From contig CBFDDH010000004.1 of assembly GCA_965603515.1 (NCBI GenBank), positions 11,929 to 75,928 on the forward strand: a stretch of 64,000 nucleotides of DNA, in the 5' to 3' direction. Positions within the stretch are counted from its first letter, which is position 1; each line of letters begins with the position of its first letter. Under the pieces are notes generated by a model. The model worked only from the letters and a program-made list of their open reading frames with translations, had not been told where the DNA came from and did not search any database. Position numbers and translations under genes: made by a program. Source of the stretch: an uncultured bacterium (GTDB taxonomy: Bacteria; Hydrothermota; Tepidihabitantia; SM23-42). Shown here piece by piece: positions 1 through 64,000 of this stretch.

Positions 1-535
1 AGAGGTTATTTAAGTGGTCGTTCAGCAATACACTCGTTATCTCACCCCGCGATCTTTCAATAACCTTGTCCCATTGCACATTACCAAGGCTATCATATTG
101 TAGCAGGACTACGGCGTTGACACCTTTTAAGTCAGTGGTTTGTGCAAGGACATAAATGTCATATTTAACCTCGACAATTTCACCTGTGATGGCACGGATA
201 GCATTCCCTTTTGAAGATTTTAAGTCTTGCGATTCATAGACTGTATGCCAGATGAGCTCACCATCAGCATCATAATTCGCAGTAATGCAGACTGATTCTT
301 TTTCCTCTGTCCAAAATGCCCCAGTAACAACATAAGAACGTATCATTGAAAAAGGAACTCCTTTAACTCGGGGGTCGTGGTTGTGTAGACTAGTATATGT
401 CCTTGAGGAAGAAATCCCATTGATTCGATAATTACCTGGACCTGCTGGTTCGAATTTCACTTCCCATTTGGTCTCCATTTCACTACAATTCACGACCAAA
501 ATTATTGATAGGACTATATATACAATGTTCTTCAT
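1..535 (-). CDS. hypothetical lipoprotein (N-terminal part; gene continues beyond window start)
   Basis: Open frame on the minus strand starting at ATG 533-535. Translation MKNIVYIVLSIILVVNCSEMETKW... has a signal peptide with a lipobox Cys. No stop within the window, so it is absent from the ORF track. Confidence 0.5.
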   Translation of the reverse strand, partial: MKNIVYIVLSIILVVNCSEMETKWEVKFEPAGPGNYRINGISSSRTYTSLHNHDPRVKGVPFSMIRSYVVTGAFWTEEKESVCITANYDADGELIWHTVYESQDLKSSKGNAIRAITGEIVEVKYDIYVLAQTTDLKGVNAVVLLQYDSLGNVQWDKVIERSRGEITSVLLNDHLNNL

Positions 536-811
536 AGTAATATTATAGTAGTAGATAATTAAGTGTCAAGGCATTAATCATTTATCCTATTTGTATATGT
601 GAATACAGAAATTATCTCTTGACATGAATCTCGTTTACCTTATACTTAAGTATAAGGTAGGTCTTGTGATGGAATTAAGTACCTGTTCTCAGATCGACGT
701 TTTTTTACACGGGTCTGAGAACCTGGAATAAAAAGTAATCGATTATCTTATGAGGGGTACTACGCTTTTTAAAAAAAAGATACAACAATCAATGAATGAG
801 AGGGAGAATCA

Positions 812-2053
812 ATGAAAAAAATACTCTTACTTAGTCTTGTTATTGGCTTTTGCTCTTTGTCCTTTGGGACATGGGAGTCTGTTGGACCTTATGGCGGTTA
901 TCTGCGGAAAATGGCTGTTGCGCCCTCAAACCAGGGTATTATATATGCATCAGCGAATGGTAACCCTTCACCAATTGTAAAATCTATAGATGGCGGTGCT
1001 TCCTGGAACAGGGTAACATCGATCAATTCATATATATATTCGATGACTGTCGATCCAACAAATCCTGATATCGTATATGCAGGCGGTTATATGCAAGTCT
1101 ATAAATCCACTAATGGTGGCTCTTCGTGGACTGGTTACTCAGTCTCCAATTATTATATCAACCGTCTGGCAGTACATCCAACATCACCTTCGACTGTATT
1201 CGCATCAGGTAGAGTATATACGGGAAGTGTTTATGTAATGGGGTTTTTCAAGAGTACCAATGGTGGCTCTTCCTGGACGAATACCTATCTCAGTGATTCT
1301 AATGGGGTTGCTTATAGTATGGCATTAGATCCATCTGTTCCTGACAATATATATGTCGGCGGGTACTATTATGCAAATTCCACATACCACCCTTCTGTCT
1401 ACAAATCAACTAATGCAGGAGCGAATTTTACTGAAGTATCAACTGGAATAGCATCTTCTAGTTATTATGTTTATGCACTGGCAGTCCATCCAACAACATC
1501 AAATACGATCTATGCCGGGACATACTATGGCGGCATATACCGGACAACGAATGGCGGTTCATCATGGTCATTAGTATCACCTGCAAGCTATCGGTATCTC
1601 TATGACATGTCGACGACAATAGCCAGACCAAATTATGTCTATGTCGGCGCAGATACATGTATATATAGAAGCACGAATTCCGGTTCTACATGGTCAACAC
1701 TCAATTCAGGGCTCAATGGAAAATATAATTATGGCATACATGCCCGTAGTGATCTTGTGTCTCAGGTATATGTATGTAATAACTCAGGCTTTTATGTTTC
1801 CACTAATGCTGGAGCAAGTTGGACAGCTTCAAATCATGGCATAACAGTGAACGGCATTGCCAGTTTCTCAAGTCCGAATACGAACCCGGCAATTATCTAC
1901 ACGTCTTTTGAAGACGTCGGAATCTTCAAAACCACAAATAGTGGCTCAGACTGGACTATATTACCCACACCCTTAGCCTGTGGTGATATATGTTCCTTTG
2001 CTTTTAATAATAGCAACCCTAATACCATCTATGCCCTGGAAGGGTTAGGCTGA
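812..2053 (+). CDS. BNR/Asp-box repeat protein, N-terminal segment (signal peptide; ends at in-frame TGA 2051-2053)
   Basis: Track ORF. N-terminal signal peptide. Multiple Asp-box/BNR repeats (STNGGSSWT, KSTNGGSSWTN, TTNGGSSWS, RSTNSGSTWST, STNAGASWTAS, TTNSGSDWTIL). The same frame stays open after the TGA. Confidence 0.7.
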   Translation: MKKILLLSLVIGFCSLSFGTWESVGPYGGYLRKMAVAPSNQGIIYASANGNPSPIVKSIDGGASWNRVTSINSYIYSMTVDPTNPDIVYAGGYMQVYKSTNGGSSWTGYSVSNYYINRLAVHPTSPSTVFASGRVYTGSVYVMGFFKSTNGGSSWTNTYLSDSNGVAYSMALDPSVPDNIYVGGYYYANSTYHPSVYKSTNAGANFTEVSTGIASSSYYVYALAVHPTTSNTIYAGTYYGGIYRTTNGGSSWSLVSPASYRYLYDMSTTIARPNYVYVGADTCIYRSTNSGSTWSTLNSGLNGKYNYGIHARSDLVSQVYVCNNSGFYVSTNAGASWTASNHGITVNGIASFSSPNTNPAIIYTSFEDVGIFKTTNSGSDWTILPTPLACGDICSFAFNNSNPNTIYALEGLG

Positions 2054-2134
2054 GGTAATGCCGAGCTCTTTAAGAGCACAGACGGCGGGTCTGTCTGGAC
2101 ACAGATTGGGAGTTATTACACGGACGGCGGAGAT

Positions 2135-3037
2135 TTGGTCGCTGACCCCAATAATAACTCAGTGTTTTGGAGTTGTGGCAGATATTACAACGGCAGTTAT
2201 TATGTAATGGAAGCCTCAAAAAGCATAAATAATTGCTCATCTTGGACACGGTATGAACTTACCACAACAACCGGATTTGCTTACACCGTAGAAATCGATC
2301 CGGTCAACTCGAATATTGTATACATTGGTGGAGACGGTGGTATTTATAAAACGACCAATGCTGGTACTTCATGGTCAGGGGCTTCGACTGGTATCACGGG
2401 TATTGTCTACGATATTACGATAAATCCGGACAATACCAGTGTATTGTACGCTGGTTCAGCAAATGGTGTCTATAAAACAACGAATAGCGGCACAAGTTGG
2501 TCGTATACGGGATGCAGCAATGTACGTGGCGTGGTCATTGACCCCATGGATGTAAATACTGTATATGCCGGTACAGGCACTGGTGTGTATAAGAGTACCT
2601 CAGGCGGAAGCAGCTGGTCCGCAATGAATAGTGGTCTTGATGATACCTATGTTAATTGTCTGGGTATACACCCGAGTCTCTATCTTTTTGCCGGAACAGA
2701 GACTGCTAGTATGTTCCGTTGGGATCTTAATATCGGTATCAACGAATTGATAACGGAACGGCTGTTCCATAAGATCTCCATTTCACCTAATCCTACTACA
2801 GGAAAAACCATTTTTGCCTATCAATTAGCTCGAGCAACTGAGGTTAATCTTTGTGTTTATGATATTCAAGGACGCCTGGTCAAAGTACTCGTAAATGGCG
2901 CACAGAATGCAGGGTCATACAATGCAGTTTGGCTCGGGCTTGATAATAGTGACAATGATGTTGCGGCAGGTATCTACTTATGCAAATTCTCGACTGACCA
3001 CGGTACACATATTAAGAAATTGGTCTTCTTAAGATAA
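2135..3037 (+). CDS. BNR/Asp-box repeat protein, C-terminal segment with type-IX-secretion C-terminal sorting domain (same frame as 812..2053; frame already open from 2054)
   Basis: Same frame as the upstream ORF (2135-812 divisible by 3). Codons 2054-2134 encode another BNR repeat (KSTDGGSVWTQIG). More repeats follow (KTTNAGTSWSG, KTTNSGTSWSY, KSTSGGSSWSA). C-terminal ~85 aa (...ISISPNPTTGKTIFAY...GIYLCKFSTDHGTHIKKLVFLR) looks like a T9SS sorting domain. Confidence 0.6.
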   Translation: MVADPNNNSVFWSCGRYYNGSYYVMEASKSINNCSSWTRYELTTTTGFAYTVEIDPVNSNIVYIGGDGGIYKTTNAGTSWSGASTGITGIVYDITINPDNTSVLYAGSANGVYKTTNSGTSWSYTGCSNVRGVVIDPMDVNTVYAGTGTGVYKSTSGGSSWSAMNSGLDDTYVNCLGIHPSLYLFAGTETASMFRWDLNIGINELITERLFHKISISPNPTTGKTIFAYQLARATEVNLCVYDIQGRLVKVLVNGAQNAGSYNAVWLGLDNSDNDVAAGIYLCKFSTDHGTHIKKLVFLR

Positions 3038-3051
3038 TCCATCAGAATAGA

Positions 3052-3092
3052 TAAAGCCCCGCATTTACATATTGAATGCGGGGCTTTATATT
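3052..3092. terminator. bidirectional rho-independent terminator hairpin between convergent genes
   Basis: Perfect inverted repeat aaagccccgcatt / aatgcggggcttt with a short loop, flanked by A/T runs, between the + BNR gene and the - gene ending at 3092. Confidence 0.6.
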
Positions 3093-3568
3093 TATTCAGC
3101 CCACTCTTTTAGAGCTTCTTTGATCTTCTCTTCAATTTTAATCGCTATTTCTTCCCATTCTTTATCTTTTTTATCTTTATCAGCTTCGTCTAACCATGAT
3201 TTAATACCTTTTTGGACTCTTTCTTCAATACGGTCACCAAATCGATCCCAATCTTTCTTTTTCAAACGGTATTTTCCTCGGGTATGTCTAAACATACCAC
3301 CAAGAGAGATCATCAAGCCTATTAGATAACCCAAATTATACGACCAGCCAGTATTACTCACCTCATATATACCTACTTTATTAGTGAATAAACTTATGAT
3401 AAAGGTTATCACAACGATCAAACCGTGCCATATGCCAGCCCAGAACCCGGCATCATCACCCGGGTTGATCTCCTGGTTCCATCGTTCGTTGCCTGGAGCA
3501 CAGCTCAGAATTACCAGGGTTATAATAAGCACCAAGCCTAATAACAAGTATTTCTTTCTTGCAAACAT
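3092..3568 (-). CDS. hypothetical membrane/lipoprotein with charged C-terminal tail
   Basis: Track ORF. N-terminal signal with lipobox (VILSCAP), hydrophobic segments, K/E/D-rich C-terminus. No family recognised. Confidence 0.5.
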   Translation of the reverse strand: MFARKKYLLLGLVLIITLVILSCAPGNERWNQEINPGDDAGFWAGIWHGLIVVITFIISLFTNKVGIYEVSNTGWSYNLGYLIGLMISLGGMFRHTRGKYRLKKKDWDRFGDRIEERVQKGIKSWLDEADKDKKDKEWEEIAIKIEEKIKEALKEWAE

Positions 3569-3727
3569 ACATCCTCCTCGTTGCGATTCTTTTTAAGTAT
3601 ATGGAAGACAAGATAACAGTCAATATACAAACTTATATAATAGATTGTCTTAACTATGTGCCCGGGAAGCTTATGATTGACTTTTTTAATTTTTAAAGTA
3701 CTATATCTATATATTAAAGGAGGTAAC

Positions 3728-5371
3728 ATGAAAATATTCGTAGTTGTGATTTCTGTAGTGCTTACTCTTAGCTTTTTGGCAGGAGTACCGATGTCTCCGG
3801 AACTTGAGAATAAACTGAAAAGGGAAGGTCGATTCAATGAAGTTATTGAACAGCTTCAGCAAGCCAAAGAAAAGGGCGTAGATCAACCAAATCCAGCTCA
3901 TTATAATTTAGATCCTGGCGAGCAGACAACACTCCATGCTGTTGCCATTCTTGTTGATTTTTCTGACAAAGTGGCAACAACACCAAGTGCTCACTTTGAT
4001 TCGCTCCTTGCATCACAAGGAACATATCCAACCGGCTCTTTCCGTGATTTTTTTCTGGAAAACAGTTATAATAATATCGATGTCGTTATGACTGTCGTAG
4101 GGTGGTTTAGAATGCCACAAACCTATGCCTATTACGTAAACGGACAATATGGCTTTGGGCCATATCCGATGAATGCGCAAAGGATGGCTGAGGACGCAGT
4201 TTGGGCAGCAGACCCGACCGTAGATTTTTCTCAATTTGACAACGATAATAACGGTTACATAGATGCTCTTTTTATTGTGCATGCAGGACCTGGAGCAGAA
4301 CAAACCGGCAGTGTCAATGATATTTGGTCCCATGCATGGGTCACGGTCAATGTCCCCTACGTGGATAGTGTCTATGCCTATGGTTATTCGACAGAACCAG
4401 AGGACGGGAAAATAGGTGTCTTTTGCCACGAGGCCGGGCATAATGTTTTTGGACTTCCTGATTTATATGATTATGACTATGATTCGTACGGCACTGGGAG
4501 ATGGTCGCTTATGTCCAATGGCTCATGGAACGGGGGCGGTACATCACCATCGCATCTTGATGCCTGGTGCAAGATACAGACCGGCTTTGTTACTCCTCAA
4601 GTGCCTACAGCAAATCAGATGGGTGTGCTTTTTCCAAGAGTCATGGATAATCCTTTAGTCTATAAATTATGGTCTTATGGCACGCCAGGACTCGAGTATT
4701 TCTTGGTTGAAAATCGACAGCGAGTGGGATTTGATGCTACTTTGCCATATGCCGGTATGTTGATCTATCACGTAGATGACGCCAAATCCAATAATAATAA
4801 TCAGTGGTATCCGGGACATGCTACATACGGACATTATCTTGTTGCTGTTGAGCAAGCAGATGGTGCCTGGCATCTTGAACAATATATCAATGCGGGTGAT
4901 GTAAATGATCCGTGGCCCGGTACCTTGAATAGACGGTCTTTCAGCGATTCCACAACACCGGATACAAAAGATTATTCATTTACCACAACTTATGTTGCGG
5001 TAGATAATATAAGCAATTCGGGTGACACGATGACTGCTGATATTTATGTAAGACCGGTTGGTATCGAAGAAGAAATTTCATTAAAAAATACCGTTTCTGT
5101 ATTCAAAGTTGCACCCTCTATTGGTTCTGCTAGTTTCAATATTTCATTCTTCTCGCAGGATCAATATGATGCTATTACAATAAAAATACTGGATATCTCG
5201 GGAAGAATCGTGAAACGGTATGATGTCATCGCAGAACAGACAACTTGGTATGGCAACGATGATTCTGGCAAGCGCGTAGCACCTGGTGTATACTTTGTGC
5301 AAGTTGAATACAGGGATATGGAAAGCGCCGCTCGTTCTTTAGAAGTTAAACAGATCATTGTTGTAAATTAG
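3728..5371 (+). CDS. M6-family (immune inhibitor A-like) zinc metalloprotease with T9SS C-terminal sorting domain
   Basis: HEAGHNVFGLPDLYD zinc-binding motif typical of M6/InhA peptidases. Signal peptide. Strong Shine-Dalgarno (AAAGGAGGT) 8 nt before ATG 3728; the track ORF starts 17 codons earlier at 3677. C-terminal ~80 aa beta-sandwich-like domain (ITIKILDISGRIVKRY...GVYFVQVEY...) typical of T9SS cargo. Confidence 0.8.
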   Translation: MKIFVVVISVVLTLSFLAGVPMSPELENKLKREGRFNEVIEQLQQAKEKGVDQPNPAHYNLDPGEQTTLHAVAILVDFSDKVATTPSAHFDSLLASQGTYPTGSFRDFFLENSYNNIDVVMTVVGWFRMPQTYAYYVNGQYGFGPYPMNAQRMAEDAVWAADPTVDFSQFDNDNNGYIDALFIVHAGPGAEQTGSVNDIWSHAWVTVNVPYVDSVYAYGYSTEPEDGKIGVFCHEAGHNVFGLPDLYDYDYDSYGTGRWSLMSNGSWNGGGTSPSHLDAWCKIQTGFVTPQVPTANQMGVLFPRVMDNPLVYKLWSYGTPGLEYFLVENRQRVGFDATLPYAGMLIYHVDDAKSNNNNQWYPGHATYGHYLVAVEQADGAWHLEQYINAGDVNDPWPGTLNRRSFSDSTTPDTKDYSFTTTYVAVDNISNSGDTMTADIYVRPVGIEEEISLKNTVSVFKVAPSIGSASFNISFFSQDQYDAITIKILDISGRIVKRYDVIAEQTTWYGNDDSGKRVAPGVYFVQVEYRDMESAARSLEVKQIIVVN

Positions 5372-5398
5372 CCTACACTAAGTAATTCTTACACGAGT

Positions 5399-5436
5399 AA
5401 TGCCCCGTATTGATCCACTGTCCGGGGCATTACTTC
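5399..5436 (+). terminator. rho-independent terminator after protease gene
   Basis: Hairpin aatgccccg...cggggcatt followed by a T-rich tract. Confidence 0.5.
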
Positions 5437-5509
5437 TTTTTCAATAAGCTTAAATCTGATTCCCCTTGACTTGCTAAAAAAATTAATTATGATATAGGCA
5501 AGGAGGAAT

Positions 5510-6553
5510 ATGGCAAAAGACGATAAACAGAAAGTCTTAAATGTAGCTATCAGTCAAATTGAAAAACAATTCGGTAAAGGATCGATCATGCGCCTTGGCG
5601 ATAAAGGAATAAGAGATGACATCAAAGTGATTCCAACTGGTTCAATCGGTCTAGACTTTGCTCTCGGTATTGGTGGATTCCCACGGGGTCGGGTCATTGA
5701 GATTTTTGGTCCAGAAGCAGGTGGTAAGACCACGCTTGCCTTAGAGGCCATTGCTCAAGCTCAAAAAGCGGGTGGAACCGCAATCTTTGTCGATGTCGAA
5801 CACGCCTTTGACCCAACTTATGCGCAAAACCTAGGGGTCAATCTGACCGACTTATTCATTTCCCAACCTGACACTGCTGAACAGGCTCTAGAGATCACCG
5901 AAATACTAACCCGCTCTGGCGGCGTTGATATTGTCGTGCTTGACTCAGTTGCTGCCTTGGTGCCGAAAGCTGAGATCGCTGGAGAAATGGGTGAATTACA
6001 GATCGGCTTGATTGCCCGTCTTATGTCCCAGGCATTGAGAAAACTAACCGGCGTGATCAGTAAATCAAATACCTGTGCAGTTTTCATTAACCAAATACGC
6101 TACAAAATCGGGGTTATTTATGGTTCACCAGAAACAACGCCTGGAGGTATGGCTCTCAAGTTTCACTCGTCAATCCGATGTGATATTAGACGGATCGCCA
6201 CAATTAAGAAAGGTGATACAATGATCGGTTCGAGAACAAGGGTTAGAGTAGTGAAGAATAAACTCGCGCCACCTTTTAAAAAAGTAGAATTCGATATTAT
6301 TTACGGAGAAGGGATCTCCAGATATGGAGAATTAGTCGACATCGGCGTGGACATGAAAATTATCCAGAAAGCAGGTTCCTGGTATTCGTACGGCGATGAA
6401 CGAATTGGTCAAGGACGAGATGCCGTTATTGAATTACTGAAAACAGACAGCGACATAGCTCGCAAAATTGAACAAAAAATATGTAAAGAGATGAACCCTG
6501 TACAAACAATCAAACGTGAAGATAAGCAAGATCGAACCCCAGAAAAAAAATAG
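5510..6553 (+). CDS. recA: recombinase RecA
   Basis: Full-length RecA signature ([31 protein letters not shown]..., Walker [11 protein letters not shown]2 loop region). 347 aa. Confidence 0.97.
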
Positions 6554-7115
6554 GCAACGTTGTTCCATATTTATCGACGGTGAATTCAGAGTTGGATTAA
6601 CCAAGGAGATTGTCATCCGATATAACCTGCACGAAGGTCTTGAGATTACCGACCGAGAATTCGATGAAATTTTGCACCAGGCAGAGAAAGGTAAAATAGC
6701 AAATAGAGCATTTAAAATACTCCATTATCGTGAAAGGTCGGTTGATGAACTCAGGGACAGACTGATCCGTATTGGCTTTGATAATCAACTCGTAAATGAA
6801 CTGGTCGACGAATTGATCGCTGATAAAACTCTTGATGATGAGCGGTTTGCCAATGCCTTTGTAAATGACTATACAAACTTGAGGCCAAAGGGAAACAGAT
6901 TCATCTTAAACGAATTGAATAAAAAAGGTATTGCAAAAGAGACAATAGCAAGGCTGCTAAGCACGAGGGATGAAAGAAAGATGATAAAACAGTATGTCGA
7001 GAAAAAAGCAAGCGGTTTAGACATCAAAAATCCCAAAGAACGTCAAAGACTTGTCCGTCGCTTACTGACTCGAGGGTTCACCCCAGACGTTGTTTATGAA
7101 ATTATTAAAGAATGA
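6516..7115 (+). CDS. recX: recombination regulator RecX
   Basis: Immediately downstream of recA, overlapping it by 38 nt in another frame. ~200 aa helical-repeat protein ([20 protein letters not shown]...), as in RecX. Stop TGA is directly followed by TAA. Confidence 0.85.
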
Positions 7116-7246
7116 TAATCGCGGGCAGCCCGCGCCCACCTATTGTGGGAAAGCCCTTCTGGGCTTGACAATTTTTCAATCATAGGAATCACAATAATGT
7201 CCGGTGAATTCCGAACGAGGAAGGATAAAAGAAGGGGGAAGAATCC

Positions 7247-9799
7247 ATGACGAGTAACGAACTGCGAACAAGCTTCTTAGAATTCTTCAAAGCTAAGGAC
7301 CATACTATTGTTCCTTCAATGTCCCTTATACCAAGGGATGATCCAAGCCTCCTTTTTACAAACGCGGGTATGGTTCAGTTCAAACCCCTGTGGACTGGAG
7401 CCATCCCACTGCCTTATCGACGCGCAACGAGCGTCCAGAAATGTCTGAGAACACCGGATTTAGACAATGTCGGAAAAACCCGACGTCATCTTACCTTTTT
7501 TGAAATGTTGGGGAATTTCTCGTTTGGCGATTATTTTAAGGAAGAAGCCATTACCTGGGCTTGGGAGTACTTGATCGAGGTATTGTCAATCGATCGGAGC
7601 AAACTGTATGTCTCAATCTATAAAGACGATGACGATGCATACAATATTTGGCATAAAAAAATAGATCTAAAACCGGAGCGGATTTTTCGCCTCGGAAAAG
7701 AACATAACTTCTGGGGACCAGCGGGGAATTCTGGACCATGTGGACCCTGCTCAGAAATCTTTTATGACTTAGGTGAAAAGTTTTCTTGTGGCCAGAAAAC
7801 CTGTGCACCTGGATGCGATTGCGATCGTTTTCCTGAAATTTGGAATTTGGTTTTCCCGCAATTTGACCAAAAAGCAAGCGGTGAACAGCTCCCATTAAAA
7901 AACCGTGGCATAGATACAGGCATGGGTTTTGAACGTCTTGTTACAGTTATCCAGAATAAGAATTCGCTTTTCACAACTGGTCTTTTTTGTTCTATTGTCG
8001 AAGATATAAGCAGAATAAAAAAAGTGAAATATGGCGAAAAGCAGGGTCTGGATATAATAATAAATGTCATCGCCGATCACGTTAGGGCATTAGTCTTTGC
8101 AATTGCCGACGGCATTATTCCCTCAAACGAAGAACGTGGATACGTTCTTCGAAGAATTTTGAGGAGAGCTGTAAGACTATCAAGGAATTTAGGCGAGGAA
8201 GAGGTTTTTCTCTATAAATTAGTCCCAAGGATCATAGAGCTGTATCAGAATGCTTATCCAGATATAACTGAACGAAGAGAAGAAATCACTCTTGTCATAA
8301 AGTCAGAAGAAGAAAGGTTTCTTACCACCCTGGAAAAGGGACTACACCGATTTGAGCAAATATGCAAAGACCGCGATTCTATTTCCGGAGAAGAAGCTTT
8401 TAAACTCTATGACACATACGGATTCCCCATTGAATTGACTCAAGAAATCGCCAAGGAAAAAGGCATTAGTGTTGACGAAGAAAGCTTCATGGCGATGCTT
8501 GAACAAGCCCGGGAAATCTCAAAAGCAGAAGCAAAATTCGTACCCAAGGGCGAGTGGGTTATTTTAAGCGACGAAAATGGCATATTCATTGGCTATGACG
8601 CCACCGAAAAAGAGACTGAAATAATAAAATTCAATGCGTATGAAAAAACCCTTGAGGTCGTGCTGAAAGAATCACCTTTTTATGCTGAGGCTGGAGGACA
8701 GATAGGCGACCGAGGCGAAATTGTCGGCGAAAACTACAAACTGGAAGTCCAAGACACCTATTCGTTTCAAGGTATGATCGTATGCCATTGTAAACTCACT
8801 CAAGGTAAGTTCACACCTGGCAAAGTTGTTGCTAAGGTAGATTTGAAAACACACAAAGAAAGTGCGCGTGCGCATACGGCAACCCATCTACTCCATGCTG
8901 CGCTCAGGAAAACCCTTGGCGAACATGCCCGTCAAGAAGGTTCGTTCGTCGAACCAGGAAGGTTCCGTTTTGACTTTACGCACTTTAAGCCGTTGAGCGA
9001 CGACGAGATCAATGTCATTGAAAATTTAGTAAACGAAAAGGTCCTGGATAATATACCCGTTGAAAAATTCAATACGACATTGGATGAGGCAAAACGACTC
9101 GGTGCAATGGCGATATTCGGCGAGAAATACGGTGATAAAGTCAGAGTCGTTAAGATCAATGATTTTTCAATTGAACTCTGCGCCGGTATCCACCTTGACA
9201 ATACCGGAGAAATGGGTTTGTTCAAAATTATCTCCCAGGAAGCCGCAGCTGCTGGTATACGTAGGGTAGAAGCAATTGTCGGCTTGAGGCTCTTCGATGA
9301 ATTACGTAAGAACGAAATAATGCTTAAGGAAATTGCAAATCTGGTTGGCGGGAAGAATATTGATCTGGTTAGCTGGGTTTCTGACTCGCTACAGGAATTC
9401 AAGGAAACAGAGAAGTCTTTTCAGGAAGCCCTTGCTCAACTGGCACGCAGTGAAGCAATGGTTCTACTTGCTAAAATGTGGGAGGAAAAAAGCAATTTTG
9501 TCGCAAAAGAACTCAAAAATTATGGGGGTCAGGGGATGCGTCTGGTAGCTGATTTAATAAGAGAAAAAGCTAACAAGGCAGCGGGTTTTTTCTATGAAAA
9601 GACAAAGGGTAAGATCAACTTTTTAATATTTGTCGGCGATGAATTAGTAAAAAAATACCCTGCTAACAAACTCCTCAAGGATGTCAGCAAAATCCTTGGC
9701 GGTGGTGGCGGTGGTCGACCCCGCATGGCAGAAGGTGGCGGTGGCGATCCAAAAAGGGTCGCAGAAGCAATTGATTTCCTGAAAAACAAAATCAAGTAG
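7247..9799 (+). CDS. alaS: alanine--tRNA ligase
   Basis: 850 aa. N-terminal class-II aaRS AlaRS motifs (FTNAGMVQFKP, zinc-binding Cys cluster CGPCSEIFYD), editing domain (HTATHLLHAAL), C-terminal Gly-rich DHHA1 domain. Confidence 0.95.
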   Translation: MTSNELRTSFLEFFKAKDHTIVPSMSLIPRDDPSLLFTNAGMVQFKPLWTGAIPLPYRRATSVQKCLRTPDLDNVGKTRRHLTFFEMLGNFSFGDYFKEEAITWAWEYLIEVLSIDRSKLYVSIYKDDDDAYNIWHKKIDLKPERIFRLGKEHNFWGPAGNSGPCGPCSEIFYDLGEKFSCGQKTCAPGCDCDRFPEIWNLVFPQFDQKASGEQLPLKNRGIDTGMGFERLVTVIQNKNSLFTTGLFCSIVEDISRIKKVKYGEKQGLDIIINVIADHVRALVFAIADGIIPSNEERGYVLRRILRRAVRLSRNLGEEEVFLYKLVPRIIELYQNAYPDITERREEITLVIKSEEERFLTTLEKGLHRFEQICKDRDSISGEEAFKLYDTYGFPIELTQEIAKEKGISVDEESFMAMLEQAREISKAEAKFVPKGEWVILSDENGIFIGYDATEKETEIIKFNAYEKTLEVVLKESPFYAEAGGQIGDRGEIVGENYKLEVQDTYSFQGMIVCHCKLTQGKFTPGKVVAKVDLKTHKESARAHTATHLLHAALRKTLGEHARQEGSFVEPGRFRFDFTHFKPLSDDEINVIENLVNEKVLDNIPVEKFNTTLDEAKRLGAMAIFGEKYGDKVRVVKINDFSIELCAGIHLDNTGEMGLFKIISQEAAAAGIRRVEAIVGLRLFDELRKNEIMLKEIANLVGGKNIDLVSWVSDSLQEFKETEKSFQEALAQLARSEAMVLLAKMWEEKSNFVAKELKNYGGQGMRLVADLIREKANKAAGFFYEKTKGKINFLIFVGDELVKKYPANKLLKDVSKILGGGGGGRPRMAEGGGGDPKRVAEAIDFLKNKIK

Positions 9800-9921
9800 C
9801 CGCCTAATCCTTCAACTGCGTTTCCCTCGATATACTCGGGACAGGTTTATCGGGGAAACCAAAATAAATAACTCTTGAAATCCCCAATAAATTATATAGA
9901 ATTAAGAAAAAGGAGGAAAAC

Positions 9922-10434
9922 ATGAAAAAAATTCTTATTGTTATTGCCATACTGCTGTTTGTCGTGGCAGCGGAAGCTAAACGCTATAGGTCATTAGTTG
10001 AGCTTGAACCAAAAGCCAGCCTTTATATCGGGAGTGTAAGGTTTGGGCTCGGCTGTGATGTGATATTTAACCCCTTGAAAACAGTGGGGTTTCGTTTTAG
10101 TGGCACAGAGCTCAGCTTTGGCGATGATCAAACCCAATTCTACTTGAATTTTTCGTTTCTTAATAGCTCGCTCGACGCACTCATCTATTTCCCGATGCGC
10201 GGAATGCAACCTTATGTACACACGGGGATTGGATTTCTTGTGTTGGATACTGATCCAGGTGACTCAAACACATTTTTCACAATCCGCGGTGGGCTCGGCT
10301 TGAATTATCCATGGAGCCACGGAGCCAACCTTTTTGTCGAACCCGGTGTTATTATCACCGATCCAGGTGACTGGGGGGATACTGATGTCATCTTTCGTCT
10401 TTCAGTGGGAGCAAGGTTTGGAATCTTAAAATGA
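9922..10434 (+). CDS. small outer-membrane beta-barrel protein (OmpW/porin-like), hypothetical
   Basis: Signal peptide, alternating amphipathic beta-strand pattern, C-terminal aromatic residue. Good SD AAAGGAGGAAAACATG. Paralogous in pattern to ORF 22485..22949. Confidence 0.55.
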
Positions 10435-11201
10435 TCGAAGAGACAGTTATTTCAAAAGCGATCATTGAAACCTATCTCAAGGAATTACTCAACTCAGTTG
10501 AAAGCGATGTTATAATCGGTGGTGCTGGACCAGCTGGACTATGTGCTGGCTATTATCTCGCCCAGAAGGGCGTTAAAACTCTACTTTTTGAACGAGGACT
10601 CAAGCTTGGCGGTGGTTTACCAGGCGGCGGTATCATGTTTAACCGAATCGTGGTACAAGATACGGCAAAGTCTATGCTCGATGAATTCGGTATTAGTTAC
10701 CAAGAATACCAACCCGGCTATTACGTCGCCAATTCATTAGAAACAACCGCATGTTTAACCAATAAAGCAATAAAGGCAGGTCTTCGGATCTATAATCTGA
10801 TCTCTATTGAAGATGTCATTGTCCATGAAAAGAGTGTGAATGGAGTAGTGATCAACTGGTCGAGTGTTGAATTGGCAAAGCTTCACATCGACCCGTTATC
10901 TTTCAAGTCCAAGATAGTGATCGATGCAACTGGTCACCCGTGCGAGATAGCTCATATAGTCGAAAGGAAAAGTGGCGGTAAACTGCTCACCCCCTCAGGA
11001 AAGATCGAGGGTGAAAAGTCCATGTGGGCAGAGGTTGCTGAACAATTAACTATGGAAAATACCAAGGAGGTCTTTCCAAATCTATATGTTGCTGGCATGG
11101 CAGCAAACGCCGTGTTCGGCGGGCCAAGGATGGGACCGATTTTTGGCGGCATGCTATTATCAGGTAAAAAAGTCGCTGAAATAGTGATTAATAGGCTTTG
11201 A
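10431..11201 (+). CDS. thi4: thiazole biosynthesis protein Thi4 family (sulfide-dependent type)
   Basis: GGAGPAGL dinucleotide-binding motif; length and overall sequence typical of Thi4/ribose-1,5-bisphosphate-isomerase-like thiazole synthases. ATGA overlap with the upstream gene. Confidence 0.75.
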
Positions 11202-11413
11202 ATCCAGGACGAGCCTAAAGGCTCTACTCCGTTAATATGAAGTTGGGAAGATACGAGAATAAGAAGAAAAAGGGGAACTAGAAAGTCTGGGGCTGACGAG
11301 CCTAAAGGCTCTACTCCCATATGGAATAGGGATCAATAGCAAAAAGGAGTAGGGCGTTCCTCTCGGTTTCGAGTCTCGAATCTCGAGGCGAGAAGTACGT
11401 CCGTTAAGAAAAC

Positions 11414-12649
11414 GTGTTACATTCAACTACACCAACCAAATTAAAAGAAAAGCGGGGAGTAACAAAGTATTTTGAAAACCTAGGATTGTTTTCAAGGAAT
11501 GCCCGGTTATTTCTTGTGGGGACATTTTTTATGGGTATGGGTTTTTCTGGTTTTATGTTGCTTTTCAACCTCTACCTTAAAGAAATGGGCTTTCTTGAAA
11601 GTCGAATCGGCAACATAATAACTGCAACAACGCTGGGTACAGTTATAATGGCATTGCCTGCTTCAGTATTGATCAGAAAGGTCCCAATAAAACGTCTCCT
11701 CTTAATTGCCACACCGATTGCAACATTCTCTTACCTAATTCAACTAAGTGTATCAACGTATCATTTGATTATCGCCGGTGGGTTTATGGCTGGTTTAGCT
11801 GCAGTTTTCTCAAGGGTTGCCTCCGGGCCATTTTTCATGCGCAATAGCACCCAAAAAGAAAGACCTTATCTGTTCAGCATGCAGTTCGCACTCTGGCTTG
11901 TTGCCGGCATCATCGGTAGTCTCTTAGCTGGTTTTCTCCCAGGCATTATTGAGCGTTCAGGTACTGTATCCTATCTTGCATACAGATACACATTGTATAT
12001 TTTTGCCTGTTTGGTGTTGGTCGCACTATTACCCTATTCAATGATCAAAGAAATGCCCGTAGGTAAAGTAGATAAAATGAAAATTCACTCGTGGCGGCTT
12101 ATTCTAAAATTATTTTTGCCTGGTTTGACCGTTGGCATTGGAGCAGGGTTAAGTATCCCTTTTCTAAATCTTTATTTTAAGAACGTATTCCAGACCGCAA
12201 CCAGCTACATCGGCATACTCTATAGTGGCCAACAGTTTCTTATGATAACAGGTCTGCTCATTGCACCAGTCATTGCAGAAAAAATTGGTAAGATAAGGAC
12301 CGTTGTCGTTTCACAGTTAGTATCAATACCTTTTTTAGTGGTTCTGGGGCTAACAACTAATTTTGTCTTAGCTATTATAGCATTCCTTGTCAGGGCAGCA
12401 CTAATGAATATGGCACAGCCTTTATTCACCAACTTCGCAATGGAAAGAGTGAAACACGACGAGCAAGCGTTTACAAATGCTTTGCTTGTAATAGCCTGGA
12501 CTGCAGGGTGGGGAGCTAGCGCCAGTGTAGGCGGGTTTCTCATTGAGCGTTTTTCTTACACAATACCCTTTTTATCGACAAGCGTGCTTTATTTGATTTC
12601 GACAGTAATAATATTTGCTTTTTTCAGAAAGGAAGCGGTAGTATCCTAA
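11414..12649 (+). CDS. MFS transporter
   Basis: About 12 predicted TM helices; MFS-like loop motifs. Confidence 0.7.
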   Translation: MLHSTTPTKLKEKRGVTKYFENLGLFSRNARLFLVGTFFMGMGFSGFMLLFNLYLKEMGFLESRIGNIITATTLGTVIMALPASVLIRKVPIKRLLLIATPIATFSYLIQLSVSTYHLIIAGGFMAGLAAVFSRVASGPFFMRNSTQKERPYLFSMQFALWLVAGIIGSLLAGFLPGIIERSGTVSYLAYRYTLYIFACLVLVALLPYSMIKEMPVGKVDKMKIHSWRLILKLFLPGLTVGIGAGLSIPFLNLYFKNVFQTATSYIGILYSGQQFLMITGLLIAPVIAEKIGKIRTVVVSQLVSIPFLVVLGLTTNFVLAIIAFLVRAALMNMAQPLFTNFAMERVKHDEQAFTNALLVIAWTAGWGASASVGGFLIERFSYTIPFLSTSVLYLISTVIIFAFFRKEAVVS

Positions 12650-12742
12650 TTCCTCGTTCCCTCTCCTCTGACGGGAGAAGGTGAGAGGGAATACTCTACA
12701 CATGAGATTACCACGCCGTCTTCGACGGACTCGTAATGACCA

Positions 12743-12770
12743 AAGGAAAAATGTCATTGCGAGCGTAAGC
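12743..12770 (+). repeat. GTCATTGCGAG...GCAATCT palindromic repeat (copy a)
   Basis: gtcattgcgagcgtaagcgaagcaatct, intergenic between the MFS transporter and the S9 peptidase genes. Confidence 0.6.
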
Positions 12771-12950
12771 GAAGCAATCTGGTACACGATGTTATGTCCA
12801 GTACATATTTGAGATTGAGAAGCTTGTTCCGGACGCGGTGAGGAATCTCGCTCCCCGCCCCGTTAAATAAACTTACAAGAAAATATTTAGCCATTCCTGG
12901 AATCGCTATTTAACGGGGCGAGCAATGACAATATGAAAAAATGTGATTTG

Positions 12951-15506
12951 CTATTTCTTTATATAACTCAAGCTCTTATCAAATTTCCAGTCTTTATCAA
13001 AAAAACCTGCTGCTTTTACACCACCCCATCCGTATTTCAATACCGCCTTATCATAAACAAGAAAATCAGGTAAACCGGCACCCGCGTAAAGCGTGGAAAA
13101 CAAACCGATCAATTTCTCTGCCCGTTTTGTGGTTGCTGAATATAATAAGACGAATTTCTCAGGGGCTAGAGGGTTGGAATATATTTCTACCAAACAGAGA
13201 TCCCCTCTTATTGTATCTCTATCAACAATTACTCTACCTTCTTCAATATGAAGAGGTAATCTGTAGCTAATCCACTTGAGGATAGAGTTAGTTACAGAAT
13301 TCCCAAAGACAACAAGGTTATTGGTTTTGATGATCTTTTCCGTGACTTCTGTGTCAGGCAGTACCTCAACAAATCCATTTGCCCGGTACCACCAGGTATA
13401 GGACTGTAATCGCGCCTGATGCAGATTGTTCTCGGTTGATTTTGAATCACCGAGAGTTCCGTAAATAAGAACAAAAGGCTCAAAGTATGCTTTTTTTATA
13501 GGGCCATAACATCCTGCGTTCTTTCCAGAATGAGATCGGGTTGCCCAGAAAAATCCGTCACCATCTCTTTTAAAGGAAAGTTCACACGGTTCTCTATATT
13601 CAAACGTGAGGTGCTGATCATTTATAAAAAGATTGACAATACCGGGTGATATAAAATCGTCATTTAAAATCAGGGTAAAGGTGTTTACATTTGTTTCATT
13701 CACGATGATCTTGCACGTATCGGTTTGCTTCAATAATCCATCATTCTCAAGTTTTTTCTGTGCGACAAGTTCAATTTCAATCAAACCATCGTAATAAATA
13801 CTGTTGAGTTCATCGATCCTCACCCAGTATGCCTTATTTGAATGATCAATATTTGAGGTTTTAAATATCACTTTTTCAGGGTAGGGATTGCGCACCTTGC
13901 TCTTCAGAAAATCCATAAGCTCTTTTGAGTCCACACAGTCAGTACCTGGTGTGGAATCTATATTCCACCAGTGACCTTTACCTTCAACCTCGTTGTATTC
14001 ATAGTTATAGCCAAGATTGGTCAGGTATTTGCAGAACATCCTTGCCTGGATCGGTGGAACATTATCATCTGCACCCCCCTGTAAAAGATATATCGGTAGA
14101 TTGAGCGCGTTTTCCAAGAATAAAAGCGGATTGTCTTGTCGCAATACCATATCGCGATACTTTATCAGATCCGGATGCGCAAAGAGCTCACTTTTCTGAA
14201 GAAACCATGGGACATAGAGTTGAAAGCTCGTCCATCCAGCAGAAGGCGCCATTGCCGCGAAGATATCTGGATGGGTCATGCCGATATGCCAGGCACCATG
14301 ACCACCCATAGAATGTCCAGTAAGATAGATTCGGTTAGTATCAATCTTAAAATTCTTCTTTATCTCTTCTAAAACCTCAAGAAAATCGAGTCTGCCCCAG
14401 TCCTGCCAGTCAAAACCAAACCTGCGGCGATTGGTCGGCGCAACGACAAAAGCCCAATCTTTTTGTGTATACGCTTTCACCTGACCTCTTGCCTTAACAC
14501 CAGCTCCATGACAAGTCATTATGAGAGCATAAGATGTGTCTTCATTATAGTTTTCTGGTGGTAGAATCGCATAGTATTGACATGAATTATCGATTCGAGA
14601 AATAAAGGTCTTAGCATATGCCTCATCTCTGTTTTTCACTTTAATCCAGAAATCTTCTTGTGTAGAAAAAGTGTCAAAGGAAGCCGTTATAGTTATCAAA
14701 ATACTATCCTCTTCTGTTTCTATTTTAGCTTCTGATCCAATGTTTAATGGTATTTTAATTGCTGAAAAGGGCATTATATTGGTGATCGTCTGTGTTTGTA
14801 TTTTAATATTCACACCTGCTATTTTGAGTTCGATATCAGACATATGCTGGTTTGTCGCATTAACGATCGGTATTCCCAACCAGACACTGGCAGATTCACC
14901 CCTTACAAAATCTGGGGCAGTGATATCTTTGGTTATCACCATTAAAGGATCTGGTACTGGGATAATTCTAAATGTAAACTTGTGGTCCCCAAAACCACTG
15001 AGTTTTACTATCACCCTGTTCTTCCCTTTCTTTAGAAGAACCGGGACCTGTAAGAATCCATCGCCATACCGATCACCAGGGAGATTCACGCCATTTAAGA
15101 TAAACGAAGAGACCTTTTTTGCGATAACCAATGCCCGTCTCGTGCTGTCATTAGTAAACTCACCGTAGGCATAAGCGCCGCAAAGAACTCCAGCCGCGCC
15201 ATAATAATCTTGAATAGTATCCCATAAAACATTTTCGTATTCAATCTTAACTTCACCATTATCAGATTCTATTGTTTGCCACGCGACTTCACCATCCTGC
15301 ACGAGAAGACTCGGATATATCGCCTTTTTATCTGGCTCAAAATCCTCAAGAAGTCTAATGTTTTCCTCAACGCCGATGATCCCCTCTCTCATCCCTATTG
15401 AAAAAGGACCCAGGTATTGCCACTGGTGTATTGTAATCGTATCGTTAACACAAGGGATAAAAGAGAACTTACCTACAAAAAGCAGGAAAATAATATAATA
15501 ATTCAT
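12951..15506 (-). CDS. secreted S9-family (prolyl oligopeptidase-like) alpha/beta-hydrolase peptidase with large N-terminal beta domain
   Basis: Signal peptide. C-terminal catalytic region with GHSMGGHGA nucleophile-elbow motif plus downstream Asp/His (LQGGADDNVPP...GHWW). Confidence 0.7.
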   Translation of the reverse strand: MNYYIIFLLFVGKFSFIPCVNDTITIHQWQYLGPFSIGMREGIIGVEENIRLLEDFEPDKKAIYPSLLVQDGEVAWQTIESDNGEVKIEYENVLWDTIQDYYGAAGVLCGAYAYGEFTNDSTRRALVIAKKVSSFILNGVNLPGDRYGDGFLQVPVLLKKGKNRVIVKLSGFGDHKFTFRIIPVPDPLMVITKDITAPDFVRGESASVWLGIPIVNATNQHMSDIELKIAGVNIKIQTQTITNIMPFSAIKIPLNIGSEAKIETEEDSILITITASFDTFSTQEDFWIKVKNRDEAYAKTFISRIDNSCQYYAILPPENYNEDTSYALIMTCHGAGVKARGQVKAYTQKDWAFVVAPTNRRRFGFDWQDWGRLDFLEVLEEIKKNFKIDTNRIYLTGHSMGGHGAWHIGMTHPDIFAAMAPSAGWTSFQLYVPWFLQKSELFAHPDLIKYRDMVLRQDNPLLFLENALNLPIYLLQGGADDNVPPIQARMFCKYLTNLGYNYEYNEVEGKGHWWNIDSTPGTDCVDSKELMDFLKSKVRNPYPEKVIFKTSNIDHSNKAYWVRIDELNSIYYDGLIEIELVAQKKLENDGLLKQTDTCKIIVNETNVNTFTLILNDDFISPGIVNLFINDQHLTFEYREPCELSFKRDGDGFFWATRSHSGKNAGCYGPIKKAYFEPFVLIYGTLGDSKSTENNLHQARLQSYTWWYRANGFVEVLPDTEVTEKIIKTNNLVVFGNSVTNSILKWISYRLPLHIEEGRVIVDRDTIRGDLCLVEIYSNPLAPEKFVLLYSATTKRAEKLIGLFSTLYAGAGLPDFLVYDKAVLKYGWGGVKAAGFFDKDWKFDKSLSYIKK

Positions 15507-15564
15507 ATGACTGTATAATGATTATAATTAGCGCTTGTATCAAGTCAATACTAATAACAGAAAC

Positions 15565-15716
15565 TTGGACACATCTTTATCCCTTGATTTTGAATTCACC
15601 AAATGAATTCCTCTCCTTTGTCCTCTCCTCAGAGAGGAGAGGAAAGTGACCAATTAATACACCCTCTCCCTTTTCAAGGGAGAGGGCAGGGGCGAGGGTT
15701 TCCTAAAATGTCTATT
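15565..15716 (+). repeat. ~150-bp hairpin-containing intergenic repeat element, copy 1 (inverted partner at 52305..52456)
   Basis: ttggacacatctttatcccttgattttgaatt...cctctcctcagagaggagagg...ccctctcccttttcaagggagaggg...gggtttcctaaaatgtcta aligns at ~88% identity with the reverse complement of 52305..52456. Confidence 0.8.
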
Positions 15717-15905
15717 AAACAATCTGTCCAAGTTTCTGTGATAAGGTTGTCCAATAACTATGCTGTCTATTGAAGTAGAGCCTTTAGCCAATGGGGAAAG
15801 ATGAAGTTAAGAGACTACGAACTTCGAGATATCCTCGGTCGTTTGACTATTAAGTCTTGACTTAGATGTATTTTTTTGCTAACATTCTTATAGGTGGAGG
15901 TGAGT

Positions 15906-18683
15906 ATGAGAAAATGCTTTGTAGGACTTTGCTTATCCTTTTGTTTTGTAATGGCGTCGAATACAGGACAAATAAAAGGTAAAGTGATTGATCAAGACGG
16001 CGAAGCTCTAATTGGTGTGAATGTCGTCATTGAAAAAACAGAAATGGGTGCGGCCACTGATTTGGAGGGCGAATTCATCGTGCCTTTTGTGCCCGTGGGT
16101 ATTCATACAATAACCGCGTCATATCTTGGCTATAATACTGTATCGCAGATCAATGTCGTCGTAGTTTCTGGCCAGACAGTTTTGGTTAAATTTACGTTGA
16201 CCACTGCGGTGATTACCATGGAACCAATAGTTGTTAATGCGGAAAAACCGCTGGTCATTAAAACGCAAACCCAAACGCAAAGGGCCATAACTGGTGAGGA
16301 AATTGATATGATGCCGATAAGCGACATCAATGAAATTATCACACTGCAAGCAGGTGTATCAACCAGCGAGAGAGGAATTCATGTCAGGGGCGGCAGGGAT
16401 ACGGAAATCGCCTACTACATTGATGGGATACTCACGAAGTCACCACACTATGGTCATCAGTCCGTGAAGATAAACAAACAGGCAGTTGAAGAAATTGCAA
16501 TAACTACTGGGGGCTTTGATGCAGAATATGGCGAAGCTCTTTCAGGGATCGTCAGTATCGTAACACGTGAAGGTTCTGCAAAACCAAGTGGCAGATTCCG
16601 TTATACAACCGACGAGATATTCGTATCGGATAAGCTAAACTACGGGTATAACCTTTATGAAATAAGTCTCGGTGGTGGCGCACTAAACAAATCCCGCATT
16701 AGGTATTTTATCTCTGGTGAAGCATTAATAACTGATGCATTTGAAGCGGCGAAATACAGGATCTGTTCTGAAAGATTCGACTACAAGTTAGACGGGAAAC
16801 TGTCCTATCGCTTGCCTGGTGCAAAAGGCAAGGTTACTTTTTCTGGATTTTATTCCCGTGAACAGTTTGCACATTATAAAGATATCTGGGGAGACCTCAG
16901 TTTCATATATAATCTTGATAATAATACCTCGGAAACCCTGAAAAACCATCTTGCCAGTGTAACTTTCAATTATATGTTAACAGAAAATACTGTTTTAGAG
17001 TCAAAAATAGGCTATACAAAATCAACGCGATTTTACGCAGTAAGAGATCTCGAAGCTGAGGCAACCGCGGATCGGAAGTGGTATGATGACTACATTTTCA
17101 AAGCCGACCACTTCCCTGAACTGTTAATGGAAACGGAAGATGCTTCCGTGGCAAAAGCTTATCTGGTTGATTCCATGATGAATCATTACGAGGAATGGAG
17201 TAAATATAATGCTGCAAGTTTAAGAAATAACCCGTTTGGCGCAACTGGTTTTTATTATACTGTAGGAGATAATAGGCTCTGGAGGTATTTGTATAGCCGT
17301 GACTATCAGGGAATTTTTTCTATCACAAAGGCTATTGCTAAAGTGCATGAGGTAAAAACCGGGCTCAGTTTGATATCTCAAAATGTGGGTTGGTTTGACA
17401 ATAACCTACCCTGGGCAAGAATCCCTTTCTGGGACATCTATGAAAAAAACCCTCTGAAAATAGCGGCTTATTTGCAGGATAGAATAGATTTTGAAGGCGT
17501 TATTTGTCGAATCGGTCTTCGATTTGACTATTTCGATTCAAAAGCAAGCGGATTGAACAACCCTTCAGACATGAACGATACAACTATGTCTTACTACCCA
17601 GCTAAATGGCGTTTTTCTCCCCGTCTTGGATTTTCAATGCCCATTACCGAGAGATCGAAACTGAGGTTCAATTATGGACATTTCTTCCAGACCCCCACAG
17701 CACACAACCTATATCGTTCAACCAACCCGGTTGTTGTTTGGTTACTGCTCCATAGATATAACTCAGTCCTTGGCAACCCTGATCTTACTGTTGAGAAAAC
17801 AATTGCTTATGAATTAGGTTATGAGAATCAGATATCTGACGCCTTTGCCTTTGGGTTTGTCTCATATTACAAAGATATCTATGACCTCATCCAAACACGC
17901 AGGATACTGTCCCAGCCCTATCCTTATTATCAAGTAATGAATGTCGACTATGGCAATGTGAAAGGCTTTGAATTCACTATTAAAAAAAGACTCCTGGATT
18001 ACTGGCGTTTTGACCTATCCTACACGCTACAATTTGCCAGAGGTACAGCCTCTTATGCATGGGAACACTATTATGATGTTTATGTCGGCGGTCCAGATCC
18101 AAGAACGGGCGAATATGCTTTACCACGAATTGATTTCTGGTTGGCCTTTGATGAACGACATATAGTGAATTCAAGCTTCGGTATTAAACTCCCTGATGAT
18201 TTCTTTCTCAGACCACTGAAGGATTTTTCCACAGATTTCATAATCTCATATCATTCAGGATTCCCTTATACGCCTACAGATTCAAAAGGTAGGGCTCTCG
18301 GTGATCAGAATTCTGCACGTCTGCCAGGATATGTTAATGTCGATGCAAATATTGTAAAGAATATATCGATTATGGGCGTAAAATTCTCTTTGTTTACTCA
18401 GATCTATAATCTGTTTGACACAGAACAAGTTGTTTCAGTCTATTCCACAACTGGCAAACCTGATGATGATGGTGGAGAGCTGTCCATACAGGTCCAGGAT
18501 TTCTCATCAATACCTCTTTCAAGCGCTTACTACACGCCTCAAGCAGACTATGACCACGATGGACTGAATTCGCCTCCAGAATTATGTGGAGAATATATAG
18601 ATGCACGTCGTGTCTTTTATAATAATCCATATAACTGGAAACAAGGATTTAGGATACGGGCAGGTATCGGATTTCAATTCTAG
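15906..18683 (+). CDS. TonB-dependent outer-membrane receptor (SusC/RagA-like) with N-terminal carboxypeptidase-regulatory-like domain
   Basis: Signal peptide. The N-terminal segment up to the plug (IKGKVIDQDGEALIGVNVVIE...) resembles a CarboxypepD_reg domain. Plug/TonB-box region and ~22-strand barrel length; C-terminal ...GIGFQF. GGAGGTG SD before ATG 15906; the track ORF starts at 15894. Confidence 0.8.
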   Translation: MRKCFVGLCLSFCFVMASNTGQIKGKVIDQDGEALIGVNVVIEKTEMGAATDLEGEFIVPFVPVGIHTITASYLGYNTVSQINVVVVSGQTVLVKFTLTTAVITMEPIVVNAEKPLVIKTQTQTQRAITGEEIDMMPISDINEIITLQAGVSTSERGIHVRGGRDTEIAYYIDGILTKSPHYGHQSVKINKQAVEEIAITTGGFDAEYGEALSGIVSIVTREGSAKPSGRFRYTTDEIFVSDKLNYGYNLYEISLGGGALNKSRIRYFISGEALITDAFEAAKYRICSERFDYKLDGKLSYRLPGAKGKVTFSGFYSREQFAHYKDIWGDLSFIYNLDNNTSETLKNHLASVTFNYMLTENTVLESKIGYTKSTRFYAVRDLEAEATADRKWYDDYIFKADHFPELLMETEDASVAKAYLVDSMMNHYEEWSKYNAASLRNNPFGATGFYYTVGDNRLWRYLYSRDYQGIFSITKAIAKVHEVKTGLSLISQNVGWFDNNLPWARIPFWDIYEKNPLKIAAYLQDRIDFEGVICRIGLRFDYFDSKASGLNNPSDMNDTTMSYYPAKWRFSPRLGFSMPITERSKLRFNYGHFFQTPTAHNLYRSTNPVVVWLLLHRYNSVLGNPDLTVEKTIAYELGYENQISDAFAFGFVSYYKDIYDLIQTRRILSQPYPYYQVMNVDYGNVKGFEFTIKKRLLDYWRFDLSYTLQFARGTASYAWEHYYDVYVGGPDPRTGEYALPRIDFWLAFDERHIVNSSFGIKLPDDFFLRPLKDFSTDFIISYHSGFPYTPTDSKGRALGDQNSARLPGYVNVDANIVKNISIMGVKFSLFTQIYNLFDTEQVVSVYSTTGKPDDDGGELSIQVQDFSSIPLSSAYYTPQADYDHDGLNSPPELCGEYIDARRVFYNNPYNWKQGFRIRAGIGFQF

Positions 18684-18698
18684 GAAGCGCGGATTAAA

Positions 18699-18733
18699 AA
18701 AGCCGCCGTTTTTCGACGGCGGCTTTTTTAACA
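18699..18733 (+). terminator. rho-independent terminator
   Basis: aagccgccg-tttttcga-cggcggctttttt: perfect 9-bp stem followed by T-run. Confidence 0.75.
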
Positions 18734-18784
18734 TCAATTTGTAAAGCATTGTCAATATTGCCTTTCTACAGCTTCATGATTCTT

Positions 18785-18833
18785 GTCATTGCGAGCGAAT
18801 CCCGCCAACGGGCGGGATGAGCGCGGCAATCTC
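18785..18833 (+). repeat. GTCATTGCGAG...GCAATCTC palindromic repeat unit (family copy b; inverted partial copy at 18910..18920)
   Basis: gtcattgcgagcg-[hairpin atcccgcc aac gggcgggat]-gagcgcggcaatctc. Conserved flanks shared with copies at 12743, 30791 and 34098. Confidence 0.7.
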
Positions 18834-19016
18834 GATATACCTCGAATGAACAACATCGTGTTTTCTCAACGCTTTACTTTATTTGGGAGATTGCTTTCTC
18901 ACTCCGTTTCTCGCAATGACGAATTAGTATTTCAAAAAAGTGGCAAGGAGTCATGTAAAAATCTGTGTGAATCCACTTTTCATCCGCGTAATCTTTTCGC
19001 CCTTGGCGAAAAAAAA

Positions 19017-19133
<117 letters not shown>

Positions 19134-19142
19134 AATGCTCAA

Positions 19143-19201
19143 ACTCCAAGAACCAAAACCCAAGTCCCAATTTGGAGTTTGGAATTTGGGATTTGGAACT
19201 T
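19143..19201. repeat. CCAAGAACCAA / TTTGGAACTTGG palindromic repeat (copy A, in 23S-5S spacer)
   Basis: ctccaagaaccaaaacccaagtcccaatttggagtttggaatttgggatttggaacttg. Left arm is (ccaaga/ccaaaa)-like units, right arm their inverted complement (tttggag/tttggaa). Family members at 27199 and 32944. Confidence 0.7.
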
Positions 19202-19224
19202 GTAATAAGATGGCGGAAGATCAT

Positions 19225-22270
<3,046 letters not shown>

Positions 22271-22334
22271 TTCCGCCAATACTGATAAGTTGTCAAAGAT
22301 CAGAAAATCTGTTTAAGAATTACTACTACTACAC

Positions 22335-22362
22335 ATTATATTCATAAAAGCCCCTTTGTCAA
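22335..22362 (-). promoter_or_regulatory. near-consensus sigma-70-type promoter driving the 23S-5S operon
   Basis: On the minus strand: TTGACA (+ coords 22357-22362), 16-nt spacer, TATAAT (+ coords 22335-22340), ~65 nt upstream of the 23S 5' end. No 16S or tRNA between promoter and 23S. Confidence 0.55.
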
Positions 22363-22484
22363 GGGCAAAAAAAACCCAGCAAAAGAAAGTACGAATTTAA
22401 TTTAATCCTTCGCTGTAATCTTTATAGAATCGCTGTCCCGTCTTACGGGATAATCGACGATTTATGAGGTGTTTTCACGGATCG

Positions 22485-22949
22485 TTAGAAATAAAATCGG
22501 AATCCCAACCCGCCCTCAAAATCAAAATCTGTTTCCGGAATAAAATCAACTACCGGATAAATCTCTAAGAAGACGCCAAAACGATCTATCAAATATTCAA
22601 TCCCACCACCTAATCTTAAACCAATATGAAATTCTGTATCGTCACCAGGATCAGGCTCCTTTTTAACCCGAAACCTGCCACCGATTCCCAAGTAAGGAAC
22701 AATGTTTTCAAGCGCTCGTCCTTCCTCTCCTCGAATAACTCCGGGAAAGAGGAATTGATAATCACCCGTGATATGGAAACCAACATCGCCCAGGAAAGAC
22801 CATCCCGCATTTATCTGTATTGCTGATCTTCTGGCCATGAAATATTTCCCGGTAAATCCTGTCGGGCTGCCGATGATCACACCAATACCATACCCTCCGC
22901 CAAAAAGAACACAGGGTATTAAAAACAAAAGAATGCTATATTTTTTCAT
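22485..22949 (-). CDS. small outer-membrane beta-barrel protein, hypothetical
   Basis: Signal peptide, beta-strand periodicity, terminal ...GLGFRFYF; similar pattern to 9922..10434. Confidence 0.55.
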   Translation of the reverse strand: MKKYSILLFLIPCVLFGGGYGIGVIIGSPTGFTGKYFMARRSAIQINAGWSFLGDVGFHITGDYQFLFPGVIRGEEGRALENIVPYLGIGGRFRVKKEPDPGDDTEFHIGLRLGGGIEYLIDRFGVFLEIYPVVDFIPETDFDFEGGLGFRFYF

Positions 22950-22953
22950 ATCT

Positions 22954-24048
22954 CTACTCCCAACTATCTATTCTTAATGGCATTAATAGGTACATAAGGC
23001 CATCTTTTCCCTTTGGGGTTATCACCGCTGCGGTCGATTGTGAGGTCAGCTCGAAAACCACATCTCTAGAGTCCAGATGCCTTAATGTTTCCAGAACAAA
23101 ATTGGCATTGAACCAAACGCAGACTTTCTCTCCTTCATAGACGCACGGCACATCTTCGTTCGCCTCGCCAATATCAGGTGAAGATGCAGATAGGATAATT
23201 TTGCTTTCACTGAAGTCAAACTTCACATTCTTTATGTGTGGACTAGCCACCAACGACACTCTTTTTAGGGCACCGTCGAGGACTTCTTTCTCAACCGTGC
23301 ACTTCCCTGAAAATTCTTTGGGTATTACGCCTTCGTAGCTTGGATACGGTCCCTCAATCAAGCGCGCGATCACTGTAGTGTCGGGAAATTTAATACCCAT
23401 CATCCGTTCTTCAGTAAATATCTCTAATTTCTCCTCTGGTTTTGTATAGTCTATCAGATCAAAAAGTTTAGTTGCGATTATCAGTTCACCGTCGATTTCC
23501 TTTTTCTCTTTTTTGATCATTGCTAACCTGGCGCCATCAGTAGTAACCATTCTCAGTTCTTTCTTTTTTAGTTGAAGCAAGACCCCGTTCATTGGACGGC
23601 GACTAATATCCTTTGCCACCATGAAAGCCGTCGATTCGACCATTTCCTCAATTTCTCCAACACTTATTTCAAACCACTTTTTTTCAGGGAAAGTTGGTAC
23701 TTCAGGAAACTCCTGCGAATCCAATGAGGGAATGTCAAAACGCGCATTACCTGCAGCAATATGTAGTTTCAGTTCCTTTAATTTAAAAACAACATCGTCA
23801 ACCTGAGTTTCTCTGGTTATTTCGAGCAGTTTCTTACCAGGAATCAAGACTTTACCCTCTTCTTTGACTTCCGCTGGGATAACTTTTTTTATAAAAATAT
23901 CAAGGTCTGTAGCTTGAATCATTAAGGTCTTACCTTTGGTTTCGATAATAATGTTTTGCAAAACTGTATAGGTACTTTTTGGAGGAACAATTTTTACAAT
24001 GTTCGCTAAAGTTTTTGCTAAAACATTTCTCTTAATTTTAAATTCCAT
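22954..24048 (-). CDS. dnaN: DNA polymerase III beta sliding clamp
   Basis: 364 aa with three-domain clamp organisation (MEFKIKRNVLAKTLANIVKIVPPKST...). Directly downstream of dnaA. Confidence 0.93.
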   Translation of the reverse strand: MEFKIKRNVLAKTLANIVKIVPPKSTYTVLQNIIIETKGKTLMIQATDLDIFIKKVIPAEVKEEGKVLIPGKKLLEITRETQVDDVVFKLKELKLHIAAGNARFDIPSLDSQEFPEVPTFPEKKWFEISVGEIEEMVESTAFMVAKDISRRPMNGVLLQLKKKELRMVTTDGARLAMIKKEKKEIDGELIIATKLFDLIDYTKPEEKLEIFTEERMMGIKFPDTTVIARLIEGPYPSYEGVIPKEFSGKCTVEKEVLDGALKRVSLVASPHIKNVKFDFSESKIILSASSPDIGEANEDVPCVYEGEKVCVWFNANFVLETLRHLDSRDVVFELTSQSTAAVITPKGKDGLMYLLMPLRIDSWE

Positions 24049-24239
24049 GTAGCCTCCTTAATTATAACAACTACTATAATATAAAATATATAGCTGTTGT
24101 TGTTGTACAGTGGAAATGTTTATATCTACCAAAACCCTTTAGAATACGGACAAAACAAGGACTTCGATTGTTCGCAGAACTGTGCATAAACCTTGATAAC
24201 TTATTCATTTTTAAAAAATCGTCAAACATCCACATACTA

Positions 24240-25559
24240 TCAACTACTTATCCGATTAGTTATCCGCTCTAATCTTTGGAGATATTCGATATCAGCTTTC
24301 TTTAGCCCCTCTACTTTTTCAATTGCATGAATTACAGTTGAGTGATCCTTGCCTCCGAAGAACTCGCCGATTTCCGCGAGCGAAAGATTGAGCATTGTCC
24401 GTATTAAGTACATCGATGTTTGTCTGGCTAAAGCAAGTTTCTGGGTTCGTTTCTTGCCCCTTATTTCGGCTTCGCTGAAACCAAGTTCTTCGATCACGTT
24501 TTTCAAAATTATTTGTTTTGTAATTCTCCTGCCTGAACCCAGAAGGTCTTTTAGAACCTCTTCGGCGAGATGTTCATTGACCTCCTGTCCAGAAAGGGAA
24601 GATACCGCAAGCAGTCTTATCAAACAGCCCTCGAGTTCACGAATATTAGATTTTACACGCGAGGCGATATAGTATGCTACATTAGAAGGGATTTTGATGG
24701 TTTCTGACTCGGCTTTCTTCTGCAAAATCGCAATACGCGTCTCCAGATCCGGGGGTTGGAGGTCAACGACAAGACCACCTTGAAAACGCGATGTTAATCG
24801 TTCCTCAAGAGTTAGGATTTCTCTTGGCGGTCTGTCAGAAGTGATTATAACCTGCTTGCCGGCTGAGTAGAGGTGGTTAAAAATATGGAAGATCTCTTCT
24901 TGGAGCCGTTCCTTGCCATATAGGAACTGGATATCGTCGATCAACAAAACATCCTTGGTCCGATACTTTTTCTTGAATGTCATCTGTTGATTTTTCTGAA
25001 TTGCCTCGATCAACTCGGTCATTATGTTCTCAGCCTGGGTGTAAAAAACATTAGTTTTCTTATGCTGCCGATGCACAAAATTTCCGATTGCTTGCATCAA
25101 ATGGGTTTTGCCTAACCCGACACCCCCGTAGAGAAAGAGTGGGTTATATGCTTCTCCCGGTGCTTCTGCGACTGCCAATGCCGCAGCGTGAGCGAATTCA
25201 TTATTCTTGCCGACCACAAAACTCTCAAAAGTATACCTTTCTTGAAGTTTGGTTCCATCCCGGGCAAGAATCAGACGTTTTCTTTTTTTCTTAGGTCGAT
25301 CTCCTTGTTGTTTCAAAGCCTTAAAAGCAAGCCTTAATTTGTTCCCGTTTAGTTGATGGACCGCTTCTTCTAGGATATTGTAATAGTGTTCTTCGATCCA
25401 GTCGATCTGAAACACATTGGGGAATTCGACAAGAAGAACATCCTCTTTCAATTCAACTCCACAACTACCACCAAACCATGTGTTGAAAGACTGCGAGTTG
25501 ATTCTCTCCTGGATATAATCCAGGACATTTTTCCATGTATTATTTGCTTTTTTATCCAT
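24240..25559 (-). CDS. dnaA: chromosomal replication initiator DnaA
   Basis: AAA+ Walker A GGVGLGKTHL, sensor motifs, C-terminal DnaA-box-binding helix-turn-helix (KKRTQKLALARQTSMYLIRTMLNLSLAEIGEFFGGKDHSTVIHA). Stop TGA immediately followed by TAG. Confidence 0.95.
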   Translation of the reverse strand: MDKKANNTWKNVLDYIQERINSQSFNTWFGGSCGVELKEDVLLVEFPNVFQIDWIEEHYYNILEEAVHQLNGNKLRLAFKALKQQGDRPKKKRKRLILARDGTKLQERYTFESFVVGKNNEFAHAAALAVAEAPGEAYNPLFLYGGVGLGKTHLMQAIGNFVHRQHKKTNVFYTQAENIMTELIEAIQKNQQMTFKKKYRTKDVLLIDDIQFLYGKERLQEEIFHIFNHLYSAGKQVIITSDRPPREILTLEERLTSRFQGGLVVDLQPPDLETRIAILQKKAESETIKIPSNVAYYIASRVKSNIRELEGCLIRLLAVSSLSGQEVNEHLAEEVLKDLLGSGRRITKQIILKNVIEELGFSEAEIRGKKRTQKLALARQTSMYLIRTMLNLSLAEIGEFFGGKDHSTVIHAIEKVEGLKKADIEYLQRLERITNRISS

Positions 25560-25855
25560 TGCTTAATTTTCCACAATAATCCACATAGTTATCCACACGA
25601 AAGTCACCTAAACCTTCCCAAATATAAACACTTTTATGAAACCAATGACAATTTTGTGTATAGTTCAAACAAAGGCGAAACAAGTTTATACAGAAAAAGC
25701 TAAAAGTCAAGAAAAAAATAGAATTGGTGATAAATCTTTTGGCACAAAAATTGCATTCGCGATTTTTCCTTAACAAACAGCATTATTTCACCCAGAAAAA
25801 GAATGGTAAAGCCTAATTCCGTTGACAACGGAAGTAATTAAAGTATAATCAAATC
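25560..25855. promoter_or_regulatory. candidate oriC: DnaA-box cluster plus AT-rich unwinding region upstream of dnaA
   Basis: Three tandem DnaA boxes on the + strand at 25567-25575 (TTTTCCACA), 25577-25585 (TAATCCACA) and 25589-25597 (TTATCCACA, perfect consensus), followed by a ~230-bp strongly AT-rich stretch. Lies between divergent dnaA (-) and rlpA (+). Confidence 0.6.
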
Positions 25856-26230
25856 ATGTTGATCTTATTGCTGTTTCTCTTCCTTGGTTCCTTAGGTTGC
25901 TCAAACTGTTGTTGTTTAGGGGGTGCTCAGGCAACAGGGTATGTACAATATGGTAAAGCGTCATACTATGGCGAAAAGTTTCACGGTCGAAAGACGACTT
26001 CTGGAGAAATATTCAATAAATGGGCTTATACATGCGCACACAAGAAATTGCCTTTTGACACCAAGGTTAAAGTAACGAATTTGAAAAACCTAAGAACCGT
26101 TGTTGTCCGGGTTAATGATCGAGGGCCTTTTGTAAAAGGCAGAATCATCGACCTTTCCTTTGCTGCAGCAAAAAAGATAGGGATGGTAAAAGACGGTGTA
26201 GTAAAAGTAAAAGTTGAAGTTATAAGATGA
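25856..26230 (+). CDS. rlpA: septal ring lytic transglycosylase RlpA family lipoprotein (DPBB domain)
   Basis: Lipoprotein signal followed by the conserved RlpA double-psi beta-barrel sequence ([59 protein letters not shown]). Confidence 0.8.
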
Positions 26231-27066
26231 TTACACTGGAAGCCCGGGCAAAGATCAATCTCGGTTTGAATATCATTGGAAAAAGAGAGGATGGGTTCCA
26301 TGATATTGAAACGACTCTTACGACGATAAACCTGGCCGATATCATCACGTTCGAGGAAAAAGGACAAGAAATCGAAGTTGTGGCTACGGGGTTGGATATT
26401 CCCTCTGATAAAAATCTCTGTTATATTGCCGCAAAATTATTTATTGAAAACTTTAATGTAAAAAAAGGTTTAAGCATAAACTTGATTAAGAATATCCCAA
26501 TAGGCAGTGGTCTTGGTGGTGGATCATCAGATGCTGCATGTGTTCTCAAGGGACTGAATAAGTTATACGACTTAAATATTCCCGAGCAATCGCTCTTTGA
26601 GATAAGCCGAAAGATCGGTTCGGATGTTCCTTTTTTTATAAGAGGTGGCGCAGCTTATGCACGCGGCAAGGGTGATGAACTGAAATATTTTAAGCTACCA
26701 AAGATGTCTTTGGTAATATACTGGCCAGGCTATCCAGTGTTGACAAAATGGGCATATGAGGAATATGATAAAAGCTTATTGACACCACCTTCAGAAACGG
26801 ATATCATAATCGAAGCGCAAAAAGGTAAGAATAAAAGAGCCAAGCCGAGCTTTGCATTGGTTAACGATTTTGAAAAAGTCGTTTTTAAAAAACATCCCGA
26901 TCTTTTGGATGTTAAAACACATCTTTTAGCAACTGGTGCTTATGTTGTCACCCTGTCAGGGAGCGGTTCATGCATCTTTGTCGTCGTTGACGAAAAGACG
27001 GGGAAAGGTGTATTGAAATACCTTGAGGGGATTGGTGCACAATATTTTGAAGTGGTTACAGTTTAG
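26227..27066 (+). CDS. ispE: 4-diphosphocytidyl-2-C-methyl-D-erythritol kinase
   Basis: GHMP kinase motifs ([22 protein letters not shown]). ATGA overlap with rlpA. Confidence 0.9.
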
Positions 27067-27101
27067 GCGATACGCTATAAACTATAGACTATCAGCTAAA
27101 A

Positions 27102-27172
27102 TGGGGCGTCGTCTAAGGGCAGGACACAGGCTTTTGGAGCCTGCCGTGGGGGTTCGACTCCTCCCGCCCCAG
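27102..27172 (+). tRNA. tRNA-Gln (anticodon UUG)
   Basis: tggggcg...caggc-ttttgga-gcctg...ggggg-ttcgact-cctcc-cgcccca-g. Acceptor 5' UGGGG / 3' CCCCA like bacterial tRNA-Gln. Anticodon loop uuUUGga; T-loop TTCGACT. CCA not encoded. Confidence 0.85.
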
Positions 27173-27198
27173 TTATGAGCAGAGCAGTGACAAGTAAT

Positions 27199-27260
27199 CA
27201 AGAATCAAGATCCAAGAACCAAACGAATTTGGGACCTGGGGTTTGGAACTTGGAGTTTCC
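27199..27260. repeat. CCAAGAACCAA / TTTGGAACTTGG palindromic repeat (copy B)
   Basis: caagaatcaagatccaagaaccaaacgaatttgggacctggggtttggaacttggagtttcc, between tRNA-Gln and prs. Confidence 0.7.
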
Positions 27261-27276
27261 CGAAGGGTAAGGAGGT

Positions 27277-28227
27277 TTGATGAGAGAAATAAAGTTATTT
27301 GCTGGAAATGCTAACAAGGAATTAGCCGAAGATATTTCAAGGCGGATCAAAGTGCCAGTGAGTAAATCCAACATTCGAAAATTTGCCGACGGTGAACTAA
27401 AGATTAAAATCGAGGAAAATATTCGGGGACGTGATGTTTTTATCATCCAGTCAACCCATTCGCCGGCAGAAAATATATTAGAGCTCTTACTTTTCCTGGA
27501 TGCCGCAAAAAGAGCATCAGCAGACAGGATAACCGCGGTGATTCCATATTTTGGCTATGCACGGCAAGATCGCAAAGATGAGCCGCGAGTTCCCATTTCG
27601 GCAAAGCTCATTGCGAATCTTCTGGCAAACAGTGGAGCTAGTCGGGTCTTAACGATAGATCTTCATGCTGAACAGATCCAGGGCTTTTTCGATATCCCGG
27701 TTGACCATTTATATGCTACTCCGGTCTTCGTGGATCACTATAAACTCCATAGCCTGGAAAATTATGTTATCGTTTCTCCTGATGCGGGTCGCGCTAATAG
27801 GGTGCGAGCTTTTGCTCGCCGATTAAAAGAAGGGTTGCCAATTGCGATTGTCGATAAGAGACGCATCGGCCCCAATCAAGCATTAGTTCTAAACGTCATC
27901 GGAGACGTTAAGGGAAAAACAGCTCTTATATACGATGATATGCTTGATACTGGAGGCACCATTGTCGAAGGAGCGCGGGCAATTGCAGAACAAGGCGCAA
28001 AAGAGGTTTTTGCTTGCATCGTGCATCCCCTGTTTTCGGGGAATGCTTCGCAGAGAATTGTTGACTCCTGCATCAAGGAACTTGTTATTACGGATACAAT
28101 TGTTCTGGCTTCGGAAAAAAATAATGATAAGCTGAAAATTCTATCCGTGGCTGGACTTTTAGGCGAGGCTATTCTACGCATACATAATGACGAATCGATA
28201 AGCTCGCTTTTCAAGGAGGTTGAATAA
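27277..28227 (+). CDS. prs: ribose-phosphate pyrophosphokinase
   Basis: PRPP synthetase motifs (divalent-cation site DLHAEQIQGFFDIPVD, PRPP-binding loop DDMLDTGGT). SD AAGGAGG upstream. Confidence 0.95.
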   Translation: MMREIKLFAGNANKELAEDISRRIKVPVSKSNIRKFADGELKIKIEENIRGRDVFIIQSTHSPAENILELLLFLDAAKRASADRITAVIPYFGYARQDRKDEPRVPISAKLIANLLANSGASRVLTIDLHAEQIQGFFDIPVDHLYATPVFVDHYKLHSLENYVIVSPDAGRANRVRAFARRLKEGLPIAIVDKRRIGPNQALVLNVIGDVKGKTALIYDDMLDTGGTIVEGARAIAEQGAKEVFACIVHPLFSGNASQRIVDSCIKELVITDTIVLASEKNNDKLKILSVAGLLGEAILRIHNDESISSLFKEVE

Positions 28228-28928
28228 TGATAGTTGATCTGCCCGCGAAACTTTACGAAGTAGAGAAAAAGGGTGATATTAAGCGAATGAGAAAACAGGG
28301 TACGTATCCTGCTGTTCTCTATGGTCATGGGGAGAAGTCGAGAAGGATATGTGTTGAGCAATCTGATTTAGACATGGTTCTAGGAAAACTTAAAGAGGAA
28401 GCTGTGACCGTTAACCTGAAAGTCGGCGGTAAAGACTATCTCTGTGTAATAAAATCAATACAGCATAACCCGATTACTGGTAAATTACTTCACATCGATT
28501 TTCAGCATATCCATAAAAAAGAGAAATTAAGGACTTCAGTCCCGATTCATCTTATTGGCGAAGCTCCAGGCTTGAAAGAGGGTGGTATTTTGGAGCAAAA
28601 TCTCCACGAGGTTATGATTAAATGTTTACCAACTGATATGCCGGCGTATATTGATGTTGATATTTCCGCCTTGGACCTTGATCAAGCAATTCATTTATAT
28701 GATATTGAAATGCCAAATGTCGAATTCGAACTGAGTAAAGAAACACCGATTGTCAGCATGATCGTACCAAAGGCAGTCGCCGTAGAAGTTAAGCCTGAAG
28801 CCCCAGAGGAAGGTGCTGAAGAAGTAGCTGAAGGTGAAGAAGCGCCAGCTGAAGAAGCAAAGGGAGAGAAAGCAGAAGATAAGGATTCAAAAGAGAAAGA
28901 GTCTAAACCGCCGGCAAAAAAGGGTTAA
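28227..28928 (+). CDS. rplY: 50S ribosomal protein L25 / general stress protein Ctc
   Basis: L25/Ctc beta-barrel N-domain (GKLLHIDFQHI...), acidic/lysine-rich C-terminal extension. Conserved prs-ctc-pth-ychF order. Confidence 0.9.
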   Translation: MIVDLPAKLYEVEKKGDIKRMRKQGTYPAVLYGHGEKSRRICVEQSDLDMVLGKLKEEAVTVNLKVGGKDYLCVIKSIQHNPITGKLLHIDFQHIHKKEKLRTSVPIHLIGEAPGLKEGGILEQNLHEVMIKCLPTDMPAYIDVDISALDLDQAIHLYDIEMPNVEFELSKETPIVSMIVPKAVAVEVKPEAPEEGAEEVAEGEEAPAEEAKGEKAEDKDSKEKESKPPAKKG

Positions 28929-29040
28929 CCCCCACACCTTGTTCGGCATACGCATACGGATGATTCTTTTAAGTTTTTATGAATTCTGCAGAAAGCATAC
29001 GCGCTACACGTACAATATACTAAACAAGGTGTGGAGGTAA

Positions 29041-29622
29041 ATGATTATTTTCGGACTCGGTAACCCCGGGTTAATATATCGTGCTACGCGACATAATGCA
29101 GGGGTTGTATTTTTAAACACATTTGCAAAGCAAAAAAAGGTAAGGTTCCGTCAACATCAGGGTTTTCGTAAAGCAAAACTGAGAATCGCCGGTTATAATC
29201 TTACTTTGGTTAAACTTCAATGCTTTATGAACGATTCAGGTGGTGCAGTTGCATATGTTCTTGGTAAGAAGCCGGATGATTTCTTGATTATTTTAGACGA
29301 TATTAATTTGCCTTTAGGAAAACTTAGGTTGCGAAAAAGCGGTAGTGACGGAGGTCATTTAGGCTTACGTTCAATAGTAAACACCCTTGATACTTCAAAC
29401 TTCCCCCGCTTGCGTATCGGTGTAGGCCGCTCTGGTGACGATGTTGCGCGCCATGTTTTGAGTCCTTTTTCGCGCGCCCAAAGAAAGCTCCTGCGCTGCG
29501 TTATTGACGAAGGGATACAAGGTATGGAAACGATGTTCAGAGACGGGTTTGTGAAAGCCCAGAACTTTATAAATGGAATAGATCTGGAAATCAAATCCGA
29601 AGCACGAAATCCTAAACCCTAA
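29041..29622 (+). CDS. pth: peptidyl-tRNA hydrolase
   Basis: MIIFGLGNPG...TRHNAG... catalytic His-containing N-terminus typical of Pth. Confidence 0.93.
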   Translation: MIIFGLGNPGLIYRATRHNAGVVFLNTFAKQKKVRFRQHQGFRKAKLRIAGYNLTLVKLQCFMNDSGGAVAYVLGKKPDDFLIILDDINLPLGKLRLRKSGSDGGHLGLRSIVNTLDTSNFPRLRIGVGRSGDDVARHVLSPFSRAQRKLLRCVIDEGIQGMETMFRDGFVKAQNFINGIDLEIKSEARNPKP

Positions 29623-29753
29623 ACGAATTCAAATGACAGAAATTCAAATAACCAAACATTTTATGAAATTCAGATTTTGGTATTGTTCAGGTACGAATTT
29701 TCCGCCCGAGGCGGATCAGCCTCAGGCTGAAGATATTAAGGTTTAGAATTTAC

Positions 29754-30767
29754 ATGAAAATCGGTATAATCGGTCTGCCCAATGTTGGAAAGTCGAGTTT
29801 GTTTAATTTCTTGACGCATGGCCACGTGCAAGTAGCGAAATTCCCTTTTACTACCATTGATAGAAACATCGGAATGGTAACGATCCCTGATGCAAGATTA
29901 GAACAGATAATAGAAATAACCCAGGCTCCCAAAGTGAAATTTGCTGCTATAGAATTTGTTGACATCGCCGGGTTGATAAAAGGTGCTTCACAAGGGGACG
30001 GGTTGGGCAATAAGTTCCTTGCTCATATTCGGGATGTTGATCTCACGATTCATATAATCAGATGCTTTGCTGATCCTGACATCCCCCACACGGATACCCA
30101 GATCCTGCCGAAGCGTGATTATGAAATCGTACGCGCTGAACTCTACTTGTCAGATTTAGGGGTTGTGGAACGCAGGATCGATAAAATCAAGAAAAAGGCA
30201 GAATGCAAAGAGGAATTGAAAAAGCTGCTTATAATAAAAGAGGCATTAAATAAAGGACAGGTGCCAGGTACAACTATTCGTGATTTGCCTTTACTTTCAA
30301 CAAAAAAGGAATTAATAATATTGAACTTAGATGAAGACGGACGATTTCAAACAGACATCAAAAAGATTGATAGCTACAGACTATCTGTGCGATTAGAGGA
30401 AGACATAAGTGATTTTACAAAAGAGGAGAAGCAAACTCTGAGGAAGGATGCTGGTTTGGATCCAGCAGGGATAACTGGTATTTTGAGGTTCTGTATGGAG
30501 ATGCTGTCGATTATTACATTCTACACGATAAAGGGGGATGAAACGCGTGCCTGGCCGATAATAAAAGGTGCCCATGTATTAGATGCTGCCGGGTTGATTC
30601 ATTCAGACATGAAAGATGGATTTATAAGAGCTGAAGTATTGGAATGGAAAGATTTTATTGCTGCTGGTGGTTTTACTCCGGCTCAACAAGCCGGTTTGAC
30701 TAAAGTAGAAGGCAAGGAGTATATTGTAAAGGATGGAGATATTATTCTGATTAAATTCAGAAAATGA
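29754..30767 (+). CDS. ychF: ribosome-binding ATPase YchF (Obg-family GTPase)
   Basis: G1 GLPNVGKSS, G3 DIAGL, coiled-coil insert, C-terminal TGS domain (KVEGKEYIVKDGDIILIKF). Confidence 0.93.
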   Translation: MKIGIIGLPNVGKSSLFNFLTHGHVQVAKFPFTTIDRNIGMVTIPDARLEQIIEITQAPKVKFAAIEFVDIAGLIKGASQGDGLGNKFLAHIRDVDLTIHIIRCFADPDIPHTDTQILPKRDYEIVRAELYLSDLGVVERRIDKIKKKAECKEELKKLLIIKEALNKGQVPGTTIRDLPLLSTKKELIILNLDEDGRFQTDIKKIDSYRLSVRLEEDISDFTKEEKQTLRKDAGLDPAGITGILRFCMEMLSIITFYTIKGDETRAWPIIKGAHVLDAAGLIHSDMKDGFIRAEVLEWKDFIAAGGFTPAQQAGLTKVEGKEYIVKDGDIILIKFRK

Positions 30768-30790
30768 CCTCGTGATTTTTTTTCTTCCTT

Positions 30791-30888
30791 GTCATTGCGA
30801 GTCCTGACGTTAGTCGGGACGAAGCAATCTCTGACAATACGAATACACTGAAGGTTGCCACGACCACCTGTGGCGGTCTCGCAATGAC
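30791..30888. repeat. GTCATTGCGAG...GCAATCTC palindromic repeat (copy c) plus inverted partial copy
   Basis: gtcattgcgag-[tcctgac gttag tcgggac]-gaagcaatctc at 30791-30832; inverted ctcgcaatgac at 30878-30888; hairpin gccacgaccacctgtggc in between. Confidence 0.7.
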
Positions 30889-30904
30889 ATTTTTAAAGCA
30901 GAGG

Positions 30905-30943
30905 GTCAACCCCGTTAGAGACGGAGTCTCTAACGGGGTTGAC
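30905..30943. other. perfect 18-bp palindrome (stem-loop) downstream of ychF
   Basis: gtcaaccccgttagagac-gga-gtctctaacggggttgac: 18/18 complementary arms, 3-nt loop. Confidence 0.7.
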
Positions 30944-30991
30944 AAAAGAATAATAATTTATATACTTATTTTATACACGGAGGTGTGAACT

Positions 30992-31249
30992 ATGATTATT
31001 TGGGCGTTTGTTGTTTTCGGTCTTGGGATAGCTTTTTTCCTTTTCTATGTTTTCAATCTCTTCGGTTTTTTCGCACCCTGGATCTGGGCGATAATTCTCT
31101 TCATCATTTCTATTGGTATGCTCAATCGGATATGGCATAAAGAAAAGGAAAAGGAAAAAGAGAAACTGGCACAGCGAGTTAATGAACTTGAAGAAGAATT
31201 AGACGGGTTTCAAAAAGGGAAATCAGAAAAAATAGATCAGGAAAGCTGA
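30992..31249 (+). CDS. hypothetical small membrane protein with C-terminal coiled coil
   Basis: Two hydrophobic helices then an EK-rich tail. SD GGAGGTG upstream. Confidence 0.45.
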   Translation: MIIWAFVVFGLGIAFFLFYVFNLFGFFAPWIWAIILFIISIGMLNRIWHKEKEKEKEKLAQRVNELEEELDGFQKGKSEKIDQES

Positions 31250-32646
31250 TCGAAGACAATCAGTTTTTCCTCAGTCATTTCTTTAATTGCGAACTCAGGA
31301 CCTTCTCTACCTAAACCACTACCCTTTGTTCCACCATAAGGCATATTATCTACACGAAAGGTGGGAGACTCGTTTATCAATACGCCACCAGCATCAATGT
31401 TTTGGGCACAGTCCATGGCTTTGGTGATATCCCTGGTAAATATACCTGCCTGCAACCCGTACTTTGTCTCATTCACTTTGGTAATGACTTCATCTACGGT
31501 TTTGAAGGTATTCACCGCGATGATGGGCGCGAAAGCCTCTTCCTTAATGATCAAGGACGCTTCAGATACATTCAAGAAGATGGTCGGAAGAAAAACAGTA
31601 TTATCGCGGCGTCCGCCTAGTATTAGAATGCCCTTATGTGCAAGAGCATCTTCACAGAACTTCTCAGCTTTTTGAATTGCCGCTTCATCGATCATCGGTC
31701 CCATTTCCGTGTCTTCAAGTAAGGGGTTGCCATACTTGATTTTCCCAACTTCAAGGGATAGCTCGCGCATGAATTCATCAGCCACAGTTTCTTCAATATA
31801 GACTCTTTGAATCGAAATACATACTTGACCAGCCAAACTATAACCGCCTTTCCGGATTTTCTTCACGACGAAATCAAACGGTGCGTCTTTGAAGATAACT
31901 ACTGCAGAATTAGCCCCCAGCTCCATTGTAATATGCTTCATGCCGCATTTTTCAGTGATAAGTTGTCCAACTTCGAGCGATCCAGTGAAACTGATTTTTC
32001 TTATTTCAGGGCGACGCACTAAACCCATGCCGATCGTGTGTCCTGGGCCAACTAGCACAGAAATGCCTTGTTTTGGTAGCCCTGCTGCAACTAAGACTTC
32101 GGCTAACATGATAGCAGAAAGCGGGGTTTTCGTGGCTGGTTTGTGGATAACCGAATTACCAGCAGCAATAGCTGGACCAATTTTATGGCAAGACAGATTT
32201 AACGGGAAATTGAAGGGTGTAATCGCAAGAACCAGACCCAGTGGAACCCGTTGATAGAAACCAATTTTTTTGGACGGGCTACTGAGATCAAAGCGCACGG
32301 TTTTACCGGTGAGTGTAAGGGCTGCTTGGGCCGAGAGTTTCATTGTGTTAGCTGCCCGGTCAACTTCACCGCGTGCTTCATTTATTGTCTTGCCAGATTC
32401 CCTTGAGATAATTTGTGCGAAATCCTCTTTTCTTTTTTTGATAATAGAAGCACTTTGTTCAAGGATTTCTGCTCTTTCCCCGGCCGGCATATTCCTTAGG
32501 ATTTCAAAACCAGTTTGAGCTGCCCGTATAGCCTTTGTGATATCTTCTTCATCGCTTTGGCCTAGCGTGTCAACGACAACATTATCATAAGGGTTTTTAA
32601 TGGTAATCGTCGTTTTTTTCTTTATGCGCTCACCCAATAAGTACAT
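31237..32646 (-). CDS. NAD(P)-dependent aldehyde dehydrogenase family protein
   Basis: ALDH-superfamily length (469 aa). Catalytic Cys region (SLAGQVCISIQRVYIEE), Glu active site (ITMELGANSAVVIF), cofactor-binding GxGxxG-like region (GPGHTIGMGLV). Confidence 0.85.
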   Translation of the reverse strand: MYLLGERIKKKTTITIKNPYDNVVVDTLGQSDEEDITKAIRAAQTGFEILRNMPAGERAEILEQSASIIKKRKEDFAQIISRESGKTINEARGEVDRAANTMKLSAQAALTLTGKTVRFDLSSPSKKIGFYQRVPLGLVLAITPFNFPLNLSCHKIGPAIAAGNSVIHKPATKTPLSAIMLAEVLVAAGLPKQGISVLVGPGHTIGMGLVRRPEIRKISFTGSLEVGQLITEKCGMKHITMELGANSAVVIFKDAPFDFVVKKIRKGGYSLAGQVCISIQRVYIEETVADEFMRELSLEVGKIKYGNPLLEDTEMGPMIDEAAIQKAEKFCEDALAHKGILILGGRRDNTVFLPTIFLNVSEASLIIKEEAFAPIIAVNTFKTVDEVITKVNETKYGLQAGIFTRDITKAMDCAQNIDAGGVLINESPTFRVDNMPYGGTKGSGLGREGPEFAIKEMTEEKLIVFDQLS

Positions 32647-32666
32647 AGTTCCCTGCCTTTTGTTTC

Positions 32667-32927
32667 TTACAGCTTATGCAATAAATAAACAGTCAAAAAG
32701 ATGAAGATTATTGTCAAAAGCGTAATGTTAATACTTAGTCCAAGTGAAAAACTGAAGAAACCAAGGTTTACCTTCACCGTATCAAAACCAACCTTGAGAG
32801 CACTGAAAAAGAAGTTCTTCACCGGTCCTTTTGGGAATGCTCCGGATAAAAGATAGGATAATGCAGAGCCGATCACTCCACCAATGGTTACTCCAAGAAG
32901 TATTTTCCCGGGTTTTCGTTTTGCCAT
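32667..32927 (-). CDS. hypothetical small membrane protein
   Basis: The track ORF extends to 32972. The better start is ATG at 32925-32927, preceded by GGGAGGTAAT (MAKRKPGKILLGV...). Two TM helices. Confidence 0.45.
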   Translation of the reverse strand: MAKRKPGKILLGVTIGGVIGSALSYLLSGAFPKGPVKNFFFSALKVGFDTVKVNLGFFSFSLGLSINITLLTIIFIFLTVYLLHKL

Positions 32928-32943
32928 ATTACCTCCCTTGGGA

Positions 32944-33024
32944 AGTTCCAAGAACCAAGAACCAAGAACCAAACCATGCTGTACATGAGATGTAGATTTG
33001 GAATTTGGGGCTTGGAGCCTGGAT
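32944..33024. repeat. CCAAGAACCAA / TTTGGAACTTGG palindromic repeat (copy C, with three tandem ccaagaa units)
   Basis: ttccaagaaccaagaaccaagaaccaaaccatgctgtacatgagatgtagatttggaatttggggcttggagcctgg. Confidence 0.7.
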
Positions 33025-33026
33025 CT

Positions 33027-34013
33027 TCATTGCGTAATGATGTTTATTTTCTCGCCACAGTTTTTGCATTTATTACCTTTAAGTCCTATTATCATTGCCT
33101 GGAAAGCGACTCTTTCAATAAGCAGATTGTTGCATTTCGGGCAATTGGTATTCGAGCCTTCATCCGTTAAGATATTGCCCAAGTAAACGTAATTCATTTT
33201 TTCTTTTGCCTGAGCATAGGCATATTCTAACCTCTTTTCAGGTGTCGGAGGTTTATCATAGTGGTAATTTGGGTAATACCTTGAAAAATGGATGGGGATG
33301 TTCTTGTCGACGGAAGATACATAGTCAATGAGTCGGTTGATGTCGCGTTTACGATCATTTAATCCGGTTACAAGGAGGTTAGTTATCTCAATATGGCAAT
33401 GTTTATGTGCTGTTTCAATAGTTTTCATTACGGCGTCCAGATCACCACCCAAGGTTTTTTCGTAGATCTCACTATTCATTGTTTTCAGGTCGATGTTCAT
33501 GGCATCGATCAACGGTAGAATTTCTGATAACGGATCTTCATTTATTAATCCGTTAGTTACCAGTATATTCTTGCCGTCTGCTTGATGGATCATTGCGCCG
33601 GCATCGAGTAAATATTCGAACCACATTAGTGGTTCTGTATAAGTATACGAAACACCAATACAGGGATGCTCCTTGAACATTTTCAATAAGGTCCCTGGTG
33701 AAAGAAATTCAGTGCGAACTTCATTTTGAGATATCTCCCAATTTTGACAAAACGGACAGCGCATATTGCAACTATTTGGCGCGATCGATAGCGTCTTAGA
33801 CCCGGGATGAAAATGATAAAGAGGCTTTTTTTCTATAGGATCCAGGGCAATTGATGTTGATTTTCCATAGTCTATGGCCCAGAGTTTATTGTCTTCATGC
33901 TTACGGCTCCGGCAGAGTCCCTGGTGTCCGGGTTTTATTTTGCAGAAATGAGGACACAATTGACATTCAATATAGTTCTGATGTGTAGTATAGTACTTCG
34001 CTTCAACTTTCAT
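33027..34013 (-). CDS. amrS: AmmeMemoRadiSam-system radical SAM enzyme
   Basis: CNMRCPFCQNWE CxxxCxxC radical-SAM cluster motif plus additional C-terminal Cys pairs. The track ORF's 34-aa N-terminal extension overlaps intergenic repeats, so the start is set at ATG 34011-34013 (MKVEAKYY...). Confidence 0.75.
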   Translation of the reverse strand: MKVEAKYYTTHQNYIECQLCPHFCKIKPGHQGLCRSRKHEDNKLWAIDYGKSTSIALDPIEKKPLYHFHPGSKTLSIAPNSCNMRCPFCQNWEISQNEVRTEFLSPGTLLKMFKEHPCIGVSYTYTEPLMWFEYLLDAGAMIHQADGKNILVTNGLINEDPLSEILPLIDAMNIDLKTMNSEIYEKTLGGDLDAVMKTIETAHKHCHIEITNLLVTGLNDRKRDINRLIDYVSSVDKNIPIHFSRYYPNYHYDKPPTPEKRLEYAYAQAKEKMNYVYLGNILTDEGSNTNCPKCNNLLIERVAFQAMIIGLKGNKCKNCGEKINIITQ

Positions 34014-34072
34014 GGTTTCACAATTCGTATATAGAGATTGCTTCGTCGTCCGCCAAAAAGTGTGGGGGACTC

Positions 34073-34133
34073 CTCGCAATGACAGAAGATGAAGGGAGTC
34101 ATTGCGAGCGACCACAGGAAGCGTGGCAATCTC
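34073..34133. repeat. GTCATTGCGAG...GCAATCTC palindromic repeat (copy d) with adjacent inverted partial copies
   Basis: ctcgcaatgac (34073-34083) then gtcattgcgagcg-[accacaggaagcgtgg]-caatctc (34098-34133); also gattgcttcg (RC of cgaagcaatc) at 34036-34045. Confidence 0.7.
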
Positions 34134-34148
34134 ATCTTTCGGGGGAAC

Positions 34149-35123
34149 CTACTCAATATCTTTCTTTTTATTGCTTTCCACCCTTTGTAACTGACCATTT
34201 TCCTCATAATATATTATACCGCGAATTCCCAGAGAATCAAGAAATTTCACGCCTTTATCAGGACCCATAATAGCTACGGCAGTTGCCATAGCATCAGCGT
34301 AGGCAGCATTATCTGCAAAGATTGTAACCGAGACAAAATTCAGTGCTGGAAAACCAGTCTTTGGATCAATAATGTGGGGATATTTCTGGTCCTCGATTAT
34401 GAAATATTTTTCATAATCGCCTGAGGTTGAAAGAGCAGCATTTTCTACCTCAACCCCCTCTATTATACCCTCGGCACGAGGATTTCGTATGCCAATGCGC
34501 CAAGGTCTTTTTTCTGGTGAGTGACCAATAGCAACGATCTCTCCGCCGATATTTATGAGCGCTGATTTAATATTGTGTTCTTTCAAGATCATCCCCACGC
34601 GGTCAGCCGCATAGCCTTGGGCAACAGCACCGAGATCAATTTTCATACCCTCACGTATTATTATCGAATCCTTTTCAATCTTAATTTCTCTGTAATCGAT
34701 CAACCTCTTCACCAAAGTAATTTTTACGGTATCCGGGTTCTTAAATTCGTGTTCATAAAACCCCCAGAGCTCAAGCAGCGGTGCAATTGATATGTCAAAT
34801 AGACCATCAGTAATTCGCGAGACTGAATCACTCAACAAAAAAAGCCGAATAATATCTTCAGGTGCTTTTATGCGTAATGCTCGGTTCAACTCACTCACCA
34901 AACTTGCTTCAGAAAAACGATTCAGCAATGAATCTAACCTGATGAGTTCAGCGTCGACTTCCGAGAGAATATCGTTGGCGATACTATCGTTTCCTGTATA
35001 GAACTTGACCTCGCAAGTCGCGCCGACAATGAATTTGCTGTAGATGAATTCCTTGTTTGTGCAGTGAAGACAAAGGAACGATAGACAGGCAAGAAATACA
35101 ATGCACCGAGAAAAGAACTTCAT
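34149..35123 (-). CDS. apbE: FAD:protein FMN transferase (ApbE family) lipoprotein
   Basis: Lipoprotein signal; ApbE motifs (DLGAVAQGYAAD, GGEIVAIG...PWRIGIRNP). Confidence 0.85.
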   Translation of the reverse strand: MKFFSRCIVFLACLSFLCLHCTNKEFIYSKFIVGATCEVKFYTGNDSIANDILSEVDAELIRLDSLLNRFSEASLVSELNRALRIKAPEDIIRLFLLSDSVSRITDGLFDISIAPLLELWGFYEHEFKNPDTVKITLVKRLIDYREIKIEKDSIIIREGMKIDLGAVAQGYAADRVGMILKEHNIKSALINIGGEIVAIGHSPEKRPWRIGIRNPRAEGIIEGVEVENAALSTSGDYEKYFIIEDQKYPHIIDPKTGFPALNFVSVTIFADNAAYADAMATAVAIMGPDKGVKFLDSLGIRGIIYYEENGQLQRVESNKKKDIE

Positions 35124-35285
35124 AGTTTTACATGCAATAGTATCATCATTACGATGGGAGTGTATTCTAAAATCACCTCTTTGTCAACCCGCTCGCATCT
35201 TTTCGTTGTAGCGATTCTATTTTTGGTGGAAACTTACCCCGTTGGGCAGCAATCATCCTGCAAGGTTTTGAACTACTCCCTTTTT

Positions 35286-35376
35286 GTTGACAGCCTTTAA
35301 AAAAAGGATATGCTTATCATATAAGACAATAACGAAGTGATGCATATTTGGTTAGTACAGATAAACTTGGGTTATG
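35286..35376 (+). promoter_or_regulatory. conserved promoter + 5' leader module (copy 1) upstream of alpha/beta hydrolase gene
   Basis: TTGACA-N16-TATGCT followed by conserved leader ...tatcatataagacaataacgaagtgatgcatatttggttagtacagataaacttgggtta. Shared with 37632..37757, 38579..38669 and partially 41236..41266. Confidence 0.55.
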
Positions 35377-35402
35377 TGTTATTGGGAAGGAAATAGAATA
35401 AC

Positions 35403-36485
35403 TTGAAGAAAATACCGATGAAGAGTAATGGAGAGAACAAACATAAAAACAAAGAGAGTAATATTCCAAGTAAGATGTCGATATTAAAAAAGCTTTCTAT
35501 GGGATTAGGTGCAATTTTAATTATAATAATTGTCGCCTTTTCCTGGTTTGTAATATCCTTGTTTTCTGAACAGGATATGTCAAAAATGCCTGAACACTAC
35601 CCGTTTAAATCAGTAAAAGCCAAAGAACAATATCTAGATCATTATGATAAAAGAGCTCAAGAGTGGCCTATTGCTTCGGAAGCCAAAGTAGTACAAACAT
35701 CTTACGGAGAGACTTTTATTCGCATTAGCGGTCCAATAAATGCTCCATCTTTGGTCTTGTTACCCTCTGCCGGTGCTTCATCTCTCATTTGGATGCCGAA
35801 TATTAAGGCATTATCCGTTCATTACAGAGTATATGCTGTTGATAACATCTACGACTTTGGCCGAAGTGTAAATACGCGAAACATAAAGGATTCTGATGAC
35901 ATGATGAACTGGCTCGATGAGCTGTTTACAACTCTGGATCTTGGAGATAGTATTAATCTTATGGGGCTTTCATTTGGTGGCTGGCTTACAAGCCAATACA
36001 CCCTGGCTCATCCAAATAGATTAAACAAGGTTATATGGCTTGCTCCGGTAGCCACAATCTTTGATATTCCGGGAGAATGGGCATGGCGCGCTATCCTTTC
36101 CGCTTTACCTCATCGTTACTTTATGAAAAAACTCATGGTAGAGTGGCTCTTTGAGGATTTATCCAAAAAAAATGATAAATCCAGTTTACAACAGCTGGAT
36201 GAATTAATTGATGATGCAGTACTAGGTCTTAAATGTTTTAGGTTTCGGATGCCAGTTACACCATCTGTATTAACAGATAAGGAATTACAAGGTATCAAAG
36301 TGCCTGTGCTCTTTTTAGTCGGTGAAAACGAAAAGCTCTATTCTGCTCATGAAGCCGTACAGCGTCTTAATACTTTAGCTCCACAGATACAAACTGAGAT
36401 TATTACCGATGCAGGCCACGATTTAACGATTATTCAGGCAGAGATGGTAAATAGAAAGGTTCTGGAGTTTCTAAAACAACCATGA
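35403..36485 (+). CDS. alpha/beta-fold hydrolase (membrane-anchored)
   Basis: N-terminal TM segment; nucleophile elbow GLSFGG; alpha/beta hydrolase topology with Asp/His downstream. Confidence 0.7.
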   Translation: MKKIPMKSNGENKHKNKESNIPSKMSILKKLSMGLGAILIIIIVAFSWFVISLFSEQDMSKMPEHYPFKSVKAKEQYLDHYDKRAQEWPIASEAKVVQTSYGETFIRISGPINAPSLVLLPSAGASSLIWMPNIKALSVHYRVYAVDNIYDFGRSVNTRNIKDSDDMMNWLDELFTTLDLGDSINLMGLSFGGWLTSQYTLAHPNRLNKVIWLAPVATIFDIPGEWAWRAILSALPHRYFMKKLMVEWLFEDLSKKNDKSSLQQLDELIDDAVLGLKCFRFRMPVTPSVLTDKELQGIKVPVLFLVGENEKLYSAHEAVQRLNTLAPQIQTEIITDAGHDLTIIQAEMVNRKVLEFLKQP

Positions 36486-36599
36486 TGCACAAAGAACAAA
36501 GTTCTCCAATGACATTAATGCAGGAATGCTTGTTATAAAGGAAAGGACGTATGGGCATTAAAAGCCCGACTCGGAATTTTAGTATGAAATAATCAAAGA

Positions 36600-36836
36600 A
36601 TGAAAAACAACGAACTGACCCATCTAAATAAACTAAAGGCAAGAGCAGAAGAAATATATGAAGAAATGTATGAGACTTCTGGTTCAGTGAGTGCCGGCGC
36701 ATACTTTAGTGAAGTAAAGGAATTGCTTTTTGAAGCAGTTAATTTAGCCAAGAAGATGGGTCTTGAGGATGAAGTAAGGGATATTAATAAGAGATTGGAT
36801 CATATAAGAAAAGTATATGAATCTCAGATGCAGTGA
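36600..36836 (+). CDS. hypothetical small helical protein
   Basis: 78-aa track ORF with coiled-coil-like composition. No family recognised; modest coding confidence. Confidence 0.35.
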   Translation: MKNNELTHLNKLKARAEEIYEEMYETSGSVSAGAYFSEVKELLFEAVNLAKKMGLEDEVRDINKRLDHIRKVYESQMQ

Positions 36837-36924
36837 GAAATCAGGCAACTGCGTCTGACATTGGGGATGGGCGATGTCCCTAATTAATAAAACTGGCGAT
36901 GTTCTTAATTAAGAAGGAGGAAAA

Positions 36925-37482
36925 ATGAAGATAATTCGACATATTGGCTCGCTTGCCTTCGTGTTGGGACTCTTCACTGTAGTATTTGTCGGGATTCCTT
37001 GGCAGGTGATTGTTTCCCAGGATCCAGTCGTACCATGGTGGCTCAGGATAGCGGTTTTTTGCCTTCTGGGGGGTGTCCTTGTTGTTCTGATAAGTGTTGC
37101 TCTCGAACAAAGGACACAAAAAACATCAGGAAAGGCGTCTCTCCCTGCTGAGCCTGAGCGTACGGTTTTGCTATTGAATTCCACAACAGTCCCTGGCCGG
37201 GATATCACAGAAGTTCTTGGTCTTGTCCAGGGGCATACGGTGTTTGCTATCTGGCTTGGTAAAGATCTGTCCGCCTTGGTCAGGTTGATACTTGGCGGAG
37301 AATTGACTGAATACACAGAGATGATGGGTAAAGCTCGGGTAGCTGCTACCCGTAGGATGATCGCCCAGGCTGCAGAGATGGGGACGGACGCAATAATCAA
37401 TGTTCGCTATATGACTACGAGTGTTGTGGGCAGTGCGGCTGAACTTTTTGCTTACGGTACAGCTGTCAGACTCAGCAAATAG
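36925..37482 (+). CDS. YbjQ/UPF0145 (DUF74) family protein with N-terminal transmembrane segment
   Basis: C-terminal ~105 aa match the YbjQ heavy-metal-binding-like fold pattern (ITEVLGLVQGHTVFAIWLGKDL...TDAIINVRYMTTSVVGSAAELFAYGTAVRL). SD AAGGAGGAAAAATG. Confidence 0.7.
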   Translation: MKIIRHIGSLAFVLGLFTVVFVGIPWQVIVSQDPVVPWWLRIAVFCLLGGVLVVLISVALEQRTQKTSGKASLPAEPERTVLLLNSTTVPGRDITEVLGLVQGHTVFAIWLGKDLSALVRLILGGELTEYTEMMGKARVAATRRMIAQAAEMGTDAIINVRYMTTSVVGSAAELFAYGTAVRLSK

Positions 37483-37631
37483 ACTGCCTTTCTGCTCGGT
37501 TTAATCGGCTGCTACATGTTGGTTGAGGGGATGTTGCGTTTTGGTGTAACCCTGAAGCTTTCTGATTCTGCACTGCCTTCATTACCAGTTTCGCTGATCT
37601 TCAAGGGTGTCACCGCTATTACAACAAAGAA

Positions 37632-37757
37632 GGAGTGACATCCTTCAAAGAAAGCATATACTTATTATATAGCAATAAAGGAAATCTAATCTATATGATT
37701 AGTCCAATCCCTAGTTGTTATTTTATTAGTACAGATAAACTTAAGTTGGGAGCAAGA
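37632..37757 (+). promoter_or_regulatory. conserved promoter + leader module (copy 2, with internal insertion)
   Basis: gtgacatccttcaaagaaagcatatacttattatatagcaataaag...ttattagtacagataaacttaagttggg. Confidence 0.5.
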
Positions 37758-37758
37758 A

Positions 37759-38397
37759 ATGAACACTAATCTATTCTATAATTACCTGGCAGTGACCGTG
37801 GCTCTCCTTGCCGTCGCGGCCCCGTCTTCAGCGGGAAATCATCTGGAAGACGAAAATCCCAAGGTGATTGCGTCTGCACCGGGTTTCGCTATTCATCAAT
37901 TCAAAGGATTCGTAAAACACAGAATGGTGGAGTCTGTCATCCGTTCAGGAATTGTCATATCTCACACCAATCTCAAGACCGGAGAGATGAAATGGATTGT
38001 TTCAACCGGCGTCCATTCAATCCCGACCCGTCGGATTTCCTATTCCGTAACACGCCTTGTTGGCTTGATTCAAGATGACAAGCACTTGATCATTGTTGTT
38101 TACAGCACCGGTCGTATGTTCACCCAGAGAGATAAACCGCCTTCTCGTCCTGATCCAAAGAAAGGGCAATATGTCTTCCAGGTGTTCTCGAAGGCAGAAG
38201 GAAACAATATCTATACCTCGGCCTTCACACACTCTGGTTTATTCCCAAAATCTGTACCGCAAGAGACTACTGAAGCGGGGGTGATAAAGAAGACGGAGAA
38301 GGGCTATCGGGTATTCGATAGCGTGTTTGGAATAGATGAATCAGGAAAAGTAATTAGGGAGAACGACAACTCCAAACAAGGCGCTCCACCTGACTGA
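37759..38397 (+). CDS. hypothetical secreted protein
   Basis: Signal peptide; no recognisable domain. Confidence 0.45.
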   Translation: MNTNLFYNYLAVTVALLAVAAPSSAGNHLEDENPKVIASAPGFAIHQFKGFVKHRMVESVIRSGIVISHTNLKTGEMKWIVSTGVHSIPTRRISYSVTRLVGLIQDDKHLIIVVYSTGRMFTQRDKPPSRPDPKKGQYVFQVFSKAEGNNIYTSAFTHSGLFPKSVPQETTEAGVIKKTEKGYRVFDSVFGIDESGKVIRENDNSKQGAPPD

Positions 38398-38578
38398 CAA
38401 TTCGCTGGCGCTCATTGCCTGCTCTTGGGGTCAAATCATTTCGACAAGCTCAATACTATAGCTTCAATCTTTACAGGACAGAAAGCATCAGGATACTGAA
38501 TTCTTGGAGGATTAACAATGAGAAAGTATGTTCGATAGTGTCAATGTGAAAATTTAATTCTGTTTATACACATGTTTC

Positions 38579-38669
38579 GTTGACATCCTTTGAGAAAAGT
38601 ATATGCTTATCATATTAGACAAAATGAAGTGATGCCTATTTGGTTAGTACAGATAAACTTAGGTTAGCT
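38579..38669 (+). promoter_or_regulatory. conserved promoter + leader module (copy 3)
   Basis: ttgacatcctttgagaaaagtatatgcttatcatattagacaaaatgaagtgatgcctatttggttagtacagataaacttaggttagctg. Confidence 0.55.
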
Positions 38670-38693
38670 GTATGATAATTGAGGAGTTAGTAG

Positions 38694-39152
38694 ATGATAA
38701 AAAAAAGGGAGTTGATTGCATTCTGCAGTTTGTATTGTGGTGAATGCCCCAATTACACTGGTAGGATTGCTGATTTGGCACGGGATTTGAGAAAGGAACT
38801 ACGAAGCGTCAGATTTGACAAAACAGCGGAGGTGCTTTCGGGACTATCTTTCTTCAGCATGTTCAAAGACTACAAACAATGCTATGGGGTTCTTGGCGGC
38901 ATGGTGAAACTCCGTTGTAACCACGCCTGCAGAGACGGCGGTGGCAATCCATACTGCAAAATCAGAAAGTGCTGCCAGAAAAGGGAAATTGAAGGATGCT
39001 GGCTTTGTGATGAATTTGAGACATGTGAGAAACTAAATGACTTAGAAGCAAATCATGGTGTGGCCCACATCAAGAACCTACGAAGAATTAAGAAAAGCGG
39101 AATTAACGCCTTTCTCGATGGGCAAAAACACTGGTATGTGAAACGTAAGTAA
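38694..39152 (+). CDS. cysteine-rich protein (DUF3795-like), putative metal/Fe-S binding
   Basis: 152 aa with ~16 Cys in CxxC/CC arrangements (CSLYCGECPNY, CNHACRDGGGNPYCKIRKCCQ, CWLCDEFETC). Confidence 0.5.
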   Translation: MIKKRELIAFCSLYCGECPNYTGRIADLARDLRKELRSVRFDKTAEVLSGLSFFSMFKDYKQCYGVLGGMVKLRCNHACRDGGGNPYCKIRKCCQKREIEGCWLCDEFETCEKLNDLEANHGVAHIKNLRRIKKSGINAFLDGQKHWYVKRK

Positions 39153-39293
39153 ATTAGTTGAATGTCGCCTCGAGAGGCAGAACAACTAACAGTGCGTTTC
39201 CCCTGACCGCTATTCCACTGTGATTCATAGCGGCAGGTGAGATTTGTCATTAGGAATATTTGACAAACAACAAAGCAGGAAAGGAGAAAAACA

Positions 39294-39815
39294 ATGGGTA
39301 AGACAGAAGAAAACTTAAAAACTGGATTTGCAGGAGAATCACAAGCAAGGAATAAATATACTTATTTTGCCGAAGTGGCAAGGAAAGAAGGGTATCATTA
39401 TATTGCCAGGATCTTTGAAGAAACGGCTGAAAACGAAAAACAACACGCAAATGATGAATTTAAACTTCTGCACGGAATTGGTGATACAGCAGCAAATCTG
39501 AAAGAGGCAATTGAAGGGGAACATTATGAAGTAACGCAGATGTATTCCACTTTTGCAAAGGAAGCGGAAGAAGAAAATAATATGAAAGCATCCATTTTAT
39601 TCAAGCAGATCGCAAAAGTCGAAGCACATCACAGGGATCGCTACAAAAAACTGTTGGAAATGGTTGAAAGAAAGGCAGTATTCAAAAGAGAAACGCCTAT
39701 AAAGTGGAAATGCAGCATCTGTGGTTATACTTATACAGGTTCTGAACCACCCCCTAAATGTCCGTGCTGCAAGCATCCTAAAGAATACTATGAACCAGCA
39801 AATTTAGATATATAA
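39294..39815 (+). CDS. rbr: rubrerythrin
   Basis: Ferritin-like diiron ExxH motifs (EENEKQHANDE, EGEHYEVTQ, KVEAHHRDRY) plus C-terminal rubredoxin-like CxxC...CxxC (CSICGY...CPCCKHP). Confidence 0.9.
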   Translation: MGKTEENLKTGFAGESQARNKYTYFAEVARKEGYHYIARIFEETAENEKQHANDEFKLLHGIGDTAANLKEAIEGEHYEVTQMYSTFAKEAEEENNMKASILFKQIAKVEAHHRDRYKKLLEMVERKAVFKRETPIKWKCSICGYTYTGSEPPPKCPCCKHPKEYYEPANLDI

Positions 39816-39828
39816 AAAGGAAAGTAAT

Positions 39829-41226
39829 ATGGCGAGATATAGATGCAGCGTTTGCGATTATATTTATGATGAAGAAAAAGAAGGGGTGGAATGGAATGAG
39901 TTGCCCGATAATTGGGTTTGTCCAGTATGTGAATCAACAAAATCTTTTTATGCGCGCGTTGAAGCTGCTACTACACAAACCGACTCATTCGAAATTGCTT
40001 CCACTTCACCCAGTTCGTTCATAAGGACAGCAGATGACACGGAAACCCATATGGCAGACATTCATAAAATCGCTGAAACAGGTGAATCAATTATCGAACC
40101 GATGCGAACAAAGAAGACTACAATTTCATGGGATGATATATTGATAAAAGGTGTTCAACTCGCAAAGATACCCCTGAATCATGAAGTACCTGTTAATACT
40201 CGAACAATCATAGGCCCTAACTCAAAGCATCCCTTAGTTATAGAATCACCGATTTTTGTGACTCACATGTCATTTGGCGCACTTTCAAAAGAGGCAAAAC
40301 TTGCCTTAGCAAAAGGAAGCGCTGCAGTGAAAACGGCGATGAGTTCCGGCGAAGGCGGGATTTTACCGGAATCTTTAGAAAATTCTTATAAATACATCTT
40401 TGAATATGTGCCTAACAGATATAGCGTGACAGAGGAAAATCTGAAAAAGGTTGATGCGATTGAAATCAAAATCGGGCAATCAGCGAAGCCTGGCATGGGA
40501 GGGTATTTACCGGGGGACAAAGTCACTGAAGAAATATCAACTATCAGAGGATTCAGTAAAGGAGCTGACATCTTCAGTCCCGCTCATTTCGACGATATTA
40601 CAAACAAAGATGAATTAAAGAAGGTTGTCAAATGCCTGAGAGAAGCTTCTAATGGTAGGCCGATCGGGATTAAATTCGCAGCGGGAAATATTGAGAGCGA
40701 TATGGAAGTCGCCTTGTATGCGGAGCCTGATTTCATTACAATTGACGGAAGGGCCGGTGCAACTGCCGCAGCACCGAAATTTGTTAAGTCTGCTACTTCA
40801 GTTCCTTCAATATTCGCGTTACATCGGGCAAGAAAATATCTTGATCATAAAAAGGCGGAAAACGTGTCGTTAATTATTACAGGCGGGTTGAGGATATCTT
40901 CAGATTTTGTGAAGGCATTGGCTATGGGAGCAGATGCTGTTGCTATTGGTACAGCTGCGCTAATCGCATGCGGATGTCAACAGTATCGAAAGTGTAATAC
41001 CGACAAATGTCCGATGGGTATTGCAACGCAGAATCCTGACTTAAGGGCGAGGTTAAATGTCGAGAAGTCAGCTTCTCAGTTACAGAATTTCTTAAAGGTA
41101 TCAACTGATGAGCTGAAAAGCTTTGCCCGGCTTACGGGCAACGATGATGTTCATAAGCTATCAACTGTTGATCTTTGTACGATAAATTCAGAGATATCTA
41201 ATTATACAGCAATTTTACATGTTTAG
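39829..41226 (+). CDS. rubredoxin-domain fusion to FMN-binding glutamate-synthase-domain-2-like (GltB central domain) protein
   Basis: N-terminal rubredoxin (CSVCDYIYDEE...WVCPVCES) followed by TIM-barrel region with GltS FMN-domain hallmarks (THMSFGALSKEAKLALAKG..., GGLRISSDFVKALAMGADAV, CGCQQYRKCNTDKCPMGIATQ). Confidence 0.75.
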   Translation: MARYRCSVCDYIYDEEKEGVEWNELPDNWVCPVCESTKSFYARVEAATTQTDSFEIASTSPSSFIRTADDTETHMADIHKIAETGESIIEPMRTKKTTISWDDILIKGVQLAKIPLNHEVPVNTRTIIGPNSKHPLVIESPIFVTHMSFGALSKEAKLALAKGSAAVKTAMSSGEGGILPESLENSYKYIFEYVPNRYSVTEENLKKVDAIEIKIGQSAKPGMGGYLPGDKVTEEISTIRGFSKGADIFSPAHFDDITNKDELKKVVKCLREASNGRPIGIKFAAGNIESDMEVALYAEPDFITIDGRAGATAAAPKFVKSATSVPSIFALHRARKYLDHKKAENVSLIITGGLRISSDFVKALAMGADAVAIGTAALIACGCQQYRKCNTDKCPMGIATQNPDLRARLNVEKSASQLQNFLKVSTDELKSFARLTGNDDVHKLSTVDLCTINSEISNYTAILHV

Positions 41227-41235
41227 ATGATTGTT

Positions 41236-41266
41236 GTTTTATTAGTGCTGATAAACCTAGGTTAGG
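41236..41266 (+). promoter_or_regulatory. partial copy of conserved leader module
   Basis: ttttattagtgctgataaacctaggttagg matches the 3' part of the module found at 35286, 37632 and 38579. Confidence 0.4.
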
Positions 41267-41290
41267 CCAGGAGAAGAAGGGAGAATAACG

Positions 41291-41635
41291 ATGATTACTA
41301 AAAAACTATCAGAAGTTGGAATCATGGCTAATGCTCATGGTGTTGATGCCCGAAATCTTTACAATAAAGAAGAAGCTATGGTGACAGTCATTACATTGGA
41401 GCCTGGGCAATCATTGAAGCGCCACATTACTTCTGTTGATGTGGCATTTTATGTGCTCGAGGGGATCGGGGTAGTGGAAATTGGTGACGAGAAGACCGAA
41501 GTCACAAAAGATACACTAATAGAAAGTCCGAGGGACATTGTACATTGCTGGTATAATGAAAGCAGTAGTCCATTACGGTTTATGGTAGTAAAAGCACCCA
41601 GACCAACAAAGAAGACAGTGTTTATAGGTAGTTGA
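41291..41635 (+). CDS. cupin domain protein
   Basis: 114 aa with two-motif cupin pattern (G..L.RH....V.FYVLEG.G...IGDE...). Confidence 0.65.
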   Translation: MITKKLSEVGIMANAHGVDARNLYNKEEAMVTVITLEPGQSLKRHITSVDVAFYVLEGIGVVEIGDEKTEVTKDTLIESPRDIVHCWYNESSSPLRFMVVKAPRPTKKTVFIGS

Positions 41636-41750
41636 AAATAGATATTGAGCATAACAAGGCGCTGGAGCTGATTGCTATTCCGCTGCGCTTTTCGATAGGT
41701 GAGCTCAGGCGTTATAGCTATTATTAGTTTTCAAATATACAAAAAATTTT

Positions 41751-42671
41751 CTACGCTTTATTTTTTGAACCAAATATTCTTATCCTGTCCTCAACGATTT
41801 GCTGCATCATATCACGGGCAAGACCGATAATTTTTCGCGGGTCAAAGACCTTTGGGTTTTTTATTAAATATTCCCTGACTCCTGCAGTAGAAGCAATTCT
41901 TAAATCTGTATCGGTATTTATTTTTGATATACCGTATTTTACTGCCTGCTTAATTAAATTATCTGGTACACCCCTGGTATGCGCAAGTTGACCACCGAAT
42001 TTGTTTACCCGGTTAATCCATTTCATCTTAACCCCTGATGCGCCGTGCAGAACGAGTGGAATTTTCACTTTCTTAGCAATTTCTTTTAATATATCAATGC
42101 GCAATCTTGGTGTTCCTTTAAATTTATATGCACCGTGTGATGTGCCAATAGCTATAGCCAAGGCATCGCATCCTGATTCATGGGCAAATCTTCTTGCCTC
42201 CCCAGGATCAGTATAGATCGCGTCATCTTTCTTGACCTTTATATCGTCTTCAATGCCGGCAAGCCTGCCGATCTCTGCCTCAACTGAAACATGTCTTTTA
42301 TGTGCATATTTGACGATCTGTTTGGTTAATCTTAGATTTTCTTCAAAAGGCAGGTGCGAGGCATCGATCATTACCGACGTGTAGTTATATTTTATGCACT
42401 TTTTTACTATTTCGAAAGATTTACCATGGTCCAAGTGTAATGCTACAGGAATCTTCGCTTTTTTTGCCATGGTAATGACAAGTTGAGAAAGATTTTCAAT
42501 ACCGGCATACTGTATTGCCTTTTCACTCGTTGCGACTATTACCGGTGCATTAAGTAATTCTGCGGCTTGTATTATCGCCTGCGTGATTTCAAGATTTGAT
42601 GTATTGAAGGCTCCGACTCCATAGTGCCCTTGGTGGGCTTTTGCTAAAATTTTATTCAAATTGACTAACAT
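41751..42671 (-). CDS. fba: class II fructose-bisphosphate aldolase
   Basis: Zn-binding His motifs (LHLDHG, VEAEIG, LHGASG); ~306 aa typical of class IIB Fba/TBP aldolase. Confidence 0.88.
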   Translation of the reverse strand: MLVNLNKILAKAHQGHYGVGAFNTSNLEITQAIIQAAELLNAPVIVATSEKAIQYAGIENLSQLVITMAKKAKIPVALHLDHGKSFEIVKKCIKYNYTSVMIDASHLPFEENLRLTKQIVKYAHKRHVSVEAEIGRLAGIEDDIKVKKDDAIYTDPGEARRFAHESGCDALAIAIGTSHGAYKFKGTPRLRIDILKEIAKKVKIPLVLHGASGVKMKWINRVNKFGGQLAHTRGVPDNLIKQAVKYGISKINTDTDLRIASTAGVREYLIKNPKVFDPRKIIGLARDMMQQIVEDRIRIFGSKNKA

Positions 42672-42689
42672 AATGGTCTCCAGTTCTTT

Positions 42690-43040
42690 TCAGGTTTTTC
42701 CCCCTCCCTTGACGGGAGGGGATAAAGGAGAGGGTGTAATCTCATTTAATATTGTTTTTGTAACTCCATCAAGATTGCTTAGAACATCATTGTTCCAAAA
42801 TCTAATCACATTAAAACCCTGTCCACAAAACCATCTATCCCTTTGTTTGTCCCTACGATTATCACAATGCTGACCACCATCAATTTCAATAATCAGTTTA
42901 TTTTTAAAACAGACAAAGTCAACAATGTAATCTCCCATAGGTTGCTGCCTTCTAAACTTCACACCTAGTTGCTTATCTCGTATTCTACTCCATAACTTCG
43001 TTTCTGCTTCAGTCATATTTTTTCTTAAATTTCTTGCCAA
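42690..43040 (-). CDS. DUF559 endonuclease-domain protein (Vsr/restriction-endonuclease-like fold)
   Basis: ~100-aa core matching DUF559 (LWSRIR...FRRQ...YIVDFVC...LIIEIDGGQH...D..RD..L...G..V.RFWN..V). The C-terminal 15 aa run into a GC hairpin repeat and may not be real. Confidence 0.6.
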   Translation of the reverse strand: MARNLRKNMTEAETKLWSRIRDKQLGVKFRRQQPMGDYIVDFVCFKNKLIIEIDGGQHCDNRRDKQRDRWFCGQGFNVIRFWNNDVLSNLDGVTKTILNEITPSPLSPPVKGGGKT

Positions 43041-43178
43041 AGTTTTCCTGTTAATCGTTCACCCCCACCTTATTCCTCCCCCATTAAGGGGGAGGGAAAT
43101 TTATTTTTTACTCCTTTCCACCTTTTCCCGTTCTCCTTTTCTCCGATTCTCCCAGTCTCCCCGTCTCCGTGTCATCTT

Positions 43179-43961
43179 CTACCCCGGCGTTATTGCCGCA
43201 ACGCATGAATAAACATCCTTAGCACCGGCGTCTTTAAGCACCCGTGCACATTCATTTATTGTTGCACCGGTGGTTATAACATCGTCAACCAAGAGGACAG
43301 TTTTGTCCTCTATACCATTGCTTTTCAATGCAAATGCATTAAAAACATTTTTCTTGCGTGCCTGTTCATCCAATTTAGTCTGGCTCTTCGTATTTTCAAT
43401 ACGTTTTATGATGTTATTTACTTGAATATTACATTCTTGGCTTATTATTTCTGATAATAATGCTGCCTGGTTATAGCCGCGCCTTAAATTTTTCCACCAG
43501 AAAAGAGGGATAGGTACTATCATATCAGCATCTTTTAAAAAATGATCAGATTTTATAATACTTGCCATTGCTCGACCTAAGAAAATAGCGAGCTTGATTT
43601 TCTTGCGATATTTGAAATGATGAATAATTTTATCGACCGGAGGGATAAACAGCATGAATGCGCGTCCATAATCAATATGAACTTCTATTTTACAGAATCG
43701 ACACGGGTTTCCTTTATTTATTGGCCTTCCACAGAACCGACACAGGGGCGGTTTTGCTTCTGGTATATAATCAAGACAGTTGTTACACAGCATATTCTGC
43801 TCTATCTCATCATTGCAAAGAAGGCAACGTTGTGGTAGAATAAAGTCCAGAGTGGCTTTTAAGATAGTTTGGGCGATACTCAATGCTTGGCTTGCGATGC
43901 TTTGGTATACAGGATAATGCCGAGACCCACGATAGCCATGGCAATCATCTGGTTGATCCAA
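43179..43961 (-). CDS. comF: ComF family protein (phosphoribosyltransferase domain, N-terminal zinc-ribbon)
   Basis: CxxC...CxxC ribbon then PRTase motif VLLVDDVITTGATI. The track start at 43961 overlaps lgt by 82 nt, so the true start is probably downstream and uncertain. Confidence 0.7.
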   Translation of the reverse strand: MDQPDDCHGYRGSRHYPVYQSIASQALSIAQTILKATLDFILPQRCLLCNDEIEQNMLCNNCLDYIPEAKPPLCRFCGRPINKGNPCRFCKIEVHIDYGRAFMLFIPPVDKIIHHFKYRKKIKLAIFLGRAMASIIKSDHFLKDADMIVPIPLFWWKNLRRGYNQAALLSEIISQECNIQVNNIIKRIENTKSQTKLDEQARKKNVFNAFALKSNGIEDKTVLLVDDVITTGATINECARVLKDAGAKDVYSCVAAITPG

Positions 43962-44638
43962 AAATTCGCCATGTTCTCGTAGTAGCGGATAAAATCAACA
44001 CCAAAACGGAATGCTCCTGAGAAGATCAAGTAAAGAGCGAACACAATCCCTGTTCTGTGGGGTTTAAATAATTTCCTGTTGAGGAAGAAAAAAAGTGCTA
44101 GTCCGAATACGGCAGAGTATAGCTGTGTCGGGTGTAGTGAATATTGACTAACCAATGAAGATCCTGCAACGCAATGGGGAGGGAATTTAATTGCCCACGG
44201 CAAGGTCGAGGGCTTGCCAAAGCAGCAGCCATTAAGAAAACAACCTATCCTGGTAAAAAAAGTACCCAGGGCGATTGCTGGTGCAATTGTATCAGTGATC
44301 TTAAGAACCGGAGCTTTCTCTTTTCTTAAATAGATGATGCCGGCAAGCAATGCGCCGATGAACCCACCGAAGAACATCATCCCGCCTTCCCATATCCTTA
44401 TTATGCCTAACAAATCATTTTCATATTGAGTCCAATGAAAGACTACATAAAGAATTCTGCCGCCGATGATTACACCGATCATTAAATAAAAAGCCAGGTT
44501 TTCTATGATTATCCAGGGCAGGTTGAGTTTCTTGGCTGCTTTTTTGACGTAGAGGATAGCGAAGATAAAAGAAATTACAAGCATTACACCATAAGAAGGC
44601 AATGCTATTCCATTGAATTGGATGAGGATGGGTCTCAC
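43880..44638 (-). CDS. lgt: prolipoprotein diacylglyceryl transferase
   Basis: Lgt signature region (ILYVVFHWTQYENDLLGIIRIWEGGMMFFGGFIGALLAG) and 7-TM profile. Confidence 0.9.
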   Translation of the reverse strand: MRPILIQFNGIALPSYGVMLVISFIFAILYVKKAAKKLNLPWIIIENLAFYLMIGVIIGGRILYVVFHWTQYENDLLGIIRIWEGGMMFFGGFIGALLAGIIYLRKEKAPVLKITDTIAPAIALGTFFTRIGCFLNGCCFGKPSTLPWAIKFPPHCVAGSSLVSQYSLHPTQLYSAVFGLALFFFLNRKLFKPHRTGIVFALYLIFSGAFRFGVDFIRYYENMANFWINQMIAMAIVGLGIILYTKASQAKH

Positions 44639-46680
44639 TTAGCTTCTTCTTTTACTTTTTTCGTTGCCTCAATAATACGCTTGGTTATCTCCTTGGGTAC
44701 TTCTTCGTAATGGTGGAATTTCATATTGAAATAACCCCTACCTTGAGTCATTGACCGCAGACTCGTAGAGTACTTATACATCTCTCCTTCTGGAACCAAG
44801 GCTTTTATTCGTTGAACCTTTCCTTCACCTTCCATGCCCATTATTCTACCGCGACGGCTGTTCAGGTCGCCAATTACATCGCCCATGAATGATTCAGGTA
44901 CAAAGACGAACACTTCACAGACAGGCTCTAACAAGACAACACTGCCTTTTTCAGCATTTGCTTTCATTGCTACGCTTGCAGCGATTTTGAAAGCGATGTC
45001 TGATGAATCTACGGCATGGTACGAACCATCAAATACAGTGACTTTTATATCGGTAAGCGGATACCCCGCAATACAACCGTTCTCGAGCGATTCCTTCACG
45101 CCCTTTTCCACCGACGGAATAAAGCGTGAGGGGATAGAGCCACCAACTACTTTATTAACAAATTCGAAACCCGCGTTTCTTTCACATGGTTCGACTCTTA
45201 GCCAGCAATCACCGAATTGACCGTGTCCACCAGTCTGTTTTTTGTACTTACCCTGTGCCTCGCTTTTTCTGGTGAACGTTTCCCGGTATTTGATTCTGGG
45301 TTTGGTGAGGTCCACACTTACACCGTATTTCCTTTTTAACCTTGCAAGGATAGTGTCGAGATGAAGTTCACCAAGACCTGAAATGATGAGTTGTGAGATC
45401 TCCGGATCAAACGCAAATGTGAACGTCGGATCTTCATCATGGAGACGCGTCAGACCGCTCGAGACTTTTTCCTCATCGCCCTTTGCTTTTGGTATGATAG
45501 CCATTGATATCGAGGGGGCTGGAAATTCGGTTTTTGGTAAGAACCCACTTGTTTTTGGTGCAATCAATGTATCGCAAGTATGCGTGTTCTTTAATTTAAC
45601 AAACCCAGCTAGCATCCCGCTGGAAACCTGCGAAATCTCCTTTCTTTCCTTACCTTTGATCAGAAACATCTGATTTATCTTTTCGTCACTGGATTGCGTT
45701 GAGTTTTTCACTATGTCGCCGCTTTTTACAACCCCAGACAGCAATTTGACATAGCATAGTTCTCCAAGATGAGGCTCAACCGATGTTTTAAAAACATAGC
45801 CAATAAGAGATGCGTCATCAGAACGTTTCACGACTTGCTCGCCAAGTTTTATATCTGGTAACATATCAGGTTGTGGTGCGAATTCAACAACCGCATCGAG
45901 GAGATTCTGGATACCAATAAGATCTAAGCCTTCACCGGCAAGGCATAGAGCGATTCGCCCTTGTACAACACCCGTTCTTATTATTTCGGTGCATTCAGGC
46001 AACGCAATTTTCTGTCCTTCGACGTACTTGTTCATCAGGGCGTCATTATTTTCAGCTGCCGCTTCGATGATCTTTTCTATATACTCAGATACTTTGTCCT
46101 TTGTTTCAGGTGGTATTTTTTCTTCTTTACCTTTTTCCGCAAATCCTTTGTTCTGTACAATATCCACCACCCCACGGAAGTTAGTACTTGCACCGATAGG
46201 GATAGTTAAAGGCATTATACTCTTTTTCGTAATTTCACTGAGCGCCGAAAATAAGCTGTAGAAATCAGCATTTTCCTTTTTTAGCTTATTGATAAAAAAT
46301 ATCACCGGCAGATTTTTTTCTTCTATTCTCTGAAGCAATCTTTCAGTCCCTACTTCAATTCCGCCGACTGCATCAATGACCATAATAGCACAGTCCACGG
46401 CCTCGATACCACTGATCGCCTCGCCGATAAAATCTGAATAACCAGGTGTGTCGATTAAGTTGATAGTTACATCCTTGTAGTCGAAAGTAGCTAACCCAAG
46501 ACTAAGACTACAAAGCCGGTCAATCTCTTCTGGATCAGAATCGAAAACAGACGTTTTTTCAGTAACTTTTCCGAATCTACTGTTTGCGCCAGCGAGATAC
46601 AAGAGTGCGTCAGCAATCGTTGTCTTACCACAGCTGGCATGTCCGAAAAGACCGATATTCCTGATGGCTTTAGCCGCCAT
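44635..46680 (-). CDS. elongation factor G family GTPase (EF-G paralog)
   Basis: Five-domain EF-G architecture, 681 aa. G-domain motifs (GHASCGKTT, DTPGY, NKLK) and domain IV loop (GGHGQFGD). G1 is divergent from canonical AHIDAGKTT, suggesting a specialised paralog. Confidence 0.8.
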   Translation of the reverse strand: MAAKAIRNIGLFGHASCGKTTIADALLYLAGANSRFGKVTEKTSVFDSDPEEIDRLCSLSLGLATFDYKDVTINLIDTPGYSDFIGEAISGIEAVDCAIMVIDAVGGIEVGTERLLQRIEEKNLPVIFFINKLKKENADFYSLFSALSEITKKSIMPLTIPIGASTNFRGVVDIVQNKGFAEKGKEEKIPPETKDKVSEYIEKIIEAAAENNDALMNKYVEGQKIALPECTEIIRTGVVQGRIALCLAGEGLDLIGIQNLLDAVVEFAPQPDMLPDIKLGEQVVKRSDDASLIGYVFKTSVEPHLGELCYVKLLSGVVKSGDIVKNSTQSSDEKINQMFLIKGKERKEISQVSSGMLAGFVKLKNTHTCDTLIAPKTSGFLPKTEFPAPSISMAIIPKAKGDEEKVSSGLTRLHDEDPTFTFAFDPEISQLIISGLGELHLDTILARLKRKYGVSVDLTKPRIKYRETFTRKSEAQGKYKKQTGGHGQFGDCWLRVEPCERNAGFEFVNKVVGGSIPSRFIPSVEKGVKESLENGCIAGYPLTDIKVTVFDGSYHAVDSSDIAFKIAASVAMKANAEKGSVVLLEPVCEVFVFVPESFMGDVIGDLNSRRGRIMGMEGEGKVQRIKALVPEGEMYKYSTSLRSMTQGRGYFNMKFHHYEEVPKEITKRIIEATKKVKEEAK

Positions 46681-46691
46681 TTGTACCCCCT

Positions 46692-47255
46692 TTAGATAAG
46701 CACCCTGGAAACAGCAATTGTAAGATGGTCTTTTAAGATTTCACGGATTATATCTAGCGAGCCATGATAGATAATTCTATCTTTCTTGATCCTAACACCA
46801 CCGGGGATTTCATCGTTTACAGTGACTGTAAATTCGTATCCTTGGCTCTTCAAGAATTTCTCCAAGTCAGAGCCGTAGCGCTTCCAATCTGCCTTGCTGA
46901 CTATCAATGTGCCGTCTTTTCTGCCGCTTTGTTTCACTAGGGCCTTTAAAAAGCCCAGGTATTCTTTTTGAGCGCTCAGATCATTCAATGCTTCATCAAT
47001 AACAGCATTTATAAGTCTTCCTTTTTCAGCAACCATTCTTCTATTAAACTCAAGTTTCTTCTGGGAAACAAGCCGAAGATATTCTGTTCTCTTCGCCAGT
47101 TTTACATCATTTTCAATTTGGGCTTTCTGAAGAGTGATGCTTTCATCATAGCCTTTCTTGATTTCTACGGTTGCTTCGCGGTGTTTAGCAAGAACTTCCT
47201 GAGCCTCTTTTTTCGCATCGGCAAGGATTTTTTCGGTGACTTTCTGCGTAGCCAT
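46692..47255 (-). CDS. V-type ATP synthase subunit E
   Basis: 187 aa, long N-terminal helix (AKKEAQEVLAKHREATVEIKK...) plus C-terminal globular part; directly follows subunit K. Confidence 0.75.
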   Translation of the reverse strand: MATQKVTEKILADAKKEAQEVLAKHREATVEIKKGYDESITLQKAQIENDVKLAKRTEYLRLVSQKKLEFNRRMVAEKGRLINAVIDEALNDLSAQKEYLGFLKALVKQSGRKDGTLIVSKADWKRYGSDLEKFLKSQGYEFTVTVNDEIPGGVRIKKDRIIYHGSLDIIREILKDHLTIAVSRVLI

Positions 47256-47256
47256 G

Positions 47257-47769
<513 letters not shown>

Positions 47770-47847
47770 CTAAAATGCATTGTCCGATTCTTAATCTGGA
47801 AATAACTAATGCTCAAGTCTAACATCCAAGATTTTGTCAAATCCTCT

Positions 47848-49935
47848 CTATTTGATCTCAACATAATTAGTTTTAAAACCAAAAGGTCTAAATGGTTTGC
47901 TCCCACCACTGTAAAATCTCCCAAAGAATTCAATGTATTGTAAACGCATGGTATGTATGAACCCACCAAGTGCGTTGATCGCAAGATTGAAAAGATGGCT
48001 CGGGATGAGTATGATTACTACTAATATCACACCAACTATGGGAATGTCAGTGAGCATCCATGCGATCTTATTAATGGCGATGGCGATAACACCTGTAACC
48101 ATACCTAATGCCATTAGTCGAACATATGATAAAAGCACTCCAAGGTAGCTTGAAATACCATAGAGATTGTAAACTCCCCAAGCGATTTTGCCTAAAGCGG
48201 CTTTCGATTTTTTGAAGCGCGTGATCTCAAATAAGACCAAAGGTATGAGTCCCCAATATGCAAAACGTGGAATCTGGAGAATATACTGGAATTGCATGAG
48301 TTTACCAGCGGTACTTGTAGCCAAGTACCAAATAAACCAGATAATGAATGCCCATACTATTTGATCAATAGGCTGTGGTTTGCCTTCAGGGTGTGAGGCT
48401 ACAATGATTGATATAATGCAAAACCACATTACAATTTCCAGAATTGCTTTTGCGATTATCGAGGAACTGAAAACTGCAAAATATAAAGCTATAGAAGGTA
48501 TGAGAAGAAACCAGGTAAGATTGGCAAAGATTGCTTGTCCGTATTCGCCGTTTTTTAAACTGTCGACTATTTCTATGGCAATACCGATCATCATGTGAAT
48601 GAATCCCAATCCGAGAGCAAGACCAATAAATACCATTGGCTGCTCAATCGGATCAAAGAGCATAAGAAAATCTCTGAAGCGTATGAGTGGAGCAAAGCCG
48701 ATGTAATTGAAAAGATCACCCAACCAACCGCCAACCATTGCACCGGCAAGTATAGTAAGGATACCTCCAACCAACAAAATCCTGAACAGACTTTTGTCTC
48801 CGGATACCTTTTTCATTAAATACAAAGAAATGAGAATTAATAATATGCCGTATACCGCATCAGTTATGCATAATCCAAACATTATCGGAAAAAAGACGGC
48901 AAGAAACGGTGTCGGGTCATACTCCTTTGAATCGGGCATGCTGTATAGTTTAACAAGCATTTCATAGGGCTTACTGAACTTGGCATTCTGGAGAGCAACT
49001 GGTGGTTGTTCATCAGTGTCCCGGTCGATTTTTTCATAGAAAGCAAATCCGTGTTTCTCTACAAGAGCATCCAGTCGTTTAATGTGACGTTTGAGCACCC
49101 ATCCAATAATACTGGTTGTTCTTATAGTTTCAGGCAAAGCCTCAGCAACCTCTTTTTTTCTGCCTTCATTGGCGAGCAGGTCTGAAGTTGTTTCTAAGCT
49201 ATTAATTTCTTTTGACAATCCTATCTTTTTCTCATTAAGTCTCTCGATCCGGTGTTTTGTTTCTTGTACTTCTTTTTTGAATAGCCGGATGAGTTTCTCC
49301 GGTGTTCCAGTATTGTCCTTGAAATCCACTATTTCACAATTGTTTTCGATGATTTTTGCGCGTAATTGAGCACTTTCATCTTTTTTAGCAAAGTATATAT
49401 CATACGAAACTGAACCGGATGTATTTATGTGTTCTCTAGAATATGGGATATTTTCGATATTTTCAGACAGTTTTTCCAGAGTTTCTTTTGATGGTATGAT
49501 TACAGGTAAAGCATCCGTTTCCTTGAAAGATTTTAAGATACTTATATTCCTATTGAACCCCACCCACGGTGTAAGTAAACTGATATTTTCTTCCACTTGA
49601 TGTAGCCGCGCGATACTTCTCTTCCTTTCGTTCTTAACTGTCTCAAGCTCGGCGACTATTTTCTCATGATCATAGGATTCCACTGCCTTCACAAAAGTTT
49701 CATATCTCATCGGGCGTTTGATACTAAAAAACATCGAAAGTGGATTTTTTTTCTTGAGTACCGAAATTTGATTTAAAGCATCATCTATTCGGTTGAGTTC
49801 TTCATTTGTTTTAGACGCTGATTCTTCCAGCTCGCTTATATGTACGATTCCTTCTTTCTGTAAATCATGGAGGAACTCGTCTTTCACGCTTTTATGAACA
49901 ATAATATGAACTTTTTCTATTGGGACAATGGCCAT
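47848..49935 (-). CDS. V-type ATP synthase subunit I (a-subunit)
   Basis: 695 aa. N-terminal ~300-aa cytoplasmic coiled-coil domain and C-terminal polytopic domain with the conserved Arg-containing helix (...MRLQYIEFF...). Confidence 0.88.
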   Translation of the reverse strand: MAIVPIEKVHIIVHKSVKDEFLHDLQKEGIVHISELEESASKTNEELNRIDDALNQISVLKKKNPLSMFFSIKRPMRYETFVKAVESYDHEKIVAELETVKNERKRSIARLHQVEENISLLTPWVGFNRNISILKSFKETDALPVIIPSKETLEKLSENIENIPYSREHINTSGSVSYDIYFAKKDESAQLRAKIIENNCEIVDFKDNTGTPEKLIRLFKKEVQETKHRIERLNEKKIGLSKEINSLETTSDLLANEGRKKEVAEALPETIRTTSIIGWVLKRHIKRLDALVEKHGFAFYEKIDRDTDEQPPVALQNAKFSKPYEMLVKLYSMPDSKEYDPTPFLAVFFPIMFGLCITDAVYGILLILISLYLMKKVSGDKSLFRILLVGGILTILAGAMVGGWLGDLFNYIGFAPLIRFRDFLMLFDPIEQPMVFIGLALGLGFIHMMIGIAIEIVDSLKNGEYGQAIFANLTWFLLIPSIALYFAVFSSSIIAKAILEIVMWFCIISIIVASHPEGKPQPIDQIVWAFIIWFIWYLATSTAGKLMQFQYILQIPRFAYWGLIPLVLFEITRFKKSKAALGKIAWGVYNLYGISSYLGVLLSYVRLMALGMVTGVIAIAINKIAWMLTDIPIVGVILVVIILIPSHLFNLAINALGGFIHTMRLQYIEFFGRFYSGGSKPFRPFGFKTNYVEIK

Positions 49936-50237
49936 TTGAGTATAAGATCCCGTACTTCTTTCATTGATTTAGCTTTTTTCTTCTTGTTCTTGTCCTTCAT
50001 TGCAACAAGGGTTTTATTATATTCCTGCTCAAGCTTCTTTATCTCTTTATCGGCATCCCTTTTTGCTTCAGCTATTTTCTTTTCCATGAGTTTTTCCCTG
50101 AACTCATTCAATGAAGCCAGTTGTTTTTCGCCTTTTTCCCGTTCCTGTTCGATCAGGGAGCGGCCTTTTTCCTCAGCATCCTGCTTTAGTTTTTCGGCTT
50201 GTTCTTCGGCTTTTTTGATATCTTCGATCAATTTCAT
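49917..50237 (-). CDS. V-type ATPase small stator subunit (G/H-like, coiled coil)
   Basis: Start set at ATG 50235-50237 (MKLIEDIKKAEEQAEKLKQDAEEKG...). Short all-helical K/E-rich protein at the head of the I-K-E cluster. Confidence 0.5.
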   Translation of the reverse strand: MKLIEDIKKAEEQAEKLKQDAEEKGRSLIEQEREKGEKQLASLNEFREKLMEKKIAEAKRDADKEIKKLEQEYNKTLVAMKDKNKKKKAKSMKEVRDLILKWPLSQ

Positions 50238-50329
50238 AGTGAATATTGTAGCTAGAAACGACAAAAAGTCAACAGATGGTTTTGTTTTAAATCGGGTGTG
50301 GTCTTTACAGAACGGCTATGACCTATACC

Positions 50330-51634
50330 TTATGCCTTCGTTATCTTCCGTGTTTTTCGATCGACCAACACGAAGGCAAAAATACCTATTAGGACTAGAA
50401 TTGCCGCTGATAGAAATGACATTTTGTAAGCAAATATCTGACTTGCGCCTGATTTTAGCAAGAGGTCCACGATCGGACCGGCAATAAGGGTACCGGCAAC
50501 ACCCCAGCTCAGGAAAAATGTTGCGTTGAACAAGGCGAATTGCTTTCCCCGTTGTTCTGTAGGTATTAACCTTGACGCATAAGAGTATGCTGATGATAGG
50601 ATCACGACCAAGGAGATACCACCAAGGAAATTAGTAATGAAAATGATAACCAAATTCTGGGCAAACACAAACCCCAGCAAATGTATGACTGCGATAATCG
50701 AGCCAAACATAAGCAAGGTTGTATCACTGAATTTCTTAGAGAGCTTTACGACAAAGAGGCCACCGATAAAAATAGCGATTGATTGCATATTGACAATGTA
50801 GCCCAAAAGGTTACTGGATACATTGAAACCCTCGTTTAATACAAGATATTGAGCTTTTATCAATGCGATTGAATTCCTGCCGAAATTGATGAAGACCATT
50901 GCGATCAAAAAAGTGAAAAAGATCTTTGAATGGGAGATCACACCAACAATTTTATCTGAGGGCCTGGTAGTTTGTTTGTTCGGTTCATGGCGGTTACCAA
51001 TACCACCTTCGGGAACGAAGAACATGGGGATAGTTGAAATAAGCATGGTTCCAGAGGCGATGAAGAAAAGCAATCCCTGATCAAACCCCCAACCTGCGTA
51101 ATATCGAGTTAATCCATCATAGGCGAGACCGCCAATCCAGACGCCAAGGAGTCTACCAATCGCACCGATACTTGAGAGCTTCCCCTGAATCTCGGTTCGT
51201 TGATAGTCTGGATAGAGATCTGAGATTATTGCACTCCAACCTATGTTTGACATTGACCAGAATATTTCGACAAAGCACATCCCAAGGATTATCATATAAC
51301 CAGCCATATAGTTACTGTCAGGTATTGTGTGGAGAAACCAGACAATACAAGTACTGATTGCTGCAAAGACCTCTCCGAGTATGATAAGAGTGCGGCGTTT
51401 TTGGTACTTGTCTGAAATAACACCCCAGACAAACCTTTGAAAAACAATATTGAGAATCATGGGGAAAGTTGCAAAAAAGGTTGTTTCTGTGACACTCAAG
51501 CCAAGGAAAAAGCGTAGATAAATCGACAAATAGCTATAAAATAGCCCTCGTCTGAACATAGCAAGCGACTGAAATGAACCGATACTAATAAATGTCCTTT
51601 TTGTTGGTAGATAAATACTTTTTTCAGTCGTCAT
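50330..51634 (-). CDS. MFS transporter
   Basis: About 12 TM helices; MFS loop motif (GEVFAAISTCIVWF..., RLLGVWIGGL). Confidence 0.7.
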   Translation of the reverse strand: MTTEKSIYLPTKRTFISIGSFQSLAMFRRGLFYSYLSIYLRFFLGLSVTETTFFATFPMILNIVFQRFVWGVISDKYQKRRTLIILGEVFAAISTCIVWFLHTIPDSNYMAGYMIILGMCFVEIFWSMSNIGWSAIISDLYPDYQRTEIQGKLSSIGAIGRLLGVWIGGLAYDGLTRYYAGWGFDQGLLFFIASGTMLISTIPMFFVPEGGIGNRHEPNKQTTRPSDKIVGVISHSKIFFTFLIAMVFINFGRNSIALIKAQYLVLNEGFNVSSNLLGYIVNMQSIAIFIGGLFVVKLSKKFSDTTLLMFGSIIAVIHLLGFVFAQNLVIIFITNFLGGISLVVILSSAYSYASRLIPTEQRGKQFALFNATFFLSWGVAGTLIAGPIVDLLLKSGASQIFAYKMSFLSAAILVLIGIFAFVLVDRKTRKITKA

Positions 51635-51650
51635 AGTTCAGAAGAAAAGG

Positions 51651-52061
51651 CTATACATCAAAGATGATCGTTGCTTTGTAAAGATCATTGACCTTGTTTA
51701 CTTTAAGATTATGATAGGTTGCATTTTTTATTTCGGTTTTTATTTTGTGTCTTTTTACATCGAGCGTGTCACCACAGAGGCGCGCCGATAAATTCAGCTT
51801 TTCAATGGAGATATTGTATTCCTGGGGGATAAAACTATGCACCGAGAAATGATAGAGTAGTTCTCGGCACCAATCAATGAAGAGTTCTTCGAGCGATTCA
51901 CTAACGATTTTGATATTGAGTTTTTTTTTCGACAAGAAATGTCCAGAGACCTGAGTTTCGAAAACAGCAATACCAATATTTTTGAAAAGTTCTTCAGTCG
52001 TCTTGGCGTGGACCTCAATACCAAGATCTGCTGTGTGGTCTATGTACTTATAATTCTTCAT
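51651..52061 (-). CDS. archease
   Basis: KYIDHTADLGIEVHA N-terminal signature (DHTAD) of archease. Start set at ATG 52059-52061; the track ORF extends 11 codons further upstream. Confidence 0.75.
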   Translation of the reverse strand: MKNYKYIDHTADLGIEVHAKTTEELFKNIGIAVFETQVSGHFLSKKKLNIKIVSESLEELFIDWCRELLYHFSVHSFIPQEYNISIEKLNLSARLCGDTLDVKRHKIKTEIKNATYHNLKVNKVNDLYKATIIFDV

Positions 52062-52304
52062 ATAGCGTGATGCGAAAGTGTAGCCAGAAATCATACATTG
52101 TCAATGAATCGAACCACTACAATTGAGTTCTCGACAGGCTCGAACAGTAATTTATTTATTCTTCGAGCGAGCAGAGCGCTTGCTCGCTACGCCGTGTGGA
52201 GGAAGTCGAGAAGTTATCATAGAAAAGGATTATCAGATCCGGAATTTACAATCTAAAATGTAGTTATCTCTGCCTGAGATAAACAGGTGATTTATCGGAC
52301 AAAA

Positions 52305-52456
52305 TTAGACATTATAGGAAACCCTCACCCTATTCCTCTCCCTTAAAAAGGGAGAGGGTGTATTAATGTGATTATTTTCCTCTCCTCTCTGAGGAGAGGA
52401 AAAAGGTGAGGAGTTCATTTGATAAATTCAAAATCAAGGGATAAAGATGTGTCCAA
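52305..52456 (-). repeat. ~150-bp hairpin-containing intergenic repeat element, copy 2 (inverted relative to 15565..15716)
   Basis: Reverse complement aligns with 15565..15716 at ~88% identity, including the two internal GC hairpins (cctctcctcagagaggagagg and ccctctccc-tttt-aagggagagg). Confidence 0.8.
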
Positions 52457-52504
52457 ATTTCTAATGATGACATTGACAACATTGCTCTCTTAGTATATAA
52501 TGCT

Positions 52505-53821
52505 GTGATTATGAGCACCCTTACACAAGATAAAGCATCTGCTGATAATTACGCACGGTTGAAACGCATTTGCGAGAAGAAGGACTATATTTTTAATCCT
52601 AATCAGGATTGGATTGCCCAGGTTATCAGGCTCATGACAAACAATCAAAAGGAATTCGGGAAATATTTTTGCCCGTGTAAACAACACTATCCGGTTGATA
52701 CAAAAGCCGATATTGTTTGTCCATGTCCTACGCTCGATCAGGAAGTCGCTGATAATGGATGTTGCCATTGTCGGCTCTTCTGCAAAAAGGATTTCAAACA
52801 AGAGAAGTTTGATATTCTTGAGACAATAACCTGCCCTGGTTGAGCGTCAAAAATGTCGGCTGCGCAGTTAGCGCAGGCACTTGCAATCCTTGACCGTCCA
52901 GCAGACAAGAATCTATTGGTCGGCGTTAATACCGCAGATGATGCTGGAATTTATAAAATCAGCGAGAATTCAGCGATAGTTTACACGATCGATATTCTTA
53001 CTCCGGTCGTGAGAAACCCGTATATCTACGGCCAGGTAGTTGCAGCAAATTCGATTTCAGATATCTATGCGATGGGCGGTGAGCCCAAGCTCGCCTTGAA
53101 TATCATGGGTTTTCCTGGAAATGGCGACCCGGAAACTATGGGCGAAATTCTACGCGGCGGTCAGGACAAAGCAAGAGAAGCTGGAGTTTTAATAATCGGG
53201 GGGCACACTTTTGTCGCCAAGGAAATTAAATACGGTCTTTCAGTGATCGGCTACATTCATCCGGATAAAATAATCACTAATGCTAATGCAAAACCAGATG
53301 ATCTCATTATTCTGACCAAGCCGCTTGGCACCGGGGTGATCGTTCAATCTGTCTTGGCCGGTAAAAAAGAGGGAGTGGATCTTAATCCAGTTCTTAAAGC
53401 AATGACCATGCTCAATCGTGATGCCTCGGTAGCGATGAGAAAAGCCGCTGTTCATGCGGCTACTGACGTTACTGGTTTTGGGTTAGCCGGGCATCTCGTG
53501 GAGATGGCCGAAGCAAGCCGGGTCGGTATTGAAATTAAACTTGCCAAGCTACCGCTACATGAAAAGGTGATCGAGCTTTTGAAACTTGGCATTGAAGATC
53601 CCGGTATTACAATGAACCGCGGTTCTTTTGCTGACCATGTAACAGGTAAGCATGCAGATGATCTGCGGGCAAAATTAATCTTCAGTTCAGAAACATCGGG
53701 CGGGCTGATTATTGTTCTGCCTGAAGAGAGACTTGATATCTTCAAAAAGCATTACGGCGGTCTGGCACCGGTCATTGGACGAGTAACAAGAGAAAACCCA
53801 GGACAGGTAATTGTACAGTAG
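52505..53821 (+). CDS. selD: selenophosphate synthetase (selenide, water dikinase) with in-frame UGA (52841-52843) read as selenocysteine, and N-terminal ferredoxin-thioredoxin-reductase-like Cys-rich domain
   Basis: Track ORFs 52505..52843 and 52853..53821 share one frame and are separated only by the TGA. Read-through gives ...DILETITCPG-U-ASKMSAAQLAQALAIL..., which aligns with E. coli SelD HGAG-C17-GCKISPKVLETIL and puts the UGA at the catalytic Cys/Sec position. The rest is the PurM-like SelD fold (NLLVGVNTADDAG, SDIYAMGG, TDVTGFGLAGH). Hairpin ctgcgc-agtta-gcgcag lies 16 nt after the UGA. The upstream ~110 aa carry CPC-X13-CPC-X12-CHC. Confidence 0.7.
52860..52876 (+). promoter_or_regulatory. 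putative bacterial SECIS hairpin for the selD UGA
   Basis: CUGCGC-AGUUA-GCGCAG: 6-bp GC-rich stem, 5-nt apical loop containing GU, starting 16 nt downstream of UGA. Confidence 0.45.
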
Positions 53822-53883
53822 TGCCGTATAGCTTAGAATTCATCATCATATGTGATCCCTGATATTTCAAGAGCGGATGCACT

Positions 53884-55191
53884 TTGATTGTATCTAACAA
53901 AACTCTCATTTTCATTTTTTTTCTCACCCTGATCATACGGATTCCATTAGTTATTACTTCTGGTGACAGAACACTGGAAAATGAATTTTGTGTTTTAGTA
54001 CATAATCTACTCAATAATCAAGGATATTCTTTTTTTTCAGTTGACAATAACGGAGAGATCGTACAACACATTGTTCACAACCCCAGAGCATCGCTTCCCA
54101 CCGCGACTATTCCTCCAGTTTACCCTCTTTTTCTTGCCGGGATATGTTCTGTGTTTGGAACAGGTCTTGATGTAATCATCCTCATTAAGATAATCCAGGC
54201 ACTCATCGGGGCTCTGTGTTGTATTATTTTATACTGGATAGTCGCCCTTAAATTCAATGAGAGATCAGCTTTTGTGTCGGCACTTCTGTTCTGTTTCTAT
54301 CCTATTCTTGTGTATCTTTGTGGCCAGATCAGTGCAGCAAACGTATATGTGTTCATTAACCTCGTGCTCTTGTTCTTGTTATTCAAAGGCGAGAAAACAG
54401 GAAAGATAAGATGGTTCCTCCTTGCCGGGTTAGCTTTTGGTCTTTTGCTGTTGTCAAGAGCCGAGGTCATTCTTTATGCGCCCTTTATCCTCTTATGGAT
54501 TTCTCTTGTCCTTTGCACAAGCAGGGCAAAGAGGATTTCTGTTTTTGCAGTGGCAGCCATTATTATCTGGGCGCCGTGGGCGTACAGAAACTATAAGCGG
54601 TTTGGTGCATTTGTGCCTCTTACAACACAGGGGGGCTATAATCTTTGGCAAGGACAGAATCCACAGGCGACCGGGACACGAAGTCAATATACAGATCCTC
54701 CATTTCAGATTTCACCTGAAAAAAGGGAAAAGATATTATCTTTGCGACCAGGTGTGAAGTATGAACTCGAATTGGATAAGATCTATATGAACGAAGCCCT
54801 TATGTTTATGACAAAACATCCAACGGAAGTATTGAAACTCGCCTTACGGAAATTCGTTTTCTACTGGGGATATTACTGGGGGATCAAATTCACCTATCCC
54901 GGGGCGCGATCAGTAGCATATTGGCTGCCGTGGTTTATCTTATTGCCTTTCTTTATGATAGGCTTGATCCATTCAATAAAGGACGTCAGGAAATATTGCC
55001 TTTTTCACGTGTACTTTATCCTTTCAACTTTGATCGCTATGCTGTTTTTCGTGATACCGAGATACCGGTTGTTCATATTGCCACTGATCTTTCCTTTTGC
55101 CGTGGAAGGATTCTTTTATTTTCTTACTTATTGTGCTCGGAGTTTCCTCCCCACATATACCAACCGTCGTCCTGTGCGTCACCAGTCTTGA
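53884..55191 (+). CDS. family-39-like glycosyltransferase (ArnT/PMT-type polytopic membrane glycosyltransferase)
   Basis: About 11-12 TM helices. N-terminal loop with conserved acidic/Arg residues (LIIRIPLV...), C-terminal YRYR-type motif. Typical length and hydropathy of GT39/GT83 enzymes. Confidence 0.65.
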   Translation: MIVSNKTLIFIFFLTLIIRIPLVITSGDRTLENEFCVLVHNLLNNQGYSFFSVDNNGEIVQHIVHNPRASLPTATIPPVYPLFLAGICSVFGTGLDVIILIKIIQALIGALCCIILYWIVALKFNERSAFVSALLFCFYPILVYLCGQISAANVYVFINLVLLFLLFKGEKTGKIRWFLLAGLAFGLLLLSRAEVILYAPFILLWISLVLCTSRAKRISVFAVAAIIIWAPWAYRNYKRFGAFVPLTTQGGYNLWQGQNPQATGTRSQYTDPPFQISPEKREKILSLRPGVKYELELDKIYMNEALMFMTKHPTEVLKLALRKFVFYWGYYWGIKFTYPGARSVAYWLPWFILLPFFMIGLIHSIKDVRKYCLFHVYFILSTLIAMLFFVIPRYRLFILPLIFPFAVEGFFYFLTYCARSFLPTYTNRRPVRHQS

Positions 55192-56563
55192 TTCCATAAA
55201 GCATGCCATTATCACAGGAGATAAAGACCATGCCGTGTGCGACTGCGGGTTGAAAGCTAATCGATGCGTCGACGTTTTCTTTCCAGAGAACTTTGCCGTC
55301 TTTTTCTCTAAGGCAGAAAACATCACCACTGCCTGAACCAAGAAACAGCTTCTTATTAGCATAAGATGGCGGTGAAAAAACCCGTCCGCCAATACCTTCT
55401 TCGCTTAAATCATCGTATTTTTTCGACCATTTCTGTTTACCCGAAGTCACATCCAATGCCTGGATTTCATTACCCATGGCATTGTAGGAGTAGCCGTTTT
55501 TAATGACTGGTCTTGACCCTTGATATGCCCAGCAGCCAGCGACTGAGTACATACCGATATTATCCTTAGCCTGGCCTAATTTGGCGGCCGAAGGTGCTGA
55601 TCCGAATCCCACACTCGCATCGAGTTCAGCTTGAGCACTGGTTTTCGCACTAGCACGACCATAGGAAAGATAAGGTGCTTCTCTTTTTGACCAGAGTTCT
55701 TTTTGTTGCTGCTCGCCATCTCTGTCATCAAGCGTTGCTATGCCTTCATATTGTTTGATCTTATCGCCATCTTTTAGTTCTTGGCGCAAGCTTACGAAAA
55801 TCCGGTCGTTATAAATAGTCGGTGCACACGTAGCTTGTTTTTTCCGAGACCAGACGAGTTTACCATTTTTTGTTCTGTAACGATATACGGTTCCATCAAA
55901 GCACGTGATATAAACTGAACCGTCATTAATGACCGGCGCCGAGATCAAATCGCCAGCTATGCTTACATCCCAGACCTCTTTGCCTTTATCTAGGGTCATA
56001 CATGCAAGGTGATGGGAGCCATCATTGCCCGGGTATGCCATATAAACATACTTGTCATCAATTGCTGGCTGGCTCATAAGAGGATCACCAAGCCACTTTT
56101 CCCAGACTTTTTCACCGGTTTTTGCTCTCAGCACGTAAATTATACAGGACTCGGTATTAAAGACAACATAACCTTTTCTGACTACTGCCGCAGTAGGACC
56201 ATCATCACCGGTTTTGAACATCCATGCGAGTTTACCGGTTTTAGCTTCCAGCGCATAGAATTCATAGCTGCCATATCCGCCGCCGACAAAAATGAGTCCG
56301 TCTTCATAGGCGACAGTGGCTAATGGACGGTTACCCGGGATCTGAACTTTCCAGCCAGTGCGACCAGCCTTGAATTTGAGTGGTTGAGGTTGGATTCCCT
56401 TTGTTTCTGGCCCGCTTCGCATCAGTTCTTCGTCATAAGATGGATTTTCTTCTAATACACTTTCTTCTTGGGTTGCTTTTTTTGCAGATTTTGGTACATC
56501 TTCGATCTGGGATATGCCAAAGCACAAAAGCACCAGACCTATAATAATAATCCTGATTCTCAT
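55124..56563 (-). CDS. PQQ-like beta-propeller repeat protein (BamB-like), secreted
   Basis: Signal peptide, then repeated ~40-aa PQQ/WD-like blades (G.LVW.....G......PA..DG.VY....DG.LY.L....G...W). Confidence 0.75.
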   Translation of the reverse strand: MRIRIIIIGLVLLCFGISQIEDVPKSAKKATQEESVLEENPSYDEELMRSGPETKGIQPQPLKFKAGRTGWKVQIPGNRPLATVAYEDGLIFVGGGYGSYEFYALEAKTGKLAWMFKTGDDGPTAAVVRKGYVVFNTESCIIYVLRAKTGEKVWEKWLGDPLMSQPAIDDKYVYMAYPGNDGSHHLACMTLDKGKEVWDVSIAGDLISAPVINDGSVYITCFDGTVYRYRTKNGKLVWSRKKQATCAPTIYNDRIFVSLRQELKDGDKIKQYEGIATLDDRDGEQQQKELWSKREAPYLSYGRASAKTSAQAELDASVGFGSAPSAAKLGQAKDNIGMYSVAGCWAYQGSRPVIKNGYSYNAMGNEIQALDVTSGKQKWSKKYDDLSEEGIGGRVFSPPSYANKKLFLGSGSGDVFCLREKDGKVLWKENVDASISFQPAVAHGMVFISCDNGMLYGIKTGDAQDDGWYMWGGNSEHNK

Positions 56564-56886
56564 ATCTTCCTCCTTCTTCTGTATAATATTACAATCCTTT
56601 GGAGATTATATTCCAATCATTTCGTTATTCAAGAGGTGAATATTGACCACTTAGAATTATGTAGTGGCAGAGGTTCCGCCTAAGACGGATCTGTCTATGG
56701 CATGATACTCTACGATCTTAGAAACAAAAGTCGAGTCCCAATTTATCAAGATGTAGTTATGATCGCAGGTCGAGAATCGTCGTTAAAGGCGGGATAATCT
56801 CTTTGTTTCCTAATGTTCTTATCCCTTGACTTTAGCTTATTTTTGTTTATATTTAACTAAGTGATTTGTTACAAAAGGAGATTAGA

Positions 56887-57174
56887 ATGAAAATATATGC
56901 AGGACATTTGTCGTACGATATCACCGAAGAGGACTTGCGGTTGGCTTTCGAAGCATTCGGCAAGGTTGAATCCGCCACCATTATAAAAGATAAATATAGT
57001 GATCGATCAAAAGGGTTTGGATTCGTGGAGATGCCCACTGCAGCTGAAGCGCAGGCTGCAATCGAGGGGCTAAATGGTAAAGACTTAAAGGGAAAAACGA
57101 TTAACGTGAATGAGGCACGCCCTCGAACAGAAGGTGGTAAGGGTGAAGGACGTGGTGGTGGCCGTCGTTTCTAG
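56887..57174 (+). CDS. RNA-binding protein with single RRM domain and Gly/Arg-rich tail
   Basis: RNP2 (KIYAGHL) and RNP1 (KGFGFVEM) motifs, C-terminal GGKGEGRGGGRRF. SD AAGGAGA 7 nt before ATG 56887. Confidence 0.85.
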   Translation: MKIYAGHLSYDITEEDLRLAFEAFGKVESATIIKDKYSDRSKGFGFVEMPTAAEAQAAIEGLNGKDLKGKTINVNEARPRTEGGKGEGRGGGRRF

Positions 57175-57371
57175 TCATTGGCATACAATAGAATTATAAT
57201 ACTACCAAATAAAATTCCGTTTAACAAAACGCTGCACGGGTTGCTAACGGTTACCCGTAGGCTTTGTCGTTATACAGTAGTGATGATTTGAATTGGGCTA
57301 ATACGATTCTTTTTCTTAATATCTGGATTTTGGGTTTAATTTAAAATCGCAAATCTACGATCTGAAATGCA

Positions 57372-58202
57372 TTAAATCCTTTTTCTAAACCCCTGACCTA
57401 ATACTTCAAATACATCGGTTAATATAACAAATGCCTTTTCGTCGATCCCCTTGATCAATGATTTGAAACTGTGGGTTTCTTTTTTAGTGATGACGCACAG
57501 AATAACCGGTTTCTTTTCTTTTGTGTATGGTGAGTATCCATCAAGGATTGTAACGCCCCGTTTCATCCTTTCGTATATTTCATCAGTGAGTTTCTCGTGC
57601 TCATCGCTGATTATGAAGGCGGCGCGTGCGTAATTCATGCCTTCAAGCACGAGGTCGATGACCTTAGACGAAAGAAATAGAGCAAGGTAGCCTAAAAGCG
57701 CTAATTCAATAGAGCCGGTAGTAATACCAGCCAGGGTTATGACCACGAAATCAACGATCATTATCCACATCCCGACTGATAAATTGGTTTTCCTGGTGAG
57801 GAGTTGTCCAGCAATATCAGTACCACCAGTACTTGCTCCAGCACGAAAGATGAGACCCAGGCCAAGTCCTAAAAGCAAACCACCATAAAGTGCGCCAAGT
57901 ATCACATTGTCCGTTGGTGTGGTTATTTTGAGTGTATATATGAAAAAGTCGATCAGGATATTAGTAATGAAAATTGCAATAATTGATTTCACTCCAAAGC
58001 GGAGCCCCAAAATTTTGAAGGCAACAAGGAAAAGAGGGATATTTAGAATTATCGTGATAATACCTACTGGCGAACGGTATAAGAAGTGCAATAGCATGGC
58101 AATCCCGGTTACGCCGCCAGGGACGATTTGATGCGGGATCAAGAATACCGCATAACTCAGAGCGCATAGCACACAACCGACAATTATGTATATTATCTTC
58201 AT
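57372..58202 (-). CDS. YitT-family membrane protein (DUF161 transmembrane region + DUF2179 C-terminal domain)
   Basis: Five TM helices with GGxTG-containing motifs (PGGVTGIAML, GASTGGTDIAG), soluble C-terminal domain. Confidence 0.75.
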   Translation of the reverse strand: MKIIYIIVGCVLCALSYAVFLIPHQIVPGGVTGIAMLLHFLYRSPVGIITIILNIPLFLVAFKILGLRFGVKSIIAIFITNILIDFFIYTLKITTPTDNVILGALYGGLLLGLGLGLIFRAGASTGGTDIAGQLLTRKTNLSVGMWIMIVDFVVITLAGITTGSIELALLGYLALFLSSKVIDLVLEGMNYARAAFIISDEHEKLTDEIYERMKRGVTILDGYSPYTKEKKPVILCVITKKETHSFKSLIKGIDEKAFVILTDVFEVLGQGFRKRI

Positions 58203-58265
58203 GTTTTGATTTGTCCGGGTAAGATCTTAATACCCTTTAATATTGGTATTTGTCCGAGCACGTCG

Positions 58266-60434
58266 CTAAAATGAAATCTGCTGTTTTTTGTCAGTCTTAC
58301 CAGAATCCTTCCCAGATTTCTTGCCAGAGCCTACTTGTGCTTCACGCAACCTTGCAATGAATACCTTTATTTTTTCCAGTTCTTTTTTCTTCGAGGCGAT
58401 ATCTTTATCGAGGTTCTCTTTGTCACCATTCAATTTAACAATATTAGTCTTCATACCGTCCAACTTAGCGACGAGTGTAACGGCTTCCTTTTTCTTACCC
58501 TGGAGTTCAACGAGTTCTTGTTTCGTATCTTTAAGTTTTGCCTTTTGGTCTTCAATCTCAGTGTTGATATCAACAAGTTCCTGTCGTCTTTTATCCAATT
58601 TAGATATCATATTTGCCTCAATGACTTTGGCTTTTTCTGTTCTTCCCGTGACCTCAGAGTGTTTTATTTTTAGGTCGCCAACCTTGGCGTCCAGTTCATC
58701 GACATTCTTTGTCATTTTATCAACTTCAGTTTTGTACTTGTCGCGTTCTTTCAAGAGGTCCTTTGTTTCTTTCTTCAGTTGAGTAGCCGATGTTTCTTCT
58801 TCTTTTTTCAGGAATTCCAGCTTCTCAGTAAGCTTGTTTACCCTCTCATCTCTTTCTGTGATTTTTCCTTCGATAAGAGATAATTCCTTCTTACGAGTAT
58901 CGAGCAATTGTTTGACGTTTTCGTCTTGTTCAACTGCCAATTTGATATCCTCATATTCTTCCTTCATCTTAGGCAACGAAGTTGTTATTTCTTGATAATC
59001 ACCTTCAATTTCCTTTAACTTGGCTTCTTTTTCTTTGAGATCCTCAGCAACCTTTATCAATTCGATCTTTTTCTCCTGGAGGTCCTTATTGATCGCTTCG
59101 TATTTGTCGGCTTCTGGTTTAAGCTCGGCGATTTTCTTTTTCGCAAGCTCGATTGATTTACCTAGTTCTTGGGCTTCTCCTTTTCGAATATCGAAGTCTT
59201 GTTTTATTTTATTGTACTCGGGTTCTATTTTCCTCAGTTCTTTTTCTTTTTCTTTCAGTTCTGCAACCTGTGGTTTCAGCTCGTTGTATTCTTCACGGAT
59301 GCTATCGAGCTTGCCGCTAAGCTGATCAGATTGTTGCTGGTTCTTAGACAGCTCTTTTTCCAGGGCGATATTTTCTTTCTTTCTGTCTTTGTACTTATCG
59401 TCGAGTTCCTTGAAGGATGTTTCCATTGTTCCAAACTCCAGCTGGAACTGGGAAATATTCGAGACGAGTTCTGCTTCTTCCTCTCTCATCTTCTTAAGCT
59501 CTTCATTTATCTTATCGTGTTCTTTCTTAAGTTTAACTAGTTCCTTATTGTCTTTCTCCAGACTTTGTCTTTCCGCGGTCAAATTGCTGACGTCTTCGGT
59601 TAATTGCCCGAGGGCTTCGGTGTTTTCTTGGATTTCTGTTTTTATCTCGGCGATCTTGGTGGTTAGTTCCGGCTCCTCTGTTTTCATGTCCTCGATTGCC
59701 TTCTCGTATTGCCCCTTTGTTTCAGTCAGCGATTCAACTTCGGCGCTGAGTTTCGAATGTTGTTGTTCTTCTTTCTCGCGGCTCTTTTTCACAGTATCGA
59801 GTTCTTTACCAAGAGTATTTTTCTCTTCATTCATTATTTTCAAATCTTTTTCTGTAATCCGTAGGTCAGCAAGCGCATTGCGTAGGGTCTGTTCGACTTC
59901 CTGGTAATCGGTTTTCAATTCTTCGGTTTTCACTTTAATGCTATTGTATTGTCTTTCCTGGTCATTCTGACCTTTTTGAGTTTGCGTAAGTTCTTTTTCT
60001 ACGATATTGAGATCCTTGGATATGGAGGTATGGCGGCTTCTCATCTCTTTCATCTGACCGTCGAGCTTGCCTTTTTCTCCACTGAGCCGGTCAACATCTT
60101 TTCTCAAATCCTTTAAATTCTTTTCAAGTTTTTCTTTTTCTACGGAAAGTCTATTAATATCTTTTTGCGTTGAGTCAACCTTCCTGGCATCTTTGCCACT
60201 TGATTTTATGGATTCCTTAAGTGTTTTTTCTTCTTTCTTAAGGTTTTCAACTGTCTTTTTAAGATCCTCAAGCTCATCGGTTATTTCCATCTGAGACGAA
60301 TACGCATCGGCAATCTTGTCTTCCATTTCTTTGAGTTCTTTTTTCTTTTCATCGAGGCCACTTTCAGCCTGTTCGAGTTTTCCCAGTTTTTTCTCAAGAT
60401 CAGCTAAAATATCGGTGTCTTCTTTTTTTGCCAT
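58266..60434 (-). CDS. large K/E-rich coiled-coil protein, hypothetical
   Basis: 722 aa, almost entirely heptad-like, ~35% Lys+Glu, no TM or signal peptide. SD-like GGGGGTAAAATG upstream. Confidence 0.55.
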   Translation of the reverse strand: MAKKEDTDILADLEKKLGKLEQAESGLDEKKKELKEMEDKIADAYSSQMEITDELEDLKKTVENLKKEEKTLKESIKSSGKDARKVDSTQKDINRLSVEKEKLEKNLKDLRKDVDRLSGEKGKLDGQMKEMRSRHTSISKDLNIVEKELTQTQKGQNDQERQYNSIKVKTEELKTDYQEVEQTLRNALADLRITEKDLKIMNEEKNTLGKELDTVKKSREKEEQQHSKLSAEVESLTETKGQYEKAIEDMKTEEPELTTKIAEIKTEIQENTEALGQLTEDVSNLTAERQSLEKDNKELVKLKKEHDKINEELKKMREEEAELVSNISQFQLEFGTMETSFKELDDKYKDRKKENIALEKELSKNQQQSDQLSGKLDSIREEYNELKPQVAELKEKEKELRKIEPEYNKIKQDFDIRKGEAQELGKSIELAKKKIAELKPEADKYEAINKDLQEKKIELIKVAEDLKEKEAKLKEIEGDYQEITTSLPKMKEEYEDIKLAVEQDENVKQLLDTRKKELSLIEGKITERDERVNKLTEKLEFLKKEEETSATQLKKETKDLLKERDKYKTEVDKMTKNVDELDAKVGDLKIKHSEVTGRTEKAKVIEANMISKLDKRRQELVDINTEIEDQKAKLKDTKQELVELQGKKKEAVTLVAKLDGMKTNIVKLNGDKENLDKDIASKKKELEKIKVFIARLREAQVGSGKKSGKDSGKTDKKQQISF

Positions 60435-60454
60435 TTTACCCCCTATGGTTTCGC

Positions 60455-63400
60455 CTAAACCATATTAGCAATTCTTTCCTCCCGATTGGCGGGTTGGGCT
60501 GGAATTGACCACCGTTTTCCTAATGGACAAACATATTTTGTCCTCACCAACCCCAGGGGATGTGGTTTAATTCCTAAAATATCCGGTTGTACCGCGAGAC
60601 TTTGAAGTCGATGAAAGAAAAAGACACCGGGTGCTTCATCTAGTATCTTTTTCTCAATCTGTCGGTACAAACTAATTCTTTGGTTCAAGTTGCGTATTTT
60701 TCGTGCTTGATCAATATCACGGTCAATTTCAGAGGAAGAGAAGAAAAATGTGTTACCTGGTCTGCCATGTGATGCCGAGTGGAACAGAGGATACACAAAG
60801 TTATCAGGATCACCATTATCACTGACCCACCCCCGAAAAGAAAGTGTGGATTCGCAGGCATAAGTTCTTTCGATCAAATTTTGCCATGGCATAGGGTTTA
60901 TATCGATGCGTACCCCAATTGCCATGAGGCTCGTTTTGATGAACTCAGCCTGTTTTATTGCGGCTGGTGTGTCACTTATATCGAGCGCATATATACTGGG
61001 CAAACCACTGGGAAAGCCGGCTTCGCTCAGCAACCTTTTGCTTGTTGCCGGATTAAATTTGTAACCTTCCAAACGGTGATTAAAGACTTCCATTGAAGGT
61101 GGAAAAACCCCTTTTGCCCTTATTGCAGAACCTTTGAAAAACATATTCACTAATTGGTTTGTGTTAATAGCATGTGCGAGAGCTTGCCTGACCTGTTTGT
61201 TATCAAACGGTTTTTTCTGACAATTAATGCATAAATATAGTATCCCGAGTTCAGGGATGGTGTGGAGTAATTTTGGCATTTCAGCCCGCATTCGCTTTAA
61301 CGCATCACCGGTAGGCTGGAAAATCGATAGTGCGCGTTTTTTAAAGAGTTCATACCCCATATTCTCATCTTTAATAGTAAGAAAGTATAGTTCATCTACA
61401 GTGGGTCTCCCCTCAAAATAATGTTCATTAGCCTGAAGGATAATTCTATTTCCTTTTTCCCAGGCGATCAATTTGAAAGGTCCCGCACCAATCGGCAATT
61501 CATCATCCAGGTATGGGTCAGCGATATCACATGCCAGGTTAGCAAGAATCGGAAGAAATGGGTATTCCAAGCTAAGTTTTAGAGTGGAACTGTCAATTAT
61601 TTTTATCCCGAGCGCGGTTCTTTGTTTGCTTTCAGCGAATTCTGCGGCACCCGTGATCATATCAAAAAGACTACAATTTGGTCCCTCAAGAGCCCGGATA
61701 ATTGATTCCCTGATATCCTCAACCATAATTGGCCTGCCATTCTGATATTTTAAGTTTTCGCGCAGCCGGAAGATATATTCTCGACCATCCTGTGATACTG
61801 AGTAATTTTGGCAGAGCCCAGGGATTATATCCGCTCCATCGCCGAATTGAAACAGTCCAGATGAATAGTTGTAGATCACCCGGTGAGAATTGACATCAGT
61901 CTTCACATCGGGTCTCAGGGTTAACGGATCGCTAGGTAAGTTGACCGTTAATATCTTCTTTGTTCTAATATATCCTGGCGCTTCACCTTTTTTGTGAACG
62001 AATAACCGATCGAATGAACTGCCCGCTTTAGAAATTTGATCAATAACCCCTTCGTAGTTATCCCACGCATTACTGAGTGTTGTATTTTCTTTATCTAAGC
62101 TGGTGATGATTTTCGAAATTTCCTCGGCTTGTTCCTTTTCTTCACCAAACACACGGCTGATGTCATCGAGGAATATTCTTATTTTCGAATAATCCGGTGG
62201 TTTGATCTTTCCTGAACGCGCCACCATCTTTTCTTTATTCAAGACATGAGCATCTTTTTTTACCAGCGTTAGTTGTGGAACAATGTCGGCGAATGCCTGC
62301 TCGGTTTCTGCTTCAAGCTGGATAAACTCATCCACGATAGGGGAGATAATGTCCTGGTATTCTGAGCTTCGGCCCTGTTCGATTTTCGCAAAGACAGACA
62401 GGGTTTTGATCTTATTGAAAATTTTACCGGTTGAAGAAACAAGTACCTCAATCTTCTTGATCTCAGAACTTAAATTCTTACCCAGATCATTCAGGCGTTC
62501 ATAGACATTTTGTATTTCATCCAGGAAATTTTCAATCTGCTTACCCAAATCAACGATTTGTGCCATATCCGTACCCAGAGCTTCCTTGTATCCATGAATT
62601 TCTTTAATAGAGTTATTGAGTTCCACTATTTGACCGGTCATATTGCCAATACTTTGGTAGATCTTATGCGGGAACAGTGGGGGTTGTTTGCCGGTTGAGA
62701 ACTTACCTATGGTTGTTATATTCTCCTGTAAAAAAAAATTATATTGTTGTTCAATAAACGATATACCTGAATTTTCAAAATCAGTTGAGGTTTGTTCCTT
62801 AACTGATGAACAAATAGTGCTTAGAACACTTAATGTCTGCGCAAGAGAATTAATTTGTTTACAGTGAACTGAGATATCGTCGATTGTATTCATCGATGTG
62901 AGGAACTGGTTTTTTAGAACACTTAATCCTTCGGAAACAGTGGCTTTTAGTTCCTGGTTAACGCTGCTATTTTCTTCCAGTTGGGTAATTATGTTCTGCA
63001 GTGATACAGTTGTGTCATCGATCGTCTTCAGGGATTTAAACGATTGTTTCAGTAAAACACGTGCACGTGATGAGAGTTCGATTGTTTTTCTCAGTTCCTC
63101 GACTACTGGGCGGACGATTTGCTCAAGGTTATTCAGCAAAGCACTGAAATCATGGAATGGAAGTTGGGCAAGCTGGGCAAGTGAAAGGCACTCTTTAGCG
63201 ATAATTGCCAACCCCTTACCTTCTTTTTTTGCGTGGTGAGCGCGTATTTCTGTATTCTTGGAAAGACTAGCCAGGGATTGAGCTGATTTAATAAAGAGAT
63301 CTGCGTTGTTCTGGATTTGCTGTGACCTGTTGATCAATGACTTCAGAAGTTCATTGAGGTTCAGCAGCCGGTCACTAATTTGCTTCATAGTATCTTCGTA

Positions 63401-63628
63401 TTGCGTGTACGAAACCCTTAACGTGACGATATCCTGCTGTAGGATATTGGAGTAATCCTGGATGATCTGTATCAGTTCATCGCCCCGTGAAAAAAGGGTA
63501 AAGAGAAGTTCCATTTCCAGAGTGAGCTGTTTTATATTATCATTGTTCTTATCTAATAATCGAGAGACCTCATTCACGTGATCCCCGAGGATTGCAGTCT
63601 TATTAAAGTACTCGTTAATTTGTGCCAT
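60455..63628 (-). CDS. fusion protein: N-terminal MCP-signalling-domain-like coiled-coil region + C-terminal family-5 solute-binding protein (SBP_bac_5) domain
   Basis: Residues ~130-160 (NTEIRAHHAKKEGKGLAIIAKECLSLAQLAQ) match the MCP signalling core ([30 protein letters not shown]). The C-terminal ~520 aa are a typical cluster-C peptide/nickel-type SBP. No signal peptide or TM. Start set at ATG 63626-63628, because the longer track ORF overlaps tRNA-Met. Confidence 0.65.
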   Translation of the reverse strand: MAQINEYFNKTAILGDHVNEVSRLLDKNNDNIKQLTLEMELLFTLFSRGDELIQIIQDYSNILQQDIVTLRVSYTQYEDTMKQISDRLLNLNELLKSLINRSQQIQNNADLFIKSAQSLASLSKNTEIRAHHAKKEGKGLAIIAKECLSLAQLAQLPFHDFSALLNNLEQIVRPVVEELRKTIELSSRARVLLKQSFKSLKTIDDTTVSLQNIITQLEENSSVNQELKATVSEGLSVLKNQFLTSMNTIDDISVHCKQINSLAQTLSVLSTICSSVKEQTSTDFENSGISFIEQQYNFFLQENITTIGKFSTGKQPPLFPHKIYQSIGNMTGQIVELNNSIKEIHGYKEALGTDMAQIVDLGKQIENFLDEIQNVYERLNDLGKNLSSEIKKIEVLVSSTGKIFNKIKTLSVFAKIEQGRSSEYQDIISPIVDEFIQLEAETEQAFADIVPQLTLVKKDAHVLNKEKMVARSGKIKPPDYSKIRIFLDDISRVFGEEKEQAEEISKIITSLDKENTTLSNAWDNYEGVIDQISKAGSSFDRLFVHKKGEAPGYIRTKKILTVNLPSDPLTLRPDVKTDVNSHRVIYNYSSGLFQFGDGADIIPGLCQNYSVSQDGREYIFRLRENLKYQNGRPIMVEDIRESIIRALEGPNCSLFDMITGAAEFAESKQRTALGIKIIDSSTLKLSLEYPFLPILANLACDIADPYLDDELPIGAGPFKLIAWEKGNRIILQANEHYFEGRPTVDELYFLTIKDENMGYELFKKRALSIFQPTGDALKRMRAEMPKLLHTIPELGILYLCINCQKKPFDNKQVRQALAHAINTNQLVNMFFKGSAIRAKGVFPPSMEVFNHRLEGYKFNPATSKRLLSEAGFPSGLPSIYALDISDTPAAIKQAEFIKTSLMAIGVRIDINPMPWQNLIERTYACESTLSFRGWVSDNGDPDNFVYPLFHSASHGRPGNTFFFSSSEIDRDIDQARKIRNLNQRISLYRQIEKKILDEAPGVFFFHRLQSLAVQPDILGIKPHPLGLVRTKYVCPLGKRWSIPAQPANREERIANMV

Positions 63629-63636
63629 AAGTTTAG

Positions 63637-63709
63637 TAGCGGCGGAGGGATTTGAACCCCCGACACAGAGATTATGATTCTCCTGCTCTGCCAACTGAGC
63701 TACGCCGCC
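63637..63709 (-). tRNA. tRNA-Met (anticodon CAU; elongator or tRNA-Ile2 lysidine type, not initiator)
   Basis: ggcggcg-ta-gctc-agttggca-gagc-a-ggaga-atCATaa-tctct-gtgtc-ggggg-ttcaaat-ccctc-cgccgct-a. Full cloverleaf. No 3 consecutive G-C pairs in the anticodon stem. Confidence 0.85.
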
Positions 63710-63828
63710 TCAACCAAAATTATATCTAGAAATGGTGTGCTGTCAATGACGATAAGCCCGGATTTCCAAGTGTTTTATGTTGACTTCACGTGGAAATACG
63801 TTATTCTAATACTTAACCTATGCGGATT

Positions 63829-64000
63829 CCTATAAGAATAAAATTCACTACCCTGATTTTTCTCCTAATGCTGGTGATAACGAGTGTTATCTTCTGGTTC
63901 ACTCTACATCGAGTCAGAAAGTCTTTGACTCACGAAATAAGACTCCAGGGTGAAATTCTGGCGAACCTTATTGCTTTAAATGCCGAAGATCCATTGATCG
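63829..64000 (+). CDS. membrane protein, N-terminal fragment (possible sensor/HAMP-type signalling protein); continues beyond window
   Basis: ATG 63829: MRIPIRIKFTTLIFLLMLVITSVIFWFTLHRVRKSLTHEIRLQGEILANLIALNAEDPLI... TM helix followed by amphipathic helix. Open to the window end. Confidence 0.4.

Follow-up and report, generated by a model that had tools for sequence, protein, structure and literature searches.

REPs and BIMEs are imperfect palindromes of ~20–40 bp with a conserved 5' tetranucleotide, lack TIRs and target-site duplications, and are associated with a Y1 transposase. Pol III promoters mark the integration sites of the Ty3/Ty1 and Dictyostelium TRE retroelements, which insert a short way upstream. 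Bacterial MITEs measure ~100–500 bp, are derived from or mobilised by IS elements with matching TIRs, and often reside just upstream of genes (PMC10969869; for MITEAba12, PMC6382973). Specific targets have been described for some IS elements: IS1397/ISKpn1 and IS110-type elements target REP sequences (PMC1525189), and IS1202-group elements insert 5 bp from XerC/dif sites (PMC10132070). Two inverted repeats mark the window, i.e. the whole stretch of 64 kb of DNA analyzed here. They are, with high confidence, copies of a non-coding MITE family specific to WOR-3/'Candidatus Stahlbacteria', presumably mobilised by an IS4-like element, and targeted upstream of the promoter −35 box. They represent a novel family of MITEs and IS elements, of a kind already known, with a notable preference for insertion close to promoters.

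The two repeats, referred to as copy A and copy B, align over 157 columns at 89.2% identity (window ~15559–15714 on the + strand, 52462–52306 on the − strand; MAFFT and blastn), with a 1-nt indel between them. The longest identical runs measure 32 and 25 bp. The same inverted pair was recovered by an independent repeat finder as two sets of arms, 15544–15652/52369–52477 (85%) and 15653–15714/52306–52367 (89%), and no other repeat like this pair was detected by that program in the 64-kb window. The 21-nt hairpin CCTCTCCTCAGAGAGGAGAGG and a 32-nt block in the left part occur exactly twice each in the window, and were never found in 100 shuffles. The element includes only short, non-conserved ORFs. 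Both copies occupy intergenic spacers flanked by divergent genes. Copy A separates an S9 peptidase gene (12951–15506, − strand) from a TonB-dependent receptor gene (15894–18683, + strand); copy B separates an archease gene (51651–52094, − strand) from the FeThRed_B gene, encoding a ferredoxin-thioredoxin-reductase-like protein (FTR; 52505–52843, + strand). dnaA (24240–25559), dnaN (22954–24048) and the 23S–5S rRNA genes are located between the copies. According to the homologs of the archease and the peptidase, the window belongs to candidate division WOR-3. The sequence-only reading of this DNA had described an inverted pair of ~150 bp at ~88% identity, containing the same two hairpins in each copy, placed between divergent genes, and bracketing a 36.6-kb segment with dnaA–dnaN and the 23S–5S genes. 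Alignment, folding, gene coordinates and annotation agree with this description, and a third, outer stem is added to the two hairpins. The repeat itself stands, but the extent of ~150 bp does not hold for copy A, in which the full element measures 181 bp.

Other features of the window were recorded as well. The 23S and 5S rRNA genes (19016–22262, − strand) have no adjacent 16S gene, and are directly followed by protein-coding ORFs (22485–24048). The match to the 23S model spans 3,042 nt; the gene may carry small insertions, because the match exceeds the 2,925 positions of the model. A 35-nt inverted repeat (28916–28950/29016–29050), with arms 74% complementary and 65 nt apart, occupies the spacer that precedes the ORF at 29041. 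A block of ~97 bp occurs three times (35282–35379, 37630–37753, 38575–38671) upstream of unrelated genes, whose products are an alpha/beta hydrolase, an unknown protein and a DUF3795 protein. The block is made by a TTGACA promoter-like region, followed by the invariant 17-nt box TTAGTACAGATAAACTT. It matches no Rfam family, and looks like a shared operator, or the 5' leader of a small regulon.

The features of the two copies are listed in Table 1. In length and ends, copy A is the same as family members L006, L021, L034, L037 and L047, and is an intact copy. In the outer stem the consensus of the family is CCTCACC/GGTGAGG. Each copy is predicted to fold into two CT/GA hairpins enclosed by the outer stem (z = −6.7 and −5.2 relative to shuffles). 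Both neighbouring promoters, of the S9 peptidase and of the FeThRed_B genes, read away from the adjoining copy. Copy B would be an old, immobilised copy, which had its right end deleted and other modules fused on. In degenerate form these modules are GATAAATCACCTGTyTAyCTCAGGCAGAGAyrAC and CTTCTCGA..CTCGAAGA..AATTACTGTTCGAGCyTTGTCGAGAAC, and recur in longer composite elements (L020:5759–6042, L026:3112–3194, L027, L007:71–123).

Table 1. Coordinates (window positions) of the two MITE copies, their modules and the adjoining promoters
Feature	Position	Strand	Remarks
MITE copy A, complete, 181 bp	15558..15738	+	perfect 14-bp TIRs
Copy A left TIR, CAGAAACTTGGACA	15558..15571	+	perfect 14 bp
Copy A right TIR (TGTCCAAGTTTCTG on + strand)	15725..15738	-	perfect 14 bp
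Copy A left target-site duplication, TAATAA	15552..15557	.	5/6 match to 15739-15744
Copy A right target-site duplication, TGATAA	15739..15744	.	
Hairpin 1, CCTCTCCTC-aga-GAGGAGAGG	15622..15642	+	
Hairpin 2, CCCTCTCCC-ttttcaa-GGGAGAGGG	15662..15686	+	
Outer stem, CCTCTCC (15610-16) paired with GGCGAGG (15691-97), around both hairpins	15610..15697	+	
S9 peptidase sigma-70-type promoter, TTGACT-16-TATAAT, 11/12 positions	15521..15548	-	TTGAC 9 nt outside copy A left tip
MITE copy B	52297..52463	-	both hairpins and outer stem intact
Copy B left TIR, TAGAAATTTGGACA	52463-52450	-	
Copy B right TIR, only TGTCC left	52301-52297	-	
Other modules joined to copy B: GATAAATCACCTGTTTATCTCAGGCAGAGATAAC; CTTCTCGA...CTCGAAGA...AATTACTGTTCGAGCCTGTCGAGAAC	52105..52296	-	
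FeThRed_B sigma-70-type promoter, TTGACA-17-TATAAT, 12/12 positions	52473..52501	+	-35 starts 9 nt outside copy B left tip

A 19-mer derived from the left arm was scanned against 185,579 species-representative genomes, and matched at 31 loci. Of these, 28 belong to five Candidatus Stahlbacteria/WOR-3 MAGs; CSMAG_2146 accounts for at least 15 and CSMAG_1267 for at least 11. Three further matches, in unrelated bacteria, are chance occurrences. Many of the MITE loci are found at contig ends, as expected of repeats which break assemblies. The scan of JGI metagenomes with the TIR pattern yielded 20 more contigs; at least one match (L051), which falls inside a coding region, is probably due to chance.

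Elements bounded by TIRs measure 120–556 bp, and the single full-length IS in the set 1,779 bp. The 14-bp TIR, which can also be written AACTTGGACA, is conserved across the family. The canonical element measures about 181 bp. Its interior is made by CT/GA-rich palindromic modules, i.e. the two hairpins and the enclosing stem. In longer relatives (205–556 bp) these modules have changed order, been duplicated or given way to others; the longer forms feature extra or swapped palindromic modules between the stems. Perfect, non-palindromic direct repeats of 6–8 bp, such as GTTTGGT, TTCTCTT, CATTAAA, TTGAGTC and ATAATCAT, are found directly outside the TIRs in 16 of the 25 complete elements. The length of the duplication varies from 6 to 8 bp, a range unusual for a single transposase. 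The duplication flanking copy A is conserved at 5 of 6 positions, that of the orthologous element in L064 at all six (TTATTA/TTATTA). Small size, lack of coding capacity, TIRs, duplications and multiple dispersed copies are all observed. The repeats are assigned to the MITEs because of their TIRs, target-site duplications and dozens of dispersed copies, and because an autonomous IS with matching ends exists.

The sequence-only reading had proposed a search for further copies and for target-site duplications, and both proved to be present. Copies in five MAGs dispose of the prospect, raised there, that the two repeats are the only ones and that relatives lack them. The same reading had suggested a miniature inverted-repeat element or REP-like unit. 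The former part of the suggestion is upheld by TIRs, duplications, dispersal and the matching IS, the latter is contradicted by the DDE partner and by the size of the unit (181 bp).

The candidate autonomous partner is an element of 1,779 bp in contig L049 (positions 194–1972), which has the same TIRs as the MITE and is flanked by the 6-bp duplication ACTCTA. It encodes a protein of 366 aa, which matches DDE_Tnp_1 (PF01609) with 40.2 bits (cutoff 23). A Y-2-R-3-E-6-K motif (YRARWQIETFFKFLK) is visible in the translation. The best NCBIfam matches are models of the IS4 family, with NF033590 at the top (80.9, cutoff 160), but the protein remained below the cutoff of every NCBIfam IS4, IS701 and IS1634 model. 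Since these curated thresholds were failed, the transposase is called IS4-superfamily-like, and has not been given the name of a family. The homologs of the protein are few and unnamed, fall into 19 clusters, and reside mostly on IS-sized contigs. Relatives on longer contigs were found in L058 (78% identity, TIR CAGAAACTTGGACA), L057 (53%, TIR CTGAAACTTGGACA) and L059 (43%, TIR CTGAAACTTAyCCA). IS elements with matching TIRs measure 1.6–1.9 kb. No convincing duplication was noticed in L057, L058 and L059, the three other of the four autonomous copies.

IS elements with identical TIRs and the same target are known from metagenome contigs L049 and L058. Sequences shared by these elements and the MITE ends correspond only to the TIR and about 7 nt. 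By tblastn, the transposase is absent from the window and from all fetched loci, the MITE-bearing ones included, except L049 itself; nor did the window or the MITE-bearing MAG loci yield an autonomous IS with these TIRs. An IS4-superfamily DDE transposase would move the MITE in trans; we infer this mode of mobilisation from the identity of the TIRs. The autonomous IS in L049 also includes a small upstream ORF (318–500, MKKVKISKKRRVDKTALKPMEIKVIGYEVLEKRAEKTGTSARIYVPKSWIGKLVRAIRIEK), preceded by its own TTGACA-17-TATAAT promoter. The product is presumably similar to a small 'transposon-encoded protein' (DUF2080/AbrB-like) which certain IS elements of archaea and bacteria carry. In L057, a fragment of a DEDD_Tnp_IS110 transposase gene (2139–2690) lies directly upstream of the IS4-like element, which suggests a local pile-up of mobile elements.

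The DNA flanking the elements was surveyed by reading outward from every unique TIR tip. The survey includes 73 ends, some of which are orthologous sites in related MAGs (for instance L040/L046, L023/L047, L044/L056), so that independent insertions are somewhat fewer than 73. TTGAC was found at an outward offset of 9–11 nt in 35 of the 73 ends, against a background of 0.67% at random positions of the same DNA, and the offset was 9 or 10 in 33 of these 35. A TAnnnT motif follows, after a spacer of 16–18 nt, in 32 of the 35 TTGAC ends, versus about 19% of the background sites with TTGAC at the same offset. Seen by element, TTGAC is present on at least one side in 21 of 25 complete elements, and in all four autonomous copies, whose transposases are as little as 43% identical. 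Both copies in the window fit the spacing pattern. The motif accompanies 20 of the 35 left ends, compared with about 12 of the 30 right ends, and the bias in orientation is not strict. At ends without TTGAC, CTT[GA] is about five-fold enriched at the same offset, which hints at a weakly symmetric target of the type CAAG-N-[duplication]-N-CTTG. TTGAC belongs to the target DNA, and not to the element, because it is situated farther out than the duplication, and the sequence in between shows no conservation. Its enrichment is not an artefact of selection, since the search patterns are internal to the element.

The tip of the transposon lands 9–10 bp upstream of (C)TTGAC(A), the sigma-70 −35 hexamer, at about position −45. 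The core promoter stays intact, and reads away from the element. The fixed spacing to TTGAC argues for mechanistic targeting. Direct recognition by the transposase itself of CTTGAC, which resembles CTTGGAC found inside its own TIR, is favoured as the presumed mode; selection would then remove insertions beside TTGACs located inside genes. The near-universal −10 box could denote recognition of the whole promoter, or equally purifying selection against insertions at intragenic TTGACs, and the data do not separate recognition of TTGAC from that of promoters bound by RNA polymerase. It is about as likely as not that the MITEs, together with the IS4-like clade, are a family of transposons homing on promoters, in which the −35 box is actively recognised by the transpososome as CTTGAC DNA, or through the RNA polymerase bound to the promoter, and insertion takes place at about −45.

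Orthologous loci were compared to follow the history of the two insertions. At the copy-B locus, contig L001 of the same species is identical to the window. The strain contig L002 has the element, but about 165 bp of the modules next to it (within 52105..52296) are missing, as they are from L004. In L005 (archease 86% identical) the element is a variant with tandem hairpin-2 units. In L004 (88%) only 92 bp separate the archease and FTR genes, and the promoter and a remnant of the right end of the element are kept. L004 had been considered as an empty site, and was rejected as such, because the right-end sequence AATGCCTAATTTTGTCC is retained; the locus features an internal deletion with a 2-bp microhomology. 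Because of the variants in L002, L004 and L005, copy B is viewed as an old copy which has decayed.

L003 does not differ from the window at the copy-A locus. In L064 (peptidase 90% identical) the ends of the element are the same and the TTATTA duplication is perfect, but the interior differs. In L061 and L065 (86%) a different repeat lies against the same promoter. Among the orthologous loci examined, none proved to be a clean empty site, in which the duplicated sequence would occur only once.

A second MITE-like family, with TIRs of the type ~CAGGnTGACCGAGAATTAGnAGTAGGGCGTTTACGCCCG (also ~CAGGnTGACCGAGAATTAGnAGTAGGG), was identified in L060/L061 (4694–4945), L065, L033 (152), L010, L011, L025 and L030. 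It fills the spacer between the peptidase and TonB-receptor genes in the relatives with 86% identity, and a 10-bp remnant is found in the window at ~15826–15835 (CCTCGGTC on the + strand). The TIR of this second family contains TTGACC, and the main MITE is inserted beside TTGACC in L033. No consistent spacing to TTGAC/−35 boxes was observed for the second family. The promoter-flanking spacers examined are mosaics of small elements, which have been nested, exchanged and eroded. MITEs reshape intergenic regions, and are relevant to the annotation of promoters and to the assembly of WOR-3 genomes, in which contigs break at repeats.

Alternative explanations of the pair were weighed against the MITE reading. 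It had been proposed that the two copies mediate, or mediated, homologous inversion of the 36.6-kb segment carrying dnaA and the rRNA genes. The copies are inverted, 89% identical over 157 bp and share identical runs of 32 and 25 bp, and MITEs are known recombination hotspots (PMC10969869). The proposal is nevertheless very unlikely. Relatives at 86–90% protein identity (L060/L061, L064, L065) keep the peptidase next to the TonB receptor, with MFS, Thi4 and AlaRS genes beyond, and L004 (88%) keeps FTR next to archease, in a region of at least 10 kb of synteny in which MFS, V-ATPase, EF-G and Lgt genes follow as in the window. The same-species contigs L001 and L003 show the window arrangement only, and recombinant junctions were seen in none of the contigs compared. 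The comparison of synteny and orientation in related genomes, suggested along with the inversion, returned the same adjacency at both boundaries, and leaves the inversion unsupported. Matching duplications on both flanks of copy A also argue against it, because a crossover between the copies would separate them. GC skew was uninformative as a test, as it tracks gene orientation at the scale of the window. The copies are opposite in orientation because the two promoters next to which they landed point in opposite directions. The two copies have probably not inverted the 36.6-kb block, and are at best a theoretical, weak recombination substrate (89% identity, longest run 32 bp). The MITE reading accounts for the repeat, and does away with the idea of an inversion displacing the origin.

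Each copy precedes a near-consensus promoter by the same distance, and the similarity detected by the repeat finder appears to begin at the −35 hexamer, as would be the case for a conserved cis-regulatory module (a shared operator or UP-like element) co-regulating the two adjacent promoters. The bases between element and hexamer, however, are not conserved, and derive from the target. The same element, with TIRs and duplications, is found beside dozens of unrelated genes; at orthologous sites it is variably present or rearranged, and the FTR promoter is unchanged in L004, where the element is missing. On these grounds the module, offered as an alternative by the sequence-only reading, is rejected as highly improbable. 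There is, similarly, a very slight probability that the repeats are structured small RNA genes, or REP/BIME-like palindromes acting as RNA or mobilised by a RAYT. The strong predicted three-stem fold (z down to −6.7), and one hairpin which is terminator-like on the minus strand, would fit such a role. The promoters, however, read outward with the element upstream, so that transcription from them does not cross it. Stem mutations are uncompensated, as in L028 (GAGGAAAAG), L011 (CCTTTCC/GCGGAGAGG), L013 (GAGGAGAGA) and in the T/C mismatch of copy A; the stems are nearly invariant, with few changes, and hairpin covariation is absent. A change in the outer stem between copies A and B looked compensatory, and was discarded, since copy A departs from the consensus at two positions and the pair is not restored. 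No Rfam family was matched by the element at the gathering threshold, and the best hits below it are chance similarities to miRNAs and snoRNAs (E 0.03 or higher). Uncompensated changes and lack of Rfam matches give no sign of an RNA function. TIRs and duplications, a unit of 181 bp and an associated DDE enzyme are not features of REP/RAYT systems, and the definition of REP/BIME does not apply. The repeats are better viewed as MITEs.

The choice of the target is the feature of the family most worth specialist follow-up, as about half of the ends, and nearly every insertion, are found 9–10 bp upstream of a TTGAC −35 hexamer to which a proper −10 box belongs. Were the transposase responsible, the family would provide a simple DDE system to study sequence-directed, promoter-proximal integration, and a promoter-homing transposon, if such it is, might be used as a tool for mapping or insulating promoters. 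Insertion at a fixed distance upstream of a −35 hexamer is not described in the 2024 review of prokaryotic MITEs (PMC10969869), nor in the literature searched, in which nothing relevant was found on Stahlbacteria MITEs or −35-targeting IS elements; the search was limited, and is no proof of novelty.

Several known systems share traits with the WOR-3 family. Correia/CREE elements of Neisseria, RUP of S. pneumoniae and MITEAba12 of Acinetobacter are similarly short, non-coding, hairpin-rich, multi-copy and mostly intergenic, and feature TIRs and duplications. The WOR-3 elements have no sequence similarity to any of them, and reside in another phylum. They differ also in the duplication of 6–8 bp, and in the fixed 9–10-bp spacing to the −35 box; the duplication is TA for Correia, and measures 9 bp for MITEAba12. 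The candidate partner is akin to members of the IS4 family, such as IS10, IS50 and IS231, in having the DDE_Tnp_1 domain, the YREK motif, a length of 1.6–1.9 kb and short TIRs starting with CA/CT. It departs from them because it falls below the model cutoffs, goes with duplications of 6–8 bp, shorter than the 9–13 bp of classical IS4 members, and has an asymmetric target adjacent to promoters. IS elements specific for REP or dif sequences are also inserted close to a recurring genomic motif, at a distance which does not vary, are intergenic, and cause little damage. In contrast to IS1397/ISKpn1, IS110-type and IS1202-group elements, the motif of the WOR-3 family is the −35 hexamer, rather than REP, dif or attC, and the transposase belongs to another family. 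Ty3/Ty1 and TRE are eukaryotic retroelements tethered by transcription factors, whereas no sign of a tether by a host protein was seen for the WOR-3 MITE. The likeness to them would be conceptual, and concerns precise integration upstream of promoters, which leaves the gene intact and offers a safe haven to the element. If promoter homing is true, the WOR-3 family would provide a parallel, among bacteria, to Ty3-type elements and their safe-haven integration upstream of promoters.

Follow-up and report, generated by a model that had tools for sequence, protein, structure and literature searches.

In-frame UGA very probably joins an FTR/FDR-type domain and SelD in a single recoded fusion gene

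Within a 64-kb stretch of DNA from an uncultured bacterium (from here on, the window), two consecutive open reading frames, 52505 to 52843 (112 amino acids) and 52853 to 53821 (322 amino acids), share one frame and have the TGA at 52841 to 52843 as their sole separator. The question is whether this triplet ends a small protein or is a codon inside a longer one. An earlier note on this DNA had described the arrangement and read the UGA as selenocysteine (Sec); the read-through translation bears out the common frame, running through KFDILETITCPG and the UGA directly into ASKMSAAQLAQ. Public annotations hold two products, a [quoted passage not shown] and a separate “selenide, water dikinase.” According to our analysis, positions 52511 to 53821 of the forward strand almost certainly code for one polypeptide, a recoded fusion of a domain of the ferredoxin-thioredoxin reductase (FTR) or ferredoxin:disulfide reductase (FDR) type with SelD. 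The product would be a selenoprotein of 436 residues (110 amino acids, Sec, and 325 amino acids), ending at the TAG stop codon at 53819 to 53821.

The UGA codon belongs to the N-terminal active-site loop of SelD, C-P-G-U-A-S-K (52832 to 52852, forward strand), in which a CxxU motif is followed by the catalytic Lys at U+3. In the HMMER alignment, the UGA falls opposite Cys17 of Escherichia coli SelD (3u0o) and residue 13 (Sec13) of Aquifex aeolicus SelD (2yye), i.e., at the catalytic position where the earlier note had placed it, and the Lys at U+3 falls opposite Lys20 and Lys16, respectively. The loop is invariant across 20 full-length sequences (alignment A4). The related loci, 26 in all, span at least four phyla, and every one of them keeps the in-frame CPG-TGA-ASK, with conservation at the protein level on both sides; 34 of 35 homologous N-terminal ORFs terminate precisely after CPG. 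The ASK codons vary only synonymously. Ser is encoded by TCN or, in L012, by AGT, which implies that selection acts on the encoded residues across the alleged gap. The comparison of orthologous loci for a Cys codon, suggested beforehand as a check, did find one, since TGC replaces TGA in a Cys-type ortholog (P0178/L084) with a continuous ORF of 450 amino acids. An unfused Cys-type SelD (P0107) provides a further Cys counterpart.

As for the start of the gene, the GTG at 52505 is not conserved in the relatives, while the ATG at 52511 and both promoter hexamers are invariant in eight of them, with variable flanks, so the true start is the ATG. The promoter (52473 to 52501, forward strand) matches the consensus at 12 of 12 positions, with TTGACA at 52473 to 52478, a 17-nucleotide (nt) spacer, and TATAAT at 52496 to 52501. 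Only 9 nt lie between the −10 box and the ATG, and the mRNA is thus probably leaderless or nearly so.

Sec-type SelD genes have a SECIS hairpin just 3′ of the UGA, and the same is seen here. The hairpin (CUGCGC-AGUUA-GCGCAG, 52860 to 52876, forward strand), with a 6-bp stem and an AGUUA loop, starts 16 nt past the UGA and spans +20 to +36; among relatives, the apical loop is AGUUR. When the stems were compared, 98% of the cells were paired, against 20 to 55% in slid-register controls, with compensatory changes in three of the six pairs, and RNAalifold independently predicted the hairpin. It is degraded in the Cys-type L084, while both the hairpin and the CxxU loop of the protein recur in unfused Sec-type relatives such as L083. 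Taken singly, the window hairpin is no more stable than dinucleotide shuffles (energy z-score, 0.07), and Rfam gave no match to it, either at gathering cutoffs over the whole window or at an E value of ≤10 over 52700 to 53000. The SECIS-like stem-loop proposed earlier therefore stands as regards position, sequence, and covariation, with a stability at chance level, and its support comes from the comparison and not from the window by itself.

The machinery for Sec decoding would have to be encoded outside the window. No selA, selB, or tRNA-Sec was found within the 64-kb window by ARAGORN, Rfam, NCBIfam models run on ten ORFs of 400 to 720 amino acids, or tblastn with E. coli SelA and SelB. In contrast, the nearest species representative, MAG CSMAG_2249 (which holds L003 and L043), has both selA (552 bits) and selB (371 bits) above the cutoffs. 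One or both of these genes flank the fusion in L014, L021, L023, L024, L079, L081, and L084, the last with the order selB-fusion-selA. A lack of selA and selB, named in the earlier note as grounds for refutation, thus does not apply to this relative or to those loci. The recoding is supported by the catalytic position, the TGA in 26 of 26 loci, the covarying hairpin, and the TGC ortholog. The UGA at 52841 is very probably a Sec codon, which SelB would decode under the guidance of the hairpin at 52860 to 52876.

Two other readings of the triplet have to be weighed. If the TGA were a true stop, there would be a 110-residue FTR-like protein and a 322-residue SelD starting at the ATG at 52853, as the two annotated proteins and the mere presence of that ATG would have it. 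Yet Leu, Val, or Ile replaces this Met in 14 of the 26 relatives, so the ATG cannot be the general start, and the resulting SelD would be devoid of its catalytic Sec/Cys and Lys; the earlier argument against this start, the loss of the catalytic Cys/Sec, is borne out. Moreover, the last ca. 10 residues of the alleged FTR protein correspond to the N-terminal strand of SelD (and are of low confidence when modeled with the FTR fold), the ASK codons of the gap are under selection as protein, and the continuous Cys-type ORF exists. Two separate genes are hence very improbable. We give just as little credence to the UGA being read as Cys, Trp, or Gly, by reassignment or near-cognate suppression, or marking a pseudogene. 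In its favor, the corresponding TGA in P0085, an unfused relative, was rendered as Trp by one pipeline, and no tRNA-Sec was seen in the window or, by ARAGORN, in 38 related loci. Against it, TGA terminates 10 of the 31 long ORFs of the window, full-length EF-G and DnaA among them, from which we conclude that the genetic code is standard and reject reassignment. In relatives, the genes for SelB and SelA adjoin the fusion, and the hairpin covaries with the TGA and decays with the TGC. A pseudogene is ruled out by the preservation of the TGA in 26 genomes.

Once read through, the protein leaves little doubt about its C-terminal part. It scored 325.7 bits against the SelD profile TIGR00476 (cutoff, 125), in a match that begins upstream of the UGA, confirming the SelD identity in the earlier note. 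The AIRS (PurM-like) N-terminal domain is found at 52937 to 53254 (PF00586, 87.5 bits) and the AIRS_C domain at 53291 to 53815 (PF02769, 72.8 bits), both on the forward strand. Residues D145, D146, D163, N182, D186, and D321 show no variation in A4, and the ATP/metal-site motifs (DDA, T-x-D, and N-x-x-S-D) align with their counterparts in E. coli and Aquifex. By sequence, nothing sets these 325 C-terminal residues apart from an ordinary SelD, a predicted selenophosphate synthetase and, with the UGA, one of the Sec type. It resembles both the Sec-type SelD of Aquifex (2yye and 2zod) and the Cys-type E. coli protein (3u0o) in the AIRS and AIRS_C domains, the Sec/Cys position, and the Lys at +3. 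The fusion differs from them in having ca. 100 additional N-terminal residues, a predicted Fe-S/disulfide domain, and in its C-P-G-U-A-S-K loop, which is G-[CU]-G-C-K in E. coli SelD. The CxxU motif was considered as an adaptation to the fusion, and this was rejected; unfused SelDs of the same clade carry C-A-G-U/C, and the Cys at U−3 did not evolve, therefore, for the fusion.

The N-terminal domain (52559 to 52807, forward strand) matches the FTR catalytic subunit family PF02943 with 51 bits (cutoff, 22), and the equivalent region of the Cys-type P0178 does so with 51.3 bits. The FTR-like assignment made from the sequence in the earlier note was thus right at the family level, and the pattern CPC-X13-CPC-X12-CHC was also confirmed. 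On the forward strand, the first CPC is encoded at 52670 to 52678 (TGC CCG TGT), the second at 52718 to 52726 (TGT CCA TGT), and the CHC at 52763 to 52771 (TGC CAT TGT). By alignment to Synechocystis FTR, the first would contribute a ligand of the cluster along with a redox-active Cys, the second two ligands, and the CHC the remaining ligand, a His of the catalytic type, and the other redox-active Cys. Both CPC motifs and both Cys residues of the CHC are invariant in alignments A1 and A4, and all six Cys, both Pro, and the spacing are kept among sequences that are only 36 to 45% identical; in the Calditrichota/PVC clade, Glu takes the place of the CHC His, and half of the family has Glu at this position. 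The six Cys also fall column for column on those of Synechocystis FTR (1dj7) and of two FDRs, from Methanosarcina acetivorans (4tpu) and Desulfotalea psychrophila (7pwe). From homology, the domain is predicted to have a redox-active Cys pair adjoining a bound [4Fe-4S] cluster.

FDRs are Fe-S enzymes related to the FTR catalytic subunit that pass electrons from ferredoxin to disulfide proteins (PMC6262447). The two FDRs were the best matches in both sequence and fold, with profile scores of 58.5 (4tpu) and 52.7 (7pwe) bits versus 28.5 for 1dj7. An AlphaFold model of the N-terminal ORF alone (pLDDT, 88) retrieved 7pwe, 4tpu, and 1dj7 as the top Foldseek matches, and also 2pu9, with a probability of 1.00 and TM-scores of about 0.61 to 0.66. 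The window domain shares the CHC with the plant and cyanobacterial FTRs, whereas 4tpu and 7pwe have CYC at the aligned position. Compared with 1dj7, the six Cys and the His are common to both, but the spacing is X16/X8 there and X13/X12 here. On account of this spacing and of the much higher scores of the FDR structures, we classify the domain as FDR-like; judged by sequence, it is nearer to the FDR branch than to classical FTR of plants and cyanobacteria, a heterodimer that includes a variable subunit and acts on thioredoxin. Both FDRs share the CPC...CPC...CxC pattern, and each is itself fused to a redox partner (electron donor or disulfide substrate), a rubredoxin domain in 4tpu and glutaredoxin in 7pwe. 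In the fusion described here, by contrast, the partner is a SelD with a CxxU loop and not a thioredoxin-fold or rubredoxin domain.

Fusions at the N terminus of SelD are known: NADH-dehydrogenase-like-SelD, NifS-like-SelD, and a methyltransferase-SelD of Naegleria (Mariotti et al. 2015, PMC4561486). As in those, the extra domain of the present one is N-terminal, adjoins the Sec/Cys loop, and comes from a family plausible for selenium reduction or delivery. The genomes with the known fusions retain the Sec machinery; here, selA and/or selB adjoin the fusion in some relatives. The differences are that the partner here is an FTR/FDR-type disulfide reductase and that nearly all members are Sec-type, whereas the published ones, with a single exception, carry Cys. 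An FTR/FDR-SelD fusion does not appear in that survey or its supplements, and we found no description of it in the literature searched or among curated models. The model for an oxidoreductase/SelD fusion, TIGR04369, gave 131.6 bits against a cutoff of 700, in a match that covers only the SelD part, and a Pfam search of the read-through protein detected neither a pyridine-nucleotide oxidoreductase nor a NifS-like domain. The FTR family already overlaps with selenium biology through the FtrB double-selenoprotein (NF041072; GOS metagenome, PMC2398784). Here, the Sec is in the SelD loop and not in the FTR active site, and the read-through protein scored only 38.9 bits with NF041072 (cutoff, 160). 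Every component is thus a member of a known family, and the combination extends the redox/sulfur-transfer fusions at the SelD N terminus and founds no new theme.

What the fused domain does is a matter of greater doubt. How reduced, nontoxic selenium is delivered to SelD is still debated, and the fusion hints at how anaerobes might feed it. In the mechanism that we favor, reduced ferredoxin would donate single electrons to the [4Fe-4S] cluster, and the FDR-type Cys pair would then reduce the selenenylsulfide of the CxxU, or a perselenide or selenotrisulfide adduct on the flexible N-terminal loop of SelD. Once reduced, the selenium would be set free or made available in the ATP site, and the SelD core would turn it into selenophosphate, to be used by SelA and perhaps in further selenium pathways. 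Such an enzyme would be, by analogy, a ferredoxin-dependent, flavin-free counterpart of the NADH-dehydrogenase-like oxidoreductase-SelD fusions. The alignment of the six Cys with FTR/FDR, the modeled fold, the existence of fused FDR relatives, and the presence of paralogs in selenium gene clusters all point to a reductive role. We regard this ferredoxin-driven reduction of the loop or its selenium adduct as a serious candidate that comes close to being probable, and the single recoded gene combined with this mechanism as likely the best explanation of the locus as a whole. Against the mechanism stand the Glu in place of the CHC His in half of the family and the occurrence of the CxxU Cys in unfused SelDs as well.

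The earlier note had suggested that the domain might couple disulfide or Fe-S reduction to selenide delivery. Such a coupling is a proposal that now has the backing of the gene neighborhood. In many WOR-3 genomes, standalone paralogs of the N-terminal domain cluster with selD, selA, selB, and a co-operonic ABC importer of the NitT/TauT type (a substrate-binding protein with an NMT1_2 domain, permease, and ATPase), often together with an HgdD-like protein and a BcrAD/BadFG-type activase. The transporter and a standalone paralog come right after the fusion gene in L012 and L013. This context would also suit a role in substrate supply, in which the FDR-type domain reduces not the SelD loop but an incoming selenium compound to selenide beside SelD, be it a selenotrisulfide derived from selenite, an imported organoselenium or sulfonate-like compound, or Se(0). 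We consider this unlikely. The known FTRs and FDRs act on protein disulfides and not on small molecules (PMC6262447; PDB titles), and the Sec comes only ca. 24 residues after the last cluster Cys, a very short tether that suggests an intramolecular target. In addition, a Rrf2/CymR-like regulator is found upstream of the ABC transporter, which could mean that the latter serves sulfur metabolism. Less probable still is that the Fe-S/Cys domain is a redox guard or sensor that protects or gates the Sec (e.g., SelD being inactive in the absence of low-potential electrons), or a purely structural metal-binding module. The variable CHC His would fit such a role, as would the unfused Sec-type SelDs that function with the same CxxU loop and no domain, and a neighbor-joining tree suggests that the domain has been lost again in some WOR-3 lineages. 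On the other hand, the invariance of the six Cys, both Pro, and their spacing among such divergent sequences is what would be expected from a catalytic cluster-plus-disulfide site, and selenium genes recur as neighbors of the paralog. A reading resting on SaoA, SaoP, and SaoX was discarded, all three being far below the cutoffs.

The split in the public annotation has consequences beyond this locus. It leaves, on one side, a short “FTR catalytic domain protein” and, on the other, a SelD that lacks its N terminus and looks catalytically dead, so pipelines unaware of Sec miss both the selenoprotein and its architecture in WOR-3/Stahlbacteria, Calditrichota, and related MAGs. The conserved fusion, the paralog clusters, and the FDRs fused to redox partners together make a candidate for ferredoxin-linked selenium delivery in strict anaerobes. 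A wider and rather doubtful proposal is that the FDR-like subfamily, standalone and SelD-fused, might constitute an unrecognized ferredoxin-dependent route of selenium acquisition and delivery in anaerobic bacteria of the FCB and PVC groups. The NitT/TauT-type importer would bring in a selenium compound, in some genomes with the HgdD-like protein and the ATP-driven activase, and the selenium would be reduced on the Sec loop of SelD by iron-sulfur/disulfide chemistry of the FDR type, so that selenide would never be free. If true, the long-standing question about the physiological reductant and selenium donor of SelD would be settled for these organisms. It should be added that the standalone paralog is retained in genomes with the fusion, and the two may therefore do different jobs.

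The ORFs at 52505..52843 (+; 112 aa, the N-terminal part) and 52853..53821 (+; 322 aa, the SelD part, with an annotated ATG start) lie, as the earlier note had described, in one frame, with only the TGA at 52841-52843 and 9 sense nucleotides between them, and the peptide runs from ...KFDILETITCPG through the TGA to ASKMSAAQLAQ... The read-through protein was scored with the stop replaced by Cys. The selD profile TIGR00476, whose cut-off is 125 bits, gave 325.7 bits in a match that begins at residue 108, ahead of the UGA, and the SelD domains PF00586 and PF02769 gave 87.5 and 72.8 bits; PF02943, the ferredoxin-thioredoxin reductase (FTR) catalytic chain, covered residues 19-101 with 51 bits against a cut-off of 22, so the profile check proposed beforehand favored both halves. 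In HMMER alignments with the solved SelD structures of Escherichia coli and Aquifex aeolicus, the UGA falls opposite Cys17 and residue 13, respectively, i.e., at the catalytic position that had been claimed for it, and the Lys at UGA+3 falls opposite Lys20 and Lys16. The note's placement of the CPC-X13-CPC-X12-CHC motif, and of the hairpin at 52860-52876, was likewise borne out. These data show a single gene in which the UGA occupies the catalytic position and is followed by a covarying hairpin; the SelD core is intact, as is a Cys constellation of the ferredoxin:disulfide reductase (FDR) type ca. 24 residues upstream of the Sec, and we regard a single recoded fusion gene as the nearly certain gene model.

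Several independent lines agree that the UGA is a selenocysteine codon. Within a collection of 5.8 billion proteins, 34 of 35 homologs of the N-terminal ORF stop at ...[TA]CPG, i.e., at the UGA, and none of the 35 exceeds 150 aa. Scanning GTDB with one genome for each species yielded 79 loci; 24 species representatives carried an in-frame CPG-TGA-ASK followed by SelD, which together with two loci (L001 and L002) retrieved separately with a close SelD homolog makes 26 of 26, from MAGs that include Stahlbacteria/WOR-3, Hatepunaea, Calditrichaeota, Kiritimatiellae, and Planctomycetia. The three codons from the TGA to the annotated ATG vary only synonymously, including a TCN-to-AGT switch for Ser, and, judged by this pattern of substitution, the supposed gap is coding. 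The annotated start Met is replaced by Leu, Val, or Ile in 14 of the 26 loci, and by the same comparison this ATG does not serve generally as the start. When 1.84 billion representatives were searched exhaustively with a profile, a single long match was returned, P0178 (450 aa), which reads ...LLATILCPGCASKL... and whose DNA (L084) has TGC at the equivalent codon, providing the Cys-codon ortholog that the note had suggested looking for. The genetic code is standard, TGA being the stop of 10 of the 31 long ORFs of the window, among them full-length EF-G and DnaA. In an unfused SelD from a Logan assembly (P0085), the equivalent TGA is rendered as Trp in the public gene call (...KCAGWASK...), which is probably an artefact of calling genes with code 4.

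The hairpin, 16 nt downstream of the UGA, was also predicted independently by RNAalifold. Across the aligned relatives, 98% of cells are paired, against 20 to 55% in slid-register controls, and three of the six pairs show compensatory changes of several types. Since the substitutions are nonsynonymous in both arms (Ala/Gln versus Lys/Leu), pairing is kept at the expense of protein sequence. L084, with its TGC, has a broken closing pair and two wobble pairs. The proposal of a SECIS-like element is upheld by covariation; it gained nothing from the window hairpin alone, whose stability does not exceed that of shuffled sequence (z-score, 0.07), or from a search of Rfam, in which no family matched. 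No Sec machinery was found within the 64-kb window. The closest species representative, MAG CSMAG_2249 (identity, 95% over the N-terminal domain and 93% over SelD), has on a different contig (L043) selA (TIGR00474, 552 bits against 268) and selB (TIGR00475, 371 against 242). At six loci of the distant clade, a few hundred bases separate the end of selB from the fusion downstream of it, and the order in L084 is selB, fusion, selA; no tRNA-Sec was found among the related loci examined. In these relatives, the proposal withstands the refuting condition on selA and selB that the note had set.

All six Cys of the N-terminal domain have aligned counterparts in the CPC/CPC/CxC motifs of Synechocystis FTR (1dj7), the Methanosarcina acetivorans ferredoxin-dependent disulfide reductase (4tpu), and a Desulfotalea glutaredoxin/FDR fusion (7pwe). 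The predicted AlphaFold model of the 112-aa ORF has an overall pLDDT of 88, with residues 1 to 100 confident and the final 12, which belong to the SelD part, at ca. 51. FDRs are described as FTRc-related Fe-S enzymes that hand ferredoxin electrons to disulfide proteins (PMC6262447). Given that description, scores of 58.5 and 52.7 bits for the FDR-type structures against 28.5 for 1dj7, and Foldseek matches at probability 1.00 to FDR and FTR structures only, the domain is best called FDR-like; the FTR resemblance first noted holds at the family level (PF02943 and the six Cys), with FDR the closer relative. The His of the CHC motif is retained in the WOR-3 clade and replaced by Glu in the other clade.

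Unfused genes also occur in this SelD clade, both Sec-type ones with the same loop and hairpin (L083; MPKGILSFIKCAG-U-ASK) and Cys-type ones (P0107), so Sec, SECIS, and the CxxU/CxxC motif are ordinary there; the distinctive feature is the fusion itself. A neighbor-joining tree of the SelD parts, a rough guide only, resolves the fused sequences into two clades, one of which encloses a few unfused WOR-3 genes; this suggests an old fusion with later fission. The L083 contig holds two unfused SelD paralogs 4 kb apart (ca. 770-1790 and 6001-7023), one Sec-type, with TGA and hairpin as in the fusion, and one Cys-type. In Aminicenantes-type genomes, a Cys-type SelD (P0311 and P0327; L035 ca. 1750-2904 and L070 ca. 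2640-3779) bears a different N-terminal Cys-rich extension of ca. 45 residues, GHC[VI]C-x6-CPC-x9-C[PT]C-AGE, with no Pfam match.

Standalone FDR-like paralogs, ca. 45% identical to the fusion domain, occur within selenium gene clusters. A conserved WOR-3 cluster, as in L043 (7318-14694) and L041, runs from an Rrf2/CymR-like regulator through the paralog, an NMT1_2/SsuA-like substrate-binding protein, a permease, and an ATPase to selA and selB; it recurs in L012, L013, L015, L018, L025, L059, and L065, and in L012 and L013 this transporter and a standalone paralog come directly after the fusion gene. Matches of the transporter to SaoA, SaoP, and SaoX all stay below the cut-offs. An unfused selD lies 1 to 3 kb upstream of the paralog in L015, L046, and L017 (with selA and selB in the cluster in L015 and L046); a selD lies at most 4 to 5 kb from it in L028, L039, and L042, and just downstream of it in the Aminicenantes loci L035 and L070. 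Genes for an HgdD-like protein (2-hydroxyacyl-CoA dehydratase D-type, 419 aa) and a BcrAD/BadFG-type ATP-dependent activase (L015, 10264-12294; also L016, L025, L044, L066, L017, and L083) directly follow the standalone gene or adjoin selD, which hints at an ATP-driven low-potential reduction step tied to selenium genes.

Among solved structures, the nearest FDRs occur as fusions with a redox partner, much as the FDR-like domain is fused to SelD here, and the commonest known SelD fusion partner, an NADH-dehydrogenase-like oxidoreductase, is also N-terminal (PMC4561486). By analogy with both, ferredoxin would reduce the Fe-S cluster of the FDR-like domain, whose redox-active Cys pair would reduce either the selenenylsulfide of CxxU or a selenium adduct carried by the flexible loop of SelD (C-P-G-U-A-S-K), after which SelD would form selenophosphate. 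We hold this ferredoxin-driven reduction tentatively, as slightly short of an even prospect; the chief rivals are reduction of an incoming selenium compound by the domain and a role for the domain in guarding the Sec against redox damage or gating it. Every part comes from a known family, and SelD with a redox domain fused at its N terminus is itself a recognized theme. The systematic survey of SelD fusion partners lists NADH-dehydrogenase-like, NifS-like, and methyltransferase partners, with no mention of ferredoxin or FTR in its text and 30 supplementary files (PMC4561486), and recent reviews give FTR as a standalone selenoprotein only. No description of an FTR/FDR-SelD fusion was found in the literature searched, nor a model of the architecture in NCBIfam release 20, and public annotation treats the two halves as separate entries.

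Elsewhere in the window, 23S and 5S rRNA genes (19016-22262, -) lie with dnaA (24240-25559, -) ca. 2 kb from the 23S; no 16S rRNA gene was found anywhere in the window, which suggests an unlinked rRNA operon. Another same-frame ORF pair (812-3037, +) is split by a lone TGA (2051-2053), with Sortilin/BNR repeats in the first half and further BNR repeats and a T9SS C-terminal sorting domain (FlgD_ig, Por_Secre_tail) in the second. They look like a single secreted protein broken by the TGA, which could reflect a pseudogene, a sequencing error, or recoding; the fold downstream has a z-score of only -1.07. Between the archease gene and the promoter of the fusion gene are two perfect related hairpins (52335-52357 and 52375-52403; CCTCTCC.../...GGAGAGG) with 10- and 13-bp stems and 3-nt loops, both inside a longer imperfect inverted repeat; the two may represent paired terminators or a small repetitive element. 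Within the stretch from promoter to ATG (52473-52513), the promoter, invariant across eight relatives, is a perfect sigma-70 consensus only 9 nt ahead of the ATG, where a Shine-Dalgarno sequence would not fit, and the selenoprotein mRNA is probably leaderless.

Follow-up and report, generated by a model that had tools for sequence, protein, structure and literature searches.

A soluble, cytoplasmic protein of WOR-3 bacteria that joins two chemoreceptor-type hairpins to an SBP_bac_5 solute-binding domain

Introduction

The 64-kb window analysed here (the whole stretch of DNA under study) contains a gene whose product appears to combine a signalling region of the methyl-accepting chemotaxis protein (MCP) type with a solute-binding protein (SBP) domain in a single chain. 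This raises the question of whether such a protein is a chemoreceptor, a structural protein or a transport protein, and on which side of the membrane it resides. SBPs have been described as extracytosolic proteins that feed chemoreceptors only via non-covalent docking in the periplasm (PMC8050422), and a literature search retrieved no paper in which MCPsignal and SBP_bac_5 are named together. The analysis indicates that the protein is most likely a soluble, cytoplasmic sensor or scaffold that derives from an MCP and receives a peptide-type input.

Results

The gene product lacks export signals

The receptor-like gene starts with an ATG codon and encodes a protein of 1057 amino acids (Table 1). 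An alternative, longer start (TTG at position 63694) falls inside the upstream tRNA-Met gene, so that the ATG is the real start codon, and the N-terminus of the protein is conserved among homologues. The original prediction, made from the DNA letters alone, had described the protein as free of signal peptides and transmembrane (TM) segments and as cytoplasmic, and both statements were borne out. No hydrophobic core is present in the first 50 amino acids, and no TM segment was found in the receptor (maximal Kyte-Doolittle mean over 19 residues of 1.25, and of 1.51 across 36 homologues). Likewise, none of the 36 family members has a signal peptide, a lipobox, a TM segment or a hydrophobic N-terminal stretch.

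Table 1. Features of the receptor-like gene and its surroundings, in window coordinates (aa, residues of the receptor-like protein)
Feature	Position	Strand	Remarks
YitT/DUF2179 membrane protein	57372..58202	-	downstream neighbour in several, not all, loci
Partner CDS, 722-aa K/E-rich coiled-coil protein	58266..60434	-	own GGGGG Shine-Dalgarno
Receptor-like CDS	60455..63628	-	1057 aa + stop; two MCP-type hairpins, then SBP_bac_5 domain
DppA/OppA-type cluster-C solute-binding domain, aa 556-1040	60509..61963	-	profile match, AF2; begins at the start point of mature periplasmic SBPs
Asp937 codon, DppA Asp408 equivalent	60818..60820	-	within the GWVSDNGDPDNF block, at least 90% conserved across the family
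Linker, aa 543-555	61964..62002	-	poorly conserved (about 0.3), low-confidence (pLDDT 62-68)
Hairpin 2, aa 321-542	62003..62668	-	degenerate MCP-type; AF2 helices 321-420, 425-465, 481-542
Subfamily-specific motif PDYSKIRIFLDDISRVF, aa 478-494	62147..62197	-	break in the return arm of hairpin 2; conservation 0.77
Tip 2, aa 404-444, FNKIKTLSVFAKIEQGRSSEYQDIISPIVDEFIQLEAETEQ	62297..62419	-	K408, L410 and E417 invariant
Connector, aa 280-320	62669..62791	-	short helix 283-307, conserved PPLFP loop
Hairpin 1, aa 1-279	62792..63628	-	MCP signalling-domain homologue; AF2 helices 2-132 and 134-279
Tip 1, aa 116-152, AQSLASLSKNTEIRAHHAKKEGKGLAIIAKECLSLAQ	63173..63283	-	conservation analysis
tRNA-Met, anticodon CAU	63636..63709	-	co-oriented; ends 7 nt ahead of the receptor start codon
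Sigma-70-type promoter TTGACA-16-TATAAT	63719..63746	-	12/12 consensus; ends 9 nt before the tRNA
Partial sCache/HAMP/adenylate-guanylate cyclase (class-III), N-terminus of 438 aa	63820..64000	+	divergent; variable neighbour

The N-terminal half consists of two tandem MCP-type hairpins

An MCP signalling core within a coiled-coil-rich N-terminal half of about 530 amino acids had been proposed originally, and the MCP part of this reading holds at the level of the family. In the receptor itself, MCPsignal (PF00015) matches aa 81-225 with E=9.1e-7 and 29.3 bits, which is under the Pfam gathering score of 34.6 bits, while 35 of the 36 family members match at E<1e-3 (best 3.5e-12). When a profile of six homologues was searched against the PDB, the top match was the soluble chemoreceptor Tm14 of T. 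maritima (3g67, E=1.3e-8). An hhalign comparison of aa 1-283 with a canonical MCP profile built from 116 MCP segments gave 99.4% probability and E=1e-21; the alignment spans 239 columns and brings the hairpin tips into register. In Foldseek MCPs were the sole matches with a probability of about 1.0. Structure prediction, which had been suggested as a check for the MCP hairpin, was carried out with AF2 and yielded a long antiparallel hairpin. The first hairpin is clearly of the MCP signalling type.

The motif NTEIRAHHAKKEGKGLAIIAKECLSLAQ, quoted in the original prediction, forms the predicted tip of this hairpin, and AF2 places the turn at aa 132-137, at the EGKG motif. Tip 1 is the best-conserved segment of the N-terminal half, with K124, N125, I128, A130, A133, E136, G137, G139, I143, A144 and L150 invariant. 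It was compared with the canonical MCP tip, whose residues in Tsr are N381, E385, R388, E391, F396 and E402. Of the canonical MCP residues, N125, G137, G139, A144 and E146 are kept. In 35 of 36 members Leu replaces the Phe that is invariant in MCPs (F396 in Tsr); the equivalent of E385 is Arg or Lys, and that of R388 is His or Gln. Conserved Glx-Glx methylation sites (CheR/CheB) were not found, as the three motif matches of the receptor are kept in 1, 1 and 10 of the 36 members.

The remainder of the N-terminal half had been taken for generic coiled coil next to a single MCP domain, and this part of the prediction did not stand. AF2 and hhalign resolve two tandem hairpins, whose tips lie at aa 132-137 and 421-424 according to two AF2 predictions with pLDDT values of 80.8 and 84.7. 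Hairpin 2 has no separate Pfam match; hhalign aligned it to the canonical MCP profile at 93.9% with E=1.6e-7, again with the tips in register, and the equivalents of E385, R388 and E402 are kept in it. Compared directly, the two hairpins gave only P=0.004. The N-terminal half is made up of two tandem MCP-type hairpins, the second of which is degenerate. The return arm of hairpin 2 contains the subfamily-specific motif (aa 478-494), which is present in all members linked to the coiled-coil partner described below, including those without an SBP domain, and is missing from the che-operon member P0029. This motif is a candidate partner-contact site. Since the linker that follows hairpin 2 is flexible and poorly conserved, rigid mechanical coupling to the SBP domain is unlikely.

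The C-terminal half is a complete solute-binding domain

The assignment of the C-terminal half to SBP_bac_5 was confirmed: PF00496 matches aa 601-953 with E=4e-68, and the 230.6 bits of this match exceed the cut-off of 32.4. Among solved proteins, DppA of E. coli is nearest (1DPP, E=1.4e-57), and a Foldseek comparison of the AF2 model with liganded DppA, GbpA and OppA (TM 0.82-0.87) revealed a complete three-lobed Venus-flytrap fold. The domain scores 194 bits with the DppA equivalog model NF043070, for which the cut-off is 1005.

In DppA, Asp408 forms a salt bridge to the N-terminus of the bound peptide (PMC3295651). Its equivalent, D937, shows little or no variation among family members, which makes the intracellular peptide ligand suggested originally plausible. 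Genes for an Opp/Dpp-type permease or ATPase were not found beside the receptor gene in any locus examined. According to the alignment to 1DPP, the equivalent of Arg355, which in DppA binds the peptide carboxylate, is Asp886, and the equivalent of Tyr357 is deleted. With Asp at the Arg355 position, the ligand is not a DppA-type dipeptide.

The arrangement of the two halves had been described as the reverse of the usual order. The C-terminal position of the sensor stands, but it is less odd than it had seemed: both chain ends of a hairpin meet at one end of the bundle, so that a C-terminal sensor occupies the place of an N-terminal one. A precedent is TlpD of Helicobacter pylori, a soluble MCP with a single hairpin and a C-terminal CZB domain, a small zinc-binding four-helix sensor.

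The gene belongs to a fixed transcription unit

In the subfamily to which the window belongs, the receptor gene is part of a fixed unit consisting of a consensus promoter, tRNA-Met, the receptor gene and a gene for a K/E coiled-coil partner. TTGACA and the -10 box occur at the same position in 19 of 20 related loci. The tRNA-Met lies upstream of the receptor gene wherever the related locus has upstream DNA, with a gap of 7-10 nt in 10 of the 13 loci measured. The neighbouring K/E coiled-coil gene noted in the original prediction is real, and it is a strictly conserved operon partner: it is found in every locus at a spacing of 7-20 nt or with an overlap, and encodes a protein of 712-736 amino acids across the window's subfamily. 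The partner protein begins with the conserved sequence MAKKEDxDIL and ends in an invariant QISF, preceded by a flexible G/S/K-rich linker. The consensus tRNA promoter suggests high, growth-linked expression of receptor and partner.

The idea of a signalling locus formed by these neighbours was upheld in part. The coiled-coil gene is an obligate partner, whereas the presumed membrane sensor gene encodes a cyclase that adjoins the receptor locus in close relatives only. The YitT/DUF2179 gene follows the unit in several but not all loci and therefore probably lies outside it. Genes for Che proteins, flagella or pili were not found in the window, which does contain genes for secreted peptidases. 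Within about 10 kb of the gene, about 20 loci of the subfamily showed neither che nor ABC-transporter genes, and no che linkage was found across 465 kb of related loci.

The family was found only in WOR-3 and has one che-linked lineage

A survey of the phylogenetic distribution, which the original prediction had proposed, found the family in WOR-3/"Ca. Stahlbacteria" only (15 of 15 genome loci, and every homologue bearing an organism name). The complete WOR-3 chromosomes CP070664.1 and CP070834.1 are among the carriers of the gene. The family is rare, as 1.84 billion representatives contain only about 12 of its clusters (50% identity). The architecture arose inside the phylum WOR-3. In public records (NCBI, JGI) homologues are named 'ABC transporter / peptide-nickel substrate-binding protein'. 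The sole cultured WOR-3 strain showed no motility (PMC12285271).

One relative, P0029 from a Ca. Stahlbacteria metagenome-assembled genome, is collinear with aa 98-1029 of the receptor (28% identity, E=5e-107), and its MCPsignal match of 53.3 bits is above the cut-off. The P0029 gene comes first in an operon with cheW-cheY-cheA-cheC/X, and cheR lies two genes upstream, so that in its lineage the architecture is a genuine soluble chemoreceptor, which supports the original reading of the protein as such. P0029 shares the unusual tip variant NAEIK.YHA with the receptor family and has the same SBP pocket residues, and no partner gene accompanies it. A metagenome scan gave no further che-linked members, which limits che linkage to one lineage, the P0029 cluster. 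For the window's subfamily we infer Che coupling from this relative, as there is no che gene within about 10 kb and there are no conserved methylation sites. This subfamily moved to the fixed promoter-tRNA-receptor-partner unit and gained the motif at aa 478-494, which tracks the partner. Members without an SBP domain that have the same coiled-coil partner also exist, indicating that the core function of the subfamily is independent of the SBP domain.

Discussion

Comparison with known systems

Like Tm14 (PDB 3G67) and other class IV soluble MCPs, the protein has no TM segment and forms a long antiparallel MCP hairpin, and one member of its family lies in a che operon. Unlike Tm14, it adds a second, degenerate hairpin and a C-terminal SBP domain of 500 amino acids, its tip has diverged (F to L, E to R/K, R to H), conserved methylation sites are absent, and the window's subfamily has no che linkage. 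DosM (VC1403) of the F9 arrays of Vibrio cholerae is likewise a soluble, cytoplasmic receptor and carries two signalling hairpins of the MCP type, an arrangement that the receptor probably shares; DosM serves for the most part as a scaffold of the array (PMC7534058). In DosM both domains are canonical, unlike the degenerate hairpin 2 of the receptor, and the two tips point in opposite directions, spanning two CheA/CheW baseplates. DosM has no SBP domain, and it is encoded in an F9-type che cluster with triple CheW, while no che cluster is present at the receptor locus.

As in the pairs DppA-Tap of E. coli and AibA-TlpB of H. pylori, an SBP_bac_5 protein would give an MCP its ligand signal; periplasmic DppA, the protein most similar to the SBP domain of the receptor, activates the MCP Tap (PMC8050422). 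In both pairs, however, the SBP is a periplasmic protein of its own, which docks on the periplasmic part of a membrane-spanning MCP and has a second role in an ABC importer, whereas the receptor is one cytoplasmic polypeptide without transporter genes nearby. In SgrR-type regulators a cytoplasmic SBP_bac_5 domain is fused to an N-terminal winged-helix DNA-binding domain. The receptor resembles SgrR in coupling SBP_bac_5, as intracellular sensor, to an output module (weak NCBIfam SgrR match, E=0.006), but this module consists of MCP hairpins and there is no close sequence kinship. With TlpD it shares a sensor located C-terminal to the signalling hairpin; unlike TlpD, it has two hairpins, and its sensor is a 500-aa Venus-flytrap.

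Sensor, scaffold or transport protein

We put at roughly 0.55 the probability that the protein is a soluble cytoplasmic sensor or scaffold derived from a chemoreceptor, composed of two hairpins, a linker and an intracellular flytrap, with its readout at the tips. The SBP domain would lie at the end of hairpin 2 away from the tip (the 'input' end) and would take up an intracellular ligand whose amino group is free, most likely a short peptide; this would be in keeping with an organism that secretes many peptidases. When the flytrap closes, the docking of the SBP domain on the helical bundle, or the loading of the latter, would change, and partners bound at the two conserved tips would read out this change. 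These readers could be the coiled-coil protein translated together with the receptor or, following the example of the che-operon relative, CheW/CheA encoded elsewhere in the genome. Conservation is strongest at both hairpin tips and in the SBP block with the DppA Asp408 equivalent. The tip changes, the lack of nearby che genes and the lack of a methylation consensus count against this explanation, as do the flexible linker ahead of the SBP domain, the Asp at the Arg355 position, the SBP-less members that have the partner, the restriction of che linkage to one lineage and the missing motility of the cultured WOR-3 strain.

Tentatively, the protein could instead be a structural scaffold independent of Che proteins, in which the MCP hairpins and the partner of about 720 amino acids build a cytoskeleton-like rod or lattice and the SBP domain is an adaptor rather than a signal input. 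This possibility would account for the obligate, closely spaced or overlapping partner gene in every locus, the consensus tRNA promoter over both proteins, the absence of nearby che genes and conserved methylation sites, a motif at aa 478-494 that follows the partner and not the SBP domain, and the partner retained by SBP-less members; DosM, a double-signalling-domain receptor that is mainly an array scaffold (PMC7534058), offers a precedent. On the other hand, conservation peaks in the tips and in the Asp block of the ligand pocket, which agrees with receptor-type interactions and ligand binding having been retained, and the che-operon relative has the same unusual tip variant. MCP genes are often unlinked to che operons, so the absence of che neighbours says little. 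An extended form of the scaffold model seems doubtful to us: the two MCP tips and the subfamily-specific PDYSKIKxFLDDI motif would bind a coiled-coil partner of roughly 100 nm in a Che-independent assembly, and a once-periplasmic SBP would clamp a metabolite-sized peptide or a partner terminus, linking nutritional state to a cytoskeleton-like structure, with a tRNA-mRNA co-transcript and a near-leaderless message. It is improbable that the SBP domain is simply a clamp for a terminal peptide of the partner, either its N-terminus (AKK.. after Met removal) or its ..QISF tail, rather than for a free metabolite. The conserved partner termini with the flexible linker before QISF-COOH, the retained Asp that binds N-termini, the acidic residue at the DppA carboxylate site, which would suit a basic N-terminal peptide, and the missing ABC transporter fit such a clamp, but P0029 has the same pocket residues without a partner gene, and the partners of SBP-less members have the same termini.

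An ordinary extracytoplasmic SBP of an ABC importer, carried on a long N-terminal stalk and exported by an unseen route, would agree with the database names of the homologues and with the complete SBP fold. We regard it as very improbable given that 0 of 36 members have a signal peptide, lipobox or TM segment, that Opp/Dpp-type permease or ATPase genes occur in no locus and that a relative sits in a che operon; moreover, the N-terminal half is a signalling domain of the MCP kind, and all known MCPs have this domain in the cytoplasm. That the MCP resemblance merely reflects coiled-coil composition was also considered, in view of the single-sequence Pfam score under the gathering cut-off and the weak MCP HMM matches of the K/E-rich partner. 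The partner matches, however, comprise many short arm stretches with 74-90 bits of bias and never the tip, and this explanation was rejected on the basis of the profile match to Tm14, the tip-spanning 239-column alignment (E=1e-21), the matches in 35 of 36 members and the 53.3 bits of P0029.

Implications

The current 'ABC transporter substrate-binding protein' names would mislead metabolic reconstructions of WOR-3. An SBP fused to a soluble double-hairpin MCP would be a direct and genetically simple model of SBP-to-MCP signalling, and would add a new class to the cytoplasmic sensor domains of chemoreceptors. The second lineage, in which a receptor would have left the chemotaxis pathway and gained an obligate partner, would be a natural experiment in the repurposing of a signalling array.

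A cytoplasmic protein joining two MCP-type hairpins to an SBP_bac_5 domain

The original prediction described a cytoplasmic fusion of an MCP signalling-type N-terminal half to an SBP_bac_5 C-terminal half, and family profiles, AF2 models and hydropathy indicate that this feature is real. A TTG start at 63694 was rejected as the start of the receptor gene: the longer reading passes through a tRNA-Met gene (63636..63709), and the ATG is therefore the start. Homologues conserve the N-terminus counted from the Met that this ATG encodes. No hydrophobic N-terminal core was found in the window protein or in any of 36 homologues, and the maximal Kyte-Doolittle mean over 19 residues was 1.25 in the window protein and 1.51 across the homologues. 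The earlier reading that the protein has no signal peptide or TM segment therefore stands, and on sequence grounds the receptor is cytoplasmic. SBPs are described as extracytosolic in a review (PMC8050422), and no mention of MCPsignal together with SBP_bac_5 was found in the literature. An exact-sequence look-up of the window protein gave no record; public records name its homologues 'ABC transporter substrate-binding protein' or 'hypothetical'.

The window protein alone matched MCPsignal at aa 81-225 (E=9.1e-7) with 29.3 bits, under the Pfam threshold of 34.6 bits, and by this single-sequence threshold it would count as a borderline MCP only. On family-level evidence the proposed MCP homology of the N-terminal half is settled: MCPsignal was matched by 35 of the 36 homologues (best 3.5e-12), and hhalign aligned aa 1-283 with a profile of 116 canonical MCP segments, chosen from family-profile matches and all carrying the canonical tip motif, over 239 columns (99.4%, E=1e-21). 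With a 6-sequence profile, the soluble Thermotoga maritima chemoreceptor Tm14 (3g67) ranked first among 177,635 PDB sequences (E=1.3e-8) and TM1143 (2ch7) next. When 1.84 billion representatives were searched exhaustively with a profile, the family came first and, after a gap, about 1300 weaker matches followed, of which those inspected were canonical MCPs. The family alignment contains no conserved Glx-Glx methylation motif.

AF2 predictions from 6- and 36-sequence alignments gave a first hairpin (helices 2-132 and 134-279, joined at an EGKG turn), a short helix with a PPLFP loop, and a second hairpin (helices 321-420, 425-465 and 481-542, turn at aa 421-424). In hhalign, hairpin 2 matched the canonical MCP profile with its tip, the turn of the hairpin, in register (93.9%, E=1.6e-7), and hairpin-2 TLSVFAKIEQGRSSEYQDIISPIVDEF was aligned to a 26-residue stretch. 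Together, the modelled hairpins and this alignment suggest that the N-terminal half is two tandem MCP-type hairpins. An MCP-type hairpin was recovered as expected; the remainder, first read as coiled coil, would correspond to a second hairpin that had been missed. Direct comparison of the two hairpins was weak (P=0.004). Foldseek with the N-terminal half alone returned mostly generic long coiled coils (SMC, Rad50), with a probability of about 1.0 for MCPs only. Conservation maxima of the receptor fall on both tips, on aa 478-494 and on the SBP pocket block, in contrast to a flexible, variable linker (aa 543-555). The nearest match outside the receptor family, the library protein P0019 (563 aa, from outside the window), is soluble and has a tandem pair of fully canonical MCP signalling domains, as in the double-signalling-domain receptor DosM, showing that tandem hairpins recur elsewhere.

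HMM search of the C-terminal half bore out the claimed SBP_bac_5 fold (Pfam, aa 601-953, E=4e-68). NCBIfam models for DppA, GsiB, SapA, NikA and OppA also matched, every one far under its equivalog cut-off, and Escherichia coli DppA (1DPP) is the nearest solved protein (E=1.4e-57). The SBP fold is complete in the full-length AF2 model (36-sequence alignment, pLDDT 84.7, pTM 0.67), with its first beta-strand at aa 556, which matches the expected start of a mature periplasmic SBP. Foldseek matched it to DppA, GbpA, OppA and MppA, with TM scores of 0.82-0.87 against liganded and 0.68-0.72 against open forms. Asp408 of DppA forms a salt bridge with the N-terminus of the peptide (PMC3295651). In the DppA alignment its equivalent is Asp937, within the block GWVSDNGDPDNFVYPLFHS, the segment of highest conservation in the whole receptor (0.93). 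Asp886 takes the place of DppA Arg355, which binds the dipeptide carboxylate, and the Tyr357 equivalent is deleted. Retention of the Asp408 equivalent together with these two changes argues for a pocket that is maintained but of other than the DppA dipeptide type. No Opp/Dpp permease or ATPase genes lie beside the receptor in any locus, and the receptor as a DppA equivalog or transporter SBP was rejected because of the missing export signal, the absence of ABC genes and the altered pocket.

A conserved tRNA-Met, receptor and coiled-coil protein locus

Every subfamily locus (partner-linked relatives of the window receptor) with enough DNA has the fixed order tRNA-Met(CAU), receptor, coiled-coil protein. 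The distance from the tRNA 3' end to the receptor ATG was 7-10 nt in 10 of 13 measured loci and is 7 nt in the window. A promoter, TTGACA-16-TATAAT (12/12 with the sigma-70 consensus), lies 9 nt ahead of tRNA-Met in the window and was found again in 19 of 20 loci. The receptor is preceded by no Shine-Dalgarno sequence and no space for a further promoter, and CCA is not encoded in the tRNA gene. The promoter, the 7-nt gap and the lack of a Shine-Dalgarno sequence imply that tRNA and receptor very probably share one tRNA-mRNA co-transcript, from which the receptor is translated and which has almost no leader left once the tRNA 3' end is processed.

Coordinates of features in the window
Feature	Position	Strand	Remark
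Receptor CDS, 1057 aa	60455..63628	-	ORF call, ATG at 63628
Promoter, tRNA-Met(CAU) and 7-nt gap to receptor ATG	63628..63746	-	arrangement in L001-L028, 19/20 loci
Partner N-terminus	60390..60434	-	conserved MAKK[ED]DxDIL
Partner C-terminus	58266..58340	-	invariant ..QISF-COOH behind G/S/K-rich linker
Partial gene, N-terminus of 438-aa membrane sCache/HAMP/class-III nucleotide cyclase	63820..64000	+	
Secreted peptidases (M6, S9-like) and FlgD_ig/Por_Secre_tail C-terminal sorting domain proteins	2135..5371, 12951..15506	+, -	
23S and 5S rRNA genes	19016..25559	-	immediately next to dnaA-dnaN and a 154-aa ORF, on their downstream side
selD	52853..53821		

The partner, a K/E-rich protein that is helical along its whole length, starts 7-20 nt past the receptor stop or overlaps it, with a GGGGG Shine-Dalgarno sequence. 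In most loci its length is 712-736 aa; two lineages have shorter forms (537 or 387 aa). A homologue search with the partner, in which K/E-rich proteins saturated the word prefilter, gave no match. Its matches in Pfam, NCBIfam and PADLOC (SMC, Rad50, JetC, LmuB, HmpF, SpiroCoCo) cover coiled-coil arms only. An SMC-like or defence system was rejected, as these arm matches are far under the cut-offs and no ATPase head is present, and so was a diverged MCP, for which the HMM matches were many, short, high-bias and confined to arm regions. Some MCPs carry a tethering pentapeptide at the C-terminus; the linker and QISF-COOH end of the partner resemble this layout.

The suggested signalling locus held in part: the coiled-coil neighbour is constant across loci, but the membrane sensor gene at the window end encodes a cyclase and is, like the downstream YitT gene, a variable neighbour. 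The first 61 aa of this fragment are identical to the full gene L008 2307..3623, and the cyclase gene adjoins the receptor-partner unit in close relatives only.

The window is chromosomal DNA that contains recA, alaS, dnaA-dnaN, prs, fusA and V-ATPase subunits, and no che or flagellar genes were found in its 64 kb. It also codes for secreted peptidases with T9SS-type tails, which point to a T9SS-dependent, protein-degrading lifestyle and agree with a peptide-type ligand for the sensor. No 16S gene lies in the window beside 23S and 5S, which means that the rRNA genes are unlinked. Cumulative GC skew has its minimum at 24-26 kb, in agreement with an origin beside dnaA. The literature on WOR-3 chemotaxis or flagella gave nothing informative, and three WOR-3 genome papers make no mention of them. 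The cultured WOR-3 strain sy37 has pili, and motility was not seen (PMC12285271).

Distribution and a relative in a che operon

Word-indexed and exhaustive searches recovered about 35 full-length homologues (1028-1094 aa, 41-95% identity) and a few SBP-less ones of about 550 aa. The phylogenetic distribution of the architecture, singled out as a check when it was first noticed, proved restricted: among 185,579 species genomes, 15 of 15 loci were in WOR-3 or 'Ca. Stahlbacteria' MAGs (best locus 94% identity across the N-terminal 560 aa), and named NCBI records are consistent with this. Carriers of the gene include the complete WOR-3 chromosomes CP070664.1 and CP070834.1. The SBP-less versions (L002 1457..3115; P0005, P0006, P0008, P0195) consist of the two hairpins only, with the same tRNA-Met ahead and a shorter, 537-aa partner after. 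A neighbour-joining tree built from the hairpin region, with P0029 as root and without bootstrap, places their clade within SBP-bearing partner-linked sequences, which points to secondary loss of the SBP. The MAG Zod_Metabat.699 (L015, L016) has two diverged receptor copies, each behind its own tRNA-Met; these may be genuine paralogues, or the bin may mix strains.

P0029 (HIE06306.1, 1018 aa), from a 'Ca. Stahlbacteria' MAG, is collinear with aa 98-1029 of the window protein (28% identity, E=5e-107) in an alignment that spans both tips and the family-specific SBP motifs, and its MCPsignal match (53.3 bits) is over the cut-off. After it, with overlapping stop and start, come five genes that encode CheW (65 bits), a CheY-type receiver, CheA (Hpt, P2, H-kinase_dim, HATPase_c), CheC/CheX and a TPR protein, and CheR-TPR is encoded two genes upstream of P0029. 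This relative lends weight to the soluble chemoreceptor first proposed as one option, although no such linkage was seen within about 10 kb of the gene in about 20 loci of the window subfamily. Both the tRNA-Met and the coiled-coil partner are absent at the P0029 locus. The motif PDYSKIKxFLDDIxRVF (aa 478-494), present in every partner-linked member including the SBP-less ones, is also absent in P0029. Its architecture and context, with the hairpin-region tree, suggest that the fusion arose once, as a che-operon receptor, and that the window lineage later switched genomic context and partner. A metagenome scan with P0029 for further che-linked members gave just two weak SBP-only matches. The che-operon locus (L023) also carries a tRNA-Sec (5870..5961) and the window selD; these WOR-3 genomes appear to use selenium (selenocysteine or selenouridine).

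Proposed mechanism and output

We propose a mechanism for this cytoplasmic protein, with its two MCP-type hairpins and an intact Venus-flytrap bearing the conserved amino-group-binding Asp, in which its mode of action would be that of a soluble MCP whose sensor lies at the C-terminus. The SBP would sit at the non-tip end of hairpin 2, topologically the site of MCP input domains, and bind an intracellular ligand with an amino group, for which a short peptide is the most plausible candidate in an organism this rich in peptidases. The closed SBP would then dock on the helical bundle, in much the way that E. coli Tap is contacted by liganded DppA (PMC8050422), except that here the SBP-to-MCP coupling is covalent and cytoplasmic. 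The state of the bundle would be read out at the tips, presumably by CheW and CheA in P0029; in the window subfamily this role may fall to the coiled-coil partner or to Che proteins whose genes lie elsewhere.

A scaffold-like role of the window subfamily, possibly independent of Che, is favoured by several features: Leu in place of Phe at the best-conserved residue of MCP tips, missing methylation sites, a tRNA promoter that drives expression, the obligate coiled-coil partner and the precedent of DosM (PMC7534058), which has two signalling-type hairpins as the receptor does. The extreme conservation of the tips, partly common to P0029, favours retained array-type contacts.
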